DNA of 64,000 bases. Source: Myxococcales bacterium (GTDB lineage Bacteria > Myxococcota_A > Polyangia > GCA-2747355). The notes under the pieces were generated by a model. That model saw only the letters and a list, made by a program, of their open reading frames with translations, was not told the DNA's origin and ran no database searches. The stretch is taken from assembly GCA_020431405.1 (NCBI GenBank), contig JAGQIK010000362.1, positions 9,858 through 73,857 on the forward strand, written 5' to 3'. Shown here in pieces: positions 1-64,000 of the stretch. Every line of letters starts with the position of its first letter. The first letter of the stretch is position 1. Both the position numbers and the translations under genes were made by a program.

Positions 1-1
1 C

Positions 2-817
2 CAGCCGGAGCCCGAGCCCGAGCCCGAGCCCGAGCCGGAGCCGGAGGAGCCCGAGCCCGAGCCCGCTGCCAGCGTCGCGGAGGCCGAGGAGGCCGCAGCG
101 ACAGCGCCGCCCGCCGATGCCGAAGGCATCGGGGTTCCCGAGGAGCCCGCGCCATCTGCTCGGCCGCCGCTGCGCTCGGGTGGGCTGCAAGCCGTTATCA
201 CCGCCGAGATCCCCCGTTTGCCCAAGCGGCCCGAGCGGTCCGCGGGTGAGCTGTTCGGGTTGGCCGTGCTGTGGCTGCTCGTGGTGGCTGGGGCGGGGTT
301 GGCCGTCTATCGCGTTGCCGCTGGGCATTGGCCTTGGCGTGCCTCGGATGACGGCGCAGCTGCCACCGGCGTTGGCCAGCTGACCATCGACACGGATCCG
401 CCTGCCGCGGCGCTGCATGTCGACCACGTGCTGCACGATCGCCGCACGCCGCTGACGCTCGAGCTGGCGCGCGGCCGCCCCTACGATCTCGCGCTGCACA
501 AGCCTGGCTATCAGCCATGGCGCCAGCGCATCACCTTGCGTGCTGGCGAGTCAAAACGCGTGCTAAGGGTGCGACTCGTGCGCGGCGCGGGGGGCACGCT
601 GCGCGTGACGACGACCAGCAGAGCTGACTTCTATTTGAATTCCAGGCTCATCGCGCGACAGGCGCTTTCGGCCGAGGTGGCGGGGATCAAGGCTGGCGTC
701 GATCACGAGCTGCGCGTCTCGGCGCCAGGCCACAAGACTGTGGTACGCAAGGTGCGAGTCGAGGTAGGAAAGGTGCGAACGATCCCCCTCGAGCTCGAGG
801 TCGAAGGAACGCCATGA
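2..817 (+). CDS. 5'-truncated CDS. The open frame runs from the window edge: a (Pro-Glu)n acidic repeat linker, then a hydrophobic segment, then a PEGA domain at the C-terminus.
   Basis: Frame 2 is open from nt 2 with no stop. It encodes QPEPEPEPEPEPEPEEPEPEP..., then LFGLAVLWLLVVAGAGLAVY (TM-like), then a PEGA-like beta-sandwich sequence. The track's M at 218 is a TTG inside this longer frame. Confidence 0.5.
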   Translation, partial: QPEPEPEPEPEPEPEEPEPEPAASVAEAEEAAATAPPADAEGIGVPEEPAPSARPPLRSGGLQAVITAEIPRLPKRPERSAGELFGLAVLWLLVVAGAGLAVYRVAAGHWPWRASDDGAAATGVGQLTIDTDPPAAALHVDHVLHDRRTPLTLELARGRPYDLALHKPGYQPWRQRITLRAGESKRVLRVRLVRGAGGTLRVTTTSRADFYLNSRLIARQALSAEVAGIKAGVDHELRVSAPGHKTVVRKVRVEVGKVRTIPLELEVEGTP

Positions 818-1626
818 GCCGCAGTCTGTCCCTCATCCCGATCTTCGCGTCGCTGGCGCTCGCGCTCGGCGCCTGCGGCAGCACGACGCAAAAGCGCTCC
901 ACGCGACCGGTCTCGTACAGCAACACCGCGCGCGCCAACTACAAGAAAGGCATGGCGGAGCTCAAGGACGAGAACTTCCTCGAGGCGCTCAAGTACTTCC
1001 GCTTCGTCAAGAACAAGTACCCGTTCTCGCGCTTCGCCACGCTCGCCGAGCTGCGCATGGCCGACGCCTACTACGCGCAGGAGAAGTACCTGCAGGCTGT
1101 CGACGCCTACAAGCTGTTCATCAAGTTCCACCCCACCCACCCGCGCGTGATCGACGGCTACGCCGCGTATCGAGTCTGCGCCGGATACGTCAAACAGATC
1201 CCGAGCGACTGGTGGCTGCTGCCGCCGAGCTACGAGAAGGACCAGTCGTCGACGCGCGACGCCGTGCGCGAGCTCGCGATCTTCTTGCGCATGCACCCGC
1301 GCAGCAAGTACCTCGACAAGGTCAAGAAGCTCTACCGCGACTGCGTACGCAAGCTCGCCGACCACGAGCTCTACGTCGCGCGCTTCTACCTCGCGCGCGA
1401 CAAGCCGAAGGCCACGATCCTGCGACTCGAAGCGGTGCTGCGTCGCTTCCCACAGGCAGGTGTTCACCCCGAGGTGATGCTGCTGCTCGGCAAGACCTAC
1501 ATGAAGCTCAACAAGCGCGACAAAGCGCGCGAGACGTTCGCGCAGCTCGTGGCGAAGTATCCCAAGGACCACTACGCGGCGAAGGCGCGCCTGTACTTGC
1601 GCTACCTGGACCAGCAGAAGAACTGA
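814..1626 (+). CDS. bamD: Outer-membrane lipoprotein with TPR-like repeats, BamD/YfiO-like (outer membrane protein assembly factor).
   Basis: Lipobox signal peptide (LALALGAC). Size is about 270 aa. The YPFSRFATLAELRMADAYY and KYPKDHYAAKARLYL motifs are typical of BamD/ComL. Start overlaps the upstream stop (ATGA). Confidence 0.5.
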   Translation: MSRSLSLIPIFASLALALGACGSTTQKRSTRPVSYSNTARANYKKGMAELKDENFLEALKYFRFVKNKYPFSRFATLAELRMADAYYAQEKYLQAVDAYKLFIKFHPTHPRVIDGYAAYRVCAGYVKQIPSDWWLLPPSYEKDQSSTRDAVRELAIFLRMHPRSKYLDKVKKLYRDCVRKLADHELYVARFYLARDKPKATILRLEAVLRRFPQAGVHPEVMLLLGKTYMKLNKRDKARETFAQLVAKYPKDHYAAKARLYLRYLDQQKN

Positions 1627-1632
1627 CGGGCG

Positions 1633-2418
1633 ATGGACGAGAAGATCAAACACATGCTCTCGCTCGGTAGAGAGCACTTCGAGAGCGGAGAGTACGATCG
1701 GGCGGAGAAGCTGCTCACGCAGGTGATCCGCGAGAACCGCAGCTTCGCAGACGTGCACAACATGCTCGGTGTGATCTTCCACGACCAGGGCCGCTTCACG
1801 CAGGCGCAGGAGTGCTTCGAGCGCGCGCTCGACATCAACCCGTCCTACACCGACGCGGCGCTCAACCTCGCCGTGACCTACAACGACCTCGGTCGCTACG
1901 CCGACGCCAAGCGCGTCTACAGCGCGGCGATGGAGCGCTGTCGCACGCAGCCGCGATCGCTCGACCCGTTTGCCAAGGGCAAGATCGCGAACATGCACGC
2001 CGACCTCGGCGACGCATATCACGGCATCGCGTTCTTCGCCGAGGCCGTGCGCGAGTACAACCACGCGCTCTCGCTCTGCCCGACGTTCGTCGATATCCGC
2101 ACCAAGCTCGCCAACACGCTGCGCGACATGGGCGACCACAGCACCGCGATCAGCGAATACCGCGACGCCGTCGCCACCAACCCCGACTACGTGCCAGCGC
2201 GACTGCAGCTCGGCGTGACGCTCTACTCGGCCGGCGACAAGCAGAAGGCCATCGACGAGTGGCACGCCGTGCTCAAGCGCGATCCCGACAACCGCAACGC
2301 CAAGATGTATCTGCGGATGGTCGGCGAGAGCGACGTGTATCCGGCGGTGTCGGGCGACGCGGGGGCTGGCGACGACGGGGCAGGTGACGACGCGGCAGTC
2401 GAGGGCGACGGCGAGTAG
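1633..2418 (+). CDS. TPR repeat protein.
   Basis: Multiple 34-aa TPR-like repeats (…AxxxYxxAL.xxP…). ATG start 7 nt after the upstream gene. Acidic Gly/Asp-rich C-terminus. Confidence 0.55.
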
Positions 2419-2426
2419 TTGGCGCG

Positions 2427-4216
<1,790 letters not shown>

Positions 4217-4594
4217 TTCCTCGGTTTGACGCTAGCGCGCCTGAAACGTGGCTCTCGGGCCACGCGTGCTCCGCAGCTTGGCTGTGGTGAGCAGCACGCA
4301 AGTCGTGCTGCTGGGCGTCTTCGAGTCGAGCTGCAGGAGATGCCGAAGTGCTCGGCTCGAATTCGACCGCGTCAGCGGGCGAATCAATGTGAATCCGCTC
4401 GGGCGATGCTCAATGCCCAGAGAGCACTGTTCGCGAGGCTCCGCCCCTAACTCCCATCAGAGTGACCCATTGTCACAACCAACGTCAAGACCAGAACGTC
4501 CACACGGCGCTTTTGAGCGGCTCACAGCGTGCTCTGCTGTACAGTTTCAACGGGCTATGGAATAATGGCGCCAAACACCACTCAAGGGGTCTTA

Positions 4595-6649
<2,055 letters not shown>

Positions 6650-6653
6650 GACG

Positions 6654-7526
6654 CTACTTCACGTAGCGCAGCCGGTACTTCGCCGAGCTGCGCACCAGCT
6701 TCGAGCGCGTGGCCTTGAGGATTTGCTGCAAGGCCGCGCGCTGCCGCTTGTTCGAAAAGCCCTGCAGCCACGAGATGGCGTTGGAGCGCGTCGTCTCGCG
6801 GCCCTTGTTGCCGCTGATAAAGCGCACGATCTCCGGTATCACCGATGTCTCGCCGGCGCGGCCGAGCGTCGTGTAGGCGGCGAGACGTGTGTTGCCGTCG
6901 CGGCTGACGCGCGCGATGCGCTTGAGCTGCGCCACGACCGCCGCGCGCGGCGCTGCGCGCTGGCGCAGCGCATCGGCCAGCAGCCACGCTGTCTTGGCGC
7001 AGCGCTGGGTGCAGGCGGCCAGCTGCAGCATCAGCACGCGCGCCACGCGAGCCTCGTCCGAAGCGCCGCGCGCGCGTGCGAGCAGCGCGCGTGCCTTGCC
7101 GAGCAGCGCGCGGTCGAAGCTCGGCGGCGGGTCCTCGGGCGCGACGAGGCTCAGGCCGTTCGATCCGGCGCCCGCGTCGCGCAGCCACACCAAGCGCAGC
7201 GCGCCGACCGGCAGCGGTGCGAAGTGATAGCCGTTGAGCTGCGGCCCGCGCTGCGGCACCAAGGCGAAAGCGCGAAACGTGATCATCCGCCCGCGGCGGC
7301 TGCCTTTCACGGAGAGCTCGACGCGCGCGCGAACCTCGATGGGATAGCGTCCGCCCGCGGTCGTGGGCCCAGCACGTTTCTTGGCGCGGATCGCGACGAC
7401 GGCCACCACGCGCGCGCCGCGCGTCGAGCTGAGGTTGAGCCCCTCGTGAAGGCGGGCGTCGGCGCTGTGTGGGATCGCGACGGCGAGCGCCGCGACGACG
7501 ATGACGACGGGGATGTGACGGGACAT
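6654..7526 (-). CDS. Hypothetical secreted protein.
   Basis: 290-aa ORF with an N-terminal signal peptide (MSRHIPVVIVVAALAVAIPHSADA). No recognised catalytic motif. Confidence 0.4.
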   Translation of the reverse strand: MSRHIPVVIVVAALAVAIPHSADARLHEGLNLSSTRGARVVAVVAIRAKKRAGPTTAGGRYPIEVRARVELSVKGSRRGRMITFRAFALVPQRGPQLNGYHFAPLPVGALRLVWLRDAGAGSNGLSLVAPEDPPPSFDRALLGKARALLARARGASDEARVARVLMLQLAACTQRCAKTAWLLADALRQRAAPRAAVVAQLKRIARVSRDGNTRLAAYTTLGRAGETSVIPEIVRFISGNKGRETTRSNAISWLQGFSNKRQRAALQQILKATRSKLVRSSAKYRLRYVK

Positions 7527-7539
7527 ATTCTGCTGGGCG

Positions 7540-9651
7540 CTAGTTGATCGACTTGCAGGGCAGCGGCGCGAGGGCGGTCTCGTTGTTCATCTCGTCGCAC
7601 TCGTTGATCGCGCCGTTGCCGCTGCCGTCGTCGTCGACGACCACGACGAGATCGATGCTCTGATTGTTGCCCACGCCGGCCGGCCGCGGCACGTCGAAGG
7701 TGACCGTCTCGCTCTGGCCGGGATCGATGGTGGTGGTCGTCTGCACCGTCGCCAGCGCGGCGCGCGTGCCGCCGCTCTGAACGTGATAGAGCGTGACGTT
7801 GACGCCCGGCGTGACGCGCGCGGCGCCGCGGTTTTGCACGTCGAAGCTGACCGTCACGCGCGTGCCGCACTGCGACGCGCCAGCGCTGCCGCTCAGATCC
7901 GGTGCGTCGAACAGCCCGCCCGGCTGCACGTTCTGGCGGAAGTTGTTGAGGTGCGGGTTTGCCCAGTTGCGGTCGGGTTTGGCCGGGATCGTGCCATCCT
8001 CGTTGACGTTGGTGACGTGGTAGGTGTGCTGATTCCAGATGCGGCGCGTGCGAACCCAATTGTTCTTGCTGTCGCCGAAGACCTTGATGCCCGTCGACGA
8101 GGGTTTGCCGTCGGAGCAGGTCTTGAAGGCGTAGTTGTTGTTTGCGACGACGATCTCGGCGTGGTCGTCGTTGTCGACGTCGACGATCAGCGGATACTCG
8201 CGCAGCGTGCCTGACGTGTTGCAGGTCGACCACAGCACCTTGCCGGTCTTGCCCTCGTAGATGCGCAGCTCGTGCTCGTCGGAGTAGACCACCTCGGCGC
8301 TGCCGTCGCCTTCGAAGTCGAACACGGACGAGCCGGTCACGCGCGAGCTGAGGTCCTTGGTCGCCTTGAACCACTTCGGTGATCCGTCGTTTTCGAAGAC
8401 GACGTAGCCCCAGCCGCCGGCGGTGGCGATCTCGGGCTTACCGTCGCCGTCGAAGTCGGCGATGGTGGGCGGTCCGCCGCCGCAGTGATCGCACTTGTCG
8501 GTGCCGGTGGCCTGGCCCTGGTTGATGTCCACTGGTCCCCACACCGCGCTGCCGTCGCCGCGATGTGCATAAAGCGCGTGCTCCGAGTTGACCGCGACGA
8601 CGATCTCGGGTTTGCCGTCGCCGTCGAGGTCGGCGATGGCGGGGAAACCGTCGGCGTGGGCCGTGGTCTCCCACTGCACCTTGCCGTCGTGCGAGACGAT
8701 GGCGTTGCCGCCGACGATCTCGGGCATGCCGTCGTGGTCGACATCGGCCACGGCGGTGTAAACGCAGCCGGCGCGTGCGGTGAAGATCGTCGCGCCGGTG
8801 GCGCCGTCGAGCGCGCTGTAGCAGGTCACGACCTCGGGCTTGCCGTCGCCGTCGAGGTCGGCGATGGCGGGTGCCGTGCAGGCCAGGTCGCTCTGCCACT
8901 TGAACGTGCCGTCGTTTTCGAAGGCCAGCACGCCGCCGCCCGAGCGGCAGGCGACGATCTCGGGCTTGCCGTCGCCGTCGATGTCGCCGATGGCGATTTC
9001 GGTGCCGGGCGCCGTGCGATAGGCGGCGGCCGTGATCGAGAAGTGGTCGCCTTTGCCGTCGCCGCTGATCACGCGCAGCACGCCATCGGACTTGTAGTTG
9101 CCGCCGGCGAAGGTGTGAAAGACGATGTCCGGCACGTCGTTCTGGTCGATCTTGCCGTCGTTGTTGTCGTCGGTGAGGTTGGCCACCATCGGCGTCATCA
9201 TCACTTGGTTGTAGGTCGGCGCCGCGTTGCTGCCGGTCCAGGCCCATTTGAGCTTCGGCGCGAAGACGCCCGTAGGTGGCCGGTACTCGCAGACGTTGGC
9301 GCCGGGCACGCAGCGGCCGCGCGTGTCATCGCAGAAAAAGCCCGTCGGGCAGGGCCACAGCGGTCCGCACTGCGGGCCGAGGGTCTCGCACTTGTCGGCA
9401 ACGCAGGCCTGGTCGGCCGTGCAGCAGGTGTTGCCGCAGGTCGGTGGCCCGCCCTGGCAGCTGGCGCCGCCGCCGTCGCCCGCGCCGCCGTCGCCGACGG
9501 GGGTCAGGCCGTCTTGGAACCCGACGCCGCCGTCGCCGTTGCCGCCGCCATCGGGGCAGCTGGGGCCGCTGCAGGTGTTGACGGTTCCGCTGTCGCAGGC
9601 CGGCAGGCACAGCAGCGCAGCGAGGACGAAGCAACCCAGCGTAGCTCGCAT
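7540..9651 (-). CDS. FG-GAP repeat (integrin-alpha-like beta-propeller) lipoprotein with a Cys-rich N-terminal region.
   Basis: Lipobox LLCLPAC. Repeated IADLDGDGKPEIV / FDGDGKPE motifs. AGAGGA Shine-Dalgarno before the ATG at 9651. Confidence 0.6.
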   Translation of the reverse strand: MRATLGCFVLAALLCLPACDSGTVNTCSGPSCPDGGGNGDGGVGFQDGLTPVGDGGAGDGGGASCQGGPPTCGNTCCTADQACVADKCETLGPQCGPLWPCPTGFFCDDTRGRCVPGANVCEYRPPTGVFAPKLKWAWTGSNAAPTYNQVMMTPMVANLTDDNNDGKIDQNDVPDIVFHTFAGGNYKSDGVLRVISGDGKGDHFSITAAAYRTAPGTEIAIGDIDGDGKPEIVACRSGGGVLAFENDGTFKWQSDLACTAPAIADLDGDGKPEVVTCYSALDGATGATIFTARAGCVYTAVADVDHDGMPEIVGGNAIVSHDGKVQWETTAHADGFPAIADLDGDGKPEIVVAVNSEHALYAHRGDGSAVWGPVDINQGQATGTDKCDHCGGGPPTIADFDGDGKPEIATAGGWGYVVFENDGSPKWFKATKDLSSRVTGSSVFDFEGDGSAEVVYSDEHELRIYEGKTGKVLWSTCNTSGTLREYPLIVDVDNDDHAEIVVANNNYAFKTCSDGKPSSTGIKVFGDSKNNWVRTRRIWNQHTYHVTNVNEDGTIPAKPDRNWANPHLNNFRQNVQPGGLFDAPDLSGSAGASQCGTRVTVSFDVQNRGAARVTPGVNVTLYHVQSGGTRAALATVQTTTTIDPGQSETVTFDVPRPAGVGNNQSIDLVVVVDDDGSGNGAINECDEMNNETALAPLPCKSIN

Positions 9652-9727
9652 GGCGGTCCTCTTTGCACAGCTGGGGCCAGTCAAGCCAGCCTTAAATGCG
9701 TGAAATCGCGCAGGCCGGTCGGGTCAG

Positions 9728-10942
9728 CTATCCCCCCTGGGGCTTGGACAACGCACCCCAGAGGATCTCGTAGAGCGCTGGATTCGTTTCGTGAAGCAGC
9801 CGCGGGTCGCCGAGCTTGTGCACGCTCGTCGGGTAGATGACCTCGCAGTCGACCTCGCGCAGGTAGTAGTGCGGGCGCCGAATGTCGGGTCGCGCGGTCC
9901 ACGTCGTCTCGTCGTTGGGGTTGTAGTAGACGCTGGCCACGCGGATGCGCTCGTGATCGAGGTTTCGGCGCAGCAGCTCCTTGAGGTGCGTGATGACGTT
10001 GTTGACCAGCCGCCCCGCGCGAAACGTCGTGTCGATGATCAGGATGTTGTCGTCGCGGTTGATGCGCTCTTCGAGGTAGTGCACGCCGACGATCTCGTCT
10101 TGGTAGCTCACGCGCGTCGAGAGCGTGTTGAGCGAGATGTGGTCGGGCGCCGGCCGCGTCGAGCCGCGCTTCTTCTGCGTGTACTTGTAGACCTCGTGCA
10201 CCGGCAGGCCCGCCACCACGCCGCCGGGCCACAGCGCGATGAGGAAGTCGGGGCGCCAGTCGTCGTGGGCGATGTTGACGCCGAGACGAATGCAGTCGTG
10301 CAGCAGCTCGGTGGCTGTGGGCGCGAAGTAGCCGCCGGAACGCTCGAGCTTGGTCGGCGCCGTCGGGCCGGCGCGCAGCAGCTGCCAGATCGTCTCGCTC
10401 TTGGCCTTGATCAGCGCGTCGTCGGGGTCGTCGGCGCTGACCATGTCGGCGAGCTCGTGCGGGTAGTCGATCCAGATCTCGGCGTCGAGCTCGTGCACGG
10501 AGATGATCGGCAGCTCGTCGTACTTCATCGCGCCCGGCTTGTGGTGCACGGTGGCGACGCGAATGTCGCGCGGCGCGTTGGCGCGCGCTCGCTCGCGCAG
10601 CACCTCGACGATGCGCTTGATCGTGTTGCCCGACTCGTAGACGTCGTCGATGATCAGCAGCCCATCTTCGGGGCAGATCACGCGCGCGAGATGCTCGAGG
10701 TTCTTGACGGTGACCTGCCCTTGCTGGCCCATGCCCGTGTAGGACGCCGTAGCGATGGTGGTGTGGCTGATGTGCACCCCGCGGCTGCGGAAGTAGGCGT
10801 CGACGCCGAGACCCACCGGCGTGCCGCCGCGCCAGATCGAGATCGCGTGCTTGGGACGGAACCCCTGCTCGTAGATGCGCTGGCCGAGGCGGAAGGTGTC
10901 GAGGAGAAACTCGTCAGGATCGATGTGCATCATCTTGGGCAT
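9728..10942 (-). CDS. Protein with two tandem phosphoribosyltransferase (PRTase type I) domains.
   Basis: Two PRPP-binding loops, LLIIDDVYESGNTIKR and ILIIDTTFRAGRLVNN. About 404 aa in total. Confidence 0.55.
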   Translation of the reverse strand: MPKMMHIDPDEFLLDTFRLGQRIYEQGFRPKHAISIWRGGTPVGLGVDAYFRSRGVHISHTTIATASYTGMGQQGQVTVKNLEHLARVICPEDGLLIIDDVYESGNTIKRIVEVLRERARANAPRDIRVATVHHKPGAMKYDELPIISVHELDAEIWIDYPHELADMVSADDPDDALIKAKSETIWQLLRAGPTAPTKLERSGGYFAPTATELLHDCIRLGVNIAHDDWRPDFLIALWPGGVVAGLPVHEVYKYTQKKRGSTRPAPDHISLNTLSTRVSYQDEIVGVHYLEERINRDDNILIIDTTFRAGRLVNNVITHLKELLRRNLDHERIRVASVYYNPNDETTWTARPDIRRPHYYLREVDCEVIYPTSVHKLGDPRLLHETNPALYEILWGALSKPQGG

Positions 10943-11113
10943 AGGGTCGGGAGCCTATCACCCCTCAGATTTCCGACGAGCGCGCGCTGCCGCCGCGCGG
11001 AATTTTGACCTGCCGCCCCTCGAAATCACAGCGTTTGTCTGTGCCAGCGCGAAGGTACGGCGCTTGCTTTTTCAACAGCGATGGCACCTTACGAACGCTC
11101 AAGGGGGAAGGCG

Positions 11114-14100
11114 ATGCGCCGGCATAAAGCGAGACGTTATTACCTGCCAGTAGTAGCAGGCCTGATCTTCACGCTCGTCGGGCTCGGCTGCGGCGGAAAC
11201 ATCGGCGACAACGCGCTGTCGCCCGGCCAGACCGACTTCGTCAACAACGAGCCAGGCAACGGCTACGGCAGCCCTGGCGCCTTCAACGGCGCCGAAGATC
11301 GCGGCGCCGGCGGCGCGATGGCCCCCAGCGGCCAGGCCGACTCCAACGCCAAAGGCGCCGAGCCACCCAACGGTCGCACCGGTGACGTCGAAGAAGCTGA
11401 CATCTACCGCATCGACAACAACCGCCTCTTCTACCTCAACACCTACCGCGGCTTCGTCGTCTACGACCTCAACGACCCCAAGAATCCGCGCCGCGTCGGG
11501 CGTCTGCCGGTCTTCGGCTACCCCGTCGAGATGTTCGTCAAGGGCGACACGATCTACGCGCTGCTGCGCGACGCGCTCTACCTCACGCAAGACAAGGGCA
11601 AGCTCAAGTTCGAGCGCCACAACGTCTCGCAGCTCGTCACCATCGACGTCTCCGATCTCTCGAAGCCGCGCGTGCTGAAGAAGGTCGACATCATCGGCCA
11701 GCTGCGCGAAGGCGTCTCGCGCAAGATCGAAGACACCATCTACGTCGTCAGCTACGTGCCGCAGAGCTACTACTGGGGCTGGGGCTACAACCGCAACCAG
11801 GACCAGAAAGAGCAGGCGCACGTCTACTCGTTCAACGTCGCCGACGCCAAGAATCCAGCGCTCGTCGACAAGCTCAAGCTCTTCGAAGGCGGCAGCATCC
11901 AGCTGCAGGACAAGACCACCGGCAGCTACTACACGCGCTCGTTCAACGGCGTCTCGATCTCGGCGACGTCCAACGCGCTGATGGTCGTCGAGAACTGGTA
12001 CAGCTACGGTCGCCAGAGCAGCGGCGGCAACGGCTGCTCGAGCTATCAGAGCAACCAGGACGCCACCGTCTCGATCGTCAACATCAGCGATCCGAGCGGC
12101 AAGATCTCGGTCCACACCAAGTTCCAGACCAAAGGCCACCTCACCGACCAGTTCAAGCAGACGTATATCTACGACGACGCCACCAAGACCGGCACCTACT
12201 ACGGCATCTTCGCGCGCCGCGAGTGGGGCGGATCCAACTGCAACTGGCAGTCGCAGATCCAGAACACCATCGAGAGCTGGGACGTCAGCGACGGCAAGAA
12301 CCCGCAGCGCCTCTCCGAGCTCGCCTTCGGCAAGCCCAACGAGACGGTGCGCGGCTCGACCTTCGATCCCGAGCGCAAGGTCGCCTTCGCCATCACCGCG
12401 CAGCAGATCGATCCGCTCTACGTCATCAGCTTCGCCGACCGCACCAAGCTCAAGGTGCTCTCCGAGATCGACGGCCTCTCGGGTGACATGAATGTCTTCC
12501 GCTTCATCGACAATAAGAAGTTCCTGATGGGCATCGGTCGCGACACCACCGACACCTGCAGCGGCTTCCAGAAGGACGGCGAGCGCAGGGGCACCAACGT
12601 CGCGGTCAGCATCATCGACGTGCGCGACCTCAACAACATCAAGCTCGTGCAGCGCCAGTGTGTCGCCGTGCAGAACGCGAGCTGGGTCAGCTCGGGCGTC
12701 AACAACAACCTCGATCAGGCGCACAAGATGATCGGCATGTTCTCCGACGGCCGCGTCAACGCCGTCACCGTGCCGGTCTACTACTACGTCAAGAACGAGG
12801 ACAACCCGAGCTGGTGGTACTACCGCTACGAGACCGCCATCGGCGTGATGACCTGGGACACGAGCAAATACGATCCCAACAAGAGCCACACCGAGCAGAC
12901 CGTGCTGCAGAACTACGGCACGATCATCCACCACAACGGCCAGGTGCGTCGCTCGATCGTCTTCACCCACAAGGGCCAGAGCGACCGCCGTATGGTGGTC
13001 AACCTCTCCGACACGCACATCTCCATCGCCGACATCGAAGACCTCGATCACCCGCAGGTGCTCTCCACCGTCGAGCTGGCGCCGTACTACTCGCAGCTCT
13101 ACAAGTTCGGCCAGTACCTCGTCGAGCAGGTCACCTCCGGCGCCTACGGCTACGAGGCGCGCACCGAGTTCCGCGTCAAGCGCGCGGGCGCCGACCTCGA
13201 GTCGCGCTCGGTGGTGGCGCGCTTCTCGGTCGGCCAGGTGCAGCGCGCGATCAAGCACGGCGACAACCTGGTGCTCTTCCGCACGGTGCAGGAGAACAAC
13301 AACCAGCCCTACTACTACCGCACCAGCACCGAGGTGCTCGTCTACGATCTGAGCGACCCGGCGGCGCCGCGCCGCGCCGGCTCGGTCAAGCTCACCGGCT
13401 CGATCCTGCCTTACTACTACTACTGGTGCGGCGTGGGCGGCTTCTGGGGCGGCTATTGGTTCGACGACAACAGCCGCAACTGGGTCTCGACCAAGACCGG
13501 CATCACGTTCCTGTCGTACTTCTACGACTACCAGAAGGGCACGTCGTCACGGCGGCTGTACTTCCTCGACCTGCAGAACAACCAGGCGCCGGCCGTCACC
13601 AACTATGCGCTGACCACGGCGCAGAGCTGGTCGTTCCTCGGCCTCGCGCCCGACCCGGTGGAGCCCACCGCGTTCTACCTGACCTACCGCACGCACATCG
13701 GTCAGAACAAGATCGGCAACACCACGTTCAGCGTCTTCAAGTACTACGCGCAGCGCTGGGGACGTCGCGGCGGCAAGTGGACCGGTCTCGAGTCGATCAA
13801 CCTGCCGGGCCGCCTGATCCGCACCTGGGCCACCAAGCAGGGACAGCGCATGTTCTTGGCACACGACTACACCTATCGTCCCTACGTCAACCCCAACAAC
13901 CCGCAGTACACCTCCTGGCAGCCCGACTTCCGTCTGAGCCTGCTGCGCGAGACGCAGCTGCTCGGCCAGCCTGTCGCCGAGCTGCTCGACTGGCACAACT
14001 TCGCCGACTTCTATCTCAAGGATCTGGTCATCGACGGCGACAAGATCTTCGTCAACGCGCACCGCAGCTACAGCTACGCGCAGAAGAACAACCTGCAGTG

Positions 14101-14419
14101 GTACGACCTGTCGGACCATCTCGTGTTTTTCGACACGAGCCTCGGCAAGCTCGCGAAGAAGTACAGCGAGGCCACGGGCACCTACAACGTGCGCCTGATG
14201 GGCACCTACCGCAATCGGCTTTTCCTCAACCTGCCTGGTGACGGCGTGTTGGTGGTCGACGCGTCTAACCCGTCGGTGCCCGTGGGCAAGCAGTTCGTGC
14301 GCACGCTCGGCTGGGCCTCGCACATCGAGTTTGCCGGCGACACGGCGTTCGTCGCCTCGGGCAACTTCGGCATTTACGAGCTGCAGCTCGATTCACCGCT
14401 GGTGATCGCGAATAACTAG
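11114..14419 (+). CDS. Large beta-propeller-domain lipoprotein (1.1 kDa-scale secreted repeat protein).
   Basis: Lipobox LVGLGCGG. DIYRIDNNRLFYLNTYRGFVVYDLNDPKNPRRVG-type LVIVD/beta-propeller repeats. GGGGGAAGG Shine-Dalgarno before the ATG at 11114. Confidence 0.55.
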   Translation: MRRHKARRYYLPVVAGLIFTLVGLGCGGNIGDNALSPGQTDFVNNEPGNGYGSPGAFNGAEDRGAGGAMAPSGQADSNAKGAEPPNGRTGDVEEADIYRIDNNRLFYLNTYRGFVVYDLNDPKNPRRVGRLPVFGYPVEMFVKGDTIYALLRDALYLTQDKGKLKFERHNVSQLVTIDVSDLSKPRVLKKVDIIGQLREGVSRKIEDTIYVVSYVPQSYYWGWGYNRNQDQKEQAHVYSFNVADAKNPALVDKLKLFEGGSIQLQDKTTGSYYTRSFNGVSISATSNALMVVENWYSYGRQSSGGNGCSSYQSNQDATVSIVNISDPSGKISVHTKFQTKGHLTDQFKQTYIYDDATKTGTYYGIFARREWGGSNCNWQSQIQNTIESWDVSDGKNPQRLSELAFGKPNETVRGSTFDPERKVAFAITAQQIDPLYVISFADRTKLKVLSEIDGLSGDMNVFRFIDNKKFLMGIGRDTTDTCSGFQKDGERRGTNVAVSIIDVRDLNNIKLVQRQCVAVQNASWVSSGVNNNLDQAHKMIGMFSDGRVNAVTVPVYYYVKNEDNPSWWYYRYETAIGVMTWDTSKYDPNKSHTEQTVLQNYGTIIHHNGQVRRSIVFTHKGQSDRRMVVNLSDTHISIADIEDLDHPQVLSTVELAPYYSQLYKFGQYLVEQVTSGAYGYEARTEFRVKRAGADLESRSVVARFSVGQVQRAIKHGDNLVLFRTVQENNNQPYYYRTSTEVLVYDLSDPAAPRRAGSVKLTGSILPYYYYWCGVGGFWGGYWFDDNSRNWVSTKTGITFLSYFYDYQKGTSSRRLYFLDLQNNQAPAVTNYALTTAQSWSFLGLAPDPVEPTAFYLTYRTHIGQNKIGNTTFSVFKYYAQRWGRRGGKWTGLESINLPGRLIRTWATKQGQRMFLAHDYTYRPYVNPNNPQYTSWQPDFRLSLLRETQLLGQPVAELLDWHNFADFYLKDLVIDGDKIFVNAHRSYSYAQKNNLQWYDLSDHLVFFDTSLGKLAKKYSEATGTYNVRLMGTYRNRLFLNLPGDGVLVVDASNPSVPVGKQFVRTLGWASHIEFAGDTAFVASGNFGIYELQLDSPLVIANN

Positions 14420-14500
14420 CACGCACGTCCTGCTAGCGAACAACTGACGCCCGCCACGTTTGCTCGGGGAAGACGTGGCGGGCGTCGTCTATGTGAAGCG

Positions 14501-15490
14501 ATGCTTCTGCGCTCATGTTTGGTGTTGGTCGTCTTGCTCGCGGCCTGTGATTCGCGGCCGCCGCTCTCCGCTGATGGCGGCGCGTCCGCCGACGCGAACG
14601 CTTCTTCTGACGGGACCACCGCGAGCCCGACCAAGCGCCCCGAGCTCGAGCGCATGATCGACGCCTGCGTCTACGCCGTCAGCTGCGCGAGCGTCGGCGA
14701 GTGGGGACAGCCGCTGACGATGCAGAGCTGTCTTGAAGAGATGGCCTCGGCGCGGATGCTGCCGCAGGGATACGGCGTGCCGGACGGCGAGGTGATCGAA
14801 CGCTGGTACCGCTGCGCCGAGACGGCCAAGCGCTGTGCCGACTTTCACGCCTGCTACGGCGGCACGTGGCCGGGCACGACGCTCTGTCGCGAGGGCGGCA
14901 GCTGTCAGGACAACAAGCTGACGCTCGGCTTCGGCCAGACGGATGCGCCGTATCTCGACTGCGGACGCTTCGGGGCGACCTGCGTCGACCTGCCCACCGG
15001 CGCGCAGCGCGGCTGCTGCGTCCGCAGCGCCGAGCAGTGCCCGGCCACTTGGGACGTCAAGTGCGACGGCACGCTCAGCGAGACGTGCTTTCTCGGCATC
15101 AACCTGCGCTACGACTGCGCGCGCGTGGGCGGCCGCTGCAATCCGCAGGCGAGCGGGCGCCACGATCTGTGCAGCCTGCCCGGCGAGACGTGCGACGACG
15201 GGACCTTCGCGCGGCGCTGCGACGGCAGCGTGATCGCCCAGTGCGTGGCGAACACGATCTTGCGCATCGACTGCAAGGACACGCTGACGCAGACGGCCTG
15301 CCAGGCGTCGACCTATCCGGCCTGCGCGTTTGCCGGCAGCGAGTGCAAGCGCGGCTCGGCCGACAGCTGCGACGACGACCACACGATCCGATTCTGTCTC
15401 GACGGGCGCCGCACGACGCGCAACTGCCGAGCGCTCGGCTTTTCGCGCTGCCTCGCCACCGACGACGGCCACGCGCAGTGCGTGCCGTAA
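14501..15490 (+). CDS. Cys-rich secreted lipoprotein (hypothetical).
   Basis: Lipobox VVLLAAC. More than 40 Cys in 329 aa. Confidence 0.45.
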   Translation: MLLRSCLVLVVLLAACDSRPPLSADGGASADANASSDGTTASPTKRPELERMIDACVYAVSCASVGEWGQPLTMQSCLEEMASARMLPQGYGVPDGEVIERWYRCAETAKRCADFHACYGGTWPGTTLCREGGSCQDNKLTLGFGQTDAPYLDCGRFGATCVDLPTGAQRGCCVRSAEQCPATWDVKCDGTLSETCFLGINLRYDCARVGGRCNPQASGRHDLCSLPGETCDDGTFARRCDGSVIAQCVANTILRIDCKDTLTQTACQASTYPACAFAGSECKRGSADSCDDDHTIRFCLDGRRTTRNCRALGFSRCLATDDGHAQCVP

Positions 15491-15506
15491 CGCGCAGCGC
15501 CGATCG

Positions 15507-17612
15507 CTAGTCGCCGTGGGCAACGAGCTGAGCTTTGGCGGCGGCCACCACGTTGTCTAGAGTGAAGCCGAACTTCTTGTGCAGCTCCTCGACGGGAGCG
15601 GACGCGCCGAACAGCTCGACACCCATCGTCGCGCCTGTCTTTCCGACGTACTTGGCCCAGCCAAAGGTCGATGACAGCTCCACGGAAACCCGCGCGTGTA
15701 GCTTTGGCGGCAGTACGTGGTCGATGTAGCCCTGATCTTGGTCTTCGAACAGCTCCCAGCAGGGCATGCTCACCACGCGGGCACGAATGCCATCCGCCTC
15801 GAGCTGCTCGTAGGCTGCGATGCACAGCGGCACCTCACTGCCCGTCGCTAGCAGGAGAACCTGCGGCTCGCCGCCGTCGGCATCCGCGAGGATGTACGCG
15901 CCGCGTTGCGCGCCTGTAGCTGGCGCGTACTTGCTGCGGTCGATGGTCGGAACGTTCTGTCGCGTGAGGATCAGCGCCACGGGGCGATGCCGCAGCTGCA
16001 TGATGACTTTCCACATCTCGACAACTTCGTTCGCGTCCCCTGGCCGAATGGTCAGCAGGTGCGGGAGGGCGCGCAATGAAGCAAGGTGCTCGACCGGCTG
16101 ATGGGTTGGTCCGTCCTCGCCGACGCTTATGGAGTCATGCGTCAGGACGTAAACAACTGGGAGCTCCATCATCGCGCTCAAGCGGATCGATGGGCGGGCG
16201 TAGTCGGAGAACACGAGGTACGTCGAGCCGTACGAACGTAGCTTGCAGAGTGACATGCCGTTGATGATCGAGCCCATGGCATGCTCGCGTACGCCGAAGT
16301 GGATGTTGTTTCCGCTGCCGTCGGACTGAAAGTCCGTGTATGCGTCGAGACGCGTCTGCGTCGACGACGCGAGGTCGGCGGAGCCACCCACGATCCAGGG
16401 GACGTTCCTCGAGAGCGCGTTGAGCACTTTGCCCGAAGCCTTGCGCAACGCGATGCCCTCCTGCGATGCCTCGAACGTGGGCAGATCTTTGTCCCAGTCG
16501 TCGGGCAGCTCGCGATGCTGCATCTTGTAGAGTCGGTCGTAGAGATCGGGAAAGGCGAGGCGGTAGCGCTCGACTCGCTCGTGCCACTGTTGGTAGAGGG
16601 CACGTCCGCGCTCACCCATGCCATCGGCAAAATGCTCGACGACACTGCTGGGAACGAAGAATTTGGCTTCTTCGGGCCAGCCGTAGTTCCGCTTGGTGAG
16701 CCGAGCTTCCTCTTCACCGAGCGGCGAGCCATGGGCCGCGGCGCTGTCTTGCTTGTTCGGTGAGCCCCAACCGATATGGCTGTCGACGATGATCAGCGTG
16801 GGACGCGTTGCTTCTGCCTTGAAGGCACGGAACGCTCTCGTCAGCTGTTCGATGTCGTTGGCGTCGTCGACCGACTGCACGTGCCAGCCTAGCGCGGCAA
16901 AACGCCCGACTACGTTTTCGCTAAACGACAGATCGGTGGGACCATCGATGGTGATCCTGTTGTTGTCGTAGATCCAGCACAGGTGGGAGAGGCCCAGATG
17001 GCCAGCGAGGGACGCCGCCTCTTGGGCAACGCCCTCCATCAGACAGCCGTCGCCGCACAGCGCGTAGACGTCAAAATCGATCAGCTCGAAGCTAGGGCGA
17101 TTGAAGTTCTTCGCCATCCAACGTTCTGCGATCGCCATGCCGACGCTGGTGGCCACGCCCTGACCCAACGGCCCCGTGGTGCACTCGACGCCCGACGTCC
17201 ACATGTGTTCTGGATGCCCAGCGCAACGAGAGCTGAGCTGGCGAAAGCTCCTGATGTCATCGAGCCGTACCGAGAGTCGACCTGGGGCCTCGTACTTTGG
17301 GTTCTTGGCCTTGACCTGCGCGAGGTGCAGCACCGCGTAGAGCAGCATCGATGCGTGGCCAATGGACAAGACAAACCGATCGCGATTGGTCCAAACCGGA
17401 TGATCAGGGTCGTAGCGTAGGAACCGCTGCCACAGCGTGTAGGCAACGGGTGCGAGCCCCATGACGGTGCCCGGATGTCCCGAGCTCGCGGCCTCGACAG
17501 CATCGATGCCCAGCGTGCGAATGGTCGTGACAGCCAGCTGCTCGATGGACAGGCGTTGCAGCAGCTCGTCTTCCAGTCGTCTCGCATCTGTCGGCTTCAA
17601 GACATCTTCCAT
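15507..17612 (-). CDS. tkt: Transketolase.
   Basis: 701 aa with a thiamine-diphosphate transketolase signature (…[18 protein letters not shown]…, …[18 protein letters not shown]…). Confidence 0.85.
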
Positions 17613-17839
17613 CGTCGAGCTGCAGCCTGCGGGATTTTTCGCGTCGTCACAGTTGGTTAGGCAGCACGGAATGCGCCCCCGAAATCTTGCGACGAGGATT
17701 TGGTTGACTCGGACACAAAAAGTACCTCACAATTAAAAAACGCGCACAAATATGAGCGAGGTGTCGAAAGCCATCTCGCTCTTGAGTTCCGTCGCTAAGG
17801 CTTTGGCTATGCGATCGAACCCGATACAAGGATCGACAA

Positions 17840-17965
17840 ATGGCGAAGAAGACCAAGAAGACGAAGAAAAAAGTCAGTCTCAAAGTCAAAGAGCTAGAGA
17901 ACGTTCGTACGCCTTTGAAGGCGCGCCAACGTTCGCGCGTGGGTGCCTGGAGCACCAGCTGGTAG
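17840..17965 (+). CDS. Small Lys-rich peptide, copy 1 of 3 (41 aa): MAKKTKKTKKKVSLKVKELENVRTPLKARQRSRVGAWSTSW.
   Basis: Not in the ORF track (below 60 aa). Conserved N-terminus and C-terminus shared with copies 2 and 3. Followed by a hairpin plus T-run terminator. The track ORF 17752..17970 is the wrong frame. Confidence 0.45.
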   Translation: MAKKTKKTKKKVSLKVKELENVRTPLKARQRSRVGAWSTSW

Positions 17966-17993
17966 TCTGAAGAAGAGGATTGCGATGTGCGCG

Positions 17994-18031
17994 TGGCCGG
18001 CCCGCAGTTTTGCGGTGCCGGCCTTTTCTTT
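17994..18031 (+). terminator. Rho-independent terminator after peptide copy 1.
   Basis: GGCCGGCCCGCA-gttt-TGCGGTGCCGGCC followed by TTTTCTTT. Confidence 0.5.
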
Positions 18032-18212
18032 CCAGCTTGATCTTTCTCTGTGATGAAAAAAATCGTTGATCAGCTTACGGGAACCTGGCAACTTGATCGT
18101 ACGCGTACTGTTTCATCAAAAATGGTGGCGATGTACCGAAAGGTATGTCGCCGATAGCACTTCGATCGCTACGGCATCGCGCTATGTGGTCGGACTGCAG
18201 GAGAAGAAGAAC

Positions 18213-18362
18213 ATGTCGAAGAAGACGAAGAAAACGAAGAAGAAGGTCAGTCTCAAGGTCAAAGAGCTCGATAACCTCCGGGCCCCAGCTCCGATGCTGA
18301 AGGCGAGAGCCTCCAAGGCCATCAACCGTAGTCGCGTCGGCGCCTGGAGCACCAGCTGGTAG
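18213..18362 (+). CDS. Small Lys-rich peptide, copy 2 (49 aa): MSKKTKKTKKKVSLKVKELDNLRAPAPMLKARASKAINRSRVGAWSTSW.
   Basis: Internal ATG of the track ORF 18066..18362. Copies 2 and 3 share an upstream element of about 150 bp and the termini shared by all three copies. Terminator follows. Confidence 0.5.
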   Translation: MSKKTKKTKKKVSLKVKELDNLRAPAPMLKARASKAINRSRVGAWSTSW

Positions 18363-18389
18363 TAGGCTAGTGTGTTGCGATGTACGCGT

Positions 18390-18424
18390 GGCCGGCCTGC
18401 GTAGCGCAGGCCGGTCTTTTTTTG
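18390..18424 (+). terminator. Rho-independent terminator after peptide copy 2.
   Basis: GGCCGGCCTGCG-tag-CGCAGGCCGG (perfect 10-bp stem) followed by TTTTTTT. Confidence 0.6.
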
Positions 18425-18589
18425 CCAAGTGTCAAGAAAACTGTTGATCAACTTACGAGACGTTGGCACGATGATCATACGCGTACAATTGAGACTGTGG
18501 CGATGTGCCGAAAGGGACGACGCTTGACAGCATTTCGATCGCTACGGCAGCACCAACTGCTATGCGTACGAATTGCGGGAGTAACAGAA

Positions 18590-18733
18590 ATGTCGAAGAA
18601 GACGAAGAAGACGAAGAAGAAGGTCAGCCTCAAGGTCAAAGAGCTCGACAACCTTCGCTCACCGGCTGCGATCGCGAAAGCGAAAGCAGGCATGAGACGT
18701 AGTCGGGTCGGCGCCTGGAGCACCAGCTGGTAA
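18590..18733 (+). CDS. Small Lys-rich peptide, copy 3 (47 aa): MSKKTKKTKKKVSLKVKELDNLRSPAAIAKAKAGMRRSRVGAWSTSW.
   Basis: Internal ATG of the track ORF 18380..18733. Conserved termini. Terminator follows. Confidence 0.5.
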   Translation: MSKKTKKTKKKVSLKVKELDNLRSPAAIAKAKAGMRRSRVGAWSTSW

Positions 18734-18758
18734 GTTAGCGCCAGCTGAGTGTACGCGT

Positions 18759-18798
18759 GGCCGGTCTGCGAAAGCAGGCCGGCCATTTCTTTTTTCAC
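18759..18798 (+). terminator. Rho-independent terminator after peptide copy 3.
   Basis: GGCCGGTCTGCG-aaa-GCAGGCCGGCC followed by ATTTCTTTTTT. Confidence 0.5.
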
Positions 18799-18831
18799 GC
18801 CTCTTCTTTTCTCACGGAGCTTGCTTCGCGT

Positions 18832-19899
18832 TCATCGCTCGAGACGTTCTGAAACCAGCTTCCTGCACTCACCCGCGATGGCGATTGTCTCTTCGAGCTT
18901 GGCTTTCGACGGACTACTGTCGTTCGGCTCGTAGAGCGCTTGATGCAAGACGTCGAGCTGGGCTTGCATCTCGTCGAGCATCGGCGCGTTGAGCGCGAGG
19001 TGACACCGCTCTTTGACCTGCTGGATCTCCTCGCTGGTCAACGCGGCGGGGACACGCGGCAGCTTGCTGGGCTCCTGCGGCGAGACGGGCTCGTCGCGCG
19101 AATAGCCCAATAGCTCGAGCAATGGGCCTGCCATGGTCGAGATGCCGTGCTTGATGTCGTCAGGCAAGGCTGCTTGCCAACCGCCCGCGCGCCCTTTGCG
19201 AACGTGTCCCGGCGCGGTCTTCTTCATCGACGACACATGAAGCTCACTCGCCATCGCCGCTTTCACGTCGCCCGAGAGCGACACGCCGAGGTAGTCGAGC
19301 AACCGGTCGAGCTCGTTGTCGAAGTCGTGCCGCAGACGCTCGTAGCAGATGATGTGGATATCATGCTGGTCCCTGTGAGCGAGGTAGCCCAAGACGTGGT
19401 TGATCCAGTCCTTAGTCCGCGCCATCCAGCTGTCACGATACTGCTCTTCGATCGACCCCAAGGGGGCGAGGGTGCTGTAGCGCTGTATGTAGGGCATACG
19501 CTGGAAGTGCGCGAACGAGACAACCACATCGCGAACATCGCGCACGATATAGACCGTCTTGTCGAACCGCTCGAGTAGCCGTCCACTCCAAGGGTCCTGC
19601 CACGGCGAGTGGCTCCAGCCATGAGTTGTCTTGCTCGCGAAGTCATCGAGGTCTTCGATGGGCCAGTGGAATATCGCCGGTATCCAGAACCAAATACCGC
19701 GGCGCACGACGCTGATGCAGTCGAGATCTGCTTGGTTTGGAAAGGAGAGATCAGGCCAGGTCTTGAACAGCGGGTAGATCGGCAGCGTGTGGACGTAGCG
19801 CGTGTTGGGCCAACCCGCGCGCTCGACGATCGCGTTGAGCGTCTGATACAGCCAGTAGTTGCCACTCTTCTCGACGCCGATCTGGAGGATCTTGGGCAT
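18832..19899 (-). CDS. Sulfotransferase-family protein (PAPS-dependent). It is a paralogue of the upstream gene.
   Basis: 5'-PSB-like loop IGVEKSGNYWL and 3'-PB motif YIVRDVRDVVVSF. About 355 aa. ATG 4 nt after the upstream gene's stop. Confidence 0.6.
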   Translation of the reverse strand: MPKILQIGVEKSGNYWLYQTLNAIVERAGWPNTRYVHTLPIYPLFKTWPDLSFPNQADLDCISVVRRGIWFWIPAIFHWPIEDLDDFASKTTHGWSHSPWQDPWSGRLLERFDKTVYIVRDVRDVVVSFAHFQRMPYIQRYSTLAPLGSIEEQYRDSWMARTKDWINHVLGYLAHRDQHDIHIICYERLRHDFDNELDRLLDYLGVSLSGDVKAAMASELHVSSMKKTAPGHVRKGRAGGWQAALPDDIKHGISTMAGPLLELLGYSRDEPVSPQEPSKLPRVPAALTSEEIQQVKERCHLALNAPMLDEMQAQLDVLHQALYEPNDSSPSKAKLEETIAIAGECRKLVSERLER

Positions 19900-19903
19900 G
19901 CTA

Positions 19904-20983
19904 TTACTCGACGCCTTCTTCTAGGTCCGATTCAGCTCGAGTGAGCTCCGCAAACGCTTCGAGGCTCGCGACCAGCTTGTCCACCTCGCGCCCTAACACG
20001 CCGCCACCTCTGATCGCAGGAATGTTCGCGAACCACCGCGCCTGCTCGACGGTCTGTGATATGGCGTAGTCGATCGGGACCTCGAGCGCCTCTTCGGTGA
20101 TCTCGGCCAACGCCTCATTGTCTATCTGGTCTGGAACACGCGGCAGCGATGACGGATCGCTCCAGTCCCGCGGAGCGTCATCTAGCGGATAGCCCAGCAG
20201 CTCCAGCAACGGCTCTGCCATATCGGTAATGTCGGCCTTCATCGTGTCCGACAAGCTCTCGCTCCAACCACCGGACTTCCCTGAACGCACATGCGCCGGT
20301 GACGCTGCTTTCATCGTCCTAACAGATACGTCGTCTGCTATTTGGTCGATCTGTGCATCTGACAGAGAGATCTCGAGATAGTCTAGGAGCCTTCGGTATT
20401 CGCTTTGGAAGTCGTACCGAAGGCGCTCGTAGCAGACAAAGTGGATATTGAAACGCTCGCGCTGAGCCAGGTGCTGCGAGACATGTGTTATCCAGTACTG
20501 CGTCCGCAGCAGCCACGCCTTATCGAGGTAGCTGATCGGGTCCTCACTGAGATCGACCATGCTGTAGCGTTGGACAAAGGGCATGAACTGAAAGTGGCAG
20601 AACGACAGCAGTACGTCGCGAGGATCGCGGATGATATAGACGACCTTGTCGAAGCGTTCGAACACCGCCGCGCTTGTTGGTCCAAACCAGTTCGAGTGGG
20701 TCCAAGCGTGGGTCGTCTTGGCCGCAAAGTCATCGAGGTCTTCTATCGGCCAAAAGAAGATCAGCGGAATGTAGTAGAAGACCTTATCGGGCGTGATGTT
20801 AAGAAAGTCGATATCCGGCTGATCGGGAAACGACAGGTCAGGCCACGTCTGGTGTAGTGGATATATCGGGTGGCTACGAGCGTAGCGGCGCCAGGGCAGC
20901 CCGGCAGCCTTGGCGGTCTTGTCGAGGTTGTTGTAGAGCCAGTAGTTACCGCTCTTCTCGACGCCGATCTGCAGGATCTTCAA
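19904..20983 (-). CDS. Sulfotransferase-family protein (PAPS-dependent).
   Basis: IGVEKSGNYWL and YIIRDPRDVLLSFCHF motifs. TTG start. Translationally coupled to the downstream paralogue. Confidence 0.6.
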   Translation of the reverse strand: MKILQIGVEKSGNYWLYNNLDKTAKAAGLPWRRYARSHPIYPLHQTWPDLSFPDQPDIDFLNITPDKVFYYIPLIFFWPIEDLDDFAAKTTHAWTHSNWFGPTSAAVFERFDKVVYIIRDPRDVLLSFCHFQFMPFVQRYSMVDLSEDPISYLDKAWLLRTQYWITHVSQHLAQRERFNIHFVCYERLRYDFQSEYRRLLDYLEISLSDAQIDQIADDVSVRTMKAASPAHVRSGKSGGWSESLSDTMKADITDMAEPLLELLGYPLDDAPRDWSDPSSLPRVPDQIDNEALAEITEEALEVPIDYAISQTVEQARWFANIPAIRGGGVLGREVDKLVASLEAFAELTRAESDLEEGVE

Positions 20984-21069
20984 CAGAGGAACCCTTCTCT
21001 TAGGACGGTAGTCCCACAGGGTGCTACATGTCGCACGCTGGATGCATTACGTAAATCACGCTAGCCCAA

Positions 21070-22605
21070 TTGGTCTCTACACGCAACCTGGCTCGACGGC
21101 AGCTGGAGTTGTTGGAACATAGCGGAAATGCACGATACGAAGCTCCGCGCGAGGAAATAAGACGAATGGTCGATTTCAGGTCAAGCGATCCACGATGGCA
21201 CGAGTTGGCCAAGCACTTCTCTCGGTCGCAGGAGCAGCGCTACCACTTACTTGCTGGACTTCCGGTCGACGCGCAGGTGCGCGCCGTGTCTCTCGCGATG
21301 GTGCGTCGATTGGCCGAGGAGCTGCTCGAGTCTGAAAGCGAACCGCTGGCCCGCGGCACGCTGATCGCATTTCGTCAGTTCGACTATCTCGCTTCGGCAG
21401 AGCGCGACGTCTACGAGTGCCAGAGACGCATCGTTCTCGAGGACTCCGACAGCTCGCGCATCACGCCGCAGGGCATGCAGCCGCGTCTGTACCGCGAGAA
21501 GAGTGCGGCGCGCAGGCAACAGATCGCGCAATGGTGGGCCGATCAGAGCGAACAGGTCGCTGAAGCCGCCACGCGCCGGCGATCGGCGCTCTGGGAGATG
21601 GCGCAGGAGCTCGGTCTCGACCCACTCTCCGACTTTCTCACGACCGAGGCGCTCGACCTCGAGACGATCCGCCACACGATCGAGAGCATCGCCCTTCGTT
21701 GCGGCAGCCTGTTTCAGTCGACCTTCGATGCGCTTCGAGAGCGCGAGTATGGCCAAGAGCTCGCCGAGCCATGGGTCGATCTGTGGGCGTTGTTCTTGCC
21801 AACGGCGCCGCTCCCGACGTCGCTCTCTCCAAGCGAGACGTTTCGCCGACTGGCTGATGGAATGGGATTCGCGACGTCTTCGATCTCGATCGACGAGGAG
21901 GCGCGACCGGAGAAAGCACCCATTCCAACCGTCGTGCCTGTTGGCCCTGGCGACATCCGCGTCGCGTTTCAGCCGTTGGGGGCGCTCGCCGATCTGCGGG
22001 CGCTCTTGCACGAGTGTGGGCACGCGCTCCACTACAGCTGCATGGATCAGACGCTGCTGCCCCCCGATCGGCGTCCCTCAGCTGGCGCTGCTGAGGTTCA
22101 CTCTTACTTGCTCCAGACGCTGTTGCTCCAACGCGATTTTCTGGAGGGATTTCTCCAGTGCCCCACCTCGGCAGTCGACGACGCGCTCACCGTGGAGCGC
22201 TTTTTCAACGTCCGCATGCTGGTGCACTTCAGTGCTGCGGCGTTGACCACCATCGAGTTCTGGACGCGTGGACCACTGTCTCAACAGGTGTTGGAAGAGA
22301 CCTACGCCGAGCACTTGAGTCGCTTCACAAACATCGAGTTTCCAGCTCTGACGGCGCGCACACCTTACCCCGCCCATAGTCAGCACGCCTTCACAGCCAA
22401 CGTACACTCGCTAGGCTATCCGCTTGGATATGCGCGGGTCGGGTGGCTTCTCGAGCAGCTCGAGCTGGCTGACGCACCGTGGTGGGGCAATGCAGATGCT
22501 GTGCAGTCGATCGTCACGCCGCACATGCGCACGGGGCGGAACACGACCTTCCCGTTGGAAGCCCTCTCCGTCGACCGCTGGGCTGAACGTCTGAGCTCGG
22601 TGTAG
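21070..22605 (+). CDS. M3-like zinc metallo-oligopeptidase (PepF-like).
   Basis: LLHECGHALHY (HExGHxxH) with a Glu about 24 residues downstream (AAEVHS). 511 aa. Start is uncertain: TTG at 21070 or ATG at 21163. Confidence 0.5.
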   Translation: MVSTRNLARRQLELLEHSGNARYEAPREEIRRMVDFRSSDPRWHELAKHFSRSQEQRYHLLAGLPVDAQVRAVSLAMVRRLAEELLESESEPLARGTLIAFRQFDYLASAERDVYECQRRIVLEDSDSSRITPQGMQPRLYREKSAARRQQIAQWWADQSEQVAEAATRRRSALWEMAQELGLDPLSDFLTTEALDLETIRHTIESIALRCGSLFQSTFDALREREYGQELAEPWVDLWALFLPTAPLPTSLSPSETFRRLADGMGFATSSISIDEEARPEKAPIPTVVPVGPGDIRVAFQPLGALADLRALLHECGHALHYSCMDQTLLPPDRRPSAGAAEVHSYLLQTLLLQRDFLEGFLQCPTSAVDDALTVERFFNVRMLVHFSAAALTTIEFWTRGPLSQQVLEETYAEHLSRFTNIEFPALTARTPYPAHSQHAFTANVHSLGYPLGYARVGWLLEQLELADAPWWGNADAVQSIVTPHMRTGRNTTFPLEALSVDRWAERLSSV

Positions 22606-22623
22606 TCGCTACGAGCGGTCGGT

Positions 22624-23457
22624 TTAGCCGCTGGTAGATTGATCCACCCCGGCATCCGCGCTGGGGGCGTCAGGGCCAACATCAGGCGAGGCGTCGGGGC
22701 CGACATCAGGCGAGGCGTCGAGCGCGTCGGTTCCGCCGTCAGGCGACGACGGCGCGATTCCATACAAGCCGACCGCGTCGAGGGTCACGTAGTCCGTGAG
22801 GAAGGGTCTGTTCTTGTGCCGGATCTCGGTATTGACGTGCACTATCAGCTTGTCGACGAGCTGAGTCGTTTGCGTTATCGGGATACGGAAGATGCCTGGG
22901 CAAGCGCGTGTCGGATCGTCGCCCTCCCAGACCGTGAAGGGATCTCCGCCGGCAGCTGCGACGGCCTCGACCTTGATCACTGCTCCCGGATTCTCCACCT
23001 CGACGATCTCGATGCCCGTCGCGAACACGGCCGTGCGGTACGAGAGCGTGATGGTTACCACGCCCGCACGCTGGCTGGCCGGAGCCCAAAGCTCGGGAAG
23101 AAACGAGCAAGCTAGGACATCTGGCTCGCCGACGAGCTGCTCGATGCCAAACGGGGTCTCATCCGGTGGTGCCCCCGGCACTTTGAACTCGCTGGTCCCT
23201 TCGCTGCTGGTGGCCCACTGCTTGAGGTTGGGCAGCTCGGCCATGTTGGCTCTCAGTCGTGGATCGATGGAGCAATAGCTCGTCACCCCGTGGCCGAAAG
23301 CGTGAGAGGGACAGATCAGGTTCTGGCTCTTGTCGCAGTCGTCATCAGTCTTGCAGCGCGCTCCGAGGCTGCCGTCGCCGATCGGCTTGCAGCCCGCGAC
23401 AGCGAGGCCGAACAGTAGACATGCCGAGAGGCTAAAATGCGTACTGTAGCGACGCAT
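22624..23457 (-). CDS. Hypothetical Cys-containing lipoprotein.
   Basis: Start taken at MRRYSTHFSLSACLLFGLAVAGC (lipobox) rather than the track start at 23670, which would overlap the upstream gene by 238 nt. Confidence 0.4.
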   Translation of the reverse strand: MRRYSTHFSLSACLLFGLAVAGCKPIGDGSLGARCKTDDDCDKSQNLICPSHAFGHGVTSYCSIDPRLRANMAELPNLKQWATSSEGTSEFKVPGAPPDETPFGIEQLVGEPDVLACSFLPELWAPASQRAGVVTITLSYRTAVFATGIEIVEVENPGAVIKVEAVAAAGGDPFTVWEGDDPTRACPGIFRIPITQTTQLVDKLIVHVNTEIRHKNRPFLTDYVTLDAVGLYGIAPSSPDGGTDALDASPDVGPDASPDVGPDAPSADAGVDQSTSG

Positions 23458-25564
23458 GAAAAGATCGTCCCTGCGCGGGAATCGAGGCTCCCTGAACGCG
23501 ATAGATAGTACTGGCGTTGAGATCTTCGGTGCGATTGTCGAGCAGATTATACCCGCCGACTTGCAGGCGCCAATAACGCCAGGAGAGGGTAACGACCGCG
23601 GTGAGCTCGATCGCCGGCGGAAGAGCAAAAGAAGCGATCTCGTCATTGCCTGCGCCAGCAGTCCCAGCACGGATCGAGACAGGGTAGACGATAAAGCGAT
23701 CGTCGAAGATGCTCATTCGGTTGCGCACCACGAGGCTCATCCACGTCAGGGGCTTCCACATCGCACCCAGCGTGAAGTTTGTTGGCGGTCCAAGGGTCGC
23801 GAAAGGCAAGGACGTTTCATCGGCCCGGTCGTGAGAGAACATGCCAAACAGGGTAATCCGTGGCTTCAAGCGCAGGCGAAAGGTGCCCTGGAAGGAGTGG
23901 ATCGTGTATGCCTCATCCAGCTGAATCGATTGCGTTTGGTAGCTGCTGCCCGTGACCTGGACTTTGCCGAGGACGTTTTCGAGCCGGATGTACGAGTAGC
24001 CCGCCGAAAGCGACAACGACCGCACGAACCGGTCCCCGAACGCGCGTCGGAGGACCAACTGCGTCGAAAGGACGCGGCTGTGCTCGACCGACGGGTCCTC
24101 TAGCCGTCGAAGGAAGCTGGTCGCGGCGCGAGTCGCCGAAAGAAACGGCGGACGCATTCCCTCGTCGTAGTTGACCTTGAGGTGCAATCCTTCGGCGAGC
24201 TTCGCGACCAGCGCTCCCTTGGGGAGGATCGTGGGCTGGTAGTACTGCTCCGAGGCGGCGTTGAGGCGCGCGCCTGCCGACACGATAATGCGACTCCCGA
24301 TACGGAGCTCGTCGAAGACGTAGACTGAACCGATGAGAATGTTCGCCCCGTCTGTGTAGGGAATGGGGGTGGGCGTGCCCGTAGCAGGCGCCGTAAGCGT
24401 CGTGTCGGACGCAGCAACGAGCAGGCCCTCGACGCCTACGGTCAGTTGGTTGTTTGGAAAGATCTTGCTGGAGAACGTGTCGTTTCTCCGGTACTCGCCG
24501 ATCAGGTCGAGGGTCTGGTAGCTACCCAGGATCACGCCTTCATCGACGAAGCGAGATGGCGTTCCACCGCCGAGGCGTCCCGCATACGAGAAGGGTGTGT
24601 AGCGGTACGACGCCTTGAGCAGCAAGCTGCTGGACTGCGTCAGCTCCGGCGTGTAGCTCAGGTGGACCATTTGAAACGGCTGCGACCAGCGCGTGGCGCG
24701 CCCGTCTATCAGTGGCTGCCCCTGACCGGTGAACGTCTTACGATCCACCTCGACCATCAGCCGGCCATACAGCTCCAGATCGTAGGCTCGCGCTCGAAGC
24801 GACAGCGAAGCAAACGAGTCACTGCGGTTGAGCGTTAGCCGGTCTTGAGTATCGAACTGGGGGACCACGTTGAGAACGACTGTTGGCTGGTAGATCAGCA
24901 GGTCACCGCCGCGCCGCAGCGTCAGCGAGGCGTGTCCGTAGACTGACAAGGGGCCATAGGTGCCACCGTGCGACACCGAGTACTTCTGAAGGCCAAATGA
25001 GCCCAGGCGCACACGCGCCTTTGTACCCTTGTTTCGCTGGCCATCCTTCGTGACGATGTTGACGACGCCGAGCCAGGCGTTGGCACCCCAGAGCACGCCT
25101 CCAGGGCTCGCAAAAATCTCAATGCGGTTCACGACGTCGAGGTCGAGCTGATACTCGATCGGCGTGCTGGCCTGAAACAGATTGTTGATCGGCGTACCGT
25201 TGATCATGATCAACGCCGCGGCGGGCACGCCGCGGGTACGCGCGTTGTCGTGCTCTACGAAATACGCGTAGGTGTAGCCGAAGCCGGGCGTGTTGCGCAG
25301 AACGTCAGCGACGGTGCGGTATCCCAGCGTGACGAGCTCATCCGCCGTGATGACGGTGACGATCGCCGGTACATCATCGACGCTGGCCGCTTGCGGGGTG
25401 GACTGTAGGATCAGGGAGGCGATTTCGTCTTCGCGGGGCCCACTACGCGTCTTGTTGGCCTCCGACTCGACGGTGGCGGGCGGCTTCGCGAGCGCGGTAG
25501 GCAGCAGCAACCCAGTTGCGAGGATTGCTGCCGACCACCGTGCCAGAAGCCTTAGAGGCAGCAC
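23432..25564 (-). CDS. TonB-dependent outer-membrane receptor-like protein.
   Basis: Signal peptide. Plug-domain-like TVITADELVTLGYRTVADVLRNTPGF. 710-aa beta-barrel length. C-terminal aromatic residue (…LQYAF). Confidence 0.5.
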   Translation of the reverse strand: MLPLRLLARWSAAILATGLLLPTALAKPPATVESEANKTRSGPREDEIASLILQSTPQAASVDDVPAIVTVITADELVTLGYRTVADVLRNTPGFGYTYAYFVEHDNARTRGVPAAALIMINGTPINNLFQASTPIEYQLDLDVVNRIEIFASPGGVLWGANAWLGVVNIVTKDGQRNKGTKARVRLGSFGLQKYSVSHGGTYGPLSVYGHASLTLRRGGDLLIYQPTVVLNVVPQFDTQDRLTLNRSDSFASLSLRARAYDLELYGRLMVEVDRKTFTGQGQPLIDGRATRWSQPFQMVHLSYTPELTQSSSLLLKASYRYTPFSYAGRLGGGTPSRFVDEGVILGSYQTLDLIGEYRRNDTFSSKIFPNNQLTVGVEGLLVAASDTTLTAPATGTPTPIPYTDGANILIGSVYVFDELRIGSRIIVSAGARLNAASEQYYQPTILPKGALVAKLAEGLHLKVNYDEGMRPPFLSATRAATSFLRRLEDPSVEHSRVLSTQLVLRRAFGDRFVRSLSLSAGYSYIRLENVLGKVQVTGSSYQTQSIQLDEAYTIHSFQGTFRLRLKPRITLFGMFSHDRADETSLPFATLGPPTNFTLGAMWKPLTWMSLVVRNRMSIFDDRFIVYPVSIRAGTAGAGNDEIASFALPPAIELTAVVTLSWRYWRLQVGGYNLLDNRTEDLNASTIYRVQGASIPAQGRSFHASLQYAF

Positions 25565-25567
25565 TGA

Positions 25568-26215
25568 TTAACCGCCTGAGCCTGCGTCCATGCCACCGTC
25601 ACCCGTCGAGGGCGGCGGGCGGCCGATAAGAATATCGGGGACGGTCGCGGTTCCACCGGCCGTCACAGTGACTTCTTTGAGGCCAGCGTTGGGTCCGGCT
25701 GGCGGAATGCTCAGGTCGTTGGCGCCCGGCGGAGGCGTTGGCGGAGGAGTCTCCTCCATCCACGCGCCGACGTACACTTTCACGCCGGAGGGAACACCGG
25801 TGACGGTGAACGCGACTGCGGAGGCCGCGGTGCTGAGGTCGGCATTGGGGACGTCGATGGTCGCCACGGTCTGCGACAGCGGCGGAGAGCTATTGGCATC
25901 CTGAACGAAGATGCGGATCGTGCCCTTGCAGTCTGTGTCCGCCGTCGTGCCGCACACGAGGTTCGGCGTGGGTTTGACCATACCGGTGAGGGTGCCTGTT
26001 GCGGCGGCTTCGCCGACGGCATCCGGGGCGGTGTCTGGCGAAGCATCGGGCGCGACGTCGGGAGTGGCGTCTGGAGGCGCAGCTTCTTTCGCCGCGTCCT
26101 TGCCCATGTCGGTGCCCGCTTCTGGCTTCGCCGGGTCGTCGTCGCTGCATGCGCCCACGACAAGCAGCAAGCTGAGGGCAGCTAGACAGGTTACAGCATG
26201 ACGTAAGATTCTCAC
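25568..26215 (-). CDS. Pro/Ala-rich lipoprotein (hypothetical).
   Basis: Lipobox LLVVGAC. PDATPDVAPDASPDTAPD repeats. Confidence 0.4.
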   Translation of the reverse strand: MRILRHAVTCLAALSLLLVVGACSDDDPAKPEAGTDMGKDAAKEAAPPDATPDVAPDASPDTAPDAVGEAAATGTLTGMVKPTPNLVCGTTADTDCKGTIRIFVQDANSSPPLSQTVATIDVPNADLSTAASAVAFTVTGVPSGVKVYVGAWMEETPPPTPPPGANDLSIPPAGPNAGLKEVTVTAGGTATVPDILIGRPPPSTGDGGMDAGSGG

Positions 26216-26253
26216 TTGTTTGTCCTCCTATGCGCGGTCAGAGCCGCTTCGAG

Positions 26254-27042
26254 TCATTGCGTCTTACAGCTGGTGCCGTTGGGACAGCAGAGGTGGTAGT
26301 CGTAGCCGAGGCCGCTGATGAAGTTGAAGCACTCGAAGCCTGCGTCGCAGGGCGTCGTGTTGGCGCCGCCGGGATAGGTATCGCACGGGGCGCGGCACAC
26401 GCCGGTCCCCTGACCGCCGTCGGGCACGCAGCGGTGGGGGTATTCGCAGAGCTCGTCTGGGTCGTTGATGTTAAAGACGGCACATGCTTCGCCCAGCTTC
26501 TTGGGTCCAGTAAATGTGCAGGACTTCCCGCCGCTGGCCGGTGAACAGTAGCTGCCTGGCGGGCAGTTGCTGGCGTCGGTGCTCGTGCAATCGATGTTCT
26601 TGAAGCAGCCGGCGGAGAGCAGGTTGGGCGTAGGCAGCTTGATCTGAGTTCCGGCGCAGTCGCCGCCCTTGGTTGGCGACGGGACGCAGGTCTTGATGCA
26701 CGTGAAAATGAACTCGGTCGCTTCGAAGCAGACCTCGGTCGGCCCACAATCCGCGTCCGTGTTACAGCGCTTGCGGGGCACTGTGTGGAACGGCATCGGA
26801 GGCTCCCAGGTGTTGTCGAAGTAGCCGGTCTTCTCGAACTCCGCGCACGTCAGGGGCGTGAACACGTACGCGTCGGGCCGTGGCCCGTCGACGTCTGAGC
26901 CCACGTCCTTGGGCGGCGGTAGGTCGGGACGTAGGATGTCCAAAGCGGTGTCGCCGCGCAGCGGCGCCGCGCGTTTGTCACGATCGCAACCAGCGGCCAT
27001 GCTGATCACGACCGAGAGGAGCAGAATGCGGGACGCAACCAT
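26254..27042 (-). CDS. Cys-rich secreted lipoprotein (hypothetical).
   Basis: Lipobox ISMAAGC. About 28 Cys in 262 aa. Confidence 0.45.
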   Translation of the reverse strand: MVASRILLLSVVISMAAGCDRDKRAAPLRGDTALDILRPDLPPPKDVGSDVDGPRPDAYVFTPLTCAEFEKTGYFDNTWEPPMPFHTVPRKRCNTDADCGPTEVCFEATEFIFTCIKTCVPSPTKGGDCAGTQIKLPTPNLLSAGCFKNIDCTSTDASNCPPGSYCSPASGGKSCTFTGPKKLGEACAVFNINDPDELCEYPHRCVPDGGQGTGVCRAPCDTYPGGANTTPCDAGFECFNFISGLGYDYHLCCPNGTSCKTQ

Positions 27043-27152
27043 GGCGTAAATACTCTCAAAGTTGGGGCAAGCCTGTCAACAATTTGGGGTCTGCGGTGCG
27101 TGCTCGAGCAAGTTGACCGGCGTGCTTTTCGTAAGTCGTGGTACGAACGCGT

Positions 27153-28694
27153 TCAGTAGCTTAACAGCAGGTAGCCCTTCTCCTCGAACCAGCCAAGCTC
27201 GCCCATCTCGAGCTCGTACAGGTACTCGTTGCCGGTCATGTTGCGCTCGACGTTGCGTCGCATGTCCGGCACCAGATCGCGCGCGAGGTAGCGCAGCTGG
27301 TAGAAGCGCTTGACCATGTCAGCGGGCGTGCTGTTCGTGTTGATGTGGGTGAGGTATTCGCGCGGCTTCGCGGCGAACTCCTCCTCGGTGACATATCGCT
27401 TGCTCAGCTGGCTCCAGCGCTGCCAGCCCTCGAGCGTATTCACAAGCACGTCGATGTCGTAGGCGCTCGGGTCGTCCGCAAACTTCGTACCAGGCGTCAC
27501 CATCAGATTCTCGATCCAGTAGATCTGACCGCCGAGCGCGACGACCTCGCGCATGGCTTCGTACGTCTCGCGAAACTCGCTGGCCGTCTCGCCAGGAAGG
27601 TTCGCGATCCAAGCCGTCAGCACCATGCCGCCCATGTCGCTGATCAGTCGCACGGCGTCCAAGATCTGCTCGCGCGACGAGCCGCGTCCAGTTCGCTTGA
27701 GCACCGACTTGGAGGCGCTCTCGCAACCCATCGTGAAGCGGACGAAGCCTCCATCGACCAGATTGCGTACGAGCTCGGGTCGCTTGAACAACACCGGGTG
27801 CGTCTCGAGGCGCACCGTGATGTCGAGGCCTGATGCGGCGAGCGCTTCGGCGAGCTGGCCGACGTAGCGCGGGTAGACGAACTCGCTCTCGCCGAGGAAG
27901 ATCTCTTTGAAGCCCAGTTTCTCGTAGGTGCGGATCTGCTCGATGACCCTGTCTACCGAGACGGTAGAGAGAGGTCGACGAAAGAACGACTGCCGATTGG
28001 CGACGCAGTAGCCGCATTGAAAAGGACAGAGCCCTCGCGCGATGTTGATGAACGCGCCGTAGCCCCACGTCACGTCGTCGAACGGTGGCGCGTCGGCGTT
28101 AACGATGGGCAGCTCCTCCATCGGCACGAGCGATCCGTCAGCCGGTTCGATGTAGCGTGTTCCCTGCGGGGTGCGGTGCCAGGCGCCCGCGACGGTCGTG
28201 TGGTCCTTGCCCGCGAGGGCAGCGCGGGTCAGCTCGAGCGCGGGCACCTCGCCCTCGCCCTGCACGAGCCCGTTGAGCGACGGATAGGTGGCGAGGAACT
28301 TCTCGGCGAAGCACGCACCGAAGATCCCGCCCAGATAGATCAGCGAGTCTGGATGTAGCCGGCGGTACCGCTCGGCGATCTGCGGAGCGCCGTTGCTATA
28401 GAGGTGCCAGTGCGCTTGGATGCCGACCCACGCAGCGGGATGGGCGGCGAGAATCGCGTCCAGGTCCCACTCGAGGTCGTTGTCCTCGACGAACAGGCGC
28501 TCCGAGTCCATGTGCAGCAGCTTCACGCGCAGGCCGTTGTCGTGAAGAAACTGCGCGATCGACAGCATCCCTATCGGTGCGTTCGACTCGAGGGTGAGGC
28601 CCGAGTCTCGAGGTGTTCCATCGGCCTCGTAACCGTGATGGGGTGCGATGAGCAGAGCGTCGTACTCGCCGCCGCGTCCATGAAATGCGACCAC
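27153..28694 (-). CDS. B12-binding (class B) radical SAM enzyme, a putative C-methyltransferase or similar maturase.
   Basis: CPFQCGYC (CxxxCxxC). A …FTMGCESASKSVLKR… radical SAM core. A Rossmann-like N-terminal domain (LTVVAFHGRGGEYDALLIAP…). Start taken as the GTG at 28694, which is preceded by AAGGA. The track ORF extends to 28898, overlapping the YcaO gene. Confidence 0.65.
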   Translation of the reverse strand: MVAFHGRGGEYDALLIAPHHGYEADGTPRDSGLTLESNAPIGMLSIAQFLHDNGLRVKLLHMDSERLFVEDNDLEWDLDAILAAHPAAWVGIQAHWHLYSNGAPQIAERYRRLHPDSLIYLGGIFGACFAEKFLATYPSLNGLVQGEGEVPALELTRAALAGKDHTTVAGAWHRTPQGTRYIEPADGSLVPMEELPIVNADAPPFDDVTWGYGAFINIARGLCPFQCGYCVANRQSFFRRPLSTVSVDRVIEQIRTYEKLGFKEIFLGESEFVYPRYVGQLAEALAASGLDITVRLETHPVLFKRPELVRNLVDGGFVRFTMGCESASKSVLKRTGRGSSREQILDAVRLISDMGGMVLTAWIANLPGETASEFRETYEAMREVVALGGQIYWIENLMVTPGTKFADDPSAYDIDVLVNTLEGWQRWSQLSKRYVTEEEFAAKPREYLTHINTNSTPADMVKRFYQLRYLARDLVPDMRRNVERNMTGNEYLYELEMGELGWFEEKGYLLLSY

Positions 28695-28717
28695 CGTCAG
28701 TCCTTTTGATTCGTCAT

Positions 28718-30850
28718 CTACACGACGGGGGGAGGTAACCAACCCCTGCTCGGCAGCGACGCAACGCCGTGACGCCACAGTCGGGACCGTCCAAGGCGTG
28801 GCGTGCCGAAGTGCAGTGGTAGAAGTCCCGGTACCAACGCCCGCACGACGCGCAGTGACGTGTTGTGCGAAATGTCGGTCGTCGTGATGTCGACCCACTT
28901 CACAGTATGCCCGTGGTCAGCGAGGAAGGCCACGAGTTCGTCCAAGGTGAGCGTACGCGAGCGGCGCGATGAAAAAGCTCCACCTGCTCCACGACCAAAC
29001 CAATCCGCGGTGGAGTGGTGGCCGGGTGTCGCGTAGAGCTTGAGCACTTCCGCCGGCCGTGTCGGATGCTCCATGAGCGGCACCTCGTCGAGAATGCCCG
29101 CGGTAAACAGCCTGCCTACGCTTTCGAGCTCGTCGAGCACATGCTCGATGGCTCCCTCCACATCAGCGCGTGCCGCAGAGGCCAGCCAGCATGCTGGTCC
29201 CGCTGGTGAGTCGATCGGCACGAAGACGAGCGCTCCGAGCACCGTCACGACATCGAGCTGCGTGGTCAAGTCGAGCAGGCGCACGTCCGCGTTCAGCGAC
29301 TGTTCCAGCTGTCGCAGCCGTTGCAGCGCGCCGCCTGGTAACGTTTCGGCGACGATGGTCGGCGGAGCTTTGCCCCGAAGCCACCAGTACAATATGGCGT
29401 CGCGTTCGAGGAGCTCGAGGACAGCGTTTTGGATGGCCGCAGCGAGACGCGTGTGGGCGGCAACGCCGCTGCTCGTGTTGAGCACCATCGGTCTCTCGTG
29501 CCATGGCACTAAGCGCACGAAGTCGTGCGGTACGAGCTGCGCCCCGTCATCGGTCAAGTCGAAACACCAGTTCCAGTCGTAGCCTCGAAGCGGGTCGAAC
29601 GGCTGAGCCAGCAGTTGGGCGCCGTACTGAGATTGGTGATAGAGGGTCAGCTCATCGGGGTCGATGGCTTGCCCTGCCAGTGATTTTTGCGTGTGTGCAC
29701 GCACCGCCGGTGGGACGGAGAACATGCAGTAGCGCTCGACCGCTTCGGCCGCCGCCAGCAACGAGGCGCGCGCCGCGGGAGTGGCGTCGTTCGAGCTCAC
29801 CAGCGGGCCCTGCCAGGTGTTGACTTCGATGTGGTAGCCACTCGCGTCACGCACCGCGGCGTTGAAGATGCCGAGAGCAGGGGCGACCAGCCGCTCGACT
29901 TGACGCTGAACCGAGCGTGGGGGCGCTGCGGGGTCAGTGGGTGTGGCGTACGCGCGAAGTTGTCGTTGGGGCGAAGGCGGGGTCAGCTGATCTGCTCCAC
30001 GGCAAGCGGTGCATAGCGGATGTGAGATCAGGCTGGACACTGATCGCGCGCCATCGATCAGTCGTGTCACTGTCACACGGTCGCCCGGTTGCGCTGAGCA
30101 CGCCCATTGGAGCGTTGCTTCGGCGACGACAAGGCTCGCCATCATCGCCGCTGGTGTGGGGAGCTGTGGCTGTTGCAGCTCCTGGCACAACCCCCAGCGG
30201 AACCATCCCGTCCGAAGCGCGAGACATTCGAAGCAGGTGGGCGTCTTGTCCGTGACGAGCGGACCGACCCATACCTCGCTTCCGACGACGGCGGCAAACA
30301 GCACGCGGGCACGTCCCTGACGCGCCGCGCGGTTTAGCACCAACATCTTTTCGAGCACGGCGGTGTCAGGCGTGGCGAGGATCGCGAGGACCCGTCGCCC
30401 GAGCTTGGTCGAGGTCAGCGAAGCGGTGGCGATTTCCATCGACCCTCGCAACGCCTCCGCGACGCTCTGCGCGATGCGCTCGTCGTCTGCCGCGATGTGC
30501 ACCGTGCCACTGGTCGACCGCGATCTAGTGTCCGGAACCAGATGCCAGTAGGGCGCGGGGCGCTTGACGAGCTGAGCCGAGCCATCGACGGGCAACAACA
30601 CACCCAGCTCGGCGAGCTCCTCCAAGAAGGCTGAGACTTCGTCCGCTGGCAGACCGACACGGCGCGCCGCCACGTCCGCGTTGACCGGCCGTCGCGTGGC
30701 CTGCAGGACGCTCCATAGCGTCTGCACCTGCTGTGCGTCGTCGACGACCATCTCGCGTCCAGGCAGCGCGATCAGCAATTGATTGCCGCTGTGCTCGACA
30801 CATGGCCGCAGCGATACGCGAACGTCGCCTGCCAATCGATAGGTTTGCAT
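28718..30850 (-). CDS. Fused E1-like (leader-peptide-binding) / YcaO-domain protein, PatD/TruD-type cyclodehydratase-like.
   Basis: N-terminal RRE/E1-like region with a CFEC motif. C-terminal YcaO signature SSGVAAHTRLAAAIQNAVLELLERDAILYWW. About 710 aa from the ATG at 30850, which lies 17 nt after the upstream stop. Confidence 0.65.
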   Translation of the reverse strand: MQTYRLAGDVRVSLRPCVEHSGNQLLIALPGREMVVDDAQQVQTLWSVLQATRRPVNADVAARRVGLPADEVSAFLEELAELGVLLPVDGSAQLVKRPAPYWHLVPDTRSRSTSGTVHIAADDERIAQSVAEALRGSMEIATASLTSTKLGRRVLAILATPDTAVLEKMLVLNRAARQGRARVLFAAVVGSEVWVGPLVTDKTPTCFECLALRTGWFRWGLCQELQQPQLPTPAAMMASLVVAEATLQWACSAQPGDRVTVTRLIDGARSVSSLISHPLCTACRGADQLTPPSPQRQLRAYATPTDPAAPPRSVQRQVERLVAPALGIFNAAVRDASGYHIEVNTWQGPLVSSNDATPAARASLLAAAEAVERYCMFSVPPAVRAHTQKSLAGQAIDPDELTLYHQSQYGAQLLAQPFDPLRGYDWNWCFDLTDDGAQLVPHDFVRLVPWHERPMVLNTSSGVAAHTRLAAAIQNAVLELLERDAILYWWLRGKAPPTIVAETLPGGALQRLRQLEQSLNADVRLLDLTTQLDVVTVLGALVFVPIDSPAGPACWLASAARADVEGAIEHVLDELESVGRLFTAGILDEVPLMEHPTRPAEVLKLYATPGHHSTADWFGRGAGGAFSSRRSRTLTLDELVAFLADHGHTVKWVDITTTDISHNTSLRVVRALVPGLLPLHFGTPRLGRSRLWRHGVASLPSRGWLPPPVV

Positions 30851-30867
30851 CGAGCAGCTACGAAGCG

Positions 30868-33447
30868 TTAGCTCAGCATCCGTGCGAGCAGCTCCTCGCA
30901 GCCTGTGACCTCGTGCCCCTCGTTGCCCATGAACTCGTCGACCTGCGACACGGAATAGCCTCGCTGCCGCATCTCGCAATACTGCGCGAGCTCTGGCGAG
31001 ATCTCGAACACGCGTAGGGTCAGCGCGGCGCGCATGCAGTACTGGTCGCCGCTGCGCCAGACAGAGTACGGATTGCTGGTGTTGATGGGTTCGGCTGGCG
31101 GACCGCACTGCTCTACCGCGTCGTCGAACGTCAATCCGGCGTTCGCGACGAAGGGAATAGAGATCTCGAAGTTGTCGGTTGGCGCGCCGTCCTGCATGTG
31201 ACGATGAAGGTCGATGTAGATCTCGTGGCCGGTGTGGAACGCTTCTACGACCATGCTGCGCGTTGCCCGACGCCGTTGCAGGTCACAAAACTGCTCCTCG
31301 GAAAGCGGCGCCGTACACAGGCAGCGCGAGCATCGCTCGAATGCGACGCACGACTCGCAGCCTCTGCGTGCGGTCGTCTCGTTCAGGATCCGCTCGAACG
31401 CCTGCCCTACGGCGTCCATGCTCGGCGTGGTGGCATCGACCAGACCGCAGCCGCTCATGCATGGCGAGAAGCGCCCGCTGTCGTCAGAAAGGGCGACGAC
31501 AAACCCTTGCGTCGAAGGGCAGGGCTCGGCCGCCCAGCGGCAGCTGTCCAAGAACAAGAACCACGATTCTGTCAGCCAGCCAGGCATTCTGAGGTAGCCG
31601 GTACGAGCCGCGCGCGCGTTGAGTCGATCAAATGCCTCGAGGTCGTGCTCGTTGGCGACATCCAACAGCCATATGCAGTAGCGGTTGGAGCTGCGTGGCA
31701 GCGTCGCGGGCGGCTCGTCGACAAGCTCGCCATCGCCGTTTTCGATGAGCCTGATGCTGATCGTGGGGCTGTCACAGACCGCGTTGAGCGGGTCCTCCTT
31801 GCCGCGTGGCGCCGGAGTCTCGCTCGAGCGAGGCTTGCCGCCGAGGACCGTGACGTGCAGCGGGCTTGCTTCGAGCCAGTGCTCGTACGTGCTCAGTGGC
31901 TGTTCGGCGAAGCGGAACATCGGCGCAGTCGCGGGGGCGATGTCCATCAACGGTGTCGGATTGGTGACGGAGGCAACGGCCGGCATCATCAGCGTGTCGA
32001 GGTCGAGCGTGGGAGCGTGCAGTAGCGTTCGAACGCCAGGGATGATCAGTCCAACCATAGGAGCCGGATCCCATCGGTTCTCTATGACCTCCCAGACGTC
32101 ACCGATGTCGTATTCGGCGTCATGGATCTGCAGCAGGCTCTTCTCGAGACGCGGCAGGTATTCGTCTCGCCGCTGGTCGAACAGGAGGAGCCCTGGCACT
32201 AGGGCCAGCAGATTCTGGTTGGTGTCGTCTGCGCCGATCGATTTGGCGAAGCGCACCGTTTCGCGAAACTCGTCTGCGCTTTGGTCGGGAATGCCAAACA
32301 TCATTCCGCAGCCAGTATGAAACCCGATCTCGTTTGCTGTCGTCACGACGCTGCGAAGGCGCTCGAGGTAGCCTTCTTCGCGCTTGTACTCGCCGTCGAT
32401 ACCTCTCTTGTGCACGACCTTGCCGAGACGACGTAGCGTTTCGGGCCCCGACGACTCGAGACCGAACGTCACCATGCGGAAGCCGGCATCAAAGAGGTGC
32501 TGCAGCATCTCGCCATTGATGCTCTCGGCTCGCGTCTCGAAGCCGAAGTGGAGCGCGAACTGTTCGGCAGCCATTCGGTCGAGCAGCTCGTCGAGCTTGC
32601 TCTTTGGTCGAGCGGTGAAGAGCAGGTCCATCAAGAACATGATCTTCAGCTCGTGAAGGCCGGTGGTCTTGTCGATTCCCCGGAAGAGGCCGTGGTCTGC
32701 TTCGCCGCGCTTGTCAGCCGCGACGAACACGTCGTTGATGTGGCTGAGATCGTCGATGACCCGGTCGGTGGAGAAGTAGCGCATGCTCGCGACGTAGTTT
32801 CTGCAGTGGCAGAACCCGCACTTGTACGCGCAGCCGATGGAGGTCGTGTAGTAGTACGGATGGTGTCCATCATCTGCGCCGTACTTCCAAGGCGGTGGGA
32901 TGATGTCGAGCTCGGCAAATCGCTCGCACGCTGGCCACGGCTCCGCTGGCGTCTCGACGTATTCGGCCCCCTTGGGCTCGGTTCGAAATACTAAGCTGCC
33001 GACGCGGTCGAGCAGCCCACGCTTGGCGTCGGCGCGTTCGAATAGCGCAAGCACGGACCAGTAGGGGTCGTAGCGAACGCAGGCGTCGAGCGGCGGGTTG
33101 TTGTCGAGGAACCAGGCAGGTTCGTGGGTCGCGTAGTCGCCCGACGCGATCTGCAGGATGTCCGGGCGACGCTCTCGCAACCCAGCGCCGAGCCATTTCA
33201 TCAGAAAATACAGCTGGGTTCCGGATGGTTGCCGGGGCGATTCGACGAAGAAGTGAACCACCTTGAGGTTGCGGTTCTCGCACAGCTCGTCGAGCAGCGC
33301 CCGTCTCGACTGGTGCAGCGACAGCACGACGCAGCCGGCTGTCCGGATCCCGCGGCTTTCGAGGATGCTTCGGCAGAAGCTCGCCTCGCGCAGACTGGCC
33401 GCGACGGTGCCGGCCCCGTCAGTAACTGCGAGGTATGTGCATGTCAT
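30868..33447 (-). CDS. B12-binding radical SAM enzyme with a C-terminal Cys-rich extension of about 350 aa.
   Basis: SIGCAYKCGFCHC (CxxxCxxC). An …FGLESSGPETLRRLGK… core. C-terminal CESCVAFERCSRCLC cluster (SPASM/twitch-like). Start is uncertain: ATG at 33447 or GTG at 33483. Confidence 0.65.
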   Translation of the reverse strand: MTCTYLAVTDGAGTVAASLREASFCRSILESRGIRTAGCVVLSLHQSRRALLDELCENRNLKVVHFFVESPRQPSGTQLYFLMKWLGAGLRERRPDILQIASGDYATHEPAWFLDNNPPLDACVRYDPYWSVLALFERADAKRGLLDRVGSLVFRTEPKGAEYVETPAEPWPACERFAELDIIPPPWKYGADDGHHPYYYTTSIGCAYKCGFCHCRNYVASMRYFSTDRVIDDLSHINDVFVAADKRGEADHGLFRGIDKTTGLHELKIMFLMDLLFTARPKSKLDELLDRMAAEQFALHFGFETRAESINGEMLQHLFDAGFRMVTFGLESSGPETLRRLGKVVHKRGIDGEYKREEGYLERLRSVVTTANEIGFHTGCGMMFGIPDQSADEFRETVRFAKSIGADDTNQNLLALVPGLLLFDQRRDEYLPRLEKSLLQIHDAEYDIGDVWEVIENRWDPAPMVGLIIPGVRTLLHAPTLDLDTLMMPAVASVTNPTPLMDIAPATAPMFRFAEQPLSTYEHWLEASPLHVTVLGGKPRSSETPAPRGKEDPLNAVCDSPTISIRLIENGDGELVDEPPATLPRSSNRYCIWLLDVANEHDLEAFDRLNARAARTGYLRMPGWLTESWFLFLDSCRWAAEPCPSTQGFVVALSDDSGRFSPCMSGCGLVDATTPSMDAVGQAFERILNETTARRGCESCVAFERCSRCLCTAPLSEEQFCDLQRRRATRSMVVEAFHTGHEIYIDLHRHMQDGAPTDNFEISIPFVANAGLTFDDAVEQCGPPAEPINTSNPYSVWRSGDQYCMRAALTLRVFEISPELAQYCEMRQRGYSVSQVDEFMGNEGHEVTGCEELLARMLS

Positions 33448-33507
33448 GGGGAATACAATACGACATCCCGCAGTAAGATCCACGCGCAGTGTGCGTCACA
33501 GAAAAAA

Positions 33508-33545
33508 AAAGGCCGCGGCAGTGTGCCGCGGCCTTTTCTTCTTTA
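33508..33545. terminator. Strong bidirectional rho-independent terminator.
   Basis: AAAAAAAAA-GGCCGCGGCA-gtg-TGCCGCGGCC-TTTTCTTCTTT. Perfect 10-bp GC stem flanked by an A-run and a T-run. Confidence 0.65.
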
Positions 33546-33562
33546 GCGGAGCCTAGCGGAGC

Positions 33563-35149
33563 TTAGTGTCCGCAGTTTCCGTGGCCCTGCTTCTTCGGCA
33601 GGCGATCGCGGCCCACCTGGGCGAGCGAGTCGAGCACGGTCGCTTGGGTCGCAGAGAGCGCGCCGTGTTGCTTGAGCCGCTTGACGCGGCGCTGGTACGA
33701 CTTCAGCACCGCGCTGGCTGCGCGGTAGCGGCCGTGGTCGGCGTGCTTGATGGCGAGGTTGATCTTGAGCTGCAGCAGGTTCTGCGTCGAGCCGGACGTG
33801 AACAGAGCCGTGTAGTCGCTCAGGCCCGCATCAAACGCGTCGACAAGGTGGTCCTTCGTCGCGACGCTGCCGCGGAAGGGGCCCTGCAGCACCGGGCCGA
33901 TGGGCGTGAGCGTGTTGCTGGCGAACGACCAGTTGGTCGCGGCGGCCGGCGGCGTGGGGAACGGCTTGCGCGGGTGCACGGCGACGAGCGTGGTGTTGTC
34001 AGGCGTGACGTCCGCTTCGGACGGACCGCTCGCGTAGTTGCTGGCAGGCGTGACCGTGACCGTCACATTGCTGAAGGTCGGATCCGACAGGCCGCTCACC
34101 ACCGCGAACACGCCGGTGGAGTTCATCACCGCGCGATCGCAATCGGGGGCCACAGCGACTTGGACCAGCTCAGGCGGAACGCCGTCGGCGGGGCCGAGCG
34201 TCTTGACGATCTGCAGGTTGCCCGACTTGATTCCCTTGATCAGGAAGATGCGCGCGTCGGGGCTGGATACGGGCGGCGTGAAGACGCCGGAGACGGGCAT
34301 GATGGCCGAGTCGCCGTCGCAGAGCAGCGCGGCCTCGCCGAGAGCCTTGCCGGTCGGCTGTCCAGCGAACTGGGGTAGCGGCGGCAGGGCGGGGTTGGTG
34401 TCGGGCAGAAGCAGGTTGCCGGTGACGACGGGCGTCGAGTCGGGGTGCACGTTCTCGAGGACGAGGAGACGACGCTCCTGGCCGAAGATGACGCCGGGAG
34501 GCGGCCCACCCGGATACGTGCCAACCGTTGCCAAGAGCTGCTTGCCGTCGTGGCTGAACTGCTGGCTCTCGACCACTGCCGCGGAGGCAGCGCTCACGCC
34601 GAGGTTGAACGTGTAAGCGACAGTGGGGTTGTTGGGTAGGCCGGAGATGACGGTGATCTTGGCGTCGGGCACGAAGTCGTAGCCAACGCTCAGATAGGTG
34701 CCGTCCGGTGAGAAGGCGAACGAGAGCGTCGGGTGCGGCAGTGGAACTGCAGCAATCTCATGGGGGTTACCCGACTTCAGGCCACCGATGATGATCGCGC
34801 GATTGCCACTGGGGCCGCGGCCAGCCATCACTGCGGTGTCGCCATCGGGCGAAACCTCGAGGGCGCCAACGAAGCCGCCCGCGGGCTGGAACACGTTGGC
34901 CACTGCCAGAGTGCTCTTGATGCCCGAGAGGGTGATGAACGAGTCGTTGCCGGGGGGCGGTGACTGAGTGAACTGGGCGTCTACGGCGTAGACGTGGTCG
35001 GAGTCGTGCTTCTTGAGGAAGTCCAGGATACCCGCCGATGACGAGTGTACCGCCTGAACTTCACGTCCGATCTTGTTCTGTTGCGGGTGAGAGCAGCCCA
35101 GGAGCCCGATCGGGGCAAGGAGGGCCAGAGAGAGCAATCCCTTGTGCAT
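33563..35149 (-). CDS. Lipoprotein with beta-propeller-like repeats (hypothetical).
   Basis: Lipobox LLGCS. Repeated …SPDG… blade-like motifs. GAGGA Shine-Dalgarno before the ATG at 35149. Confidence 0.4.
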   Translation of the reverse strand: MHKGLLSLALLAPIGLLGCSHPQQNKIGREVQAVHSSSAGILDFLKKHDSDHVYAVDAQFTQSPPPGNDSFITLSGIKSTLAVANVFQPAGGFVGALEVSPDGDTAVMAGRGPSGNRAIIIGGLKSGNPHEIAAVPLPHPTLSFAFSPDGTYLSVGYDFVPDAKITVISGLPNNPTVAYTFNLGVSAASAAVVESQQFSHDGKQLLATVGTYPGGPPPGVIFGQERRLLVLENVHPDSTPVVTGNLLLPDTNPALPPLPQFAGQPTGKALGEAALLCDGDSAIMPVSGVFTPPVSSPDARIFLIKGIKSGNLQIVKTLGPADGVPPELVQVAVAPDCDRAVMNSTGVFAVVSGLSDPTFSNVTVTVTPASNYASGPSEADVTPDNTTLVAVHPRKPFPTPPAAATNWSFASNTLTPIGPVLQGPFRGSVATKDHLVDAFDAGLSDYTALFTSGSTQNLLQLKINLAIKHADHGRYRAASAVLKSYQRRVKRLKQHGALSATQATVLDSLAQVGRDRLPKKQGHGNCGH

Positions 35150-35366
35150 GTTGATCCTCAGGTCGTGTGTGATCACCCATAGCAGCGCCTTAGGGTGGCA
35201 CAGAGCTCCGACTAGCTTTCGCTGAGGCGGTGCATCCCGAAGTCGTGTTCGAAGTACGGATCAGACTAGCATGGAAATACAGCCCGTAAAGGGGCAATCG
35301 CAGAAAAATTTGTCTGCTAGATTACGGACGATAGGCGGCGAGAAAGGAAGTCGCGCGCCTGGCGCA

Positions 35367-37160
35367 TCACTTCGTAATCACGATGATTACCACGCGACGA
35401 TTGAGCCGACGGTTGGCGTCGCTGGTGTTGGGCTTGAGCGGACGCGTCGCGCCATAGCCAACGGCCTGAAGCTGCTTGGCGGGGACACCCTGCTTGATCA
35501 GGAAGGCCCGTACGGAAGCCGCGCGTTTGGCGGACAGCCGATAGTTGGTTCGGCGTCGCCCCGACGAGTCCGAGTGGCCCTCGATGCGCAGCAGCGGCTT
35601 GCCCGGATGCGCCTTGATCCGAGCGGCGACCTGCTTGAGGCTCGTCTTGGCCGCGGCGTCGAGCGTGGTCTTGCCCTGATCGAAGTAGTAAATCTCTGGA
35701 ATTGCTAGCGCCTTGACCTGGGGCTTGGGCGGCGTGTCCGGGCAACCGTCAGCATCCTTGTAGCCGTTTACCGTCTCTGGCTCGTTAGGGCACTTGTCGA
35801 CCGAGTCAGCGATGCCGTCGCCATCATTGTCATTGTCCGGGCAGCCATCCTCGTCCTGGAAGCCGTCCTTGTCCTCGGGCTCGGTCGGGCACTTATCGAC
35901 GTTGTCGTTGATGCCATCGCCATCGGTGTCCGAGACCTTCGCCGGGCAACCGTCGGGGGTCTTCGCGTACACGAGCGGGCACTTGTCCTGCTTGTCGGGG
36001 ACGCCGTCGTTGTCGTTGTCAGGATCTGGGCAGCCGTCGTCATCGAGGAACCCATCGCGGTCCTCGGCCTGGGACGGACACTTGTCTACGCTGTCATCGA
36101 TCCCATCGCCATCGGAGTCTTTGAGCGCCTTGGCGCCCACTGCGAAGTCGTAGGTCAGCCCAGCGAATGCGCGTGCTCGTCCAGCGCCGTAGCCGCGCAC
36201 CAGACCAGCACCACCGCCGGCGACCAGACCGAAGTTCTCGGTGGCACGCCAGCGCACGGCGGCGAGCGCCTCGAGGGGGGTCTCACGGGTGCGGCCGTTG
36301 AACGCGAGCAGCGTCGCACCCCAGACCTCGGCGACGATCGTCAGCGATGGCAGCACGCGATAGTCCATGCCCAAGCCGAACAGGAACTCGTTGCCGATCT
36401 TGAGCTCGTCGTCGTCGGGCAGGAACACGAACGAACGTTGGAATCTTGCTCCCAGGTTCGCTGCCACGCGGAACGGGCCAGAGACGAAATCGACCATCAG
36501 GCGCGGAGCGACCGTCACCGCGATCGAGTTGTCTGCGATGTATCGGGTGCTCTCGCCAAAATCATCGGGGGTGTTGTTGTAGCCGCGGAACGGCCCGCCG
36601 CTGTCGATCGGCAACGTCAGGTCCACGCCGACCGCGAGCCCCAGCCCGCCACTGCGGTTCCTCAGAATCGTCCCCTTGAGGGACAGGATCATGTCGTTGA
36701 AGCCGCCACCGTAGAGATCGCTGGCCATGCCGATCTCGCTGTCGGAGCGACAATCACGGTTGGGCGCCCTCAGATTGTCCTCCTTGGGCGGCGGATTATC
36801 GGCCTTCCCGCACACTTCCGTGATCGTGTAGGGGAACGCGACCCCGATCTGCAGTCGGTCGAACAGACCGAACGAAATACCGACAGAGTGGGCGACGAGG
36901 GCCTGCACCCAGCTCTTCTTCGATTCGTTCTTGCCGAACAGACGCAGCGGGCTCTCGGCGTACGTGGCGTAGTACGAGATCGAGAAGCTGAGGTGCTTGT
37001 TGGGGACGGAGGGCTCGACCGTGATGAAGCGGCCCGCGCCCATCGCTTGCGAGAAGCGCTGGATATTGAAGAGACGATCGCGGGAGCTAATCTCCTGCGC
37101 CGAGGCCTCGGACGAGAAAAGCAAAGCCGCGACGAGGCACCAGACGGGCGGCTTAAGCAT
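35367..37160 (-). CDS. OmpA-family outer-membrane protein with TSP3 repeats. It is a paralogue of 4595..6649.
   Basis: Signal peptide. DSDGDGIDDSVDKCP-type TSP3 repeats. C-terminal OmpA domain (…GHSDSSGRRRTNYRLSAKRAASV…). Confidence 0.7.
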   Translation of the reverse strand: MLKPPVWCLVAALLFSSEASAQEISSRDRLFNIQRFSQAMGAGRFITVEPSVPNKHLSFSISYYATYAESPLRLFGKNESKKSWVQALVAHSVGISFGLFDRLQIGVAFPYTITEVCGKADNPPPKEDNLRAPNRDCRSDSEIGMASDLYGGGFNDMILSLKGTILRNRSGGLGLAVGVDLTLPIDSGGPFRGYNNTPDDFGESTRYIADNSIAVTVAPRLMVDFVSGPFRVAANLGARFQRSFVFLPDDDELKIGNEFLFGLGMDYRVLPSLTIVAEVWGATLLAFNGRTRETPLEALAAVRWRATENFGLVAGGGAGLVRGYGAGRARAFAGLTYDFAVGAKALKDSDGDGIDDSVDKCPSQAEDRDGFLDDDGCPDPDNDNDGVPDKQDKCPLVYAKTPDGCPAKVSDTDGDGINDNVDKCPTEPEDKDGFQDEDGCPDNDNDGDGIADSVDKCPNEPETVNGYKDADGCPDTPPKPQVKALAIPEIYYFDQGKTTLDAAAKTSLKQVAARIKAHPGKPLLRIEGHSDSSGRRRTNYRLSAKRAASVRAFLIKQGVPAKQLQAVGYGATRPLKPNTSDANRRLNRRVVIIVITK

Positions 37161-37213
37161 CGCCCCATGATACAGCTGCGGCACCGTGTGTCAAACAAAC
37201 ACGCAGCATTGCA

Positions 37214-37576
37214 CTACTTCGGTTGCTCTCTCGCGCTTCGCTTGAGCTCGCGGACTCTCGACCGCAAAAACTGCTCGAGGTGGGCGCGGTGGGCGTTGCC
37301 AATACGGGTGAGCTCGACGCCGGCTCCTTCTCCAGGGGCAAGCCACGTCACTCTCGCTTCGACCTCGATACGAACCCCCTCAAGATCGATCGACAGCTTC
37401 AGGTTCTGCTTCAGCTCGAGCGCTTGCTCGGTCGAGACGAAGAACCCCGTGCGGCTCAGGTTGGTGACACGACCGGACACCGAATCGTCGATGCGGGCGT
37501 CGTACTCGCCGCTCACACGGACGAGCTCGAGCAGCTCCTCGCTAGGGTCCAGGTCCGAGTTGGGCTGGTCGGTCAT
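37214..37576 (-). CDS. PilZ-domain-like protein.
   Basis: About 120 aa from the internal ATG. DDSVSGRVTNLSRTGFFV resembles the PilZ DxSxGG region. Confidence 0.35.
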   Translation of the reverse strand: MTDQPNSDLDPSEELLELVRVSGEYDARIDDSVSGRVTNLSRTGFFVSTEQALELKQNLKLSIDLEGVRIEVEARVTWLAPGEGAGVELTRIGNAHRAHLEQFLRSRVRELKRSAREQPK

Positions 37577-37662
37577 GGGTCGCTGAGAGAACAGACGCTC
37601 GCGAGTACGATGGGGTACATTCCACCGCTCGCGCTGCGTTTTTGCAGCCTCGAGGAGGCAAC

Positions 37663-38670
37663 ATGGCGATAGTACCACAGTCCGATTCGCGCGCGCCGCT
37701 GGTCGCCGACATCATCGCGACGCTCTCAGCGGCCGCGAAGATGTCGCGAGCTCTGCAACAGGGGGTGGAGCGTTTGCGCGTCGCCCTCAAGGATGACCGC
37801 AGCCCGGTGACTGTCGCCGACCTCGCGGTGCAGGGACTCGTCGCAGCGCGACTCGCATCGAGCGAGGTGCCGATCGTCGGCGAAGAGCGCGCCGACCTCT
37901 TGCGTCGCGCTGAAGCCTCCGCGCTCACCGACGCTGTCGTCGACGCAGTCTCCGGTCCGGGAGGCTTGCCGATCGCACGTGCCGAGCTGCTCGAGGCGAT
38001 CGACTCGGCCTGCCACGATGGCAGTGCCGAGCGCTACTGGACGCTCGATCCCATCGACGGCACGAAGGGTTTCCTGCGTGGCCAGCACTACGCCATCGCT
38101 CTCGCGCTGATCGAGGGAGGCGAGGTCACCCTGGGAGCGCTGTGCTGTCCCAATCTCGGCGTCGACCCCAACGTCGTCGACTCGGCCGGGACGTTGTATG
38201 TCGCCCTGGCGGGCGCTGGTGCTTGGCAGCTGCCGGGCGGGGACGTCGAGCGTGCGGTACGGATCAAAGCCCGCTCGATCGCTTCGGGTGACGCGCTGCA
38301 GGTTTGCGAGTCGGTAGAGTCGGCACACTCGAAGCATGCCGACGCCGCTCGTATTGTGGCTCACGTGCCATTCGTCGCTGGCGAGCCAGTGCGCATGGAT
38401 AGCCAGTGCAAGTACGCGCTCGTCGCGCGTGGGGATGCCCACGCGTACCTACGCCTCCCCACGCGCGCAGACTACCGCGAGAAGATCTGGGATCACGCGG
38501 CGGGTTTGATCGTGGCTCGGGAGGCCGACGCAGTCGTCACCGACGTGCATGGGAAGGCGCTCGATTTCCGACATGGTCGGACACTCGAACAAAATCGCGG
38601 CGTGATCTGCGCCAGTCGCGGTGCGCATCAGCCCTTGGTTGATGCCTGCCAGCAGTTGGGCATTGGGTGA
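37663..38670 (+). CDS. 3'(2'),5'-bisphosphate nucleotidase (PAP phosphatase), CysQ/HAL2 / inositol monophosphatase family.
   Basis: WTLDPIDGTKGF metal-binding motif. About 335 aa. GAGGAGG Shine-Dalgarno before the ATG at 37663. Confidence 0.55.
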   Translation: MAIVPQSDSRAPLVADIIATLSAAAKMSRALQQGVERLRVALKDDRSPVTVADLAVQGLVAARLASSEVPIVGEERADLLRRAEASALTDAVVDAVSGPGGLPIARAELLEAIDSACHDGSAERYWTLDPIDGTKGFLRGQHYAIALALIEGGEVTLGALCCPNLGVDPNVVDSAGTLYVALAGAGAWQLPGGDVERAVRIKARSIASGDALQVCESVESAHSKHADAARIVAHVPFVAGEPVRMDSQCKYALVARGDAHAYLRLPTRADYREKIWDHAAGLIVAREADAVVTDVHGKALDFRHGRTLEQNRGVICASRGAHQPLVDACQQLGIG

Positions 38671-38713
38671 CGGTGGCCCCCACCTGTTGCGTTCCGAGCG
38701 TCCGACTACCACA

Positions 38714-39301
38714 ATGAGACGGATGCCATGGATGTCGCGGCAGACCGCCAGCGCCATAGTTTTCATGGCGTTGGCGTGCCCGTTGTGGGGCTGTGCCTAT
38801 TTCTTCGACGCGGACGCGACCACGCGCGAGTTTCGGCGGGCGTTGCGTCTGCAGCGGCGCGGCCACGACGAAGCGGCCCTCGTTGCCTACGGCGCGCTCG
38901 CGCCGCGCGCTCGCCGGCTCGAAGGCGCGCTCAACAACATGGCCCTGATCTTCGCACGCCGTGGCGACGTCGCTCGGGCCGAGCAGTTGCTGAGGCTCGG
39001 TACGCGTGTTGGCGCTAACAACTGCACCGTTTGGCTGAATCTGGGCCTCGTGCTCGCCACGCGCGGTCAGGTGCGCGAGGCGCGCTGGGCTTGGCAGCAG
39101 GTGCGCGCCGCGCGCGATCGTCTGCTCGACAGCGCGCCAGCGTCGCGCCATCAGATCTACACGTCGTCGATCATGCGGCGCAGCCATGCCGCGATCGCGC
39201 GCGCCGAACGCTATCTCAGGGGCACGCGCGCGAGCACGAGGCCGCGACGCGAGTCCTACGCGCTCGTCTTGCTAACGGCCCAGACTTCGACCTCGCAGTA
39301 G
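38714..39301 (+). CDS. TPR-like lipoprotein (hypothetical).
   Basis: Signal plus lipobox (FMALACPLWGCA). TPR-like helices. Confidence 0.35.
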   Translation: MRRMPWMSRQTASAIVFMALACPLWGCAYFFDADATTREFRRALRLQRRGHDEAALVAYGALAPRARRLEGALNNMALIFARRGDVARAEQLLRLGTRVGANNCTVWLNLGLVLATRGQVREARWAWQQVRAARDRLLDSAPASRHQIYTSSIMRRSHAAIARAERYLRGTRASTRPRRESYALVLLTAQTSTSQ

Positions 39302-41367
39302 TCGAAGAGGTCGGGTGTCGTCAGATCGATCGCGATCAGGTCGGAGACGTCGAGCATCCGAGCTGCTGCAGCACCGTCTTGTAGTGGCGAGAACCGAGGT
39401 CGACCACGGTCCACCGATCGCTCGCCCCTGCTGCCGTCGTACCTTGACAGATCGATGCCCTCGTCGTGCGCGAGCGCGAGCACATCGAGCTCTCGTTTCG
39501 CATTGTCGATGGCGCTTTGCAGCTGCTCGCCGCTTCCGGCAACGATGAGCTCGTCGCCGTCCGATCGCGCTATGCCCACCACGACGCACGTGTCGTCGAT
39601 CGCGACCAGCTCGGGCTCCGATACCCGTGTCGGCTGGCAGAGCCTGCCCCGACGTGTGCCGGCGAGCCATTGGCGACACACGTTCTGTTGCACCAGGCGC
39701 CGCGTCGCTGCTTCGATGGCGTCATCGGCAGATGTGCCCGCGGCGACAGCGCAGGCGAGTGGGCTTTCGAGACGGCGGCAAAGCTCCCTCGCGGTGATCG
39801 TGGTGAGGCTGCCGTCTACGATCGAGCGCGCTCGCACCATCGCCGTGCGGCGCTTGCCGACCTCCCCATGTGGCGCCCACTGCCGGGCGGCGTAGTCGGC
39901 GAGCGCGTCCAGCGCGGTTTGCTGCCAGCGCGCCTTCGCGTCGCTGCCTGCTCCTGCACCTCTCGCGCGCCCCTCCACGTCGAGGGTGTACATCCAGTAG
40001 CCGCGCCGTATCGCTGCAATGGACGCGATCGGCGCGCCTGGGCCACCGATCAGGCTCTTGATGCGGCGCACGAGGCCGCGGGACGTGCCCGCTCGCGCGA
40101 AAGTGCCCGCGTCACCGCGCCGCTTCGGCTGAGCTAGCGCGGCGATGTCGCCAGCGCTCTCGAATGCCGGTCCCTGTCCGCGGGGCCCTGACATGACCTG
40201 CGCGGGCGCCTTGGCCGCCGTCTCCTCGCGAACGTGACGAGCTAGCTGCTCGCGCGTCGCGAACACCTGCGGAGGATTGCATCGTCGACAACGCGGGTGG
40301 GGTAGAAGCGGCCTGGGAAACCCCATCGAGCCGGGATCGCTCTCCACCACACCCAGCGCGCGCCGAAAGTACATCATTCCCGGCGATCTGGAGCAGTAGC
40401 GAGACGCGTACATGGTCATCAGCAAGGCGTTGATGTGGGCGATGCCGTGGGCGCTGCGGCGCAGATCGTCAGGGTGCTGACAGTGCGCCTCGTAGCCCGC
40501 GACGACACCTGGCAGGCGCAGCAGCGTACATTCGAGACAGACCGCTGTGCGATCGAGCGCGACTCCGATCAGCAGCTCGGAGCCGACGAGCACCGAATAG
40601 AGGTAGGGCGAGTCGCCAAGTCGGCGACCGTAGCGCATCGCCACCTCTGCCGTGCTGCTGTCATAGCCTTCGAAGGCGAACAACGTCAGAGGTTTGTTCT
40701 GATCTCGATGGCGCTCCGGCGCGATGTCGCTGTCGCCGACGTCGTGCAGGCTCAACGTCAGCTCGCCGCGCGTCGAGGCGAGCCGCGCCGCGTAGCGGGC
40801 GCAGCTATTGTGGTCGCCGGCGCCGGCCACGCCCGAACAGATCCAGCGCACCCGTCGCGCTCCATAGCGAGCGAGCACGTCGAGTAGCTCGCGCGCGATC
40901 ACACCGTCTCCGAGCACGTGCAGCTCCGTTGTTGCCAAGAGCTCGGAGATGCGCGCCGCCGGCAGCAAGTACGAGCGGTACCCCCGACCGCAGGTGTGCG
41001 GATGAGCGACGAGCAGGACGAGGCCGGCGTCGATCAATAGCTCGAGCGCTTCACGACCAGCTGCGTCGGGCACCGCCTCCTCGGCGGTGCGCGTGCCGTC
41101 ACAACGACGGAGCACTCGCTGTAGGACGTCGCTTTCGATGAGCTCGTGATCGACGGTGACGACTCGTCCGTCATCGAGCGCGACATTGGCTGTGGGCAGC
41201 TCGATCCAGCGCAGGTGATCGAGTCGGCACGGCACGAGGGGACGATGCGCCGGCTGAAAGGCGGAGCTGCGCTGCTGCAGGCTCAGCAAAACGCCGCACC
41301 ACTCGGCTGGAGGCAAACCACCCGCGAACTCGATGGGGGGAACCCACCAGCGACGATGCAAAGCCAT
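39256..41367 (-). CDS. Hypothetical protein whose N-terminal half is paralogous to the RRE/E1-like domain of the YcaO fusion at 28718..30850. The C-terminal half is uncharacterised and may be a degenerate YcaO-like region.
   Basis: Shares the winged-helix/RRE-like pattern, a Rossmann-like HVLGDGVIARELLDVLARYG, and the CLEC motif (compare CFEC). The C-terminus GAGAGSDAKARWQQTALDALADYAAR lacks the ELLERD Mg-ATP motif. Confidence 0.4.
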   Translation of the reverse strand: MALHRRWWVPPIEFAGGLPPAEWCGVLLSLQQRSSAFQPAHRPLVPCRLDHLRWIELPTANVALDDGRVVTVDHELIESDVLQRVLRRCDGTRTAEEAVPDAAGREALELLIDAGLVLLVAHPHTCGRGYRSYLLPAARISELLATTELHVLGDGVIARELLDVLARYGARRVRWICSGVAGAGDHNSCARYAARLASTRGELTLSLHDVGDSDIAPERHRDQNKPLTLFAFEGYDSSTAEVAMRYGRRLGDSPYLYSVLVGSELLIGVALDRTAVCLECTLLRLPGVVAGYEAHCQHPDDLRRSAHGIAHINALLMTMYASRYCSRSPGMMYFRRALGVVESDPGSMGFPRPLLPHPRCRRCNPPQVFATREQLARHVREETAAKAPAQVMSGPRGQGPAFESAGDIAALAQPKRRGDAGTFARAGTSRGLVRRIKSLIGGPGAPIASIAAIRRGYWMYTLDVEGRARGAGAGSDAKARWQQTALDALADYAARQWAPHGEVGKRRTAMVRARSIVDGSLTTITARELCRRLESPLACAVAAGTSADDAIEAATRRLVQQNVCRQWLAGTRRGRLCQPTRVSEPELVAIDDTCVVVGIARSDGDELIVAGSGEQLQSAIDNAKRELDVLALAHDEGIDLSRYDGSRGERSVDRGRPRFSPLQDGAAAARMLDVSDLIAIDLTTPDLFDYCEVEVWAVSKTSA

Positions 41368-41447
41368 CGGACCTAACGAGCGCTAGACTGATCTATAGTA
41401 GCGACGATTCGGGAAATACTGCCCGTCACTCAAGTGCGAGTCAAATC

Positions 41448-43067
41448 ATGCCGATCGCCGATGCATGCGCAGCGTGGGCCGCTGCGCTCGCGCCAGACCG
41501 AGTCTCGCGCGACGCCAACGTCGTAGCGAAGTATGGGCGATCGACGTTGGTCGAAGCACCGCAACCGCTGGCCGTGCTGCGACCGACCTGCCGCGACGAG
41601 GTTGTCGCCGCCGTCAAGATCGCGAGCCAGCACGCGGTGCCGCTCTACCCGATCAGCCGGGGACGAAACTGGGGTTTGGGGGCAGCCTGTCCGCCGACGG
41701 CGGGGCAAGCCGTGCTCGACCTGAGCCTCATGAACAAGATCGTCGAGGTCAACGAGGAGTTGGCCTATGCGGTGATCGAGCCCGGGGTAACCCAGGGGCA
41801 GCTCGCCGAGTATCTGGACGACAACGAGATCGACTTGATGCTCGATTGCACCGGGGCGGGGCGCGACGTGAGCATCGTCGGAAACTGCCTCGAACGTGGT
41901 GACACCTTCGGCGTGTACGCAGACCGGTTCTTGCATTGCTCGGCGTTGGAAGTCGTCTTGCCCAACGGGGACGTGATCACCACCGGCCTCGGTCATCTCG
42001 ATGCGGCCGCGACAAACCTCTACAAGTGGGGAGTTGGACCATCGCTCGACGGGTTGTTCAGCCAGTCGAATTTCGGCGTTGTGACGCGGCTGACATTGGA
42101 GCTGATGCCGGAGCCGGAGACGATGTCGGTCTATTTCTTCGGCGTCGAAGACGAACAGCTTGAAGACCTCATCGAAGCGCTTCGGCCGCTGCGCTTGTCT
42201 GGCGTCATACACACGGCGCTGCACCTGGCCAACGACTACAAGGCGCTGGCCGCCATGGAGTTCTATCCGTGGGACGAGACCAATGGCCAGACGCCGCTGC
42301 CCGAGTCGGTGCGTCGCCGCATGCGCGCGCGGTACCCGTTCATTCAGGGCTGGATTGGCAACAGCGCGTTCTATGGCACCCATGACCAGGTGCAAGCTCA
42401 GCAACGGGAGCTGAAGCGGGCGCTGCGCGGGATCACGCGAGTGCAGTTCGTCACCCCGAGGAAGCTCGAGTGGGGGCTGCGCGCACTTCGTGTGCTCGCG
42501 CGCACCAGGCTGCCAGTGGTCGATCGGTTGGGTACGTTGGTCGAGCGTGCGCGGACGATGCTCACGTTGATGGCCGGGATCCCCAGCAACAACACACTGC
42601 TCGGAACTCAGTGGCGGTTGCGCCGAGAGCCGCACGAGGAGTCGCTGGACCCGCTCGACAATGGCATCGGTATGTACTGGTTCGCGCCGATCTGTCCGCT
42701 TACTGGAGAGCACGTACGAAGGCTGCAGCGTTTGATCGAGGAGATCTCGGCGGAGTACCAGTTCGAGCCGATGCTCAACCTTACGTTGCTGACCGGGCGG
42801 GCAGCGCTGCTGACGAATGTCGTGCTCTACGATCGCGACGATGCGAGCGAGAGAGAGCGCGCGGCGCGCTGCAACAACGCATTGGTCGAGCGCGGGATCG
42901 CCGCCGGCTATCCGCCGTTTCGCTGCAGCATCGATTCATTTCGACACCTCGGCGCGAACGACTCACCGTACTGGCGATTCGTGCGGCAACTGAAGCGTGC
43001 GGCGGATCCGGAGGGCGTTATCGCTCCCGGCCGATACTCGCCGTGGGTCTTCCACGACGCGAGCTAG
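41448..43067 (+). CDS. FAD-binding oxidoreductase (PCMH-type FAD-linked oxidase family).
   Basis: N-terminal FAD-binding region (…AVLRPTCRDEVVAAVKIASQHAVPLYPISRGRNWGLG…). 539 aa. Confidence 0.55.
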   Translation: MPIADACAAWAAALAPDRVSRDANVVAKYGRSTLVEAPQPLAVLRPTCRDEVVAAVKIASQHAVPLYPISRGRNWGLGAACPPTAGQAVLDLSLMNKIVEVNEELAYAVIEPGVTQGQLAEYLDDNEIDLMLDCTGAGRDVSIVGNCLERGDTFGVYADRFLHCSALEVVLPNGDVITTGLGHLDAAATNLYKWGVGPSLDGLFSQSNFGVVTRLTLELMPEPETMSVYFFGVEDEQLEDLIEALRPLRLSGVIHTALHLANDYKALAAMEFYPWDETNGQTPLPESVRRRMRARYPFIQGWIGNSAFYGTHDQVQAQQRELKRALRGITRVQFVTPRKLEWGLRALRVLARTRLPVVDRLGTLVERARTMLTLMAGIPSNNTLLGTQWRLRREPHEESLDPLDNGIGMYWFAPICPLTGEHVRRLQRLIEEISAEYQFEPMLNLTLLTGRAALLTNVVLYDRDDASERERAARCNNALVERGIAAGYPPFRCSIDSFRHLGANDSPYWRFVRQLKRAADPEGVIAPGRYSPWVFHDAS

Positions 43068-43073
43068 CAGCGC

Positions 43074-44945
43074 TCAGAGCACGCAGTTGAGGCGAATGGT
43101 GCGGATCACGCGGCGCAGGATCTGATAGAGCAGCGTGGTCTTGCCGCCATCGATCCGGGCGACACCGGTCATGTCTGGACGAAGGAGCCGCTTGGGGTTG
43201 CTGACGCGGCTGCGTACGACGAGGTAGCGCTTCTTGGTGGTGCTGTCGACCTCGACCTTCGCAGCGATCGCCACGACTTTTCCGGTGAACGATCGCTCCG
43301 GCATGCTCGTCACCTTCAACTCCACCGGCTGGCCAACCTTGATGATGTCGAGGTCCTCCTCGGCGACCTTTACCTCTACATCCATCGTGCTCGAGTCGGC
43401 CACTTCGAACAGCGTTTCGCCTTTCTGAACGCGACTGCCTAGCCTCTCTTTGAGCTTTCGAGTGACGATCGTGCCTTCGATGGGGCTGTAGACCATCGTT
43501 CCCTTGAGCTGGTCCTCGACGAGACGGCGTTTTGCGACCAGCGCGTCACGTTTGGCAGCGAGCTGGGCGAGCTCTTCCGGCGACGGCTTCTTGGTCAACA
43601 CCGAAAGCCGTGCACGCTGCTCCGCTGCCGCCGCCTGACGTTGCCGAAGATCGTCGGTGCAGGTTCGTAGCTTGTCGCGCGCTACCACGCCTTGCCGCAC
43701 CAGCCGTCGCAGGCGTCTGCACTGACCGCGTTTGATGCGCACCGCCAACAACTTGGATCTGACCTCACGCCACGCGCTGACCCGTTCTTCCTTGGTCGCG
43801 CCGCGCTTGAGCCGCTTGATCTCCGCGTCTACCGCCGCGATCTCGGCTACCCCCGACTGCAGCTGTCGCTCGAGATCCGTCTTGTCGAGCTTCACCACGA
43901 GCTCGCCCTTCTTGACACGCTCGCCCTCGCCTTTGAGAACCTCGCCGATCAGCCCGTCGATCGTCGGCCGCACGGCCCGGCGCCTAGCGGGGCGTAGTGT
44001 ACAGTCGTGCTTGGCGCTCAGCTGCACTGGGATGAGCGACGCGATCAGCGCCAGCACGCCGACGACGCCTAGCCGTATTCCCCACTTGAGCAGGCGTCGG
44101 CCAATGGACGGCTTGGGTAGGTGTGACCCAGCCGGTGGCACCGCGTCGTCCTCGTCGTCCTCTTCTTCTTCGTCGTCTTCTTCGTCGTCCTCGTCGTCGT
44201 CTTGCTCGTGCGCGCCGATCTCTCGCATCAGCTCGGATTGCATCGCCTCGAGCGAGGTGGCTCCGCGTCGGCGCATCTCGCCGTTGATGATCTCGAGCAT
44301 CGAGCGGGCCTCGACGTTTTCGGGGTCGAGCTCGATCAGGGCCTTGAGGTAGCGAATCGCCTCGATGACGAGGCCTTGCTTGTACATGACGAGCGCGGCG
44401 TTGAACATCCGCCGGCTCTCGGCGCGCCACGCTGATTCGACGCTGCGTTGCTCCGCGCGGACCATTTCCGTGTGAGGCGGCTCGGGGACCTCGCGGAACG
44501 CATCGTCGCGCATACCGAAGTCGGCCATGCGTGCGTCGAAACGGCGCCGGCCCGCGTCCCGGAGTTGCTGGTCGTGTTCGCCCTCGTCGTCGTCCCACTC
44601 GTGGCCCGTCGTGGCGGACAGGATCGTGTCGTCGTCGTCGTCGTCGTCCCACTCGTTCTCGGGTGCGGTGAACTCCGTGGGCGCAGCAAGGTCGAGGGCG
44701 CCGATGGCGGCTAGCCTCTGCACCACGAACTCGATTTCCGTGGCCTTTAGCGCGATAGAGTGTGCATGCGCAGCTTGCAGCAGCTGGGGCAGGCTCGTTC
44801 GACCATCTAGCTGCCGGGCGAGAAACGCCAAGCGCTTGTCGGCGGAGATCGACTGCTGCGTGTCGAGGTTGCGTACTTCGACGAGGTTGCCATTGAGAAC
44901 AACCCGCGCTCGCTCGCTCAGTTTGGGTTGCGTCGAGTCACCCAT
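43074..44945 (-). CDS. HlyD-family membrane-fusion / secretion adaptor protein with an acidic low-complexity N-terminal region.
   Basis: Biotin-lipoyl-like, coiled-coil and beta-barrel segments (…VVKLDKTDLERQLQ…YSPIEGTIV…). DDDEDDEEDDEEEEDDEDD run. Confidence 0.55.
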   Translation of the reverse strand: MGDSTQPKLSERARVVLNGNLVEVRNLDTQQSISADKRLAFLARQLDGRTSLPQLLQAAHAHSIALKATEIEFVVQRLAAIGALDLAAPTEFTAPENEWDDDDDDDTILSATTGHEWDDDEGEHDQQLRDAGRRRFDARMADFGMRDDAFREVPEPPHTEMVRAEQRSVESAWRAESRRMFNAALVMYKQGLVIEAIRYLKALIELDPENVEARSMLEIINGEMRRRGATSLEAMQSELMREIGAHEQDDDEDDEEDDEEEEDDEDDAVPPAGSHLPKPSIGRRLLKWGIRLGVVGVLALIASLIPVQLSAKHDCTLRPARRRAVRPTIDGLIGEVLKGEGERVKKGELVVKLDKTDLERQLQSGVAEIAAVDAEIKRLKRGATKEERVSAWREVRSKLLAVRIKRGQCRRLRRLVRQGVVARDKLRTCTDDLRQRQAAAAEQRARLSVLTKKPSPEELAQLAAKRDALVAKRRLVEDQLKGTMVYSPIEGTIVTRKLKERLGSRVQKGETLFEVADSSTMDVEVKVAEEDLDIIKVGQPVELKVTSMPERSFTGKVVAIAAKVEVDSTTKKRYLVVRSRVSNPKRLLRPDMTGVARIDGGKTTLLYQILRRVIRTIRLNCVL

Positions 44946-47289
44946 TTCTTCGAGGCACGATCAGGCTAACAGACGTAGGGCCTGGGGCAATCCAGCGCTC
45001 CGCGGCGGCGGCAACGTCGGCTGCCTTCGTCGACCGCAGTCGCTCGATCCAACGACCTGGGCTCAATTGCGCTGAACAGGTCTCTCCGAGAGCCAGCCAA
45101 CTGCTCGCGGTGTCGGGAGAAGACATCGTCGCGACCACGTTTCCGACCGCCCGCGCCCTGGCAAGCTCGATCTCTTTGGTGTGCTCGGCTGCCTCGACAG
45201 CGGCTTCGAGCACGCTCCGCGTCTCCTCGTACACCTCGTGTGGCTGCGCCGGCGTTATCGCAGTGACCAGTAGACAGCCACCCTCGGCGGCACAAATGTA
45301 TTCGGCGCGAATGTCGTACACGAGGCCGAGCATATTGCGCACGCGTTCAAAGAGCCAACCCGATTCGCCACCGAGTAGCCTGCAGAACAGCTCGCATGCG
45401 CTCGCCTCTGCGTCGCCGAGCGTCGGCATCGCGAAGCCAACAGCGACGAAGCCGAGCGGCAGGAAGGGAGATTGCACCACCCGGGGCCGCCAGCTCGGGG
45501 TTCCGAGCACGGTGCGAGCTCGTCGCGTAGGCGATACAGGGTCCAGCGTGAGCTCGGCCAGCTCGCTGCGCTCTTCAGTCGTCACGGCCATGCCGCTGAT
45601 GGCGATGATCGGTGACCGTCCGCTCCATTGGACGGTGCAGTCGCCGAGGGCACCGCGGATGACGGACGCTCGCTGCTCCTCGCGAGCGACCTGTGGCGTG
45701 ACCTCGGCAGGCAGGTCGCTGTCGAGGAGCTCTGCGACGCGAGTGACCAGGTGACGTACCCTCTCGGGCGTGTCGCCATGGCAGCGGGTCGTTACCACCA
45801 GGCCGTGGTGTTCGAGCGTGACGCTCGTCAGTGGATCGCACAGGCCCTCTTCGAAGAGCTCTCTCGCGCGCACCGAGGCATCCCAACTGCCAAACACCCC
45901 CGTAGGAATGACGGCCTCGATGCTCGACGTCATCGACGCGAACGACTCGAGCGGCGCGTAGATGATGCCGTTCTCGAGCCGCTCGACCTCGGGCAGCGCG
46001 CTTCGAACCTTCGGCGGCGGTCTCCGTTTCGCGGCGGCGAGCGGGGGCGTGTGCGGCTCGGGCGTGAGCTGCACCTGAAGTGCGCGCTCTTGTGCAAGGT
46101 ACGCGCTCGTCGTCAGCCGTAGCTCCTCGGCGCCCAGCGATCGCAGGCGCGCCAAGTCGTGCCAGGGCCGCAAAGGCTCGTGGTGAGTCACGATCGCGTC
46201 ACCGAGCCACGCGGGGACGTTGACCGCGTCCAGTGACGTCATCTGCTCGATCTCGCAGGTCCTTCGAAGGTCGTCGATGTCGAAGGTCTCGATGAAGCGC
46301 TCGGGAAGGCTGCGCAGCCGTCTCATTTCGCTGCGCGGGTCGGAAGTGCCAGGCCCGATCAGAACGAAGAGGCTCGAGCCTTTGCGCGGAATATGCACGC
46401 CGAGGGTCTGCGGCGAGCTGTTCGCCAGCAGCTGCCCGATCCCGCGTGCTGCCACCGACAACGGCAGAGATGCGGGCGAGCGCACATCGGGCAAGACCCA
46501 GGCGGCGGCGAGCTGCGGAAACGCACGAGGTGTGCGGCCATCGATGCTCGCGCCGGGCGGGTCTACAGCGAGTCTGTGATGTCGAATGTGGGGCGAATCG
46601 TCGACCTCTGGTCGGGCTCGTGAGCCGCTGAAACAACGCGCTAGCGACTTGGCGTCGACGGGCCCCGCGGCGACGACGACCGTGCGCGAGGGACTGACGA
46701 CGTAGCCGTGAAGGTCGCGAAGCACCGACGCGGAGACGCCTTCCACCGTCTCGCGTGCCCCCAGTGGATCAAACCGATATGGATGACCGTGGGGGTAGAG
46801 TGCGCGTCGGACGGCAAGCACCACAGGGCGCCACAGCTCGCCTTCGCTCTCCATCAGCTCGGCGATGATCACACGTCGCTCATCGCGAACGTCCCCGGCG
46901 TCGATGGTCGGCCACAACGTGTGGTCGGCTAGCACCCTCGCCGCCTCGTGCGTGTGGGCGGCGGGCACCTTGACGGACGTGGCCATCAGATCGAACGCCG
47001 TGAAGGCCTGCACCGTGCCGCCGAGCGCTTCGATCTCGTCGCTGAGGTACCCCGAGCGCCGCGTGGACCCCAAGAACAGCATATGTTCGAGAAAGTGCAG
47101 CGTGCCTGGCGAGCGCTCGACGCACGTGCCGACACTCGACACGATGCCGACGCAAGCGACGGGAAGTGTGCAGGGCAGGACGATCACGCGTAGGCCCGAA
47201 TCGGTCACTGCGGTATCGAGGGTTACGCGAGTGCCAACGAGCGATCGGGACATGCGCCTCAGCATACGGGATGCGCTGGGTGCGTACAC
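44938..47289 (-). CDS. M16-family zinc peptidase (insulinase/pitrilysin-like), a double-domain protein.
   Basis: Inverted zinc motif HFLEHMLF (HxxEH). 783 aa. Start overlaps the upstream gene. Confidence 0.7.
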   Translation of the reverse strand: MYAPSASRMLRRMSRSLVGTRVTLDTAVTDSGLRVIVLPCTLPVACVGIVSSVGTCVERSPGTLHFLEHMLFLGSTRRSGYLSDEIEALGGTVQAFTAFDLMATSVKVPAAHTHEAARVLADHTLWPTIDAGDVRDERRVIIAELMESEGELWRPVVLAVRRALYPHGHPYRFDPLGARETVEGVSASVLRDLHGYVVSPSRTVVVAAGPVDAKSLARCFSGSRARPEVDDSPHIRHHRLAVDPPGASIDGRTPRAFPQLAAAWVLPDVRSPASLPLSVAARGIGQLLANSSPQTLGVHIPRKGSSLFVLIGPGTSDPRSEMRRLRSLPERFIETFDIDDLRRTCEIEQMTSLDAVNVPAWLGDAIVTHHEPLRPWHDLARLRSLGAEELRLTTSAYLAQERALQVQLTPEPHTPPLAAAKRRPPPKVRSALPEVERLENGIIYAPLESFASMTSSIEAVIPTGVFGSWDASVRARELFEEGLCDPLTSVTLEHHGLVVTTRCHGDTPERVRHLVTRVAELLDSDLPAEVTPQVAREEQRASVIRGALGDCTVQWSGRSPIIAISGMAVTTEERSELAELTLDPVSPTRRARTVLGTPSWRPRVVQSPFLPLGFVAVGFAMPTLGDAEASACELFCRLLGGESGWLFERVRNMLGLVYDIRAEYICAAEGGCLLVTAITPAQPHEVYEETRSVLEAAVEAAEHTKEIELARARAVGNVVATMSSPDTASSWLALGETCSAQLSPGRWIERLRSTKAADVAAAAERWIAPGPTSVSLIVPRRNG

Positions 47290-47307
47290 GTATGGCGAAA
47301 CAAAGCG

Positions 47308-49914
47308 CTACATCACACGCCAGAACGTCAGCGAGAAAAAGCGCCGCAGCGGCCGCAGGAAGAGCACGAGCAGCGGCTCGGGTCGGCAAAGGACCTTGCC
47401 AGTGCCGCTAATTCCCGGACGCACCCAGCGCGGAGCATCGACGAGGCGGACGCGTATTGGCAGATCGGTGACTTTGAACCGCTTGCGCTCCACCTGCTTG
47501 ATGGAGTGCGCCAAGCGCGGAGCGAGCTTGTCCACGGTGCCCTTGACGTGGCGCCCGTCTCCGACCTGCAGCACCATGCGCACGGCTAGTCCTCGCCGCA
47601 GGCCGAACAGCTGCTGATCTTCTTCGAGCTTGAGTATCGCGTGCATCGACGACGACAGCTCGAACAGCTTGGTGCCCGGCTCGACCCAGCGTCCGAGCTG
47701 CTCCTCGGGGCGCGTGGTCGTCACGATGCCAGCCGAGGGGGCTCGCACGACCAGCGCGCGCTGCCTGATCGACAGGCGTTCCCGCTTTGCACGATAGCTG
47801 GCGCACTTCGCTTTCTGGGCTGCGACCAGCGCGGGGTTGATGGCCAGGCGTGCTCCGCGAGCGGCCGCCGCCTTGGCCACGCCGGATGCTGCTACCCGCG
47901 AGCTGTCGAGCAGCGCGCGCAGGTCCTCGCGCGGAATCACCGAGGCGAGCTTGCGCGAGCGACGAAGCTTCTCCGCCGCCGAGCGCGCTTTGACATTGGC
48001 GCGGGCAAGCTTGGTGAGCTCCAGCAGCCGCTCTGCGGCCGTCGCGCCGCGGCGAAGCTGCGCGAGCTTCGCTTCGCACTGCCGTGTTTCGGCGGCGGCC
48101 TGCTGGATGTTGGCAGCCAGGGTCGGGTTTTCCAGGCGCACCAGCACCTGTCCCTTGACCACCTTCGCGCCCTCCTTGGTTTTGATCGCCACGACCCGCC
48201 CCTCGACCGTCGCGCTGACGCTATGTGTCGTGTGCTCGATGCGCACCGTCCCGGTGATCATCGGTGACACGTCGACGAGGTAGAACGCCGCAGCGTCGAT
48301 TCCCAGCCATACCAACACGAGCGATGCCAAGCGCAGCCGATTGGCCCACGACTTCTGCTTGAGCGGAGCGAACGTCTCCTTGAGCAGTGAACCGAGGATC
48401 TTGAACAGAAGAAACAGCACCAGCGCGACGCCCAAGCCACCGAAGAAGGGAGTCAGCAGTCCCCACAATGATCCGGCGATACGGACGAGCCACAGGGTGC
48501 GGAACACCAGCGTCGCCACGCCCAGCGCGAGAAGGAGCGTCGCGACGCGCTGCGCGGTCGGTCGCAACGCGCCAACGAAGATCAGCGCGGACACCCCCAT
48601 GCAAGCCGAGATCGCGATCGATACCACGAACATTCCGCGGTTGACGGCCAGAGCGATCAGCAACGGCAGGATCACGAGGTTTGTCAGACCTAGCACGCAG
48701 AACGCGCGGAACGGTCCCGCGCGATAGGCGCGAGTCAAGGGTATGAGGATGCGCCGCTGCAACGCGGCTGTCGCGTCTTTGCTGAGCGATCGCAGATCGA
48801 GCATCCCGGCGAGCACGTGCTGGCCGTCGAGCGGTAGCAAGGGAACGAACTGAAACAGCGAAACGACGCCGGAGACGCTGGCGAGCGCGATGAAGTAGTT
48901 GTGAAGAAGCCCAGGTGCAGTGACGTACCACCCGATGGTCGCCACGATCCACAGGTTGACGGTGATCCAGACGCCGGCGGCCGCGGTGACGACCTTGCCC
49001 TTCCTGCTGAAATGGTGAGCATCGCTCACGTCGCAATAGGCGGCGGGGAGCACGTACATGATCAACATCAGCCCCATGCTCGAAGGACGGCCGCCGAAGT
49101 GCACCGCGGCCAACCCGTGGCCGAATTCGTGAACCACGAGCATGGTGAACATCGCGCCGATGAACAGACCGAACTTCGGCGCGCTCCACGAGGACTGGAA
49201 GAACTCCGCGTAGCGCGTGTAGTCGGCGTAGTAGAGCATCGCGCAGATGGTCGTAGCGACCACCCACACTGCGACCCACCAGCGGCTGAAGAGGAACTTC
49301 GTCGGCTGGTACAGCCGCTGGAGCATCGCTGTGGGGTTGATCAGGTGGAACGTTGGGAATGGAGCTTTGGGCTTGGGCCCCGTCTCGACGACGGCGTCGT
49401 TCAACAGCGTGATGGCTGTGCTGACACGCTCGTTGGACGGATTGACCTCCGCCGCCACGATCAGGCAGCGCGCCGCTTCCACCGGGTCTTGCTTGTTCAG
49501 CCAATCGGCCGCGCGCCACAGAAACGTCAGATCGTCTCGTTGCTCGTTTGCGACGCGTCGAAGTATGCCCGCCTTCTTCCACTTCTTGAGGGCTCTGCGA
49601 GCCGCCTTCGCACGCTCGCGTGAATCCAGCTGGTCCAGCGAGGCGGTGACGAGCAGTCGGCGTCGCTTGAGGACCTCGATGAATTTCCAAAGGTCTCGGG
49701 CGGAGACCCAGGCGTCATACTTGTCACCTAGCGTTTCGGCTATCTCGTCGACGGTACGCTTGCCGTCGAGGTGACGCAGAACGTCAGCCTGGAAAGGGCC
49801 GAGCTCCAAACGCACGTCCGAGATCGGGTCCTTGACGACGAAGGCCCGCCCTTGGTCGACAGGGTGGATTTCGATATCTGGGCGGAGCTCGGGTAGGCTG
49901 ATCTGTTGCGTCAC
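47308..49914 (-). CDS. M50 (site-2 protease family) membrane metallopeptidase fused to a HlyD-like periplasmic adaptor domain.
   Basis: HEFGHGLAAVHFGG within TM helices. The C-terminal 350 aa are HlyD-like (coiled coil plus beta-barrel). GTG start. Confidence 0.55.
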   Translation of the reverse strand: MTQQISLPELRPDIEIHPVDQGRAFVVKDPISDVRLELGPFQADVLRHLDGKRTVDEIAETLGDKYDAWVSARDLWKFIEVLKRRRLLVTASLDQLDSRERAKAARRALKKWKKAGILRRVANEQRDDLTFLWRAADWLNKQDPVEAARCLIVAAEVNPSNERVSTAITLLNDAVVETGPKPKAPFPTFHLINPTAMLQRLYQPTKFLFSRWWVAVWVVATTICAMLYYADYTRYAEFFQSSWSAPKFGLFIGAMFTMLVVHEFGHGLAAVHFGGRPSSMGLMLIMYVLPAAYCDVSDAHHFSRKGKVVTAAAGVWITVNLWIVATIGWYVTAPGLLHNYFIALASVSGVVSLFQFVPLLPLDGQHVLAGMLDLRSLSKDATAALQRRILIPLTRAYRAGPFRAFCVLGLTNLVILPLLIALAVNRGMFVVSIAISACMGVSALIFVGALRPTAQRVATLLLALGVATLVFRTLWLVRIAGSLWGLLTPFFGGLGVALVLFLLFKILGSLLKETFAPLKQKSWANRLRLASLVLVWLGIDAAAFYLVDVSPMITGTVRIEHTTHSVSATVEGRVVAIKTKEGAKVVKGQVLVRLENPTLAANIQQAAAETRQCEAKLAQLRRGATAAERLLELTKLARANVKARSAAEKLRRSRKLASVIPREDLRALLDSSRVAASGVAKAAAARGARLAINPALVAAQKAKCASYRAKRERLSIRQRALVVRAPSAGIVTTTRPEEQLGRWVEPGTKLFELSSSMHAILKLEEDQQLFGLRRGLAVRMVLQVGDGRHVKGTVDKLAPRLAHSIKQVERKRFKVTDLPIRVRLVDAPRWVRPGISGTGKVLCRPEPLLVLFLRPLRRFFSLTFWRVM

Positions 49915-50012
49915 TCTGCCTTCCGCGCAGCGTTGGTCGACCGGTCGTGACGATCATACTGCGTCGGATAGGGCCTCGCAGGTCAAAAGCACGTCGAGTC
50001 CCTGCGCGCAGC

Positions 50013-51788
50013 CTAGATAGGCCATCCCAGCGGCACCAGCCAAACCAGCCCTGCGATCACGAGCGCGGTCAAGGGCAAGCCGAGCCGAAGGTAGTCCGCG
50101 AACGTATAGCCGCCGGGGCCGTAGACCATGATGTTGGTGGCGTATCCCGTTGGCGTCAGAAACGATGTAGCACAGGCGAGGGTCACCGCCGCGGCGATGC
50201 CGCGTGGTTGCAGCGACAGCGTTCGCGCCGCCGTGAGGGCGATGGGCAACACCAGCGCAGCAGCCGCGTTGTTGGTGACCAGCTCTTTGAGTAGCGCAGC
50301 AGCCAAAGCCACACCCAAGAGGACGCCACGCGGTCCAAAACGGCCGAGAGACTGCACGAGCGCGGTCGATAGTCTGGTCGCGAGGCCCGAGTTGTTGACG
50401 CCCGCCGCCAAACCGAATGCGGCGGCGATGGTGACGACGACGTTGGTGTCGATCGCCTGCTGTAGGTCGCTCGCGCCGAGGGCACGGCCAAACACCAACA
50501 CGGCGGCGCCGCCGAGCGCAGCGGTGACCAGTGGCACGACGCGCGCGGCGGACAGCGCTACGATCGCCACGGCGACCACAAACACCAGCCACGCGCGGCG
50601 CGACAGCTGGCGCGGCACCGTGAAGAATGGGGCGATCAACAAGAAGTCCGGCCGGTCGCGCCAGCGGCGGTAGAAGCCCTCTCCCGCGACCATCAGCAGC
50701 GTGTCGCCGGTGCGGATGGTTACCTGGCCTAGCTTGCCGCTGATGCGGTGTCCCGCCCGATGTATCGCCAGCACGGCGGCTTGGTAGCGGCTGCGAAACC
50801 CCGCTTCCTTGAGCGTCTTTCCGACGAGCGGCGAGGCTGCGCCGACCACTGCCTCGAAGTGTTCGACCTCGTCAGTTTCGAGCGTGACGACGTGGTCCTT
50901 CTCGGCAGAGACCAAGCCAGGAAGGCGCTGAAGGTCGACGATGTCGTCGACCTTGCCGGCGAAACGTAGGCGGTCGCCGCCATGGAGGATGGTGTCCGGA
51001 CGCACCGGGGCGATGTGGTGGCCGTCCGCAGCGCGTTGTAGCTCGACCAGAAAGACGCCATTGAGACGCCGCAGGCCGGCGGCCTCGACCGTATGCCCTT
51101 CGAGTTCTTGACCTGCGCTGACCACCATGTCGACGACGTAGTCGCGCAGCTCTTCGACGACCTCGCGTCGGGTCGAGCGCCGCTCGGGCAGCACGATCGG
51201 TCCGACCACGATGATGAGCAGCAGTCCGGCGACCGCGATTGGGACTCCGGTCCGCGAAAGCTCGAAGAAGCCAAATGGGTCGAGCCCCGCATCCTGCATC
51301 ATGCCCGAGACGAGCAAGTGCGTCGCAGTTCCTGCGATCGTGGCGATACCGCCCAGAATTGCCGCGAACGAGAGTGGCATCAGGAACATCGACGCCGGTC
51401 GCTCGTTGCGGGTCGTCCACTGCTGAACCTCGGGCACGAGCAGAGCTACGATCGGCGTGTTGTTGAGGAACGCAGACATTGCCGCGGTGGGAAACAGCAG
51501 GCGCGCCAGAGACGGTCGCAAGGAGCGACCCGATCCCAGCATGGCGCGGACGAGCGGTGACAACGCGCCGGTTCGCTCTACCGCAGCGGCGAGCACGTAC
51601 AAGGCGGCGATGGTTATCGGCGCTGGATTAGCGAAGCCAGCCAGTGCCTGCCGTGGTGTGATGATCTGCGCGCAAAGAAGCGCGATGGTGGCACCGACCA
51701 TCGCGCCCGAGGAGCTGACGCGGTCGCGCACCATCGCGCCGAACGCGATCACCAGAGTTCCCAGAGCAAACCACTCCGACCATTGCAT
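50013..51788 (-). CDS. SLC13/DASS-type anion permease with two central TrkA-C regulatory domains.
   Basis: Polytopic N- and C-terminal halves flanking a soluble about 160-aa TrkA-C-like region. 591 aa. Confidence 0.55.
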   Translation of the reverse strand: MQWSEWFALGTLVIAFGAMVRDRVSSSGAMVGATIALLCAQIITPRQALAGFANPAPITIAALYVLAAAVERTGALSPLVRAMLGSGRSLRPSLARLLFPTAAMSAFLNNTPIVALLVPEVQQWTTRNERPASMFLMPLSFAAILGGIATIAGTATHLLVSGMMQDAGLDPFGFFELSRTGVPIAVAGLLLIIVVGPIVLPERRSTRREVVEELRDYVVDMVVSAGQELEGHTVEAAGLRRLNGVFLVELQRAADGHHIAPVRPDTILHGGDRLRFAGKVDDIVDLQRLPGLVSAEKDHVVTLETDEVEHFEAVVGAASPLVGKTLKEAGFRSRYQAAVLAIHRAGHRISGKLGQVTIRTGDTLLMVAGEGFYRRWRDRPDFLLIAPFFTVPRQLSRRAWLVFVVAVAIVALSAARVVPLVTAALGGAAVLVFGRALGASDLQQAIDTNVVVTIAAAFGLAAGVNNSGLATRLSTALVQSLGRFGPRGVLLGVALAAALLKELVTNNAAAALVLPIALTAARTLSLQPRGIAAAVTLACATSFLTPTGYATNIMVYGPGGYTFADYLRLGLPLTALVIAGLVWLVPLGWPI

Positions 51789-51951
51789 GCGACGTGCTTG
51801 CTAGCTTTCGGTGCCTTGCCAACTGACGTAGCGGGCCGCGTACCTCGCACCATTGTTCGCTGGGCTCCGCACTTGAAACCACATTCGCTGGGCGCGCGCA
51901 GGTCCGTCAAGTAGCCTAGGCATTCAAGCGTCCGCGCACACGACAAGCTCC

Positions 51952-54114
51952 ATGGCCAACAAAGCTCCACTCACCTTCCGTCAGGCCGACGCAGCCGACC
52001 TGGGCTCCATCGCGCGCTTCATCGGGGCGCACCCACATGGATCTCCCGAGCACCTGCTCGTCGGGCTCAGATCAGGTTTCAGGTCGCACGGCGCGATACT
52101 GATCGCCGAGTCCGAGGGCGAGATCGCTGCCATGGCGTCGTACGTTCGACTCGAGCTGCCGCCAAAGGAGGTCAGTGTCGCCAACGGGACGCTGGAGTTT
52201 GCCTCTCGCTCCATACTCGCGCGCGACAGCGACGCCGAGCACGCCATGCTGCGCGAGCTGGTAAGTCGAGCAGAAGCGGACGGCGAGCATCTGATCCTGA
52301 CGGTGTCGGCAGGTCCGCTCAGAGATTGTGTCGAGGCGCAGGCGATAGTGCCTCACTTCACGCAGGTGATCGATCTGCCGCAAGACGAGCAGACATTCCG
52401 CGCGCGCCTGCGCCCTCGCCTGAGAACGAAGCTGCGTGCTTGCGAGCGAGCGGGGATGACGATCGAGTACGGCTCGGCCACGCCGGACGCGCTCGACGGG
52501 GTAGCGGCGATCTACGATGAGGTTCGCCAGCGCAATCCGAACGCGTCTCTTTATCCGATCGCGACGGAACTGCTGGAGGTGGTGTCCGAGACGGAGGGGG
52601 TCGCGGAGGAGTTCGCCGTCGATGTCGTGCGCGTCGTGGCTGACGACGGGCGAACGCTCGGGGCGTACATATGCCTCGCGCTCGGTGACCACGCGGTGCT
52701 GTATCGCGGCGGAGTCGCCGACGCAGGCTTGCGTGGCTACGGCGGGGCGTTTCTGATGTTGGGCGTCGTTCGCTGGGCGATCGAGCGTGGCGCACGGCTG
52801 CTCAACTTGGGGGAATGCAAGCCGCGTACGGGACTGTTCGAGTTCAAGGCCAGCTTTCTCGCCCGCTACGAGGTCAACGACCGAGCGCTTCTGCAGCCGA
52901 GCGCCGCCTACTGCCTATCGGAGCTGTGGTCTCAGAACTGGAAAGTCGAGATCATCGCCAATCCGTGGGCAACGCGCGCCGTGGCTGCTGTCGAAGCGAT
53001 GGCAGGCCCGCCCGCCTCGGGGCCACTGTCTGGAGTGGCGTTCGCGAGTTGCACGCCCGGCGAACACGAGCTCGAGTGGGCTCGTTCGCTTGGCCTCTCG
53101 GTGCTCGCCGTAGACGTTCCGCTCGACCACCACGCGCTGACGTTAGTGCGCGATCAACAAGGCGTGGTGGTCGTCGAGTCGACGCGGTCGGGCGCACGGA
53201 CGCTGCAAGTGGTCGACATGTTGACCCTGACCATGCCCGAGGCGGACCTCGCGATCTCTGTTCATCGCGGTGACAGCGCGGCGGACGAACTGTGCGCCAG
53301 CAGTCAGGCAGCAGATGCCGTGGTGATCGAAGCGGACGACGAGGAGGCGCTGCTCGGTGTGATCGATGTCCTCGGCGACGAAGAAGGGCAGGTCTGTCTC
53401 CCCGAAGGGTTCCGCCCCTCGTGCCTCCCCGCGATCAGCGACGAGTGTCGCTTTTGCGGCCAGCGCTGCCCGGCACGACGTCCCAGAGCCGTGCTCGTCG
53501 ATTCGCGAGGCGACGTGCGCGCGTGCCGCCGCGCTGCGCCGATGGGAAAGGTGGGCGATCCACTCGATGGCATGCCGACCGCGGAGAACCGAGGTTGCGA
53601 GGCGTGCGTCGCCCAGTCGTGGTGCTCGCGCTGCCCGGTGGAGCTCGCCGGTCCCAATGCGGAGCTCTTCTGCGAGCTCACGCGCTCGCGGGTGATGTTG
53701 CGCATCACGGCGCTGCTCCGCTCGGCTCGACTGCTCGCGAGCCGCGGCAGGTTGTCGAATGCTGCGAGTGTGGCTTTGCCGGAGGCGCTGGAGCTGGAGG
53801 AGCCGTCGAGCGAGGTCGAACAGCAGTTGCTGCCGCTTCTCGATGCGGATGTCGGCGTGGTGGAGATCGACGGCGCAGCGTGGGCACACTCCGAAGACGA
53901 GGTCTTCGAGCTCGGAGAGACACTCGTCGATGTGATGGGGCTGCTACGCGATCGTGCGTCGCGGCAGGTGGCCGAGAAGACGTTGGCCGACACCTACGAT
54001 CTTCCCCTTACCGAGGCGGGGGAGCTGCTCGATCAGAGTCTGGAGATTTTGGCGCACCGTTCGCTGGTTCGCTGGCACGAGGAAGGCGACGGCTCCTCCA
54101 GCGCGGACGGATAG
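51952..54114 (+). CDS. Hypothetical protein with an N-terminal FemAB/CelD-like GNAT acyltransferase fold and a Cys-rich C-terminal region.
   Basis: …LGECKPRTGLFEFKASFLARYE… resembles the BioF2/FemAB-like GNAT motif. CRFCGQRCP and CEACVAQSWCSRCP clusters. Confidence 0.35.
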   Translation: MANKAPLTFRQADAADLGSIARFIGAHPHGSPEHLLVGLRSGFRSHGAILIAESEGEIAAMASYVRLELPPKEVSVANGTLEFASRSILARDSDAEHAMLRELVSRAEADGEHLILTVSAGPLRDCVEAQAIVPHFTQVIDLPQDEQTFRARLRPRLRTKLRACERAGMTIEYGSATPDALDGVAAIYDEVRQRNPNASLYPIATELLEVVSETEGVAEEFAVDVVRVVADDGRTLGAYICLALGDHAVLYRGGVADAGLRGYGGAFLMLGVVRWAIERGARLLNLGECKPRTGLFEFKASFLARYEVNDRALLQPSAAYCLSELWSQNWKVEIIANPWATRAVAAVEAMAGPPASGPLSGVAFASCTPGEHELEWARSLGLSVLAVDVPLDHHALTLVRDQQGVVVVESTRSGARTLQVVDMLTLTMPEADLAISVHRGDSAADELCASSQAADAVVIEADDEEALLGVIDVLGDEEGQVCLPEGFRPSCLPAISDECRFCGQRCPARRPRAVLVDSRGDVRACRRAAPMGKVGDPLDGMPTAENRGCEACVAQSWCSRCPVELAGPNAELFCELTRSRVMLRITALLRSARLLASRGRLSNAASVALPEALELEEPSSEVEQQLLPLLDADVGVVEIDGAAWAHSEDEVFELGETLVDVMGLLRDRASRQVAEKTLADTYDLPLTEAGELLDQSLEILAHRSLVRWHEEGDGSSSADG

Positions 54115-54177
54115 GGGGGCTGCTTCGTCAGCTTTCGCGCTGCACCGGTCACGCTGAGAGTGCTAGGCTAGGCGAAA

Positions 54178-56610
54178 GTGACTTCACGAATATCGCCACG
54201 TTGGCGTGAGTTGATCCGTACCGAGCTTCTCGCTGCATCGATCATCGTGTCCCTCTGGACCCCTCGAGCCTCTGCACAAGAACGACACGAGGTACCCAAG
54301 GGTTGGCAAGCATCCCTGGCGAAAGGCCATCAGGCCGAGAAGCGTGGTGATCGCTTGAGCAGGCGAGGGCGCGCGGCGGCGGCCAAAGCGGCGTACCGCG
54401 ACGCGATGTCTGCGTACCTCGAGACGATCTCCAAGCGCCCCAAGGCCGCCGAGGCCTACGCGCGTCTGGGGCGCATGTTCGTCGCGCTGCGTGCATTCAA
54501 CGAGTGTGTTGCCGTTTTCAGCCAAGGGCAGCACCAGCTGCCCAACGATGTTCCCATTCGTCGCTATCTCGGTGTGTGCACCTGGTTCCGCGGCAACAAG
54601 CAGGCCGCTCTGGCGCACCTGATCTGGGTCTCGAAACGCAAGCCCACGGCGGAAGTGCTGTTGCTGGTCGGGCGATATCTCGCGCAGCAGCGACGCTGCA
54701 AGCAGGCGGTCCCGCACCTGTCGGCGCTGCTCAAGCTCGGCGAGCGAGTGGCCGAGCGACGCATGCTTGCTGATTGCCTCATGCGTGTGGGCCGCTTCGC
54801 GGACGCGCGCGAGAGCTACGAGAAGCTCGTCTCGGCGACGGGCGGCAAGCCGTTCGCGCTGTGGGGGCTCGCGCGGGCCTACGAACGGACGGAGGCTCAC
54901 GCCAAGGCAGAGGCGACCTATCGCCGCCTGATGGCGGCGCTCCCGGAGAACAAGAAACCCGACGTGCTCGTGCCGCTCGCCGAGCAACTGCGACGCCAGG
55001 GGCGCTACGACGAGGCGGCAAGACTAGCCCGGCGCTACGTCTCGGCGCGCCCAAAGGCGCCGGGCGGCCATCAAGAGCTTGGCTTGATCGCGTTGTCGCG
55101 ACGCGATTGTCGCGAGGCCCTCGGTCAGTTCGAGTTGGCGGTTGCACGGGGGCACAAGTCGGCCTGGGCGCACTCACTGCTCTCTCGTGCGCTGCGCTGC
55201 GTAAACCAGCCCAAACGCGCGATCACGGCGTCAGAGCGCGCCGCGGCGCTCTCTCGCGATCCCGATATCGCGATGGAGCTGGGCAACGCCTACCGCGCCG
55301 GTGGCAGGTACGAGCAGGCCATCGGCATTCATGATCGCTTGCTGCGCCAACACCCCAAGCGCGTGGCGTTTCGGCTGCAGCTCGCCAACGACTACCTGGC
55401 CGCGCAGAAGCTCGACTCGGCGATTCGCGAGTACAACCGGCTTGTCAAGAACGCTTCGGCACCTCGTTGGGATCGCTGGCGCGCCAAGCGCGGGTTGTCG
55501 GCCTGCTACTACAACATGGGCGTGCTCGCCATGCGCAAAGGGCAGGACGCGGAGGCGAGCCGGTTACTGACGCGGGCGCAGAGCTATCGCAAGGGGCACC
55601 GACGTGCGCGACTAGCGCAGGCTCTGCTGGCGCTTCGACGCAAGGACGGGGTCAGAGCCCTTCAGCTGATCAAGCGCGACAAGAAGTCTGCTCTGGCGCT
55701 GTGGATCCGGGGACGCTTGGCTCTCGACGCCGGCAAATTGAAACAGGCTCGCACCCTTCTGCGTAAGGCTACCCGGGCGAGAGGTGGCCGGCGCATGCCA
55801 CAGATCACCAACGACCTGGCGGTGGCAGATGCCAAGGCGGGCAAGCTCAAGGCCGCCAACGCTCGGCTCGAGTCGCTGCCGGGCGACGTCGCGCAATACA
55901 ACCAGCAGCTCGTCAAGCTGGCGTTGACGCTAGCAGCGCTTCGTCGCCAGCGCGGCGCCCTCGCCAAACACTACATGGACGCTATCGACGTCAAGCGGTT
56001 GGCTCCACGCGAAAAGATGCTGCACGGCGTATTAGCGGCGGCGACGGCGATCGCCACGGGCGCCAAGAAGCGAGGTATCGCCAAGCTGAGCAGACTCGCG
56101 CGCGACCGCAACTTCTCGCAAGTAGCCGCCCCTGATGTTCGACGCTCGGCGGCACGGTTGATCCGAGCAAAGCTCGCGATCGCGACCGGCAAGGGGATCC
56201 CCGCCAGCATGCGCAGCCTCGCCCGAGTGCGCGGCGCCCGCGCTCGTAAGATCGCGCAGCGTCTTCGCATGACGCTGCGGCGCCTGGCATTGCACCAGTT
56301 CTATCGCAAGGGACGATATCGCCGAGCCGCCAAGCTGGCCGGCCCCGGCGCACCCCCCGCGCTCCAACACGATGCAGCGTGCGCCGCCTACCGCTCCGGT
56401 GACAAGGCGCGCGCTCGCGCGGTGTTCGCCAGGCTACAGAGAAAGGTGCCCGAGGCCACGGTCAACCTCGGCATCGCGGTGGACGAGCTAGACAAGAACC
56501 GCCGCCGCGCCTTCGACCTCTACCGTCGCTACCTAAAAGAGAGTGGTGGGCGTGCGAAAGTCGTGCGGCGCTGGATCGAGGCGAAGAAGAGAATCTACGG
56601 CTTCAGATGA
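54178..56610 (+). CDS. Large TPR repeat protein (secreted).
   Basis: More than 15 TPR-like repeats across 810 aa. N-terminal hydrophobic segment. Confidence 0.6.
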   Translation: MTSRISPRWRELIRTELLAASIIVSLWTPRASAQERHEVPKGWQASLAKGHQAEKRGDRLSRRGRAAAAKAAYRDAMSAYLETISKRPKAAEAYARLGRMFVALRAFNECVAVFSQGQHQLPNDVPIRRYLGVCTWFRGNKQAALAHLIWVSKRKPTAEVLLLVGRYLAQQRRCKQAVPHLSALLKLGERVAERRMLADCLMRVGRFADARESYEKLVSATGGKPFALWGLARAYERTEAHAKAEATYRRLMAALPENKKPDVLVPLAEQLRRQGRYDEAARLARRYVSARPKAPGGHQELGLIALSRRDCREALGQFELAVARGHKSAWAHSLLSRALRCVNQPKRAITASERAAALSRDPDIAMELGNAYRAGGRYEQAIGIHDRLLRQHPKRVAFRLQLANDYLAAQKLDSAIREYNRLVKNASAPRWDRWRAKRGLSACYYNMGVLAMRKGQDAEASRLLTRAQSYRKGHRRARLAQALLALRRKDGVRALQLIKRDKKSALALWIRGRLALDAGKLKQARTLLRKATRARGGRRMPQITNDLAVADAKAGKLKAANARLESLPGDVAQYNQQLVKLALTLAALRRQRGALAKHYMDAIDVKRLAPREKMLHGVLAAATAIATGAKKRGIAKLSRLARDRNFSQVAAPDVRRSAARLIRAKLAIATGKGIPASMRSLARVRGARARKIAQRLRMTLRRLALHQFYRKGRYRRAAKLAGPGAPPALQHDAACAAYRSGDKARARAVFARLQRKVPEATVNLGIAVDELDKNRRRAFDLYRRYLKESGGRAKVVRRWIEAKKRIYGFR

Positions 56611-57503
56611 CCCTTCGATACAAAGCACGCTTGCTCGTTGTCGTGGCAGGCCTACTCGTTGGCCACGAGGCCTTGGCTGCCAAGCCGTTGGTCGTGGGCA
56701 TGTTCTGTCCGTCGCTCGCCTTCAAGAACACCGCAGCGCGTGTTCGGTTCGTCAATCGCGTCGCGACACTGATCAGCCAGAAGGTCGGCGCGCCCGTCTC
56801 GGGTCAGGTCTTCGCGACGCCCGCGGTGCTCGATCGTCGACTCGCAAACGGCGCGGTTCAGATCGTGCTAGCCGAGCCCGCATATCTCGCCGCACGGCTC
56901 AAGCGCTTGAAGGTCGTCGCGATCGCCACGTCGTCCGGACGCTCCAGACAGCCCTGGTCGCTCGTCACGAGCAAGCCGATGACGCTGGCGCAGCTCAAGG
57001 GGAAGGTGGTTGCCATCCCTCGACTCGGAGGCGGTCGCAGCATCGTTGCGAACTACATGTTCTACGGCGAGCTGGGACCGAAGTACCTCAAGCTGATCGA
57101 GGTGCCGAACACCGAGGCAGCGCTCGCCACCCTGCGCGTGGGGCGCAGCGAGGCTGCGCTCATACCGAGCCGCAGCGCTGGCGGATTGACGAAGGTTCTC
57201 ACCACACGCAGCATGCCGATGCCGGCGCTGGCTGTCCTCAAAGCGAAGGTCGCGCTCGGCAACGGCATTCGGGCTGCAGTCGCGCGGCTGGTGGCGTCTC
57301 AATTGGGCATCGATGGTTGGCGTGGTGCCTCCGGGGCGTCTGTCCGGGTGGTCTCCAGTCGAACGCGCAAGACCCCGATCTTGTCGCCGATACGACTGCA
57401 CGCGATCGACCTCACCGAGGTCCTGATGGGCCCACGGTCGATGGCCTGGCGACTTTCGAATGTGAAGCAGGTAACGCCTCGTCTGCAGCGCTCCATCAAG
57501 TAA
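56607..57503 (+). CDS. Periplasmic substrate-binding-protein-like (PhnD/SsuA-type fold) protein.
   Basis: Signal peptide. About 300-aa PBP-like sequence. ATGA overlap with the upstream stop. Confidence 0.4.
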   Translation: MTLRYKARLLVVVAGLLVGHEALAAKPLVVGMFCPSLAFKNTAARVRFVNRVATLISQKVGAPVSGQVFATPAVLDRRLANGAVQIVLAEPAYLAARLKRLKVVAIATSSGRSRQPWSLVTSKPMTLAQLKGKVVAIPRLGGGRSIVANYMFYGELGPKYLKLIEVPNTEAALATLRVGRSEAALIPSRSAGGLTKVLTTRSMPMPALAVLKAKVALGNGIRAAVARLVASQLGIDGWRGASGASVRVVSSRTRKTPILSPIRLHAIDLTEVLMGPRSMAWRLSNVKQVTPRLQRSIK

Positions 57504-57511
57504 GCACGCGT

Positions 57512-58624
57512 ATGGAGCGTATCCACTCGGGATCGCCGCCCATCTACGGTGGAAGGGACGCAGCTTCCACGCTCGATGATCTGTGGAGCGATGAGTGGCG
57601 GCAAGCCGCGGTCATCGGCGACTCGAACACGGTTCGGTTTGCCGAGCCCTTGGTCGAGCGGCTGCAGCGGCGCTGCGCAGAGGTCGTGACGCTCAGCTTC
57701 GAGGCAGGCGAGGCCAGCAAGGTGAGGGCCACCAAGCGATACCTCGAAGATCAATTGCTCGCCCGAGCGTTCGAGCGCAGCTGCTGTTTGGTAGCGGTTG
57801 GCGGAGGCGTGACCACAGATCTGGTGGGCTTTGTCGCTGCGACCCTGCTTCGAGGCGTCGCGCACATCAATGTCGCCACGAGCCTTTTGGCGCAGATCGA
57901 CGCTGCGATCGGCGGCAAGTGCGGGGTCAACACGCCGCACGGCAAGAACTTGATCGGTGCGTTCCACTCGCCGGTGGCAGTGCTTCTCGATCTGGCGGCG
58001 CTCGATAGCCTGCCCGCAGCCGAGCTGAGCAACGGATGGGCCGAGGGCGTCAAGCATGCCGTACTCGGAGATAAGGAGCTGTTCGACGAGATCGAGCAGG
58101 CTGTGATCGAGCGACCCGATGGCGCGCTCCCGCTCGAGCCAACGCTCGGTCAGCTGTCGCGCATGGTCGCGATCAAGGCCGATATCGTGGCTCGAGACGA
58201 GCACGAGCGCGGGCGGCGCCAAGTGCTCAACTTCGGCCACACAGTAGCGCACGCTCTGGAGACAGCTTCGGGGCATCGCGTGGCGCACGGGCAAGCGGTT
58301 GCGATCGGTATGCTGGTGGAAGCGGAGCTCGCACGAGCGACCTACGGGTTCCCCGAAGAAGAGATCGCTCGGCTGCGGCGAGTGTTGGCACGGCTCGGTT
58401 TGCCCACGACGTCGCCGCTTTCGTTCTCGGCGCTGCGCCCGCACCTTCGGCACGACAAGAAGAACCGTGGTGGGCGAGTGCAGTGCGCGCTGCCGCTCAG
58501 GATCGGAACCATTGATCAACAGGCGGGCCGCTGGACAACACCGCTAGACGTGCGCGAGTTCGAACGCGCGTGGGGAGCAGTCGCCGAGGATGCTCTGCGT
58601 AACGGGCAACGAGTCGACGATTGA
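57512..58624 (+). CDS. aroB: 3-dehydroquinate synthase.
   Basis: …LVAVGGGVTTDLVGFVAA…, …NFGHTVAHALE… motifs. 371 aa. It is an internal ATG of the longer track ORF 56543..58624. Confidence 0.8.
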   Translation: MERIHSGSPPIYGGRDAASTLDDLWSDEWRQAAVIGDSNTVRFAEPLVERLQRRCAEVVTLSFEAGEASKVRATKRYLEDQLLARAFERSCCLVAVGGGVTTDLVGFVAATLLRGVAHINVATSLLAQIDAAIGGKCGVNTPHGKNLIGAFHSPVAVLLDLAALDSLPAAELSNGWAEGVKHAVLGDKELFDEIEQAVIERPDGALPLEPTLGQLSRMVAIKADIVARDEHERGRRQVLNFGHTVAHALETASGHRVAHGQAVAIGMLVEAELARATYGFPEEEIARLRRVLARLGLPTTSPLSFSALRPHLRHDKKNRGGRVQCALPLRIGTIDQQAGRWTTPLDVREFERAWGAVAEDALRNGQRVDD

Positions 58625-60047
58625 TGTGCTGGCGAGCCGGCTCGAGAGGGCTGGGTCGGAGGACGAGCTCGACGAGGTTCGCTTCGACGCGCTCGAGCCG
58701 ACCGATTGGCAGGCAGCTCTAGCGCTCGTTCGGCGCCACGCCTCGCGCGTCGTCGGGTGTTGTCGCGCGCGTGGCGACGGTGGGGCGTTCAGTGGTTCGC
58801 CGGCGCAGCGCGTGGCGTTGCTCGGTGAGCTCGCGGGCTGCGCCCCGGCAGCCGTCGATCTCGAAGATACGCTCGCCGACTCGGCCATCGCTGCGGTACG
58901 AGCCGCCATTCCCAGCGGCGCGGCGACGCGGCTGGTGCTGTCATGGCACGCTTGGGATCGGCTGCCGTCGGCGCAAGAGCTGCGGCGCCGGTGCGCGGCC
59001 ATGTCGAGGCGTGGGGCGGACGTGATCAAGATCGCCGTGCCCGTCGACGAGCCCTCAGAGCTCGCTTCGCTGCTCGACCTGGCGTGCTTCGAAGGCCTGC
59101 CGACGGTGCTGATCGGCATGGGCTCGGCGGGGATGCTATCGCGAGCTTGCTATCGTCGATTCGGCGCCCCCTGGACATATGTCGCCGCTGACGAGGGTCG
59201 CAGCACCGCGCCGGGGCAGTTTACCCGCGACCAGGCGCGAGCGTTGCGCTTGGCGGACGTCTCCGATAGACCTCTTTTGGTGTTGCTGGGCGGACCACAG
59301 GTTGCGGAGTCTCCAGGGCCGCGCGTGTACAACCGGCTCTTTCAGTCGCGCGGCTCGCGGCTGTGGTACCTGGCACAAGAGACCCGAGAGCTCGCTCCGA
59401 CGGTGGCGCTGCTGCGGCAGCTCGGCGCTCGGGGCGCGAGTGTGACGATGCCTCACAAGCGCGAAGCGCTGCGGCTTGCCGGCGAGGGCGCCGACGACTT
59501 GGCGCGTCGAGCCGCCGCGGCCAACACCTTGCGCTTCGAGAGCGACGGTGTCGCGCTGGCTGGTACCAACACCGACGTTGTCGGAGTGCGCCACCCGCTG
59601 CAGCGTGCGCTGTCGCAGGCGCGCGGGGCGGCGACCGCCGCCTTGATCCTTGGAGCTGGCGGAGCAGCGCGAGCAGCTGCGATCGCCTGCGAGCAGCTGG
59701 GCCTCGACGTAACGGTCGCCGCGCGCAGGCCCCAGGCTGCACGTTCGTTTGCTCGTGCCGTCCACTGGGACCGGCGCGCCGACGTACAGGGCGCTGTGCT
59801 GATCAATGCGACGCCGATCCGTGGAAGCGAGGTATCGCCCTGGCCCGACTCCGCCGTGCTCGATGACCGAGCGGTGGTGTTCGATCTCGCGCTGAGCGCG
59901 CAGCCATCGCTGCTGATCACGCGAGCACGCCTGGCCAACGCGATCGCGATAGACGCCGAGCAGATGTGGCTCGAACAAGGCGCGGCGCAGCTGCGCTTTT
60001 TGTGCGGACTGTCCGTCGACGCCGCGGACCTCGCGCAGCACCGATGA
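58590..60047 (+). CDS. aroDE: Bifunctional 3-dehydroquinate dehydratase (type I) / shikimate dehydrogenase.
   Basis: N-terminal type-I DHQase (…DVIKIAV… catalytic Lys). C-terminal AroE (…SVTMPHKREA…, GAGGAARA Rossmann). Confidence 0.7.
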   Translation: MLCVTGNESTIDVLASRLERAGSEDELDEVRFDALEPTDWQAALALVRRHASRVVGCCRARGDGGAFSGSPAQRVALLGELAGCAPAAVDLEDTLADSAIAAVRAAIPSGAATRLVLSWHAWDRLPSAQELRRRCAAMSRRGADVIKIAVPVDEPSELASLLDLACFEGLPTVLIGMGSAGMLSRACYRRFGAPWTYVAADEGRSTAPGQFTRDQARALRLADVSDRPLLVLLGGPQVAESPGPRVYNRLFQSRGSRLWYLAQETRELAPTVALLRQLGARGASVTMPHKREALRLAGEGADDLARRAAAANTLRFESDGVALAGTNTDVVGVRHPLQRALSQARGAATAALILGAGGAARAAAIACEQLGLDVTVAARRPQAARSFARAVHWDRRADVQGAVLINATPIRGSEVSPWPDSAVLDDRAVVFDLALSAQPSLLITRARLANAIAIDAEQMWLEQGAAQLRFLCGLSVDAADLAQHR

Positions 60048-61861
60048 CAGCAACGGACACCGACGCGAGCAAGGCGCGAGTGCGCTGTCCCGGCAGCAAG
60101 AGCATGACGCAGCGCGCGCTGATCATTGCCGCGCTCGGCAACAGACCGGCGCGCATCGAGGGGGCCCTGTGGTGTGACGATTCGCGCTACCTGAGCGAGC
60201 TGCTGCGGCGGTTGGGCGTTGGCGTCGTATGGAGCGGCGAGCGGGTCGACGTGCAGCCTTCGTCACGCCTTCAGGCAGACGGTGACGCGATCTTCTGCGG
60301 CAACGCAGGTACTACCGTGCGCTTTGCCAGCTGTCTGGCGTTGGTGTGCGGTGGTGTGCTTCACATCGATGGCGACGCGCGTATGCGGCAGCGTCCGATC
60401 GCCCCCCTGATCCATGCGCTCGAATCTCTCGGCGTACACGCACGATTCCATGGCGAGCCGCTGCATGTTCCCTTTGTGCTGCAAGGAATAGAAGGTCAGG
60501 CGACGGCGGCGGGCTGCAGCGTCGACCGGACGAGCTCGAGCCAGTTCGCCAGCGGTCTTCTGATGGTGGCGCCCCGACTTCGGGACGGACTTTGCCTCGA
60601 GCTTCGAGGTGCTCAGGTCTCGCAGCCCTATCTGCAGATGACCATCGAAATGATGATCCGCGCTGGCGCCCGAGTGGAAGCGTCCACCGACGGACGCGAG
60701 ATTCGCGTCGGTGGCAACACGCGCTATTCGGCGGACGTCTACCGTGTGGAGCCGGATTGGTCTGGCGCCGCGTTGCTGCAGGCGGCGGCCTGCGCGGCGG
60801 GCACCGAGATCGACATCGAGGGCTTGGTCTCACCTGACCGGTCGTTGCAGGGAGACGCCCAGTTCGCCCTCATGCTGCGCGAGCTGCGCGCTCCGCGACC
60901 ACATGACTTCGATCTGTCGGACGCCCCAGATCTGATCGCGCCGCTGGTGGTGGCTGCGTTGTTTAGCAGGCATCCGAGTCGCATCTTCAACGTCTCCCAC
61001 GCCCGGGTAAAAGAGAGTGACCGTATCTTCGTGCTTTGTCAGCAGCTGAGCCGACTCGGCCTCGAGATCGAAGAACGCGAAGATGGAATGATCGTGCACC
61101 CGCTGCGCGCAGACGCGGCGGCGCTGAGCCGAGCTGATCCCGTGGCTCTCGATCCACATGGCGACCATCGCATGGCGATGGCCTTCGGCGCGTTGTCGCT
61201 GCGCATCCCCATTATCAGCGTCATGGACCCGTCCTGCGTCAGCAAGTCCTTCCCGAGCTTCTGGGATGAGCTCGAGCGTCTGCGGCCTTTCGCTAAGGCT
61301 CTGTCGCTTGCCGCGGCAGACGCCCCGCGGGCCGCGACGGTGGTGCTCGTCGGGATGCGAGGTTCGGGTAAGAGCACTGTTGCACGCTTGGTCGCTCGCC
61401 GGCTGAAGCTACGTTGCGTCGATGCCGACGAGGAGTTGGCGAGCCTACACGGCTTCGACCACGCGGGTGAGCTGCTCGCCGAACGCGGCGAGCCCGAGTT
61501 CCGTCGCCTCGAGAGCGAGCTGCTCGCAGAGCTGATGGCGCAGGAGGGAATCGTGCTAGCCACCGGCGGCGGGGCCGTGCTCGACGCCGGCACGCGCGGC
61601 GCGCTGCGCGCTCACGCGACGGTTTGGCTCGACGCGCCCTTAGAAGCTCTGGCTGCGCGCATCGGTCGCGACGAGCGCCTTCGCCCTCGTTTGACCGACG
61701 CAGACACGCTGGCGGACGAGCTCGCAGAGCTGCAGGCGCGACGCGCGGCGCTATATGCTGAGGTAGCTTGGTTGAAGATCGACACCGCCGAACGTTCGCC
61801 CGACCAGGTCGCGGACGAAATCGCCGACGCGTTGACTGCCCGAACGTCTTCGCGACTTTGA
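60044..61861 (+). CDS. aroAK: Bifunctional 3-phosphoshikimate 1-carboxyvinyltransferase (EPSP synthase) / shikimate kinase.
   Basis: N-terminal VRCPGSKSMTQRALIIAAL (EPSPS). C-terminal P-loop VVLVGMRGSGKST (shikimate kinase). ATGA overlap with the upstream gene. Confidence 0.75.
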   Translation: MTATDTDASKARVRCPGSKSMTQRALIIAALGNRPARIEGALWCDDSRYLSELLRRLGVGVVWSGERVDVQPSSRLQADGDAIFCGNAGTTVRFASCLALVCGGVLHIDGDARMRQRPIAPLIHALESLGVHARFHGEPLHVPFVLQGIEGQATAAGCSVDRTSSSQFASGLLMVAPRLRDGLCLELRGAQVSQPYLQMTIEMMIRAGARVEASTDGREIRVGGNTRYSADVYRVEPDWSGAALLQAAACAAGTEIDIEGLVSPDRSLQGDAQFALMLRELRAPRPHDFDLSDAPDLIAPLVVAALFSRHPSRIFNVSHARVKESDRIFVLCQQLSRLGLEIEEREDGMIVHPLRADAAALSRADPVALDPHGDHRMAMAFGALSLRIPIISVMDPSCVSKSFPSFWDELERLRPFAKALSLAAADAPRAATVVLVGMRGSGKSTVARLVARRLKLRCVDADEELASLHGFDHAGELLAERGEPEFRRLESELLAELMAQEGIVLATGGGAVLDAGTRGALRAHATVWLDAPLEALAARIGRDERLRPRLTDADTLADELAELQARRAALYAEVAWLKIDTAERSPDQVADEIADALTARTSSRL

Positions 61862-61918
61862 CCAACGCTAGCAGGGGTTTGCTGCAAGCGTGCGATCGCC
61901 GATAATGGCGGGGACTCT

Positions 61919-63235
61919 ATGTCGTCGAATACTTTCGGAGACAACTTTCGCGTTACGACTTTTGGCGAGAGTCACGGCCCGGCTGTCGGTGTGGTAATTG
62001 ACGGAGTTCGCGCGGGCGTGCCCGTCGACGTCGAACACATCCAGCGCCAGCTCGACCGCCGACGTCCAGGGCAGAGCGCGCTGAGCAGCCCTCGCAACGA
62101 GGCGGATCGTGTCGAGGTGCTCTCGGGCGTCTTCGAGGGTCGAACCACCGGCGCGCCGATCGCGTTGCTCGTGCGAAACCAAGATCCGAAATCACGGCAC
62201 TACGAGCACCTCAAAGATCTATTTCGGCCCGGGCACGCGGACTTCACCTGGTGGCGCAAGTTCGGAGTCCGCGACTGGCGCGGAGGGGGCCGCACGTCCG
62301 GCCGCGAAACGGTGTCACGCGTGGCTGCGGGGGCGCTCGCGCAGCAGCTCCTGAGCGGTTTGGGCGTAGAAATCGTGGCCAGTGTGATCCAGGTCGGCGC
62401 CGTTCGCGCCAAGCGGCGCGACGAGGCCGAGATCGAGCACAACCCAGTGCGGTGTGCCGACGCGGAAGCAGCAGCAGAGATGGCGTCGGCGATCAACGCT
62501 GCCCGCAAAGCCGGCGACTCGCTCGGGGGTGTGGTCGAGGTCGTCGCCCGCGGAGTTCCCGCCGGTCTGGGTGACCCTGTCTTCGACAAGTTGGACGCCA
62601 GGTTGGGCGCTGCGCTGCTTTCCATCGGCGCGACCAAGGGTGTCGAGTTTGGCGATGGATTCGCGCTCGCCGCGACGTCCGGGTCGCAGTCAAACGACCC
62701 GCTGGTACCCGAGGGATTTGCGAGCAACCACATGGGAGGGATGCTCGGCGGAATCAGCAATGGCGAGCCGATCGTCGCGCGCGTTGCGGTCAAGCCGACG
62801 TCGTCGATTCGCCGCGAGCAGAACACCATCGACACGCGTGGTCGTCCCGCCAAGATGCGGGTACACGGCCGCCACGACCCCTGCATCTGCCCACGCATCG
62901 TTCCGGTGGTGGAAGCGATGGTGGCGCTGGTCTTGGTCGACGTTTGGCTGCGACAGCAGGCGCTGCTGCGCGCGGGCGACGCCGAGGAAGAACTCGAAAG
63001 CGACCCACTAGAGTTGGCTAACGAGCTGGCGTTTCGTGACGCCGAGGTCCTACGCGCCATCCATCGGCGCCAAGCGATGCAGGAGGCCGCCACCCGAGGA
63101 CGCGCCGACGGCCTGCCGGCGAAGGCCGAAGCGGCCGTCGCGGAAGCGAGGGCGGACTTGGGCCGCGAGCTCGGACTAGCACCTGCGTGGATCGAGCAGC
63201 TGTTCCGCTTGCTCGACGAAAAAGAGCGGACGTAG
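61919..63235 (+). CDS. aroC: Chorismate synthase with a C-terminal extension of about 80 aa.
   Basis: MSSNTFGDNFRVTTFGESHGPAVGVVIDG… signature. 438 aa, compared with about 360 typical. Confidence 0.85.
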   Translation: MSSNTFGDNFRVTTFGESHGPAVGVVIDGVRAGVPVDVEHIQRQLDRRRPGQSALSSPRNEADRVEVLSGVFEGRTTGAPIALLVRNQDPKSRHYEHLKDLFRPGHADFTWWRKFGVRDWRGGGRTSGRETVSRVAAGALAQQLLSGLGVEIVASVIQVGAVRAKRRDEAEIEHNPVRCADAEAAAEMASAINAARKAGDSLGGVVEVVARGVPAGLGDPVFDKLDARLGAALLSIGATKGVEFGDGFALAATSGSQSNDPLVPEGFASNHMGGMLGGISNGEPIVARVAVKPTSSIRREQNTIDTRGRPAKMRVHGRHDPCICPRIVPVVEAMVALVLVDVWLRQQALLRAGDAEEELESDPLELANELAFRDAEVLRAIHRRQAMQEAATRGRADGLPAKAEAAVAEARADLGRELGLAPAWIEQLFRLLDEKERT

Positions 63236-63244
63236 AGGAAACAC

Positions 63245-64000
63245 ATGATCATCGTACTCAAGCCGGGAACCACTGAAGAGCAGGCCGCGGCGATCCAGCG
63301 CCGGATCGAGGAGCTCGGCTGCAAGCCGCTGTGCATGCCTGGCACAGAGCGTGTGGTTCTCGGAGCGCTCGGTGACGAGCGCGTGTTGGCGCAGCTGCGG
63401 CTGGAGGGCCATCCACACGTCGAGAGCGTCAAGCCGATTCTCAGCCCCTACAAGCTGGTCTCGCGCGAGTTCCACTCGCATGACACCACGGTGGATATTG
63501 GCGGCGTGGTCGTCGGGGGCGAGCGCCTCGTGGTCATTGCAGGTCCCTGCTCCGTGGAGAGCTACGAACAGTTCGATGCGACCGCCCGGGCGGTGCGCGA
63601 GGCTGGTGGCCACGCCCTGCGCGGCGGCGCGTTCAAGCCCCGCACCAGCCCCTACTCGTTTCAGGGACTCGGACACGAGGGCTTGAAGATCCTGGAACGG
63701 GTCGGGGCCGAGACGGCGCTGCCAACTGTCACCGAGGTCGTGGAAGGCGCGGATGTCGCGGCGGTCGCCGAGCACGCCAACGTGCTCCAGATCGGCGCAC
63801 GCAACATGCAGAACTACCGACTGCTGCAAGCCGCCGGAGAGAGCGGCAAGCCGATCGTGCTCAAGCGTGGGTTCTCCGCCGAGCTCGAAGAGCTGCTCCT
63901 CGCTGCGGAGTACGTCCACGACCGCGGCAACCCCAACATCATTCTTTGCGAGCGTGGCATTCGCACGTTCTGCAGCGCGACGCGAAACACGCTCGACCTC
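63245..64000 (+). CDS. 3-deoxy-7-phosphoheptulonate (DAHP) synthase, type I-beta, with an N-terminal ACT/ferredoxin-like regulatory domain. It is 3'-truncated by the window edge.
   Basis: …GPCSVESYEQ…LRGGAFKPRTSPYSFQGLG…VLQIGARNMQN… Not in the track because there is no stop within the window. Confidence 0.75.
   Translation, partial: MIIVLKPGTTEEQAAAIQRRIEELGCKPLCMPGTERVVLGALGDERVLAQLRLEGHPHVESVKPILSPYKLVSREFHSHDTTVDIGGVVVGGERLVVIAGPCSVESYEQFDATARAVREAGGHALRGGAFKPRTSPYSFQGLGHEGLKILERVGAETALPTVTEVVEGADVAAVAEHANVLQIGARNMQNYRLLQAAGESGKPIVLKRGFSAELEELLLAAEYVHDRGNPNIILCERGIRTFCSATRNTLDL

Follow-up and report, generated by a model that had tools for sequence, protein, structure and literature searches.

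A 703-residue orphan protein of a Myxococcales bacterium, probably an inactive paralogue of a fused YcaO cyclodehydratase

The window analysed here, a 64,000-nucleotide stretch of a Myxococcales contig, encodes a 703-residue protein (p703) that is probably an inactive, orphan paralogue of a cyclodehydratase. Most probably, it is a scaffold that binds leader peptides without any catalytic role, or else a paralogue in decay. On balance, we favour the view that p703 is a paralogue of the fused RRE/E1-like/YcaO cyclodehydratase whose gene lies 10 kb away, and that it is confined to this lineage and has diverged fast; if functional, it would be a non-catalytic leader-binding subunit. The principal elements are the following.

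39256..41367, minus strand: p703, a 703-residue orphan protein with RRE-like, E1-like, linker and degenerate C-terminal segments (ORF list, coding GC)
28718..30850, minus strand: 710-residue fused RRE/E1-like/YcaO cyclodehydratase with intact catalytic motifs, paralogue of p703 (Pfam YcaO, E 1.4e-44)
41368..41447, no strand: 80-bp intergenic region between the divergent p703 and flavoenzyme genes (sequence)
41448..43067, plus strand: 539-residue flavoprotein of the VAO/PCMH family, 4-phenol oxidoreductase-like (Pfam FAD_binding_4, E 1.7e-23)

The p703 gene and its N-terminal half

The p703 reading frame is a real gene. Its 703 codons have a coding pattern of base composition (GC1/2/3 = 0.71/0.53/0.78), and the order GC3 > GC1 > GC2 is kept over the full length. 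The NCBI entry, KC503_25170, is a hypothetical protein of a Myxococcales MAG that starts at V85 and has 619 residues. No homologue was detectable in protein libraries of 5.8 billion and 1.84 billion entries, nor in Pfam, NCBIfam or the PDB; even at E <= 10, neither Pfam YcaO nor any NCBIfam model gave a match. Neither p703 nor the flavoenzyme gene has relatives in the genome and metagenome contig collections searched. Both AlphaFold models of p703 (two AF2 runs, pLDDT 37.5 and 36.5) are of low confidence.

The 710-residue fusion matches TIGR03604 and TIGR03882, and its family profile matches TruD, LynD and MusD at E 1e-133 to 1e-151. It carries E369/E372/R373 and E479/E482/R483/D484. Its own relatives are distant, with only about 25% identity.

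The segments of the N-terminal half of p703 are listed here.

40993..41220, minus strand: aa 50-125, winged-helix/RRE-like segment, three strands then three helices (helices aa 85-125 aligned to fused cyclodehydratases)
40249..40977, minus strand: aa 131-373, E1-like (ThiF-fold) domain lacking nucleotide-binding motifs (hhalign, shuffles, BLASTP)
40528..40539, minus strand: CLEC, aa 277-280, first half of a putative structural Zn site (aligned to the conserved Cys pair)
40279..40290, minus strand: CRRC, aa 360-363, second half of the putative Zn site (aligned to the conserved second CxxC)

In fused YcaO cyclodehydratases, the RRE/E1-like half is a homologue of the N-terminal half of p703 (aa ~50-373), as judged by sequence comparison. 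Alignment by hhalign to a profile of 99 such sequences covers aa 85-373, including both CxxC pairs (Prob 86%, E 5.6e-6), with a score of 50.8 against a maximum of 30.0 in 300 shuffles (z ~12.7). An HMM domain match lies at aa 253-382 (E 4.5e-6). The closest of the 99 proteins is the window's own YcaO fusion, which BLASTP aligns with aa 236-330 of p703 at 29% identity over 98 residues around CLEC/CFEC (pairwise E 4e-5). The preliminary description had taken this half for a paralogue of the E1-like/RRE half of the fusion, and both the pairwise and the HMM-HMM alignments bear this out. Over the whole length the hhalign alignment is collinear (aa 40-698, Prob 72%, E 3.5e-5). The helices at aa 85-125 align with the N-terminal domain of the fused enzymes, and the strand and helix order of aa 50-125 was predicted, at low confidence, by both AF2 runs; Pfam PqqD does not match this segment.

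In 98 fused cyclodehydratases, the Cys pair onto which CLEC falls is conserved to at least 97%, and p703 also retains the Arg three residues on. Altogether, p703 keeps four Cys and an Arg for which conservation across the family is 95% or higher. The four equivalent Cys in McbB hold a purely structural Zn (PMC6395948). This half of p703 consists of an RRE of the winged-helix type and an E1-like domain blind to nucleotides, with the four-cysteine site as their staple.

As read from the sequence, p703 has only GDGVIA left of the Gly-rich loop and lacks the D.D..NL.RQ segment; both are motifs of ThiF/MoeB. E1-like domains of the cyclodehydratase type bind no nucleotide. It is very improbable that this half of p703 is an active MccB/ThiF-type adenylating enzyme acting on a peptide C terminus rather than a scaffold. 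The succession of RRE, E1-like domain and Zn site is indeed that of MccB, and MccB heads the Foldseek list for the second, low-confidence model, but with a TM-score of just 0.12-0.20; with TM values of 0.1-0.2, this fold search is uninformative. Besides the loss of the two motifs, Pfam ThiF and NCBIfam give no match at E <= 10, and the domain aligns to the cyclodehydratase type, in which the likeness to an adenylation domain goes no further than resemblance and it is the YcaO subunit that binds the nucleotide (PMC6395948).

The linker and the C-terminal domain

The remainder of the chain comprises a linker and a short domain in which three stretches were compared with YcaO motifs.

40048..40248, minus strand: aa 374-440, Ala/Gly/Pro/Arg-rich linker (sequence; no confident structure predicted)
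39259..40047, minus strand: aa 441-703, short C-terminal domain of about 260 residues, possible degenerate YcaO remnant (hhalign against a YcaO-domain profile)
39883..39960, minus strand: aa 470-495, GAGAGSDAKARWQQTALDALADYAAR, the stretch GAGAGS...ALDALADYAAR of the preliminary description (best position for YcaO motif 1, p = 0.98)
39649..39750, minus strand: aa 540-573, AVAAGTSADDAIEAATRRLVQQNVCRQWLAG / AVAAGTSADDAIEAATRRLVQQNVCRQWLAGTRR, equivalent of YcaO motif 2 (hhalign core, MAFFT, block PSSM p = 0.03)
39307..39345, minus strand: aa 675-687, SDLIAIDLTTPDL, equivalent of the YcaO v.v.D.T.pD motif (DLTTPD) (aligned; block PSSM p = 0.009, motif 4)

With moderate confidence, the C-terminal domain can be regarded as the leftover of a YcaO domain. 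Its hhalign score against the YcaO-domain profile is 27 (P 0.004-0.006). This score was reached by none of 700 shuffles (0/400 plain, 0/300 block) and by 3 of 666 real-sequence decoys (0/106 from the window, 3/560 from other loci). Upon comparison with 15 control families, the cyclodehydratase family came first with a narrow lead, 23.8 vs 22.2. The confident core consists of the 34 residues of aa 540-573 only, which match the YcaO motif AAGxSxEEAI..ELVERDA..W with E/E/R/D replaced by R/Q/Q/N. The signal comes solely from this core together with aa 675-687, with motifs 2 and 4 in their proper order. An independent MAFFT alignment sets aa 542-562, 609-628 and 677-687 against YcaO motifs.

Several results count against a YcaO origin. 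HMMER with the 99-sequence YcaO HMM finds only noise in this half (E = 6), the identities at conserved YcaO columns equal the shuffle expectation (17 vs 16.3), and neither motif 1 nor the W/SL block reaches significance in the block PSSM test. It is accordingly a doubtful, though not negligible, alternative that only the N-terminal half is of cyclodehydratase origin, aa 441-703 being an unrelated or new domain whose YcaO motifs arose by chance in Ala/Gly-rich sequence. The three decoys scoring equally high and the length of the domain, ~260 residues against ~400 for YcaO, agree with such a chance resemblance. On the other hand, the P of ~0.005 refers to a single hypothesis set beforehand. Moreover, no YcaO motifs are more characteristic than the two matched here, which stand in the right order downstream of an E1-like domain as in TruD/LynD.

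The preliminary description had proposed an inactive YcaO-like C-terminal half on the strength of its GxGxGS…ALxxLADYAAR stretch. The stretch exists; its resemblance to a YcaO motif is not above chance and it is not the equivalent of ELLERD. The proposal itself is weakly favoured on other grounds: the P value, two ordered motifs, the lost catalytic residues and the absent tail.

If the domain is a YcaO remnant, every charged ATP/Mg2+ ligand of ELxERD would have been replaced (by R, Q, Q and N), the first ExxER motif would be unrecognisable, and several inter-motif segments would each have lost 30-40 residues. Only 16 residues follow the DxTxPD motif, so the Pro-rich tail, which enters the active site in LynD/McbD, is absent. 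Assuming that this reading is true, p703 would be unable to carry out ATP-dependent amide activation. If it has a function, its RRE would bind a leader peptide, and p703 would either deliver the substrate to other enzymes or act as a partner of the active YcaO fusion.

The same losses might also mark a decaying duplicate, a cyclodehydratase copy that lost its function and is drifting without any role, its frame still intact either by accident or owing to a recent loss; this we consider unlikely. The catalytic residues are all lost, the C terminus is truncated, the linker is of low complexity (Ala/Arg/Gly-rich) with 11% Arg in the protein, and p703 has no homologue among 15 billion proteins while its paralogue has distant relatives. 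Yet the frame is open over 703 codons with its GC order intact throughout, p703 keeps the four cysteines of the putative Zn site and the Arg that follows, and no frameshifted YcaO remnants lie downstream. Since the source lineage is poorly sampled and even the active YcaO fusion has relatives only ~25% identical, the orphan status is weak evidence of decay. A diverged paralogue that may serve as a leader-binding subunit remains our preferred reading.

The flavoenzyme neighbour and the surrounding genes

The divergent neighbour resembles 4-phenol oxidoreductases (VAD 8S7N, PCMH 1DII, VAO 1VAO, eugenol oxidase 5FXD) over its full length, including the FAD_binding_4 domain. In a phmmer search of the PDB the E values were 1.6e-73 for VAD of Marinicaulis flavus, 3e-69 for PCMH and 1e-47 for VAO. 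In the alignment with VAD, however, the covalent His387 is replaced by Met409, the N5-site Pro151 by Ala137, the Tyr of NxxYGG by Leu77 and the Tyr of YR by Phe491, while Arg492 is retained. The enzyme thus lacks the covalent His and the two phenolate tyrosines, and because the phenolate-holding residues are lost, its substrate may not be a simple phenol. No cytochrome c subunit gene adjoins it. A consensus promoter scan of the 80-bp intergenic region gave no match.

Beyond the flavoenzyme gene lies an operon that probably serves RiPP processing and export.

43074..49914, minus strand: operon, likely RiPP processing and export (family matches)
47308-49914, minus strand: 868-residue protein, PqqD plus HExxH intramembrane protease plus HlyD (daptide_HExxH E 1.7e-33, PqqD, HlyD)
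44938-47289, minus strand: M16 peptidase (Peptidase_M16)
43074-44945, minus strand: HlyD/TPR adaptor (HlyD)

The PqqD-fused HExxH intramembrane protease, the M16 peptidase and the two HlyD adaptors form the context of the preferred reading, and the RRE part of the E1 profile matches aa 15-136 of the 868-residue protein (E 4.6e-5). As the oppositely oriented oxidase gene lies between, p703 is outside any operon of RiPP genes, which speaks for decay. No precursor peptide gene was found near p703.

The pairing of a recognition protein with a flavin oxidase had been likened to an azoline-to-azole module, in which p703 would hand an azoline peptide to the adjacent FAD oxidase acting in place of an FMN McbC/SagB dehydrogenase. 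The divergent arrangement and the PCMH-type neighbour hold; the module is hardly credible. It would suit the 80-bp spacing, the lack of a McbC/SagB-type nitroreductase domain in the window ORFs scanned and the loss of the phenolate-holding residues. McbC/SagB FMN dehydrogenases and VAO/PCMH enzymes nevertheless differ in both fold and chemistry. VAO/PCMH enzymes work via the p-quinone methide of 4-alkylphenols (PMC7617285), a chemistry other than azoline dehydrogenation. A VAO/PCMH-type gene lies within 10 kb in 0/80 fused-cyclodehydratase loci, the literature search found no paper joining RiPPs with vanillyl alcohol oxidase, and the adjacency, seen in a single genome, is no proof of a functional link. 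No evidence was found that p703 is functionally tied to the flavoenzyme. Of the earlier account, then, the reading frame, its arrangement and the N-terminal paralogy stand, and the C-terminal YcaO-likeness does so only in part.

Comparison with known systems

The precedent behind the oxidase idea is ThcOx and the PatG oxidase domain, where cyclodehydratase-derived recognition (RRE) domains are coupled to an FMN azoline oxidase (PMC6395948). The ThcOx oxidase has the FMN nitroreductase fold and is part of the same chain, whereas the neighbour of p703, an FAD protein of the VAO/PCMH fold, is a chain of its own encoded on the other strand. The C-terminal half of p703, unlike ThcOx, has no nitroreductase signal (Pfam).

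The domain order of p703 is, over the full length, that of the fused cyclodehydratases (TruD 4BS9, LynD 4V1T, MusD 7U58; PatD type), with which it shares an RRE-like wHTH, an E1-like domain with two CxxC pairs, and YcaO-like motif 2 and DxTxPD motifs. It differs from them in having no match to TIGR03882, TIGR03604 or PF02624, replaced ATP/Mg ligands, a C-terminal half about 140 residues shorter, no Pro-rich C-terminal tail and no detectable orthologues.

Like p703, McbB of microcin B17 synthetase (6GOS/6GRG) combines an RRE with an E1-like domain bearing a four-Cys site. It is a leader clamp with a purely structural Zn site and no catalytic role of its own (PMC6395948). In contrast to p703, it lacks a C-terminal YcaO-like extension and shares its operon with McbC and McbD.

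The TOMM F proteins, or Ocin-ThiF-like proteins (HcaF, TbtF; IPR022291, TIGR03693), are non-catalytic leader binders serving a separate YcaO enzyme (PMC4603692). The micrococcin scaffold TclI is a non-catalytic E1-like or RRE paralogue that binds the leader for a separate YcaO enzyme (PMC10634744). The role proposed for p703 is that of these proteins. Unlike the F proteins, p703 has no TIGR03693 match and lies 10 kb from the YcaO fusion instead of next to it; the cyclodehydratase of F-protein systems is N-terminally truncated and has no RRE of its own, whereas the window's fusion has a full N-terminal domain. Purely by analogy, we infer that p703 may act as a scaffold in the manner of McbB, the TOMM F proteins and TclI.

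The p703 gene and its leader-binding half

The open reading frame at 39256-41367 on the minus strand encodes a protein of 703 residues, p703. The DNA of the window has a high GC content of about 65%, and that of the frame is 0.71, 0.53 and 0.78 at the three codon positions. The third-position value (GC3) is the highest along the entire frame, which is therefore coding. The start codon of the 703-residue form is an ATG preceded by a weak AGG. The 3' end of the gene is overlapped tail to tail, by 46 bp, by a 226-residue ORF (38621-39301, plus strand, GC3 0.81), likely a TPR lipoprotein whose signal peptide ends in LWGC. An antisense ORF of 216 residues at 38537-39187 is non-coding (GC3 0.63).

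The N-terminal half of p703 was compared with P0002, the 710-residue fused RRE/E1-like/YcaO cyclodehydratase encoded 10 kb away, and with a profile of 99 sequences, comprising the fused cyclodehydratases P0002-P0009 and 91 further full-length proteins taken from 80 genomic loci. BLASTP gives a single alignment to P0002 above noise, in which residues 236-330 of p703 match residues 162-256 (248-342 in the numbering of the 796-residue longest ORF) with 29% identity and a pairwise E of 4e-5. The alignment centers on CLEC in p703 and CFEC in P0002. Using hhalign, residues 1-400 were matched to the RRE/E1-like part of the profile over residues 85-373 (Prob 86%, E 5.6e-6), with a score of 50.8 as against a mean of 15.0, a standard deviation of 2.8 and a maximum of 30.0 for 300 shuffles. 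The kinship of the two N-terminal halves, CLEC and CFEC included, had been read from the sequence in the preliminary description, and it is confirmed by both the pairwise and the profile comparison.

In the hhalign alignment the winged-helix RRE of p703 and the E1-like domain behind it are homologous to domains 1 and 2 of LynD and TruD. The cysteines of CLEC (277-280) and CRRC (360-363) align to two CxxC pairs conserved at 97% or more across the family, and the arginine conserved behind the first pair is retained. The E1-like domain has with these four cysteines a putative structural metal site; in McbB the equivalent cysteines hold a purely structural zinc (PMC6395948). The RRE and the E1-like domain together form the leader-peptide clamp of McbB, as in LynD and TruD (PMC6395948). 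The best BLAST partner of p703 among the 99 family members is P0002, with 33 bits against 26.9 for the runner-up. That p703 is closest to the cyclodehydratase of its own window fits an in-genome paralogue.

The only match to p703 in a word-indexed search of 5.8 billion proteins (the 5.8-billion-cluster set) is the protein itself, NCBI KC503_25170, a hypothetical protein of a Myxococcales MAG. This entry has 619 residues and begins at V85, a start that removes strands of the N-terminal winged helix kept in the 703-residue form. A phmmer search across the full set of 1.84 billion representatives yielded no homologue beyond the protein itself, and neither PDB sequences nor JGI metagenome contigs gave a match. 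Pfam and NCBIfam give zero matches at E <= 10 for the whole protein and for each half, and a p703-like ORF is absent within 10 kb on each side of 80 other cyclodehydratase loci. The source genome is absent from the GTDB representatives; exact peptides of the gene next to p703 do not occur among them. By homology, p703 is a diverged cyclodehydratase paralogue still able to fold the RRE/E1-like clamp. The main rival explanation, a mere duplicate in decay, is less likely but keeps some weight because p703 has no orthologues.

The C-terminal half

Full-length p703 aligns collinearly with the fused cyclodehydratases over residues 40-698 (hhalign Prob 72%, E 3.5e-5). The C-terminal half taken separately (residues 421-703) matches the YcaO-domain profile with a score of 27.0-27.5, a P of 0.004-0.006 and a Prob of 6-8%. 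This score was reached by none of 400 plain shuffles (maximum 25.1), none of 300 shuffles in blocks of 12 (maximum 26.2) and none of 106 real 283-residue segments from other proteins of the window (maximum 22.5). Of 560 real segments drawn from unrelated proteins at the 80 loci, 3 did reach it, which gives an empirical p of about 0.005. The cyclodehydratase family ranks first, narrowly, in a control of only 15 family profiles (23.8 versus 22.2).

The confident core of the alignment is only 34 residues long, at 540-573. Here AVAAGTSADDAIEAATRRLVQQNVC-RQWLAG is aligned with the YcaO signature G.AAG.s.EeAi.qG.LElVERDAv..wW, and MAFFT independently yields the same alignment. MAFFT also aligns VAGSGEQLQSAIDNAKRELD (609-628) with the YcaO segment GfGAh.D...Al.rAl.EL, and LIAIDLTTPDL (677-687) with v.v.D.T.pD. 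of the late DxTxPD motif. In an ungapped block test, motif 2 (AAGxSxEEAI...ELVERD) has p = 0.03 and the DxTxPD block p = 0.009, in the correct order; the best match of the third block coincides with the motif-2 position. The first motif, of the EAxERY type, has no significant counterpart in p703, and the W/SL block is likewise non-significant.

The preliminary description had placed the ELLERD segment of YcaO at GAGAGS...ALDALADYAAR. The stretch exists, at residues 470-495, but it is where motif 1 (GKG...A..AL.EA.ERY), rather than ELLERD, scores best in p703, and that score is below the shuffle mean (p = 0.98), so this point of the description fails. MAFFT puts motif 1 at residues 441-458 instead. 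The broader proposal of a degenerate YcaO-like half agrees with the empirical p of the hhalign score but not with two other comparisons. In hmmsearch --max with the 99-sequence YcaO HMM, p703 appears at E = 6, in the noise among random ORFs. Identities at 61 conserved YcaO columns number 17, which was rejected as support since shuffles give a mean of 16.3 by chance.

Structure prediction was uninformative on the fold of this half. The AlphaFold2 model of p703 has a pLDDT of 37.5 from the single sequence and of 36.5 from an alignment of nine sequences of YcaO fusions. A Foldseek search with the latter model lists MccB, Uba1, TruD, LynD, McbB and YcaO; this list was discarded, because all TM scores are 0.1-0.2 and the model is biased by the YcaO-fusion alignment.

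The evidence for YcaO in the C-terminal half is thus weak but not nil. Descent of residues 441-703 from a YcaO domain is considered somewhat better than an even bet, an estimate that is partly prior, given how frequently YcaO comes after an E1-like cyclodehydratase domain. The segment would then probably be a dead, shortened remnant. The positions aligned with ELxERD, where YcaO enzymes have acidic and arginine ligands of ATP-Mg2+, are R, Q, Q and N, whereas P0002 retains E369/E372/R373 and E479/E482/R483/D484. Motifs lie 30-40 residues closer together than in P0002. The chain ends in ...DLTTPDLFDYCEVEVWAVSKTSA, 16 residues past the DxTxPD motif (DLTTPD), and has neither the PGL segment nor the Pro-rich C-terminal tail, which in McbD and LynD inserts into the active site (PMC6395948). 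No YcaO-like remnant is present downstream of p703 in any frame. If the C-terminal half is a YcaO remnant, then p703, judged by these features, is inactive.

The divergent flavoenzyme and the surrounding genes

The gene at 41448-43067 on the plus strand, divergent from p703 across 80 bp, encodes a 539-residue flavoenzyme (Pfam FAD_binding_4, E 1.7e-23). In the PDB it matches over its full length the vanillyl alcohol dehydrogenase (VAD) of Marinicaulis flavus (E 1.6e-73), PCMH (E 3e-69) and VAO (E 1e-47); matches to eugenol oxidase, in entries deposited as "probable vanillyl-alcohol oxidase" or eugenol oxidase, have E of about 1e-57 to 1e-60. Its earlier naming as a PCMH-type enzyme was thus correct. 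In VAD, one of these 4-phenol oxidoreductases, the flavin-linking residue is His387 (PMC7617285). In the alignment to VAD this residue is replaced by Met409, and Pro151 of the N5 site, which sets oxidase or dehydrogenase behavior, by Ala137. The tyrosine of NxxYGG becomes Leu77 and that of the YR pair Phe491, while Arg492 is retained. The phenolate site of VAO consists of Tyr108, Tyr503 and Arg504, and Leu77, Phe491 and Arg492 presumably sit at these positions. The alignment indicates that the flavoenzyme lacks both an intact Tyr-Tyr-Arg phenolate site and the covalent histidine of the oxidases and VAD. As both phenolate tyrosines are replaced, the usual mode of action on a free phenolate may not apply to the enzyme; its substrate may be non-phenolic or a peptide. 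No cytochrome c subunit gene lies beside it.

It had been suggested that p703 and this oxidase recall an azoline-to-azole module. The flavoenzyme has the FAD_binding_4/VAO fold and not the FMN-binding nitroreductase fold of McbC and SagB, and no McbC/SagB-type dehydrogenase is found among the window ORFs scanned. VAO/PCMH chemistry is unlike azoline dehydrogenation. A VAO/PCMH-type gene occurs at none of 80 fused-cyclodehydratase loci (10 kb on each side), and a literature search found no paper in which RiPPs and vanillyl alcohol oxidase are connected. The reading as an azoline oxidase thus has no support. Relatives of the flavoenzyme were absent from the genome scan and from the metagenome contig scan.

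The main features around the two genes are as follows.

Features in the surroundings of p703
27153-33483, minus strand: operon of an rSAM protein (871 aa), the YcaO fusion P0002 (28718-30850) and a B12-rSAM protein (581 aa), 10 kb from p703
Upstream of p703, minus strand: RiPP-type processing/export operon, by its typical gene content
43074-44945, minus strand: 623-aa HlyD/TPR adaptor (Pfam/NCBIfam)
47308-49914, minus strand: 868-aa fusion of PqqD/RRE, HExxH intramembrane protease and C-terminal HlyD (daptide-type protease model, E 1.7e-33)
Same operon as the 868-aa fusion, minus strand: 783-aa M16 peptidase (Pfam/NCBIfam)

The oxidase gene, on the opposite strand, separates the processing/export operon from p703. 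The interval between the two clusters contains genes for OmpA-like, PilZ, inositol monophosphatase and TPR-lipoprotein products. The protease of the 868-residue fusion is of the daptide and YydH/LiaK type, and residues 15-136 of the fusion match the RRE portion of the cyclodehydratase profile (E 4.6e-5). Residues 37-106 of the HlyD/TPR adaptor match the same portion weakly (domain E 0.02) and may thus be a third leader-binding domain of the locus. In its longest ORF (28718-31108, minus strand) the YcaO fusion extends 86 codons further upstream and runs into the end of the rSAM gene; a start at 30850 (MQTYRL...) gives exactly the 710-residue NCBI protein. Downstream of this operon are a Cys-rich 262-residue lipoprotein (26254-27042), a Pro/Ala-rich lipoprotein and a TonB-dependent receptor.

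A search from 22 to 55 kb for ORFs of 25-130 residues that do not belong to called genes yielded no precursor peptide gene. The lone unassigned small ORF within 23.5-51.7 kb (35190-35297, minus strand, TTG start) encodes 35 residues rich in Ser, Thr and Cys (LPLYGLYFHASLIRTSNTTSGCTASAKASRSSVPP) and has a low GC3 of 0.57, in a 190-bp gap between the OmpA-like and lipoprotein genes. It is probably non-coding, yet is the sole precursor-like candidate.

GC3 is mostly 0.88-0.93 in the first 15 kb (1-15500) and 0.72-0.85 in the RiPP-like region (23000-50000), with 0.78 for p703 and 0.72 for the YcaO fusion. Between 16 and 24 kb, where two sulfotransferase genes are situated (18832-20983), the GC content falls to 58-61%. 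The contrast in GC3 and this drop suggest a compositionally distinct island, possibly acquired. A few kilobases from the RiPP-like locus, consecutive shikimate-pathway genes, some of them unusually fused (56543-63235, plus strand), encode a dehydroquinate synthase with a 350-residue N-terminal extension, a dehydroquinase-shikimate dehydrogenase fusion, an EPSP synthase-shikimate kinase fusion and chorismate synthase.

Possible role and relation to known families

The observation in the preliminary description is partly confirmed and its interpretation partly supported; the finding is real but modest. Tyrosine is a 4-alkylphenol. A full-length pseudo-cyclodehydratase of RRE/E1/YcaO fold could be imagined as a selected, non-catalytic adaptor that recruits a ribosomal peptide to the VAO/PCMH enzyme for benzylic oxidation of tyrosine via a quinone methide, followed by processing and export through the M16, HExxH and HlyD proteins. 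This scheme is regarded as very improbable; if true, both the RiPP tailoring chemistry and the pseudo-YcaO scaffold would be undescribed.

Were the C-terminal half a YcaO remnant retained for binding, p703 would exemplify a YcaO pseudoenzyme, and the theme of inactive E1-like scaffolds in azoline biosynthesis (McbB, TOMM F proteins) would extend to the catalytic domain itself. No paper combining YcaO with "pseudoenzyme" or "catalytically inactive" turned up in a literature search. Proof of a pseudo-YcaO would hence be a novelty, but what p703 offers is well short of that. The N-terminal half illustrates that RiPP recognition domains can outrun all curated models yet stay detectable by profile-sequence comparison (HH-suite), which is relevant to genome mining. 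The practical value is limited, as p703 is a single orphan from one MAG, with no orthologues and no precursor found.

Relative to the fused cyclodehydratases of the TruD/LynD/PatD type, p703 falls below the curated cut-offs of the models TIGR03882, TIGR03604 and PF02624, with zero matches at E <= 10. At the same threshold it does not match PF00899, the model for the adenylating E1-like enzymes ThiF, MoeB and MccB; its Gly-rich loop reads GDGVIA. Nor does it match the NCBIfam model of the TOMM F protein (Ocin-ThiF-like, TIGR03693). If functional, p703 would bind a leader peptide as a scaffold or as a partner of the active enzyme, by analogy with McbB (PMC6395948), the TOMM F proteins (PMC4603692) and TclI (PMC10634744). 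In F-protein systems the partner cyclodehydratase is N-terminally truncated and has no leader-binding region of its own (PMC4603692), whereas P0002 is not truncated and aligns from its N terminus with the TruD/LynD-type proteins.

Follow-up and report, generated by a model that had tools for sequence, protein, structure and literature searches.

RRE domains are a hallmark of leader-peptide recognition. In the daptides, RRE domains form the N-terminal part of a fusion with an intramembrane site-2 protease, MpaP, which removes the leader from precursors that carry an ELExMEAP motif and number 2.3 per cluster (PMC10028931). This RRE-S2P leader peptidase is the closest characterised relative of the product of gene A described here and the protein that the protease core of A most resembles. 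Gene A lies in a 64,000-nucleotide stretch of a Myxococcales contig (hereafter, the window) and encodes an RRE-M50-HlyD fusion. The corresponding family is large and uncharacterised (2,399 clusters at 50% identity, E<=1e-10), and no experiments on any of its members were found in the literature searched.

Gene organization and domain architecture

Three co-directional minus-strand ORFs, A, B and C, occupy the positions given in the original prediction (Table 1). All three are real genes, with coding-type GC3 (0.77-0.82), and the NCBI record of this metagenome-assembled genome (Myxococcales bacterium) also annotates A and B. The 8-nt overlap that had been claimed is seen at the B/C junction (ATGGGTGA), where the start of C lies over the stop of B. 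A 19-nt overlap had also been proposed between A and B; the two genes are instead 18-54 nt apart. The stop of A is at 47308, and B can start no earlier than the GTG at 47289 (18-nt gap), while the ATG at 47253 retained by NCBI leaves 54 nt and a B protein of 771 aa. The expected SLC13/DASS-type permease is found on the same strand, 98 nt upstream of A. It may be co-transcribed with A; its membership in the system is uncertain, and a DASS homolog is adjacent in just one other locus (L125).

Table 1. Positions of the genes, domains and motifs discussed in the text (window coordinates).
Feature	Position	Strand	Length	Description
Gene A	47308..49914	minus	868 aa	RRE, TPR-like insert, M50 intramembrane metalloprotease, HlyD-type periplasmic adaptor
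A residues 1-92	49639..49914	minus		PqqD-like RRE; three strands then three helices
A residues 129-178	49381..49530	minus		TPR-like helical insert; subclade-specific, common to C
A residues 189-400	48715..49350	minus		M50 (site-2 protease type) membrane core; NCBIfam daptide_HExxH, Pfam M50
A residues 262-266	49117..49131	minus		HEFGH, zinc-binding/catalytic motif
A residues 362-364	48823..48831	minus		LDG, second M50 motif, third zinc ligand Asp
A residues 550-868	47311..48267	minus		HlyD/membrane-fusion-protein domain; Pfam HlyD_D23, HlyD_3; Foldseek
Gene B	44938..47289	minus	783 aa	Fused two-half M16 (insulinase/MPP-beta type) zinc peptidase, no signal peptide
B residues 65-69	47083..47097	minus		HFLEH, inverted M16 zinc motif
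Gene C	43074..44945	minus	623 aa	RRE, acidic linker, TPR-like repeat, acidic linker, one TM helix, HlyD adaptor
C residues 1-90	44676..44945	minus		Second PqqD-like RRE; profile comparisons
C residues 289-307	44025..44081	minus		Single predicted transmembrane helix; hydropathy 2.16 over 19 residues
C residues 320-623	43077..43988	minus		HlyD/MFP periplasmic domain; Pfam HlyD_D23, HlyD_3
DASS/CitMHS-type anion permease	50013..51788	minus		Two TrkA_C domains; Pfam, NCBIfam
Large radical-SAM protein	30868..33483	minus	871 aa	Pfam Radical_SAM
YcaO gene	28718..31108	minus		E1-like leader-binding domain; candidate maturase
B12-binding radical-SAM gene	27153..28898	minus		Candidate maturase
Precursor P1	17840..17965	plus	41 aa	MAKKTKKTKKKVSLKVKELENVRTP-LKARQ-RSRVGAWSTSW
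Precursor P2	18213..18362	plus	49 aa	Leader MSKKTKKTKKKVSLKVKELDNLRAP; terminator hairpin after
Precursor P3	18590..18733	plus	47 aa	Followed by terminator hairpin

Domain searches returned Pfam M50 and HlyD_3 in A, M16 and M16_C in B, and HlyD_3 in C, in line with the original prediction, which had missed the PqqD-like RREs of both A and C. The proposed fusion of an M50 peptidase to a HlyD-like domain is carried by the single 868-aa ORF of A, in which Pfam recognizes Peptidase_M50 (27.7 bits, cut-off 27.2), HlyD_D23 (44.6 bits) and HlyD_3 (32.7 bits), with PqqD slightly below its cut-off (23.0 bits). NCBIfam assigns residues 189-425 to daptide_HExxH, the 'daptide biosynthesis intramembrane metalloprotease' family (116 bits, E=1.7e-33). 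Full-length homologs of A measure 700-895 aa. In the AlphaFold model of A (pLDDT 73, reaching 80-94 in the M50 core), the HExxH motif sits in the hydrophobic helix 245-272, which agrees with the placement of this motif in the membrane. H262, E263 and H266, as well as D363 and G364 of the LPLDG segment (360-364), do not vary in alignments A1 and A3 (17 and 5 homologs). Judged from its sequence, the M50 active site of A (H262, E263, H266, D363) is intact. The HlyD domain comprises lipoyl, long alpha-hairpin and beta-barrel parts and shares 27% identity with C over 305 aa; with the A model as query, the top Foldseek matches are MacA, EmrA and AcrA (E about 1e-15). At the N-terminus, the family profile A2 matches PqqD (3g2b, E=3e-7) and the lasso RREs TfuB1 (1.2e-3) and TbiB1 (0.025), and the model shows strands 15-19, 24-29 and 34-38 followed by helices 40-48, 55-66 and 72-84. 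The TPR-like insert resembles residues 180-228 of C (E=0.019); it is conserved in the family proteins P0037-P0040 and missing from the wider family.

Gene C had been described as a HlyD-family protein with an acidic disordered N-terminus. The HlyD assignment stands (HlyD_D23, 86.9 bits, 1.5e-24; HlyD_3, 67.1 bits, 2.7e-18), and so do the acidic runs, which are linkers flanking a TPR-like repeat. C begins with a PqqD-like RRE and its N-terminus is therefore folded. C alone aligns with profile A2 with an hhalign probability of 79% (E=1.7e-5); profile A4, built on C-like proteins, does so with 97% (E=5e-11) and matches PaaA (0.005) and PqqD (0.012) in the PDB.

The double-domain HxxEH peptidase announced for gene B is recovered with M16 and M16_C, PDB matches to 3hdi and MPP-beta, the HFLEH motif at residue 65 and the distal Glu144, 75 residues beyond HFLEH. 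By its sequence, B is an intact, signal-less, soluble M16 clamshell peptidase. The picture of two peptidases welded to two adaptors was overstated, since only the M50 peptidase is fused and M16 is a separate gene. The nearest homologs of B occupy housekeeping contexts. A comparable M16 gene was not found at about 150 related loci, where the sole match (L069) is weak and partial; among these sampled loci, an M16 gene within the system occurs only in this genome.

Leader-bearing genes in related loci and in the window

Gene neighbourhoods around family members span several phyla. Relatives of A adjoin tandem short genes whose shared leader follows the pattern K-rich...KLE(E/Q)RIAP. Leaders of the form ...KLE(E/Q)RI(A/V)P are carried by short tandem ORFs near A homologs, mostly directly upstream, in L001, L002, L003, L005, L006, L007, L011, L019, L068, L081 and L082. 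Within the nearer subclade, short ORFs are four in tandem in L090, three in L152 and one each in L151 and L086. In all five subclade loci with usable flanks, a C-like partner adjoins the A homolog. The C orthologs are proteins of 777 aa in L152 (33% identity over 478 aa, E=2e-52), 513 aa in L088, 761 aa (37%) and 552 aa (29%) in L090, and 526 aa in L151 (36%). An OEP/TolC-like gene stands beside the A homolog in L088.

In the window, three tandem precursor-like genes (17840-18733), not noticed in the original prediction, encode peptides of 41-49 aa. Each has a lysine-rich leader ending KVKEL(D/E)N(L/V)R(A/S/T)P (KVKELDNLRAP as the window motif), a variable middle and the conserved C-terminus RSRVGAWSTSW. 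The tandem copies are spaced by 373 and 377 nt. Codon changes in the leaders are mostly synonymous (8:4 and 6:1 synonymous to non-synonymous, the latter between P3 and P2), and those in the C-terminal motif are 3-4 synonymous and no non-synonymous. P1-P3 are real genes; NCBI annotates P2 as a hypothetical protein, and no homologs of the three were found elsewhere.

The P2 leader was compared with the leaders of related loci. None of 3000 composition-preserving shuffles reaches the score obtained against the L152c and L007 leaders, and 4 and 9 of 3000 reach those against L082 and L081, respectively; in the shuffle test, the window leader shows no significant similarity to those of L090 and L003. 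The window peptides escape detection by a profile HMM of 28 LE.RI.P leaders (E>10). In an ungapped scan of about 128,000 six-frame window positions, P1-P3 take the top five scores (40-36) by a small margin, the background maximum being 36, with which the lowest precursor score is tied. No other window ORF has a leader-like motif.

The subclade locus L152 gives a link between the parts of the window. Its order is three precursors, then an 880-aa radical-SAM protein, a HlyD-like protein of 541 aa, the A homolog and the C homolog. The radical-SAM protein is homologous to the product of the window gene at 30868-33483 (26% identity over 739 aa, E=2e-56), and its gene lies in one operon with the A and C homologs. 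The YcaO and B12-binding radical-SAM genes (27153..31108) are candidate maturases of the same cluster. The original prediction had also connected the operon with genes at 39-43 kb, for which it gave no grounds.

Proposed function and alternative readings

The leader-bearing short genes beside relatives of A, the window precursors and the L152 synteny lead us to propose that A-B-C is more likely than not the part of a dispersed RiPP gene cluster that removes the leader and exports the product, with no pump gene included. Inferred in this way from sequence, the function agrees with the preferred one of the two originally suggested, a device for leader-peptide cleavage and secretion that serves the maturase genes nearby, which is favoured by the RREs, the daptide-like core, the leader-bearing ORFs and L152. 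P1-P3 would first undergo modification by the enzymes encoded at 27-33.5 kb (radical-SAM, YcaO and B12-radical-SAM). The leader of the modified peptide would then bind the RRE of A and probably also that of C. By analogy with the action of MpaP on daptides, the M50 site, at the inner membrane face, would cut the leader near the conserved Ala-Pro. In the predicted topology, the RRE of A is cytoplasmic and its HlyD domain outside; together with the HlyD domain of C, it may form a periplasmic tube through which the product reaches a TolC-like channel whose gene lies elsewhere. B could trim leftover leader residues or degrade the freed leader. A role of the two HlyD domains in export is purely conjectural, because the window holds neither an outer-membrane factor nor an energy-providing transporter.

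The operon might also serve as leader peptidase and exporter for a substrate other than P1-P3, the cluster at 17.8-33.5 kb using other proteases. Candidate substrates would be peptides whose genes lie elsewhere in the genome, or large secreted proteins that bear an LE.RIAP-type motif at the N-terminus. The distance of 25-30 kb between precursors and operon is in keeping with this. Precursors and operon also lie on opposite strands, with housekeeping-looking genes between them (PAP phosphatase, OmpA-like, FAD oxidoreductase), which speaks against the proposed module. Planctomycetota-type loci have no adjacent short ORFs, and in L057 giant proteins starting ...LEILEPRIAP and ...LEPLEDRIAP are encoded less than 10 kb from the A homolog, so that substrates of the family need not be small. 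We nevertheless hold this reading to be unlikely, given that P1-P3 are the only leader-like ORFs of the window, that no C39 or ABC gene, or other protease or exporter suited to them, is present there, and that L152 joins a homologous radical-SAM gene to the A and C homologs.

Resemblance of the HlyD parts to MacA, EmrA and AcrA raises the question of whether A and C serve as periplasmic adaptors in an ordinary tripartite efflux pump, with the ABC, MFS or RND component and TolC supplied by genes elsewhere. Such a pump might act in self-immunity or drug efflux, and M50 and M16 would then work in quality control or regulation, not in leader removal. To our knowledge, all HlyD adaptors characterised so far function together with an inner-membrane pump, and the DASS permease is adjacent. 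The RREs on both A and C, however, point to peptide leaders, and the M50 core occupies the place of the pump partner within one polypeptide in thousands of homologs. The operon had been described as devoid of a pump gene, and a search of all ORFs of at least 150 aa in the 64-kb window found none with both Walker A and LSGGQ motifs of an ABC ATPase. In the neighbourhood survey, only 1 of 80 family loci has an ABC-like ORF within 10 kb, which argues against an unrelated pump as the regular partner. The system includes no gene for an ATPase or any other pump, and an efflux role appears quite improbable.

The second function originally suggested was independent signalling by regulated intramembrane proteolysis (RseP/SpoIVFB type), with A cleaving a membrane-anchored regulator. 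Its M50 fold and motifs are indeed those of site-2 proteases, and PilZ-domain genes, which recur close to family members, hint at a regulatory tie. Set against this, A has no PDZ or CBS domain, no sigma or anti-sigma factor gene was found nearby, and the N-terminal RRE and recurrent leader-bearing short ORFs are not features of such systems; we give this reading very little weight. Finally, a frameshift or assembly artefact, conceivable for a metagenome-assembled genome, can be rejected with near certainty, because thousands of proteins share the fusion and the same full-length, single-ORF architecture is found in many independent genomes and metagenomes, with no internal stops and a uniform codon bias here.

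Gene organization and domain content of the A-B-C operon

Genes A, B and C encode, respectively, an RRE-M50-HlyD fusion, an M16 peptidase and an RRE-HlyD partner (RRE, RiPP recognition element, PqqD-like; HlyD, periplasmic adaptor domain). Their third-position GC (0.77-0.82) is that of the other genes of the window (65% GC). Verbatim copies of A and B occur in the NCBI record of a Myxococcales MAG, and an assembly artefact is excluded. As predicted, the start of C lies over the stop of B, within an 8-nt overlap (ATGGGTGA). The 19-nt overlap ascribed to A and B is, however, a gap of 18-54 nt: A stops at 47308, the earliest start of B is a GTG at 47289, and the NCBI start of B is the ATG at 47253. 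The same-strand permease reported beside A is indeed present; it belongs to the DASS/CitMHS type, carries two TrkA_C domains and ends 98 nt upstream of A. C is the last gene of the operon, because a gene for an FAD-binding oxidoreductase (FAD_binding_4) converges from the plus strand. A 427-aa ORF without domain matches, wholly antisense to the oxidoreductase gene, is probably a spurious high-GC shadow ORF.

Features of the window (positions in nucleotides)
Feature	Position	Strand	Details
Gene A	47308-49914	minus	868 aa, ORF
Gene B	44938-47289	minus	783 aa, ORF
Gene C	43074-44945	minus	623 aa, ORF
DASS/CitMHS permease	50013-51788	minus	
FAD-binding oxidoreductase (FAD_binding_4)	41448-43067	plus	convergent, downstream of C
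427-aa ORF	41430-42713	minus	
Precursor candidate P1	17840-17965	plus	MAKKTKKTKKKVSLKVKELENVRTPLKARQRSRVGAWSTSW
Precursor candidate P2	18213-18362	plus	MSKKTKKTKKKVSLKVKELDNLRAPAPMLKARASKAINRSRVGAWSTSW
Precursor candidate P3	18590-18733	plus	MSKKTKKTKKKVSLKVKELDNLRSPAAIAKAKAGMRRSRVGAWSTSW
Two adjacent sulfotransferase genes	18832-20983	minus	beside the precursors
511-aa ORF	21070-22605	plus	
Three maturase-like genes	27153-33483	minus	including an 871-aa radical-SAM protein
871-aa radical-SAM gene (one of these three), compared with rSAM880	30868-33483		
537-aa ORF	33563-35176	minus	
PilZ-domain protein	37214-37678	minus	
HAL2/CysQ-type nucleotidase	37642-38670	plus	
703-aa ORF	39256-41367	minus	
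Phosphonate-bd protein	56607-57503	plus	

By motif and fold, A is a member of the M50 family (site-2 protease superfamily). The predicted location of the HExxH motif in the membrane is borne out: HEFGH (residues 262-266) lies within a hydrophobic segment (248-271) and within a model helix (245-272). The second M50 motif reads VPLLPLDG, with LDG at 362-364 and D363 as the Asp ligand. Residues H262, E263, H266, D363 and G364 are invariant among A homologs. The match to Pfam Peptidase_M50 (PF02163) is barely above the gathering threshold (27.7 bits vs 27.2), but NCBIfam daptide_HExxH (116 bits) backs the assignment. The match to PqqD is just under its own threshold, while HlyD_D23 and HlyD_3, corresponding to a lipoyl, alpha-hairpin and beta-barrel adaptor, are matched in both A and C. 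In the AlphaFold model of A (17 sequences; mean pLDDT 73, 80-94 in the M50 core), residues 15-84 adopt the RRE topology of three strands then three helices. A profile of the N-terminal ~100 residues of 16 family members, run against solved structures, finds PqqD (3g2b, E=3e-7) and the lasso-peptide RREs TfuB1 (1.2e-3) and TbiB1 (0.025). The C-terminal domain starts at about residue 550 of the model and matches MacA, EmrA and AcrA in Foldseek at E about 1e-15. Beyond these three parts, A contains a TPR-like insert and extra membrane helices; neither a PDZ nor a CBS domain was found in it by Pfam scan.

Protein C had been described as a HlyD-family protein with an acidic disordered N-terminus. 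The HlyD assignment stands, but residues 1-90 match the RRE profile of the A family, with a probability of 79% for C alone and of 97% (E=5e-11, hhalign) for a profile of three C-like sequences. Against the PDB, this C-like profile finds PaaA (0.005) and PqqD (0.012). The RRE of C is followed by an acidic run, a TPR-like repeat resembling the insert in A, a second acidic run, one membrane helix and the HlyD domain, which is 27% identical to that of A over 305 residues.

Protein B is the expected double-domain M16 peptidase with an HxxEH motif (HFLEH65, distal E144; Pfam M16 53 bits, M16_C 57 bits). Among solved structures, it resembles MPP-beta-type M16 proteins and 3hdi. B lacks a signal peptide and scores far under the cut-off of the PqqF model (E=8.4e-7, 28 bits, cut-off 320). 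Its two nearest homologs are fused M16 proteins amid housekeeping genes, and linkage of these two to M50/HlyD genes was looked for and not seen. It is therefore concluded that the M16 peptidase was recruited locally. Near A homologs, a weak M16 match occurs in one of 80 family loci and in none of the five loci of A's own subclade. The M16 gene is a lineage-specific addition to the operon.

Distribution and neighbourhoods of the RRE-M50-HlyD family

Relatives of A were collected by an exhaustive HMMER search of 1.84 billion cluster representatives, which gave 7,402 matches at E<=1e-3, 2,399 at E<=1e-10 and 95 at E<=1e-30. The closest relatives surfaced only in this way; a word-index protein search had missed them. 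The single-ORF RRE-M50-HlyD architecture, 700-900 aa in length, is present in many genomes, and a pattern scan of one genome per species confirmed at least 578 loci, those listed being mostly from Planctomycetota, Acidobacteriota, Gemmatimonadota and Verrucomicrobiota. The family (~2,400 clusters at 50% identity) is found in these phyla and in Myxococcota. Since the single-ORF architecture is so widespread, a frameshift origin of the fusion is ruled out. Scanning metagenomes with the alignment of the subclade brought up mainly remote M50 proteins; further close loci did not emerge. No publication on the family was found in the literature searched, whose sole relevant yield was the daptide paper.

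When the ORFs of 80 loci were clustered (10-kb flanks), the only widely conserved neighbours of A homologs were further HlyD-type proteins. The original prediction had considered that the operon might always accompany an efflux pump. This does not hold, as just one of the 80 loci has, within 10 kb, an ORF bearing ABC ATPase motifs. The operon itself lacks an ABC pump, as the prediction stated: no ORF of at least 150 aa anywhere in the window combines Walker A with LSGGQ. Neither another pump gene, among the annotated window ORFs, nor a TolC homolog in the window was found, and Pfam and NCBIfam scans revealed neither a C39 peptidase domain nor an ABC ATPase domain in the A/B/C region. An OEP gene is adjacent to an A homolog at one locus only, L088. 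The RRE-M50-HlyD fusion and its RRE-HlyD partner, without a linked pump, are a distinct and widespread architecture.

In Planctomycetota, the unit consists of a GAF-GAF-HlyD protein, then a 336-aa HlyD protein, then the RRE-M50-HlyD fusion. The pairing of GAF-GAF-HlyD (~680 aa) with RRE-M50-HlyD (~745 aa) recurs at L039:5284-11836 and some 45 other loci from Planctomycetota, Acidobacteriota and Verrucomicrobiota. Many of these loci also have a plain HlyD of ~336 aa, and short ORFs are not adjacent there. Such GAF-type loci represent another variety of the family: their partner adaptor has GAF sensor domains, not an RRE.

The nearer relatives of A (P0037-P0041 and P0052) are 27-34% identical to it; for several of them the alignment is near full length, for P0038 and P0041 partial. 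P0037-P0040, aligned with A in alignment A3, share its TPR-like insert and extra helices. Among the subclade loci with usable flanks, a C-like partner is present in 5/5 and precursor-like ORFs in 4/5. One of the C-like proteins of L090 has the order RRE, acidic run, TPR, TM, HlyD and is 37% identical to C; the C homolog of L152 is 33% identical to C over 478 aa (E=2e-52).

Short ORFs and accompanying genes at loci of the A subclade
Locus	Precursor-like ORFs	Other genes
L090	four tandem ORFs, MKKKLKIKKLQVRDLTRR...TTCTSTTCTSTTCT	two C-like proteins
L088	none seen (short contig)	C-like partner; OEP/TolC-like gene
L086	one, ending ...LELRELEESVAPLALAVT	LanB-like, radical-SAM, U32 genes
L151	one, MQKKNLKDLMKLRELDKRIAPGEPRNSRYNWA	RRE-fused enzyme, aminotransferase, C-like HlyD
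L152	three tandem ORFs, MEQ.KTQKKVEIKKALKKNLALEIKTLEVRAAP...FARGKGGY, divergent from operon	operon order: rSAM880, HlyD-like 541, A homolog, C homolog

Two further kinds of gene recur near subclade members. PilZ-domain proteins are encoded near three of about six of them (in the window, at L088:6118-7251 and at L151:17047-18147), which may reflect a c-di-GMP link or coincidence. Periplasmic binding proteins of the Phosphonate-bd family (PF12974) are found in the window, at L085:265-1320 and at L152:16634-17434. The L085 copy, directly upstream of the closest A homolog, is 34% identical to that of the window (E=7e-20).

Leader motifs, candidate precursors and maturases

At the loci of the best-scoring A homologs (L001, L002, L003, L005, L006, L007, L011, L019, L068, L081 and L082), one to three tandem short ORFs are found, mostly directly upstream and on the same strand. 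They share an N-terminal region, e.g. KKKRFRIVKLEERVVP, LKVEELEQRIAP and KKRTSLKVVKLEQRIAP, followed by variable cores often rich in Gly, Ser and Asn, and no NCBIfam model matches them. To judge from the sequences, the leader motif is visibly of the same type as the daptide motif. The daptide class was itself found by the same route (PMC10028931). Identity with the LEPR-XLL N-terminal domain is not claimed, as neither the short peptides nor the giant proteins of L057 match any NCBIfam model; the literature using the term LEPR-XLL is silent on function.

Other arrangements of the motif were observed. The precursor ORFs at L081:6962-7968, beside the A homolog P0002 (the top match of the word-index search), are multi-cassette, with two and four repeats of a basic leader ending in KLE.RIAP followed by a core G(I/L)WxNHNETLVR(E/D). 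Several such units lie in one polypeptide, and each core would require cuts at both its ends. L057, on the minus strand of a Chthoniobacterales MAG, encodes two very large Gly-rich repeat proteins (motifs at ~6094 and ~2628) that start MRNLEFLEILEPRIAP and ...RIFLEPLEDRIAP, with an RRE-M50-HlyD gene within 10 kb; the leader-type motif may thus also head giant secreted proteins. In the ORF of L086 (206-373, minus strand), the leader motif is daptide-like and an aliphatic stretch precedes the C-terminal Thr; the LanB-like, radical-SAM and U32 peptidase genes of its cluster accompany an RRE-M50-HlyD gene. The ORF at L151:3037-3222 has the leader motif closest to that of the window (ELDKRIAP vs ELDNLRAP). 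It is directly followed by a gene for a 543-aa enzyme with an N-terminal PqqD-like domain (L151:3342-4973), beyond which lie the aminotransferase, the C-like HlyD and the A homolog.

In the window, three tandem ORFs, P1-P3 (41-49 aa; spacings 373 and 377 nt), encode leaders of the ELDNLRAP type (e.g. MSKKTKKTKKKVSLKVKELDNLRAP). Each starts with its Lys-rich leader and, after a variable middle, ends in the invariant RSRVGAWSTSW; downstream of both P2 and P3 there is a terminator, formed by a GC-rich hairpin and a T-run. Between copies, synonymous and non-synonymous changes in 25 leader codons number 8:4 and 6:1, and the last 11 codons show synonymous changes alone (3-4:0). These patterns show that P1-P3 are genuine genes under selective constraint. 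Two of the three appear as hypothetical proteins in the NCBI annotation, and a search of 5.8 billion proteins for homologs returned only the window's own copies.

The resemblance of the P2 leader to precursors of other loci is significant but modest. Local alignments of composition-preserving shuffles of P2 reached the observed score in 0/3000 cases for L152c and L007, 4/3000 for L082, 9/3000 for L081 and 10/3000 for L152b; the similarity to L090, L003 and L086 was not significant in this test. In an ungapped scan of ~128,000 six-frame window positions against 28 leaders, P1-P3 gave the top five scores, by a small margin (40 vs 36 for the best background). An HMM of the 28 LE.RI.P leaders, a narrow model over-fitted to the exact motif used in leader collection, missed P1-P3 among all window ORFs (E>10). 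A search of the window for the regular expression LE.RIAP gave no match, the window motif being shifted to ELDNLRAP.

A second connection with the subclade concerns maturases. The window's radical-SAM gene compared in the table encodes a protein 26% identical over 739 aa (E=2e-56) to rSAM880 of L152, whose gene forms one operon with the A and C homologs and faces the precursors. In the window, the neighbours of this radical-SAM gene are a B12-binding radical-SAM gene and a YcaO gene whose product includes an E1-like/TOMM leader-binding domain. The three maturase-like genes, when taken as longest ORFs, overlap by 181 and 241 nt; their true starts therefore probably lie downstream. The set of components that is compact in L152 is spread over ~32 kb in the window, where the cluster is flanked by transketolase on the left and by shikimate-pathway genes on the right. 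The GC content of the 16-34 kb segment is 0.58-0.65, below that of the flanking DNA. The 537-aa ORF gave no match to the 541-aa HlyD-like protein of L152. Together with the 703-aa and 511-aa ORFs, it is one of the large ORFs without a confident Pfam or NCBIfam match; the 703-aa ORF has no PDB sequence match either.

Proposed function and comparison with known systems

The closest characterized counterpart of A is the daptide leader peptidase MpaP, an RRE fused to a site-2 (M50) protease (Ren et al. 2023, PMC10028931). A likewise joins an N-terminal RRE to an M50 membrane core, and several short tandem precursors per cluster are common to both systems. The leader motifs, too, share one type: daptides have ELExMEAP, the A family and the window KLEERIAP and KELDNLRAP. 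Unlike MpaP, A continues into a C-terminal HlyD adaptor and also contains extra membrane helices and a TPR-like insert. The best NCBIfam match of A is the daptide biosynthesis intramembrane metalloprotease (NF041824; E=1.7e-33), at 116.3 bits for a cut-off of 300 and over the protease core only (residues 189-425). Moreover, daptide clusters have ABC transporters together with an aminotransferase, a dehydrogenase and a methyltransferase for the C-terminal Thr. None of the daptide tailoring genes looked for (aminotransferase, alcohol dehydrogenase, methyltransferase, DUF-RRE) is among the window ORFs scanned, and the accompanying enzymes are instead radical-SAM, YcaO and sulfotransferase. Membership of the daptide class was rejected given the score under the NF041824 cut-off, the missing tailoring genes and the C-terminal Trp of P1-P3.

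The YydH/LiaK epipeptide proteases, dedicated to the release of a RiPP from its leader, are also M50-type membrane proteases (A vs NF058609: E=7.7e-11, 42 bits, cut-off 225). The YydH/LiaK system is not known to have an RRE or a HlyD fusion. Its export proceeds via the YydIJ ABC transporter. PCATs with their HlyD accessory protein (class II bacteriocin, NHLP and Nif11 systems; TIGR03794, to which A scores 25.9 bits for a cut-off of 156) similarly recognize a leader, cut it and hand the product over to an adaptor. A-B-C may work like such exporters yet is not a PCAT member: it has a metallo-intramembrane protease and RRE recognition in place of a C39 cysteine protease and an ABC domain. The C-terminal 320 residues of A and C have the fold of MacA, EmrA and AcrA; these are, however, separate proteins serving an energised pump, whereas the adaptor of A is fused to a protease and has no linked pump gene. 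As in the PQQ pathway, a PqqD-type domain and an M16 clamshell peptidase (PqqF in that pathway) accompany a short precursor, but PqqA, PqqB, PqqC and PqqE have no counterpart here.

It is very probable that A is an RRE-guided leader peptidase, and P1-P3 are likely to be its substrates. We favour, with some reserve, a reading of A-B-C as a leader-removal and export module. The RREs of A and C would bind the K-rich ...KELDNLRAP leader, as suggested by the co-occurrence of these domains with such leaders; electrostatic capture is a speculation prompted by the conserved acidic linkers of C-like proteins and the strongly basic character of the leaders. By analogy with MpaP, the M50 site of A would remove the leader at the membrane. 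The HlyD domains of A and C could then form a MacA-like conduit to an unlinked TolC-like channel, an export role for which the chances seem about even. B, a cytosolic clamshell peptidase suited to such peptide sizes, is tentatively assigned the trimming or disposal of the leader. If this holds, its presence in the operon is a natural experiment in two-step leader processing.

A more radical version is a pump-less, protease-gated trans-envelope machine of RRE-M50-HlyD proteins and their RRE-HlyD partners. In it, the leader would dock on the RREs in the cytoplasm, the cut by the intramembrane enzyme would release the core into a HlyD tube ending at an outer-membrane channel, and no ABC, RND or MFS motor would take part. 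We consider it unlikely. If true, it would be a widespread and previously undescribed secretion route for peptides, and possibly large proteins, with a leader of the KLE(E/Q)RIAP type, to which the daptide ELExMEAP is related.

Among the alternatives, the one that fares best is that the substrate is another, either different peptides or large LE.RIAP-headed proteins of the kind encoded in L057; this has a low probability. That the A and C adaptors serve a conventional pump encoded elsewhere agrees with the MacA-like fold of their HlyD domains and, the neighbourhoods of 80 loci being nearly free of ABC-like ORFs, is quite improbable. Regulated intramembrane proteolysis of the RseP/SpoIVFB type, a signalling role that M50 membership could suggest, is very unlikely and was rejected for A because no PDZ or CBS domain and, among the annotated neighbours, no sigma/anti-sigma gene was found, an RRE being present instead.

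RRE-guided leader peptidases of the intramembrane type first became known through the daptide work of 2023, where they stand beside separate ABC exporters (PMC10028931). Here, an RRE-M50 protease is fused to a periplasmic adaptor and paired with a second RRE-bearing adaptor, pump genes being conspicuously absent. If the leader-removal and export reading is true, the fusion protein and the K-rich ...LE.RIAP/ELDNLRAP leader provide a genome-mining handle for RiPPs in poorly mined phyla. How a peptide passes two membranes with a protease as sole inner-membrane component would, moreover, become testable. In the window, the scattered precursors and the radical-SAM, YcaO and perhaps sulfation genes would form one Myxococcota pathway.

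As to sulfation, the precursors lie beside the two sulfotransferase genes listed in the table. The HAL2/CysQ-type protein is a 3'(2'),5'-bisphosphate nucleotidase (PAP phosphatase; 276 bits, over the cut-off) whose gene is situated mid-region, and the permease next to A has Na_sulph_symp/DASS similarity. These genes lend themselves to the speculation that the peptide is sulfated, that PAP is disposed of by a dedicated enzyme and that sulfate is perhaps taken up.
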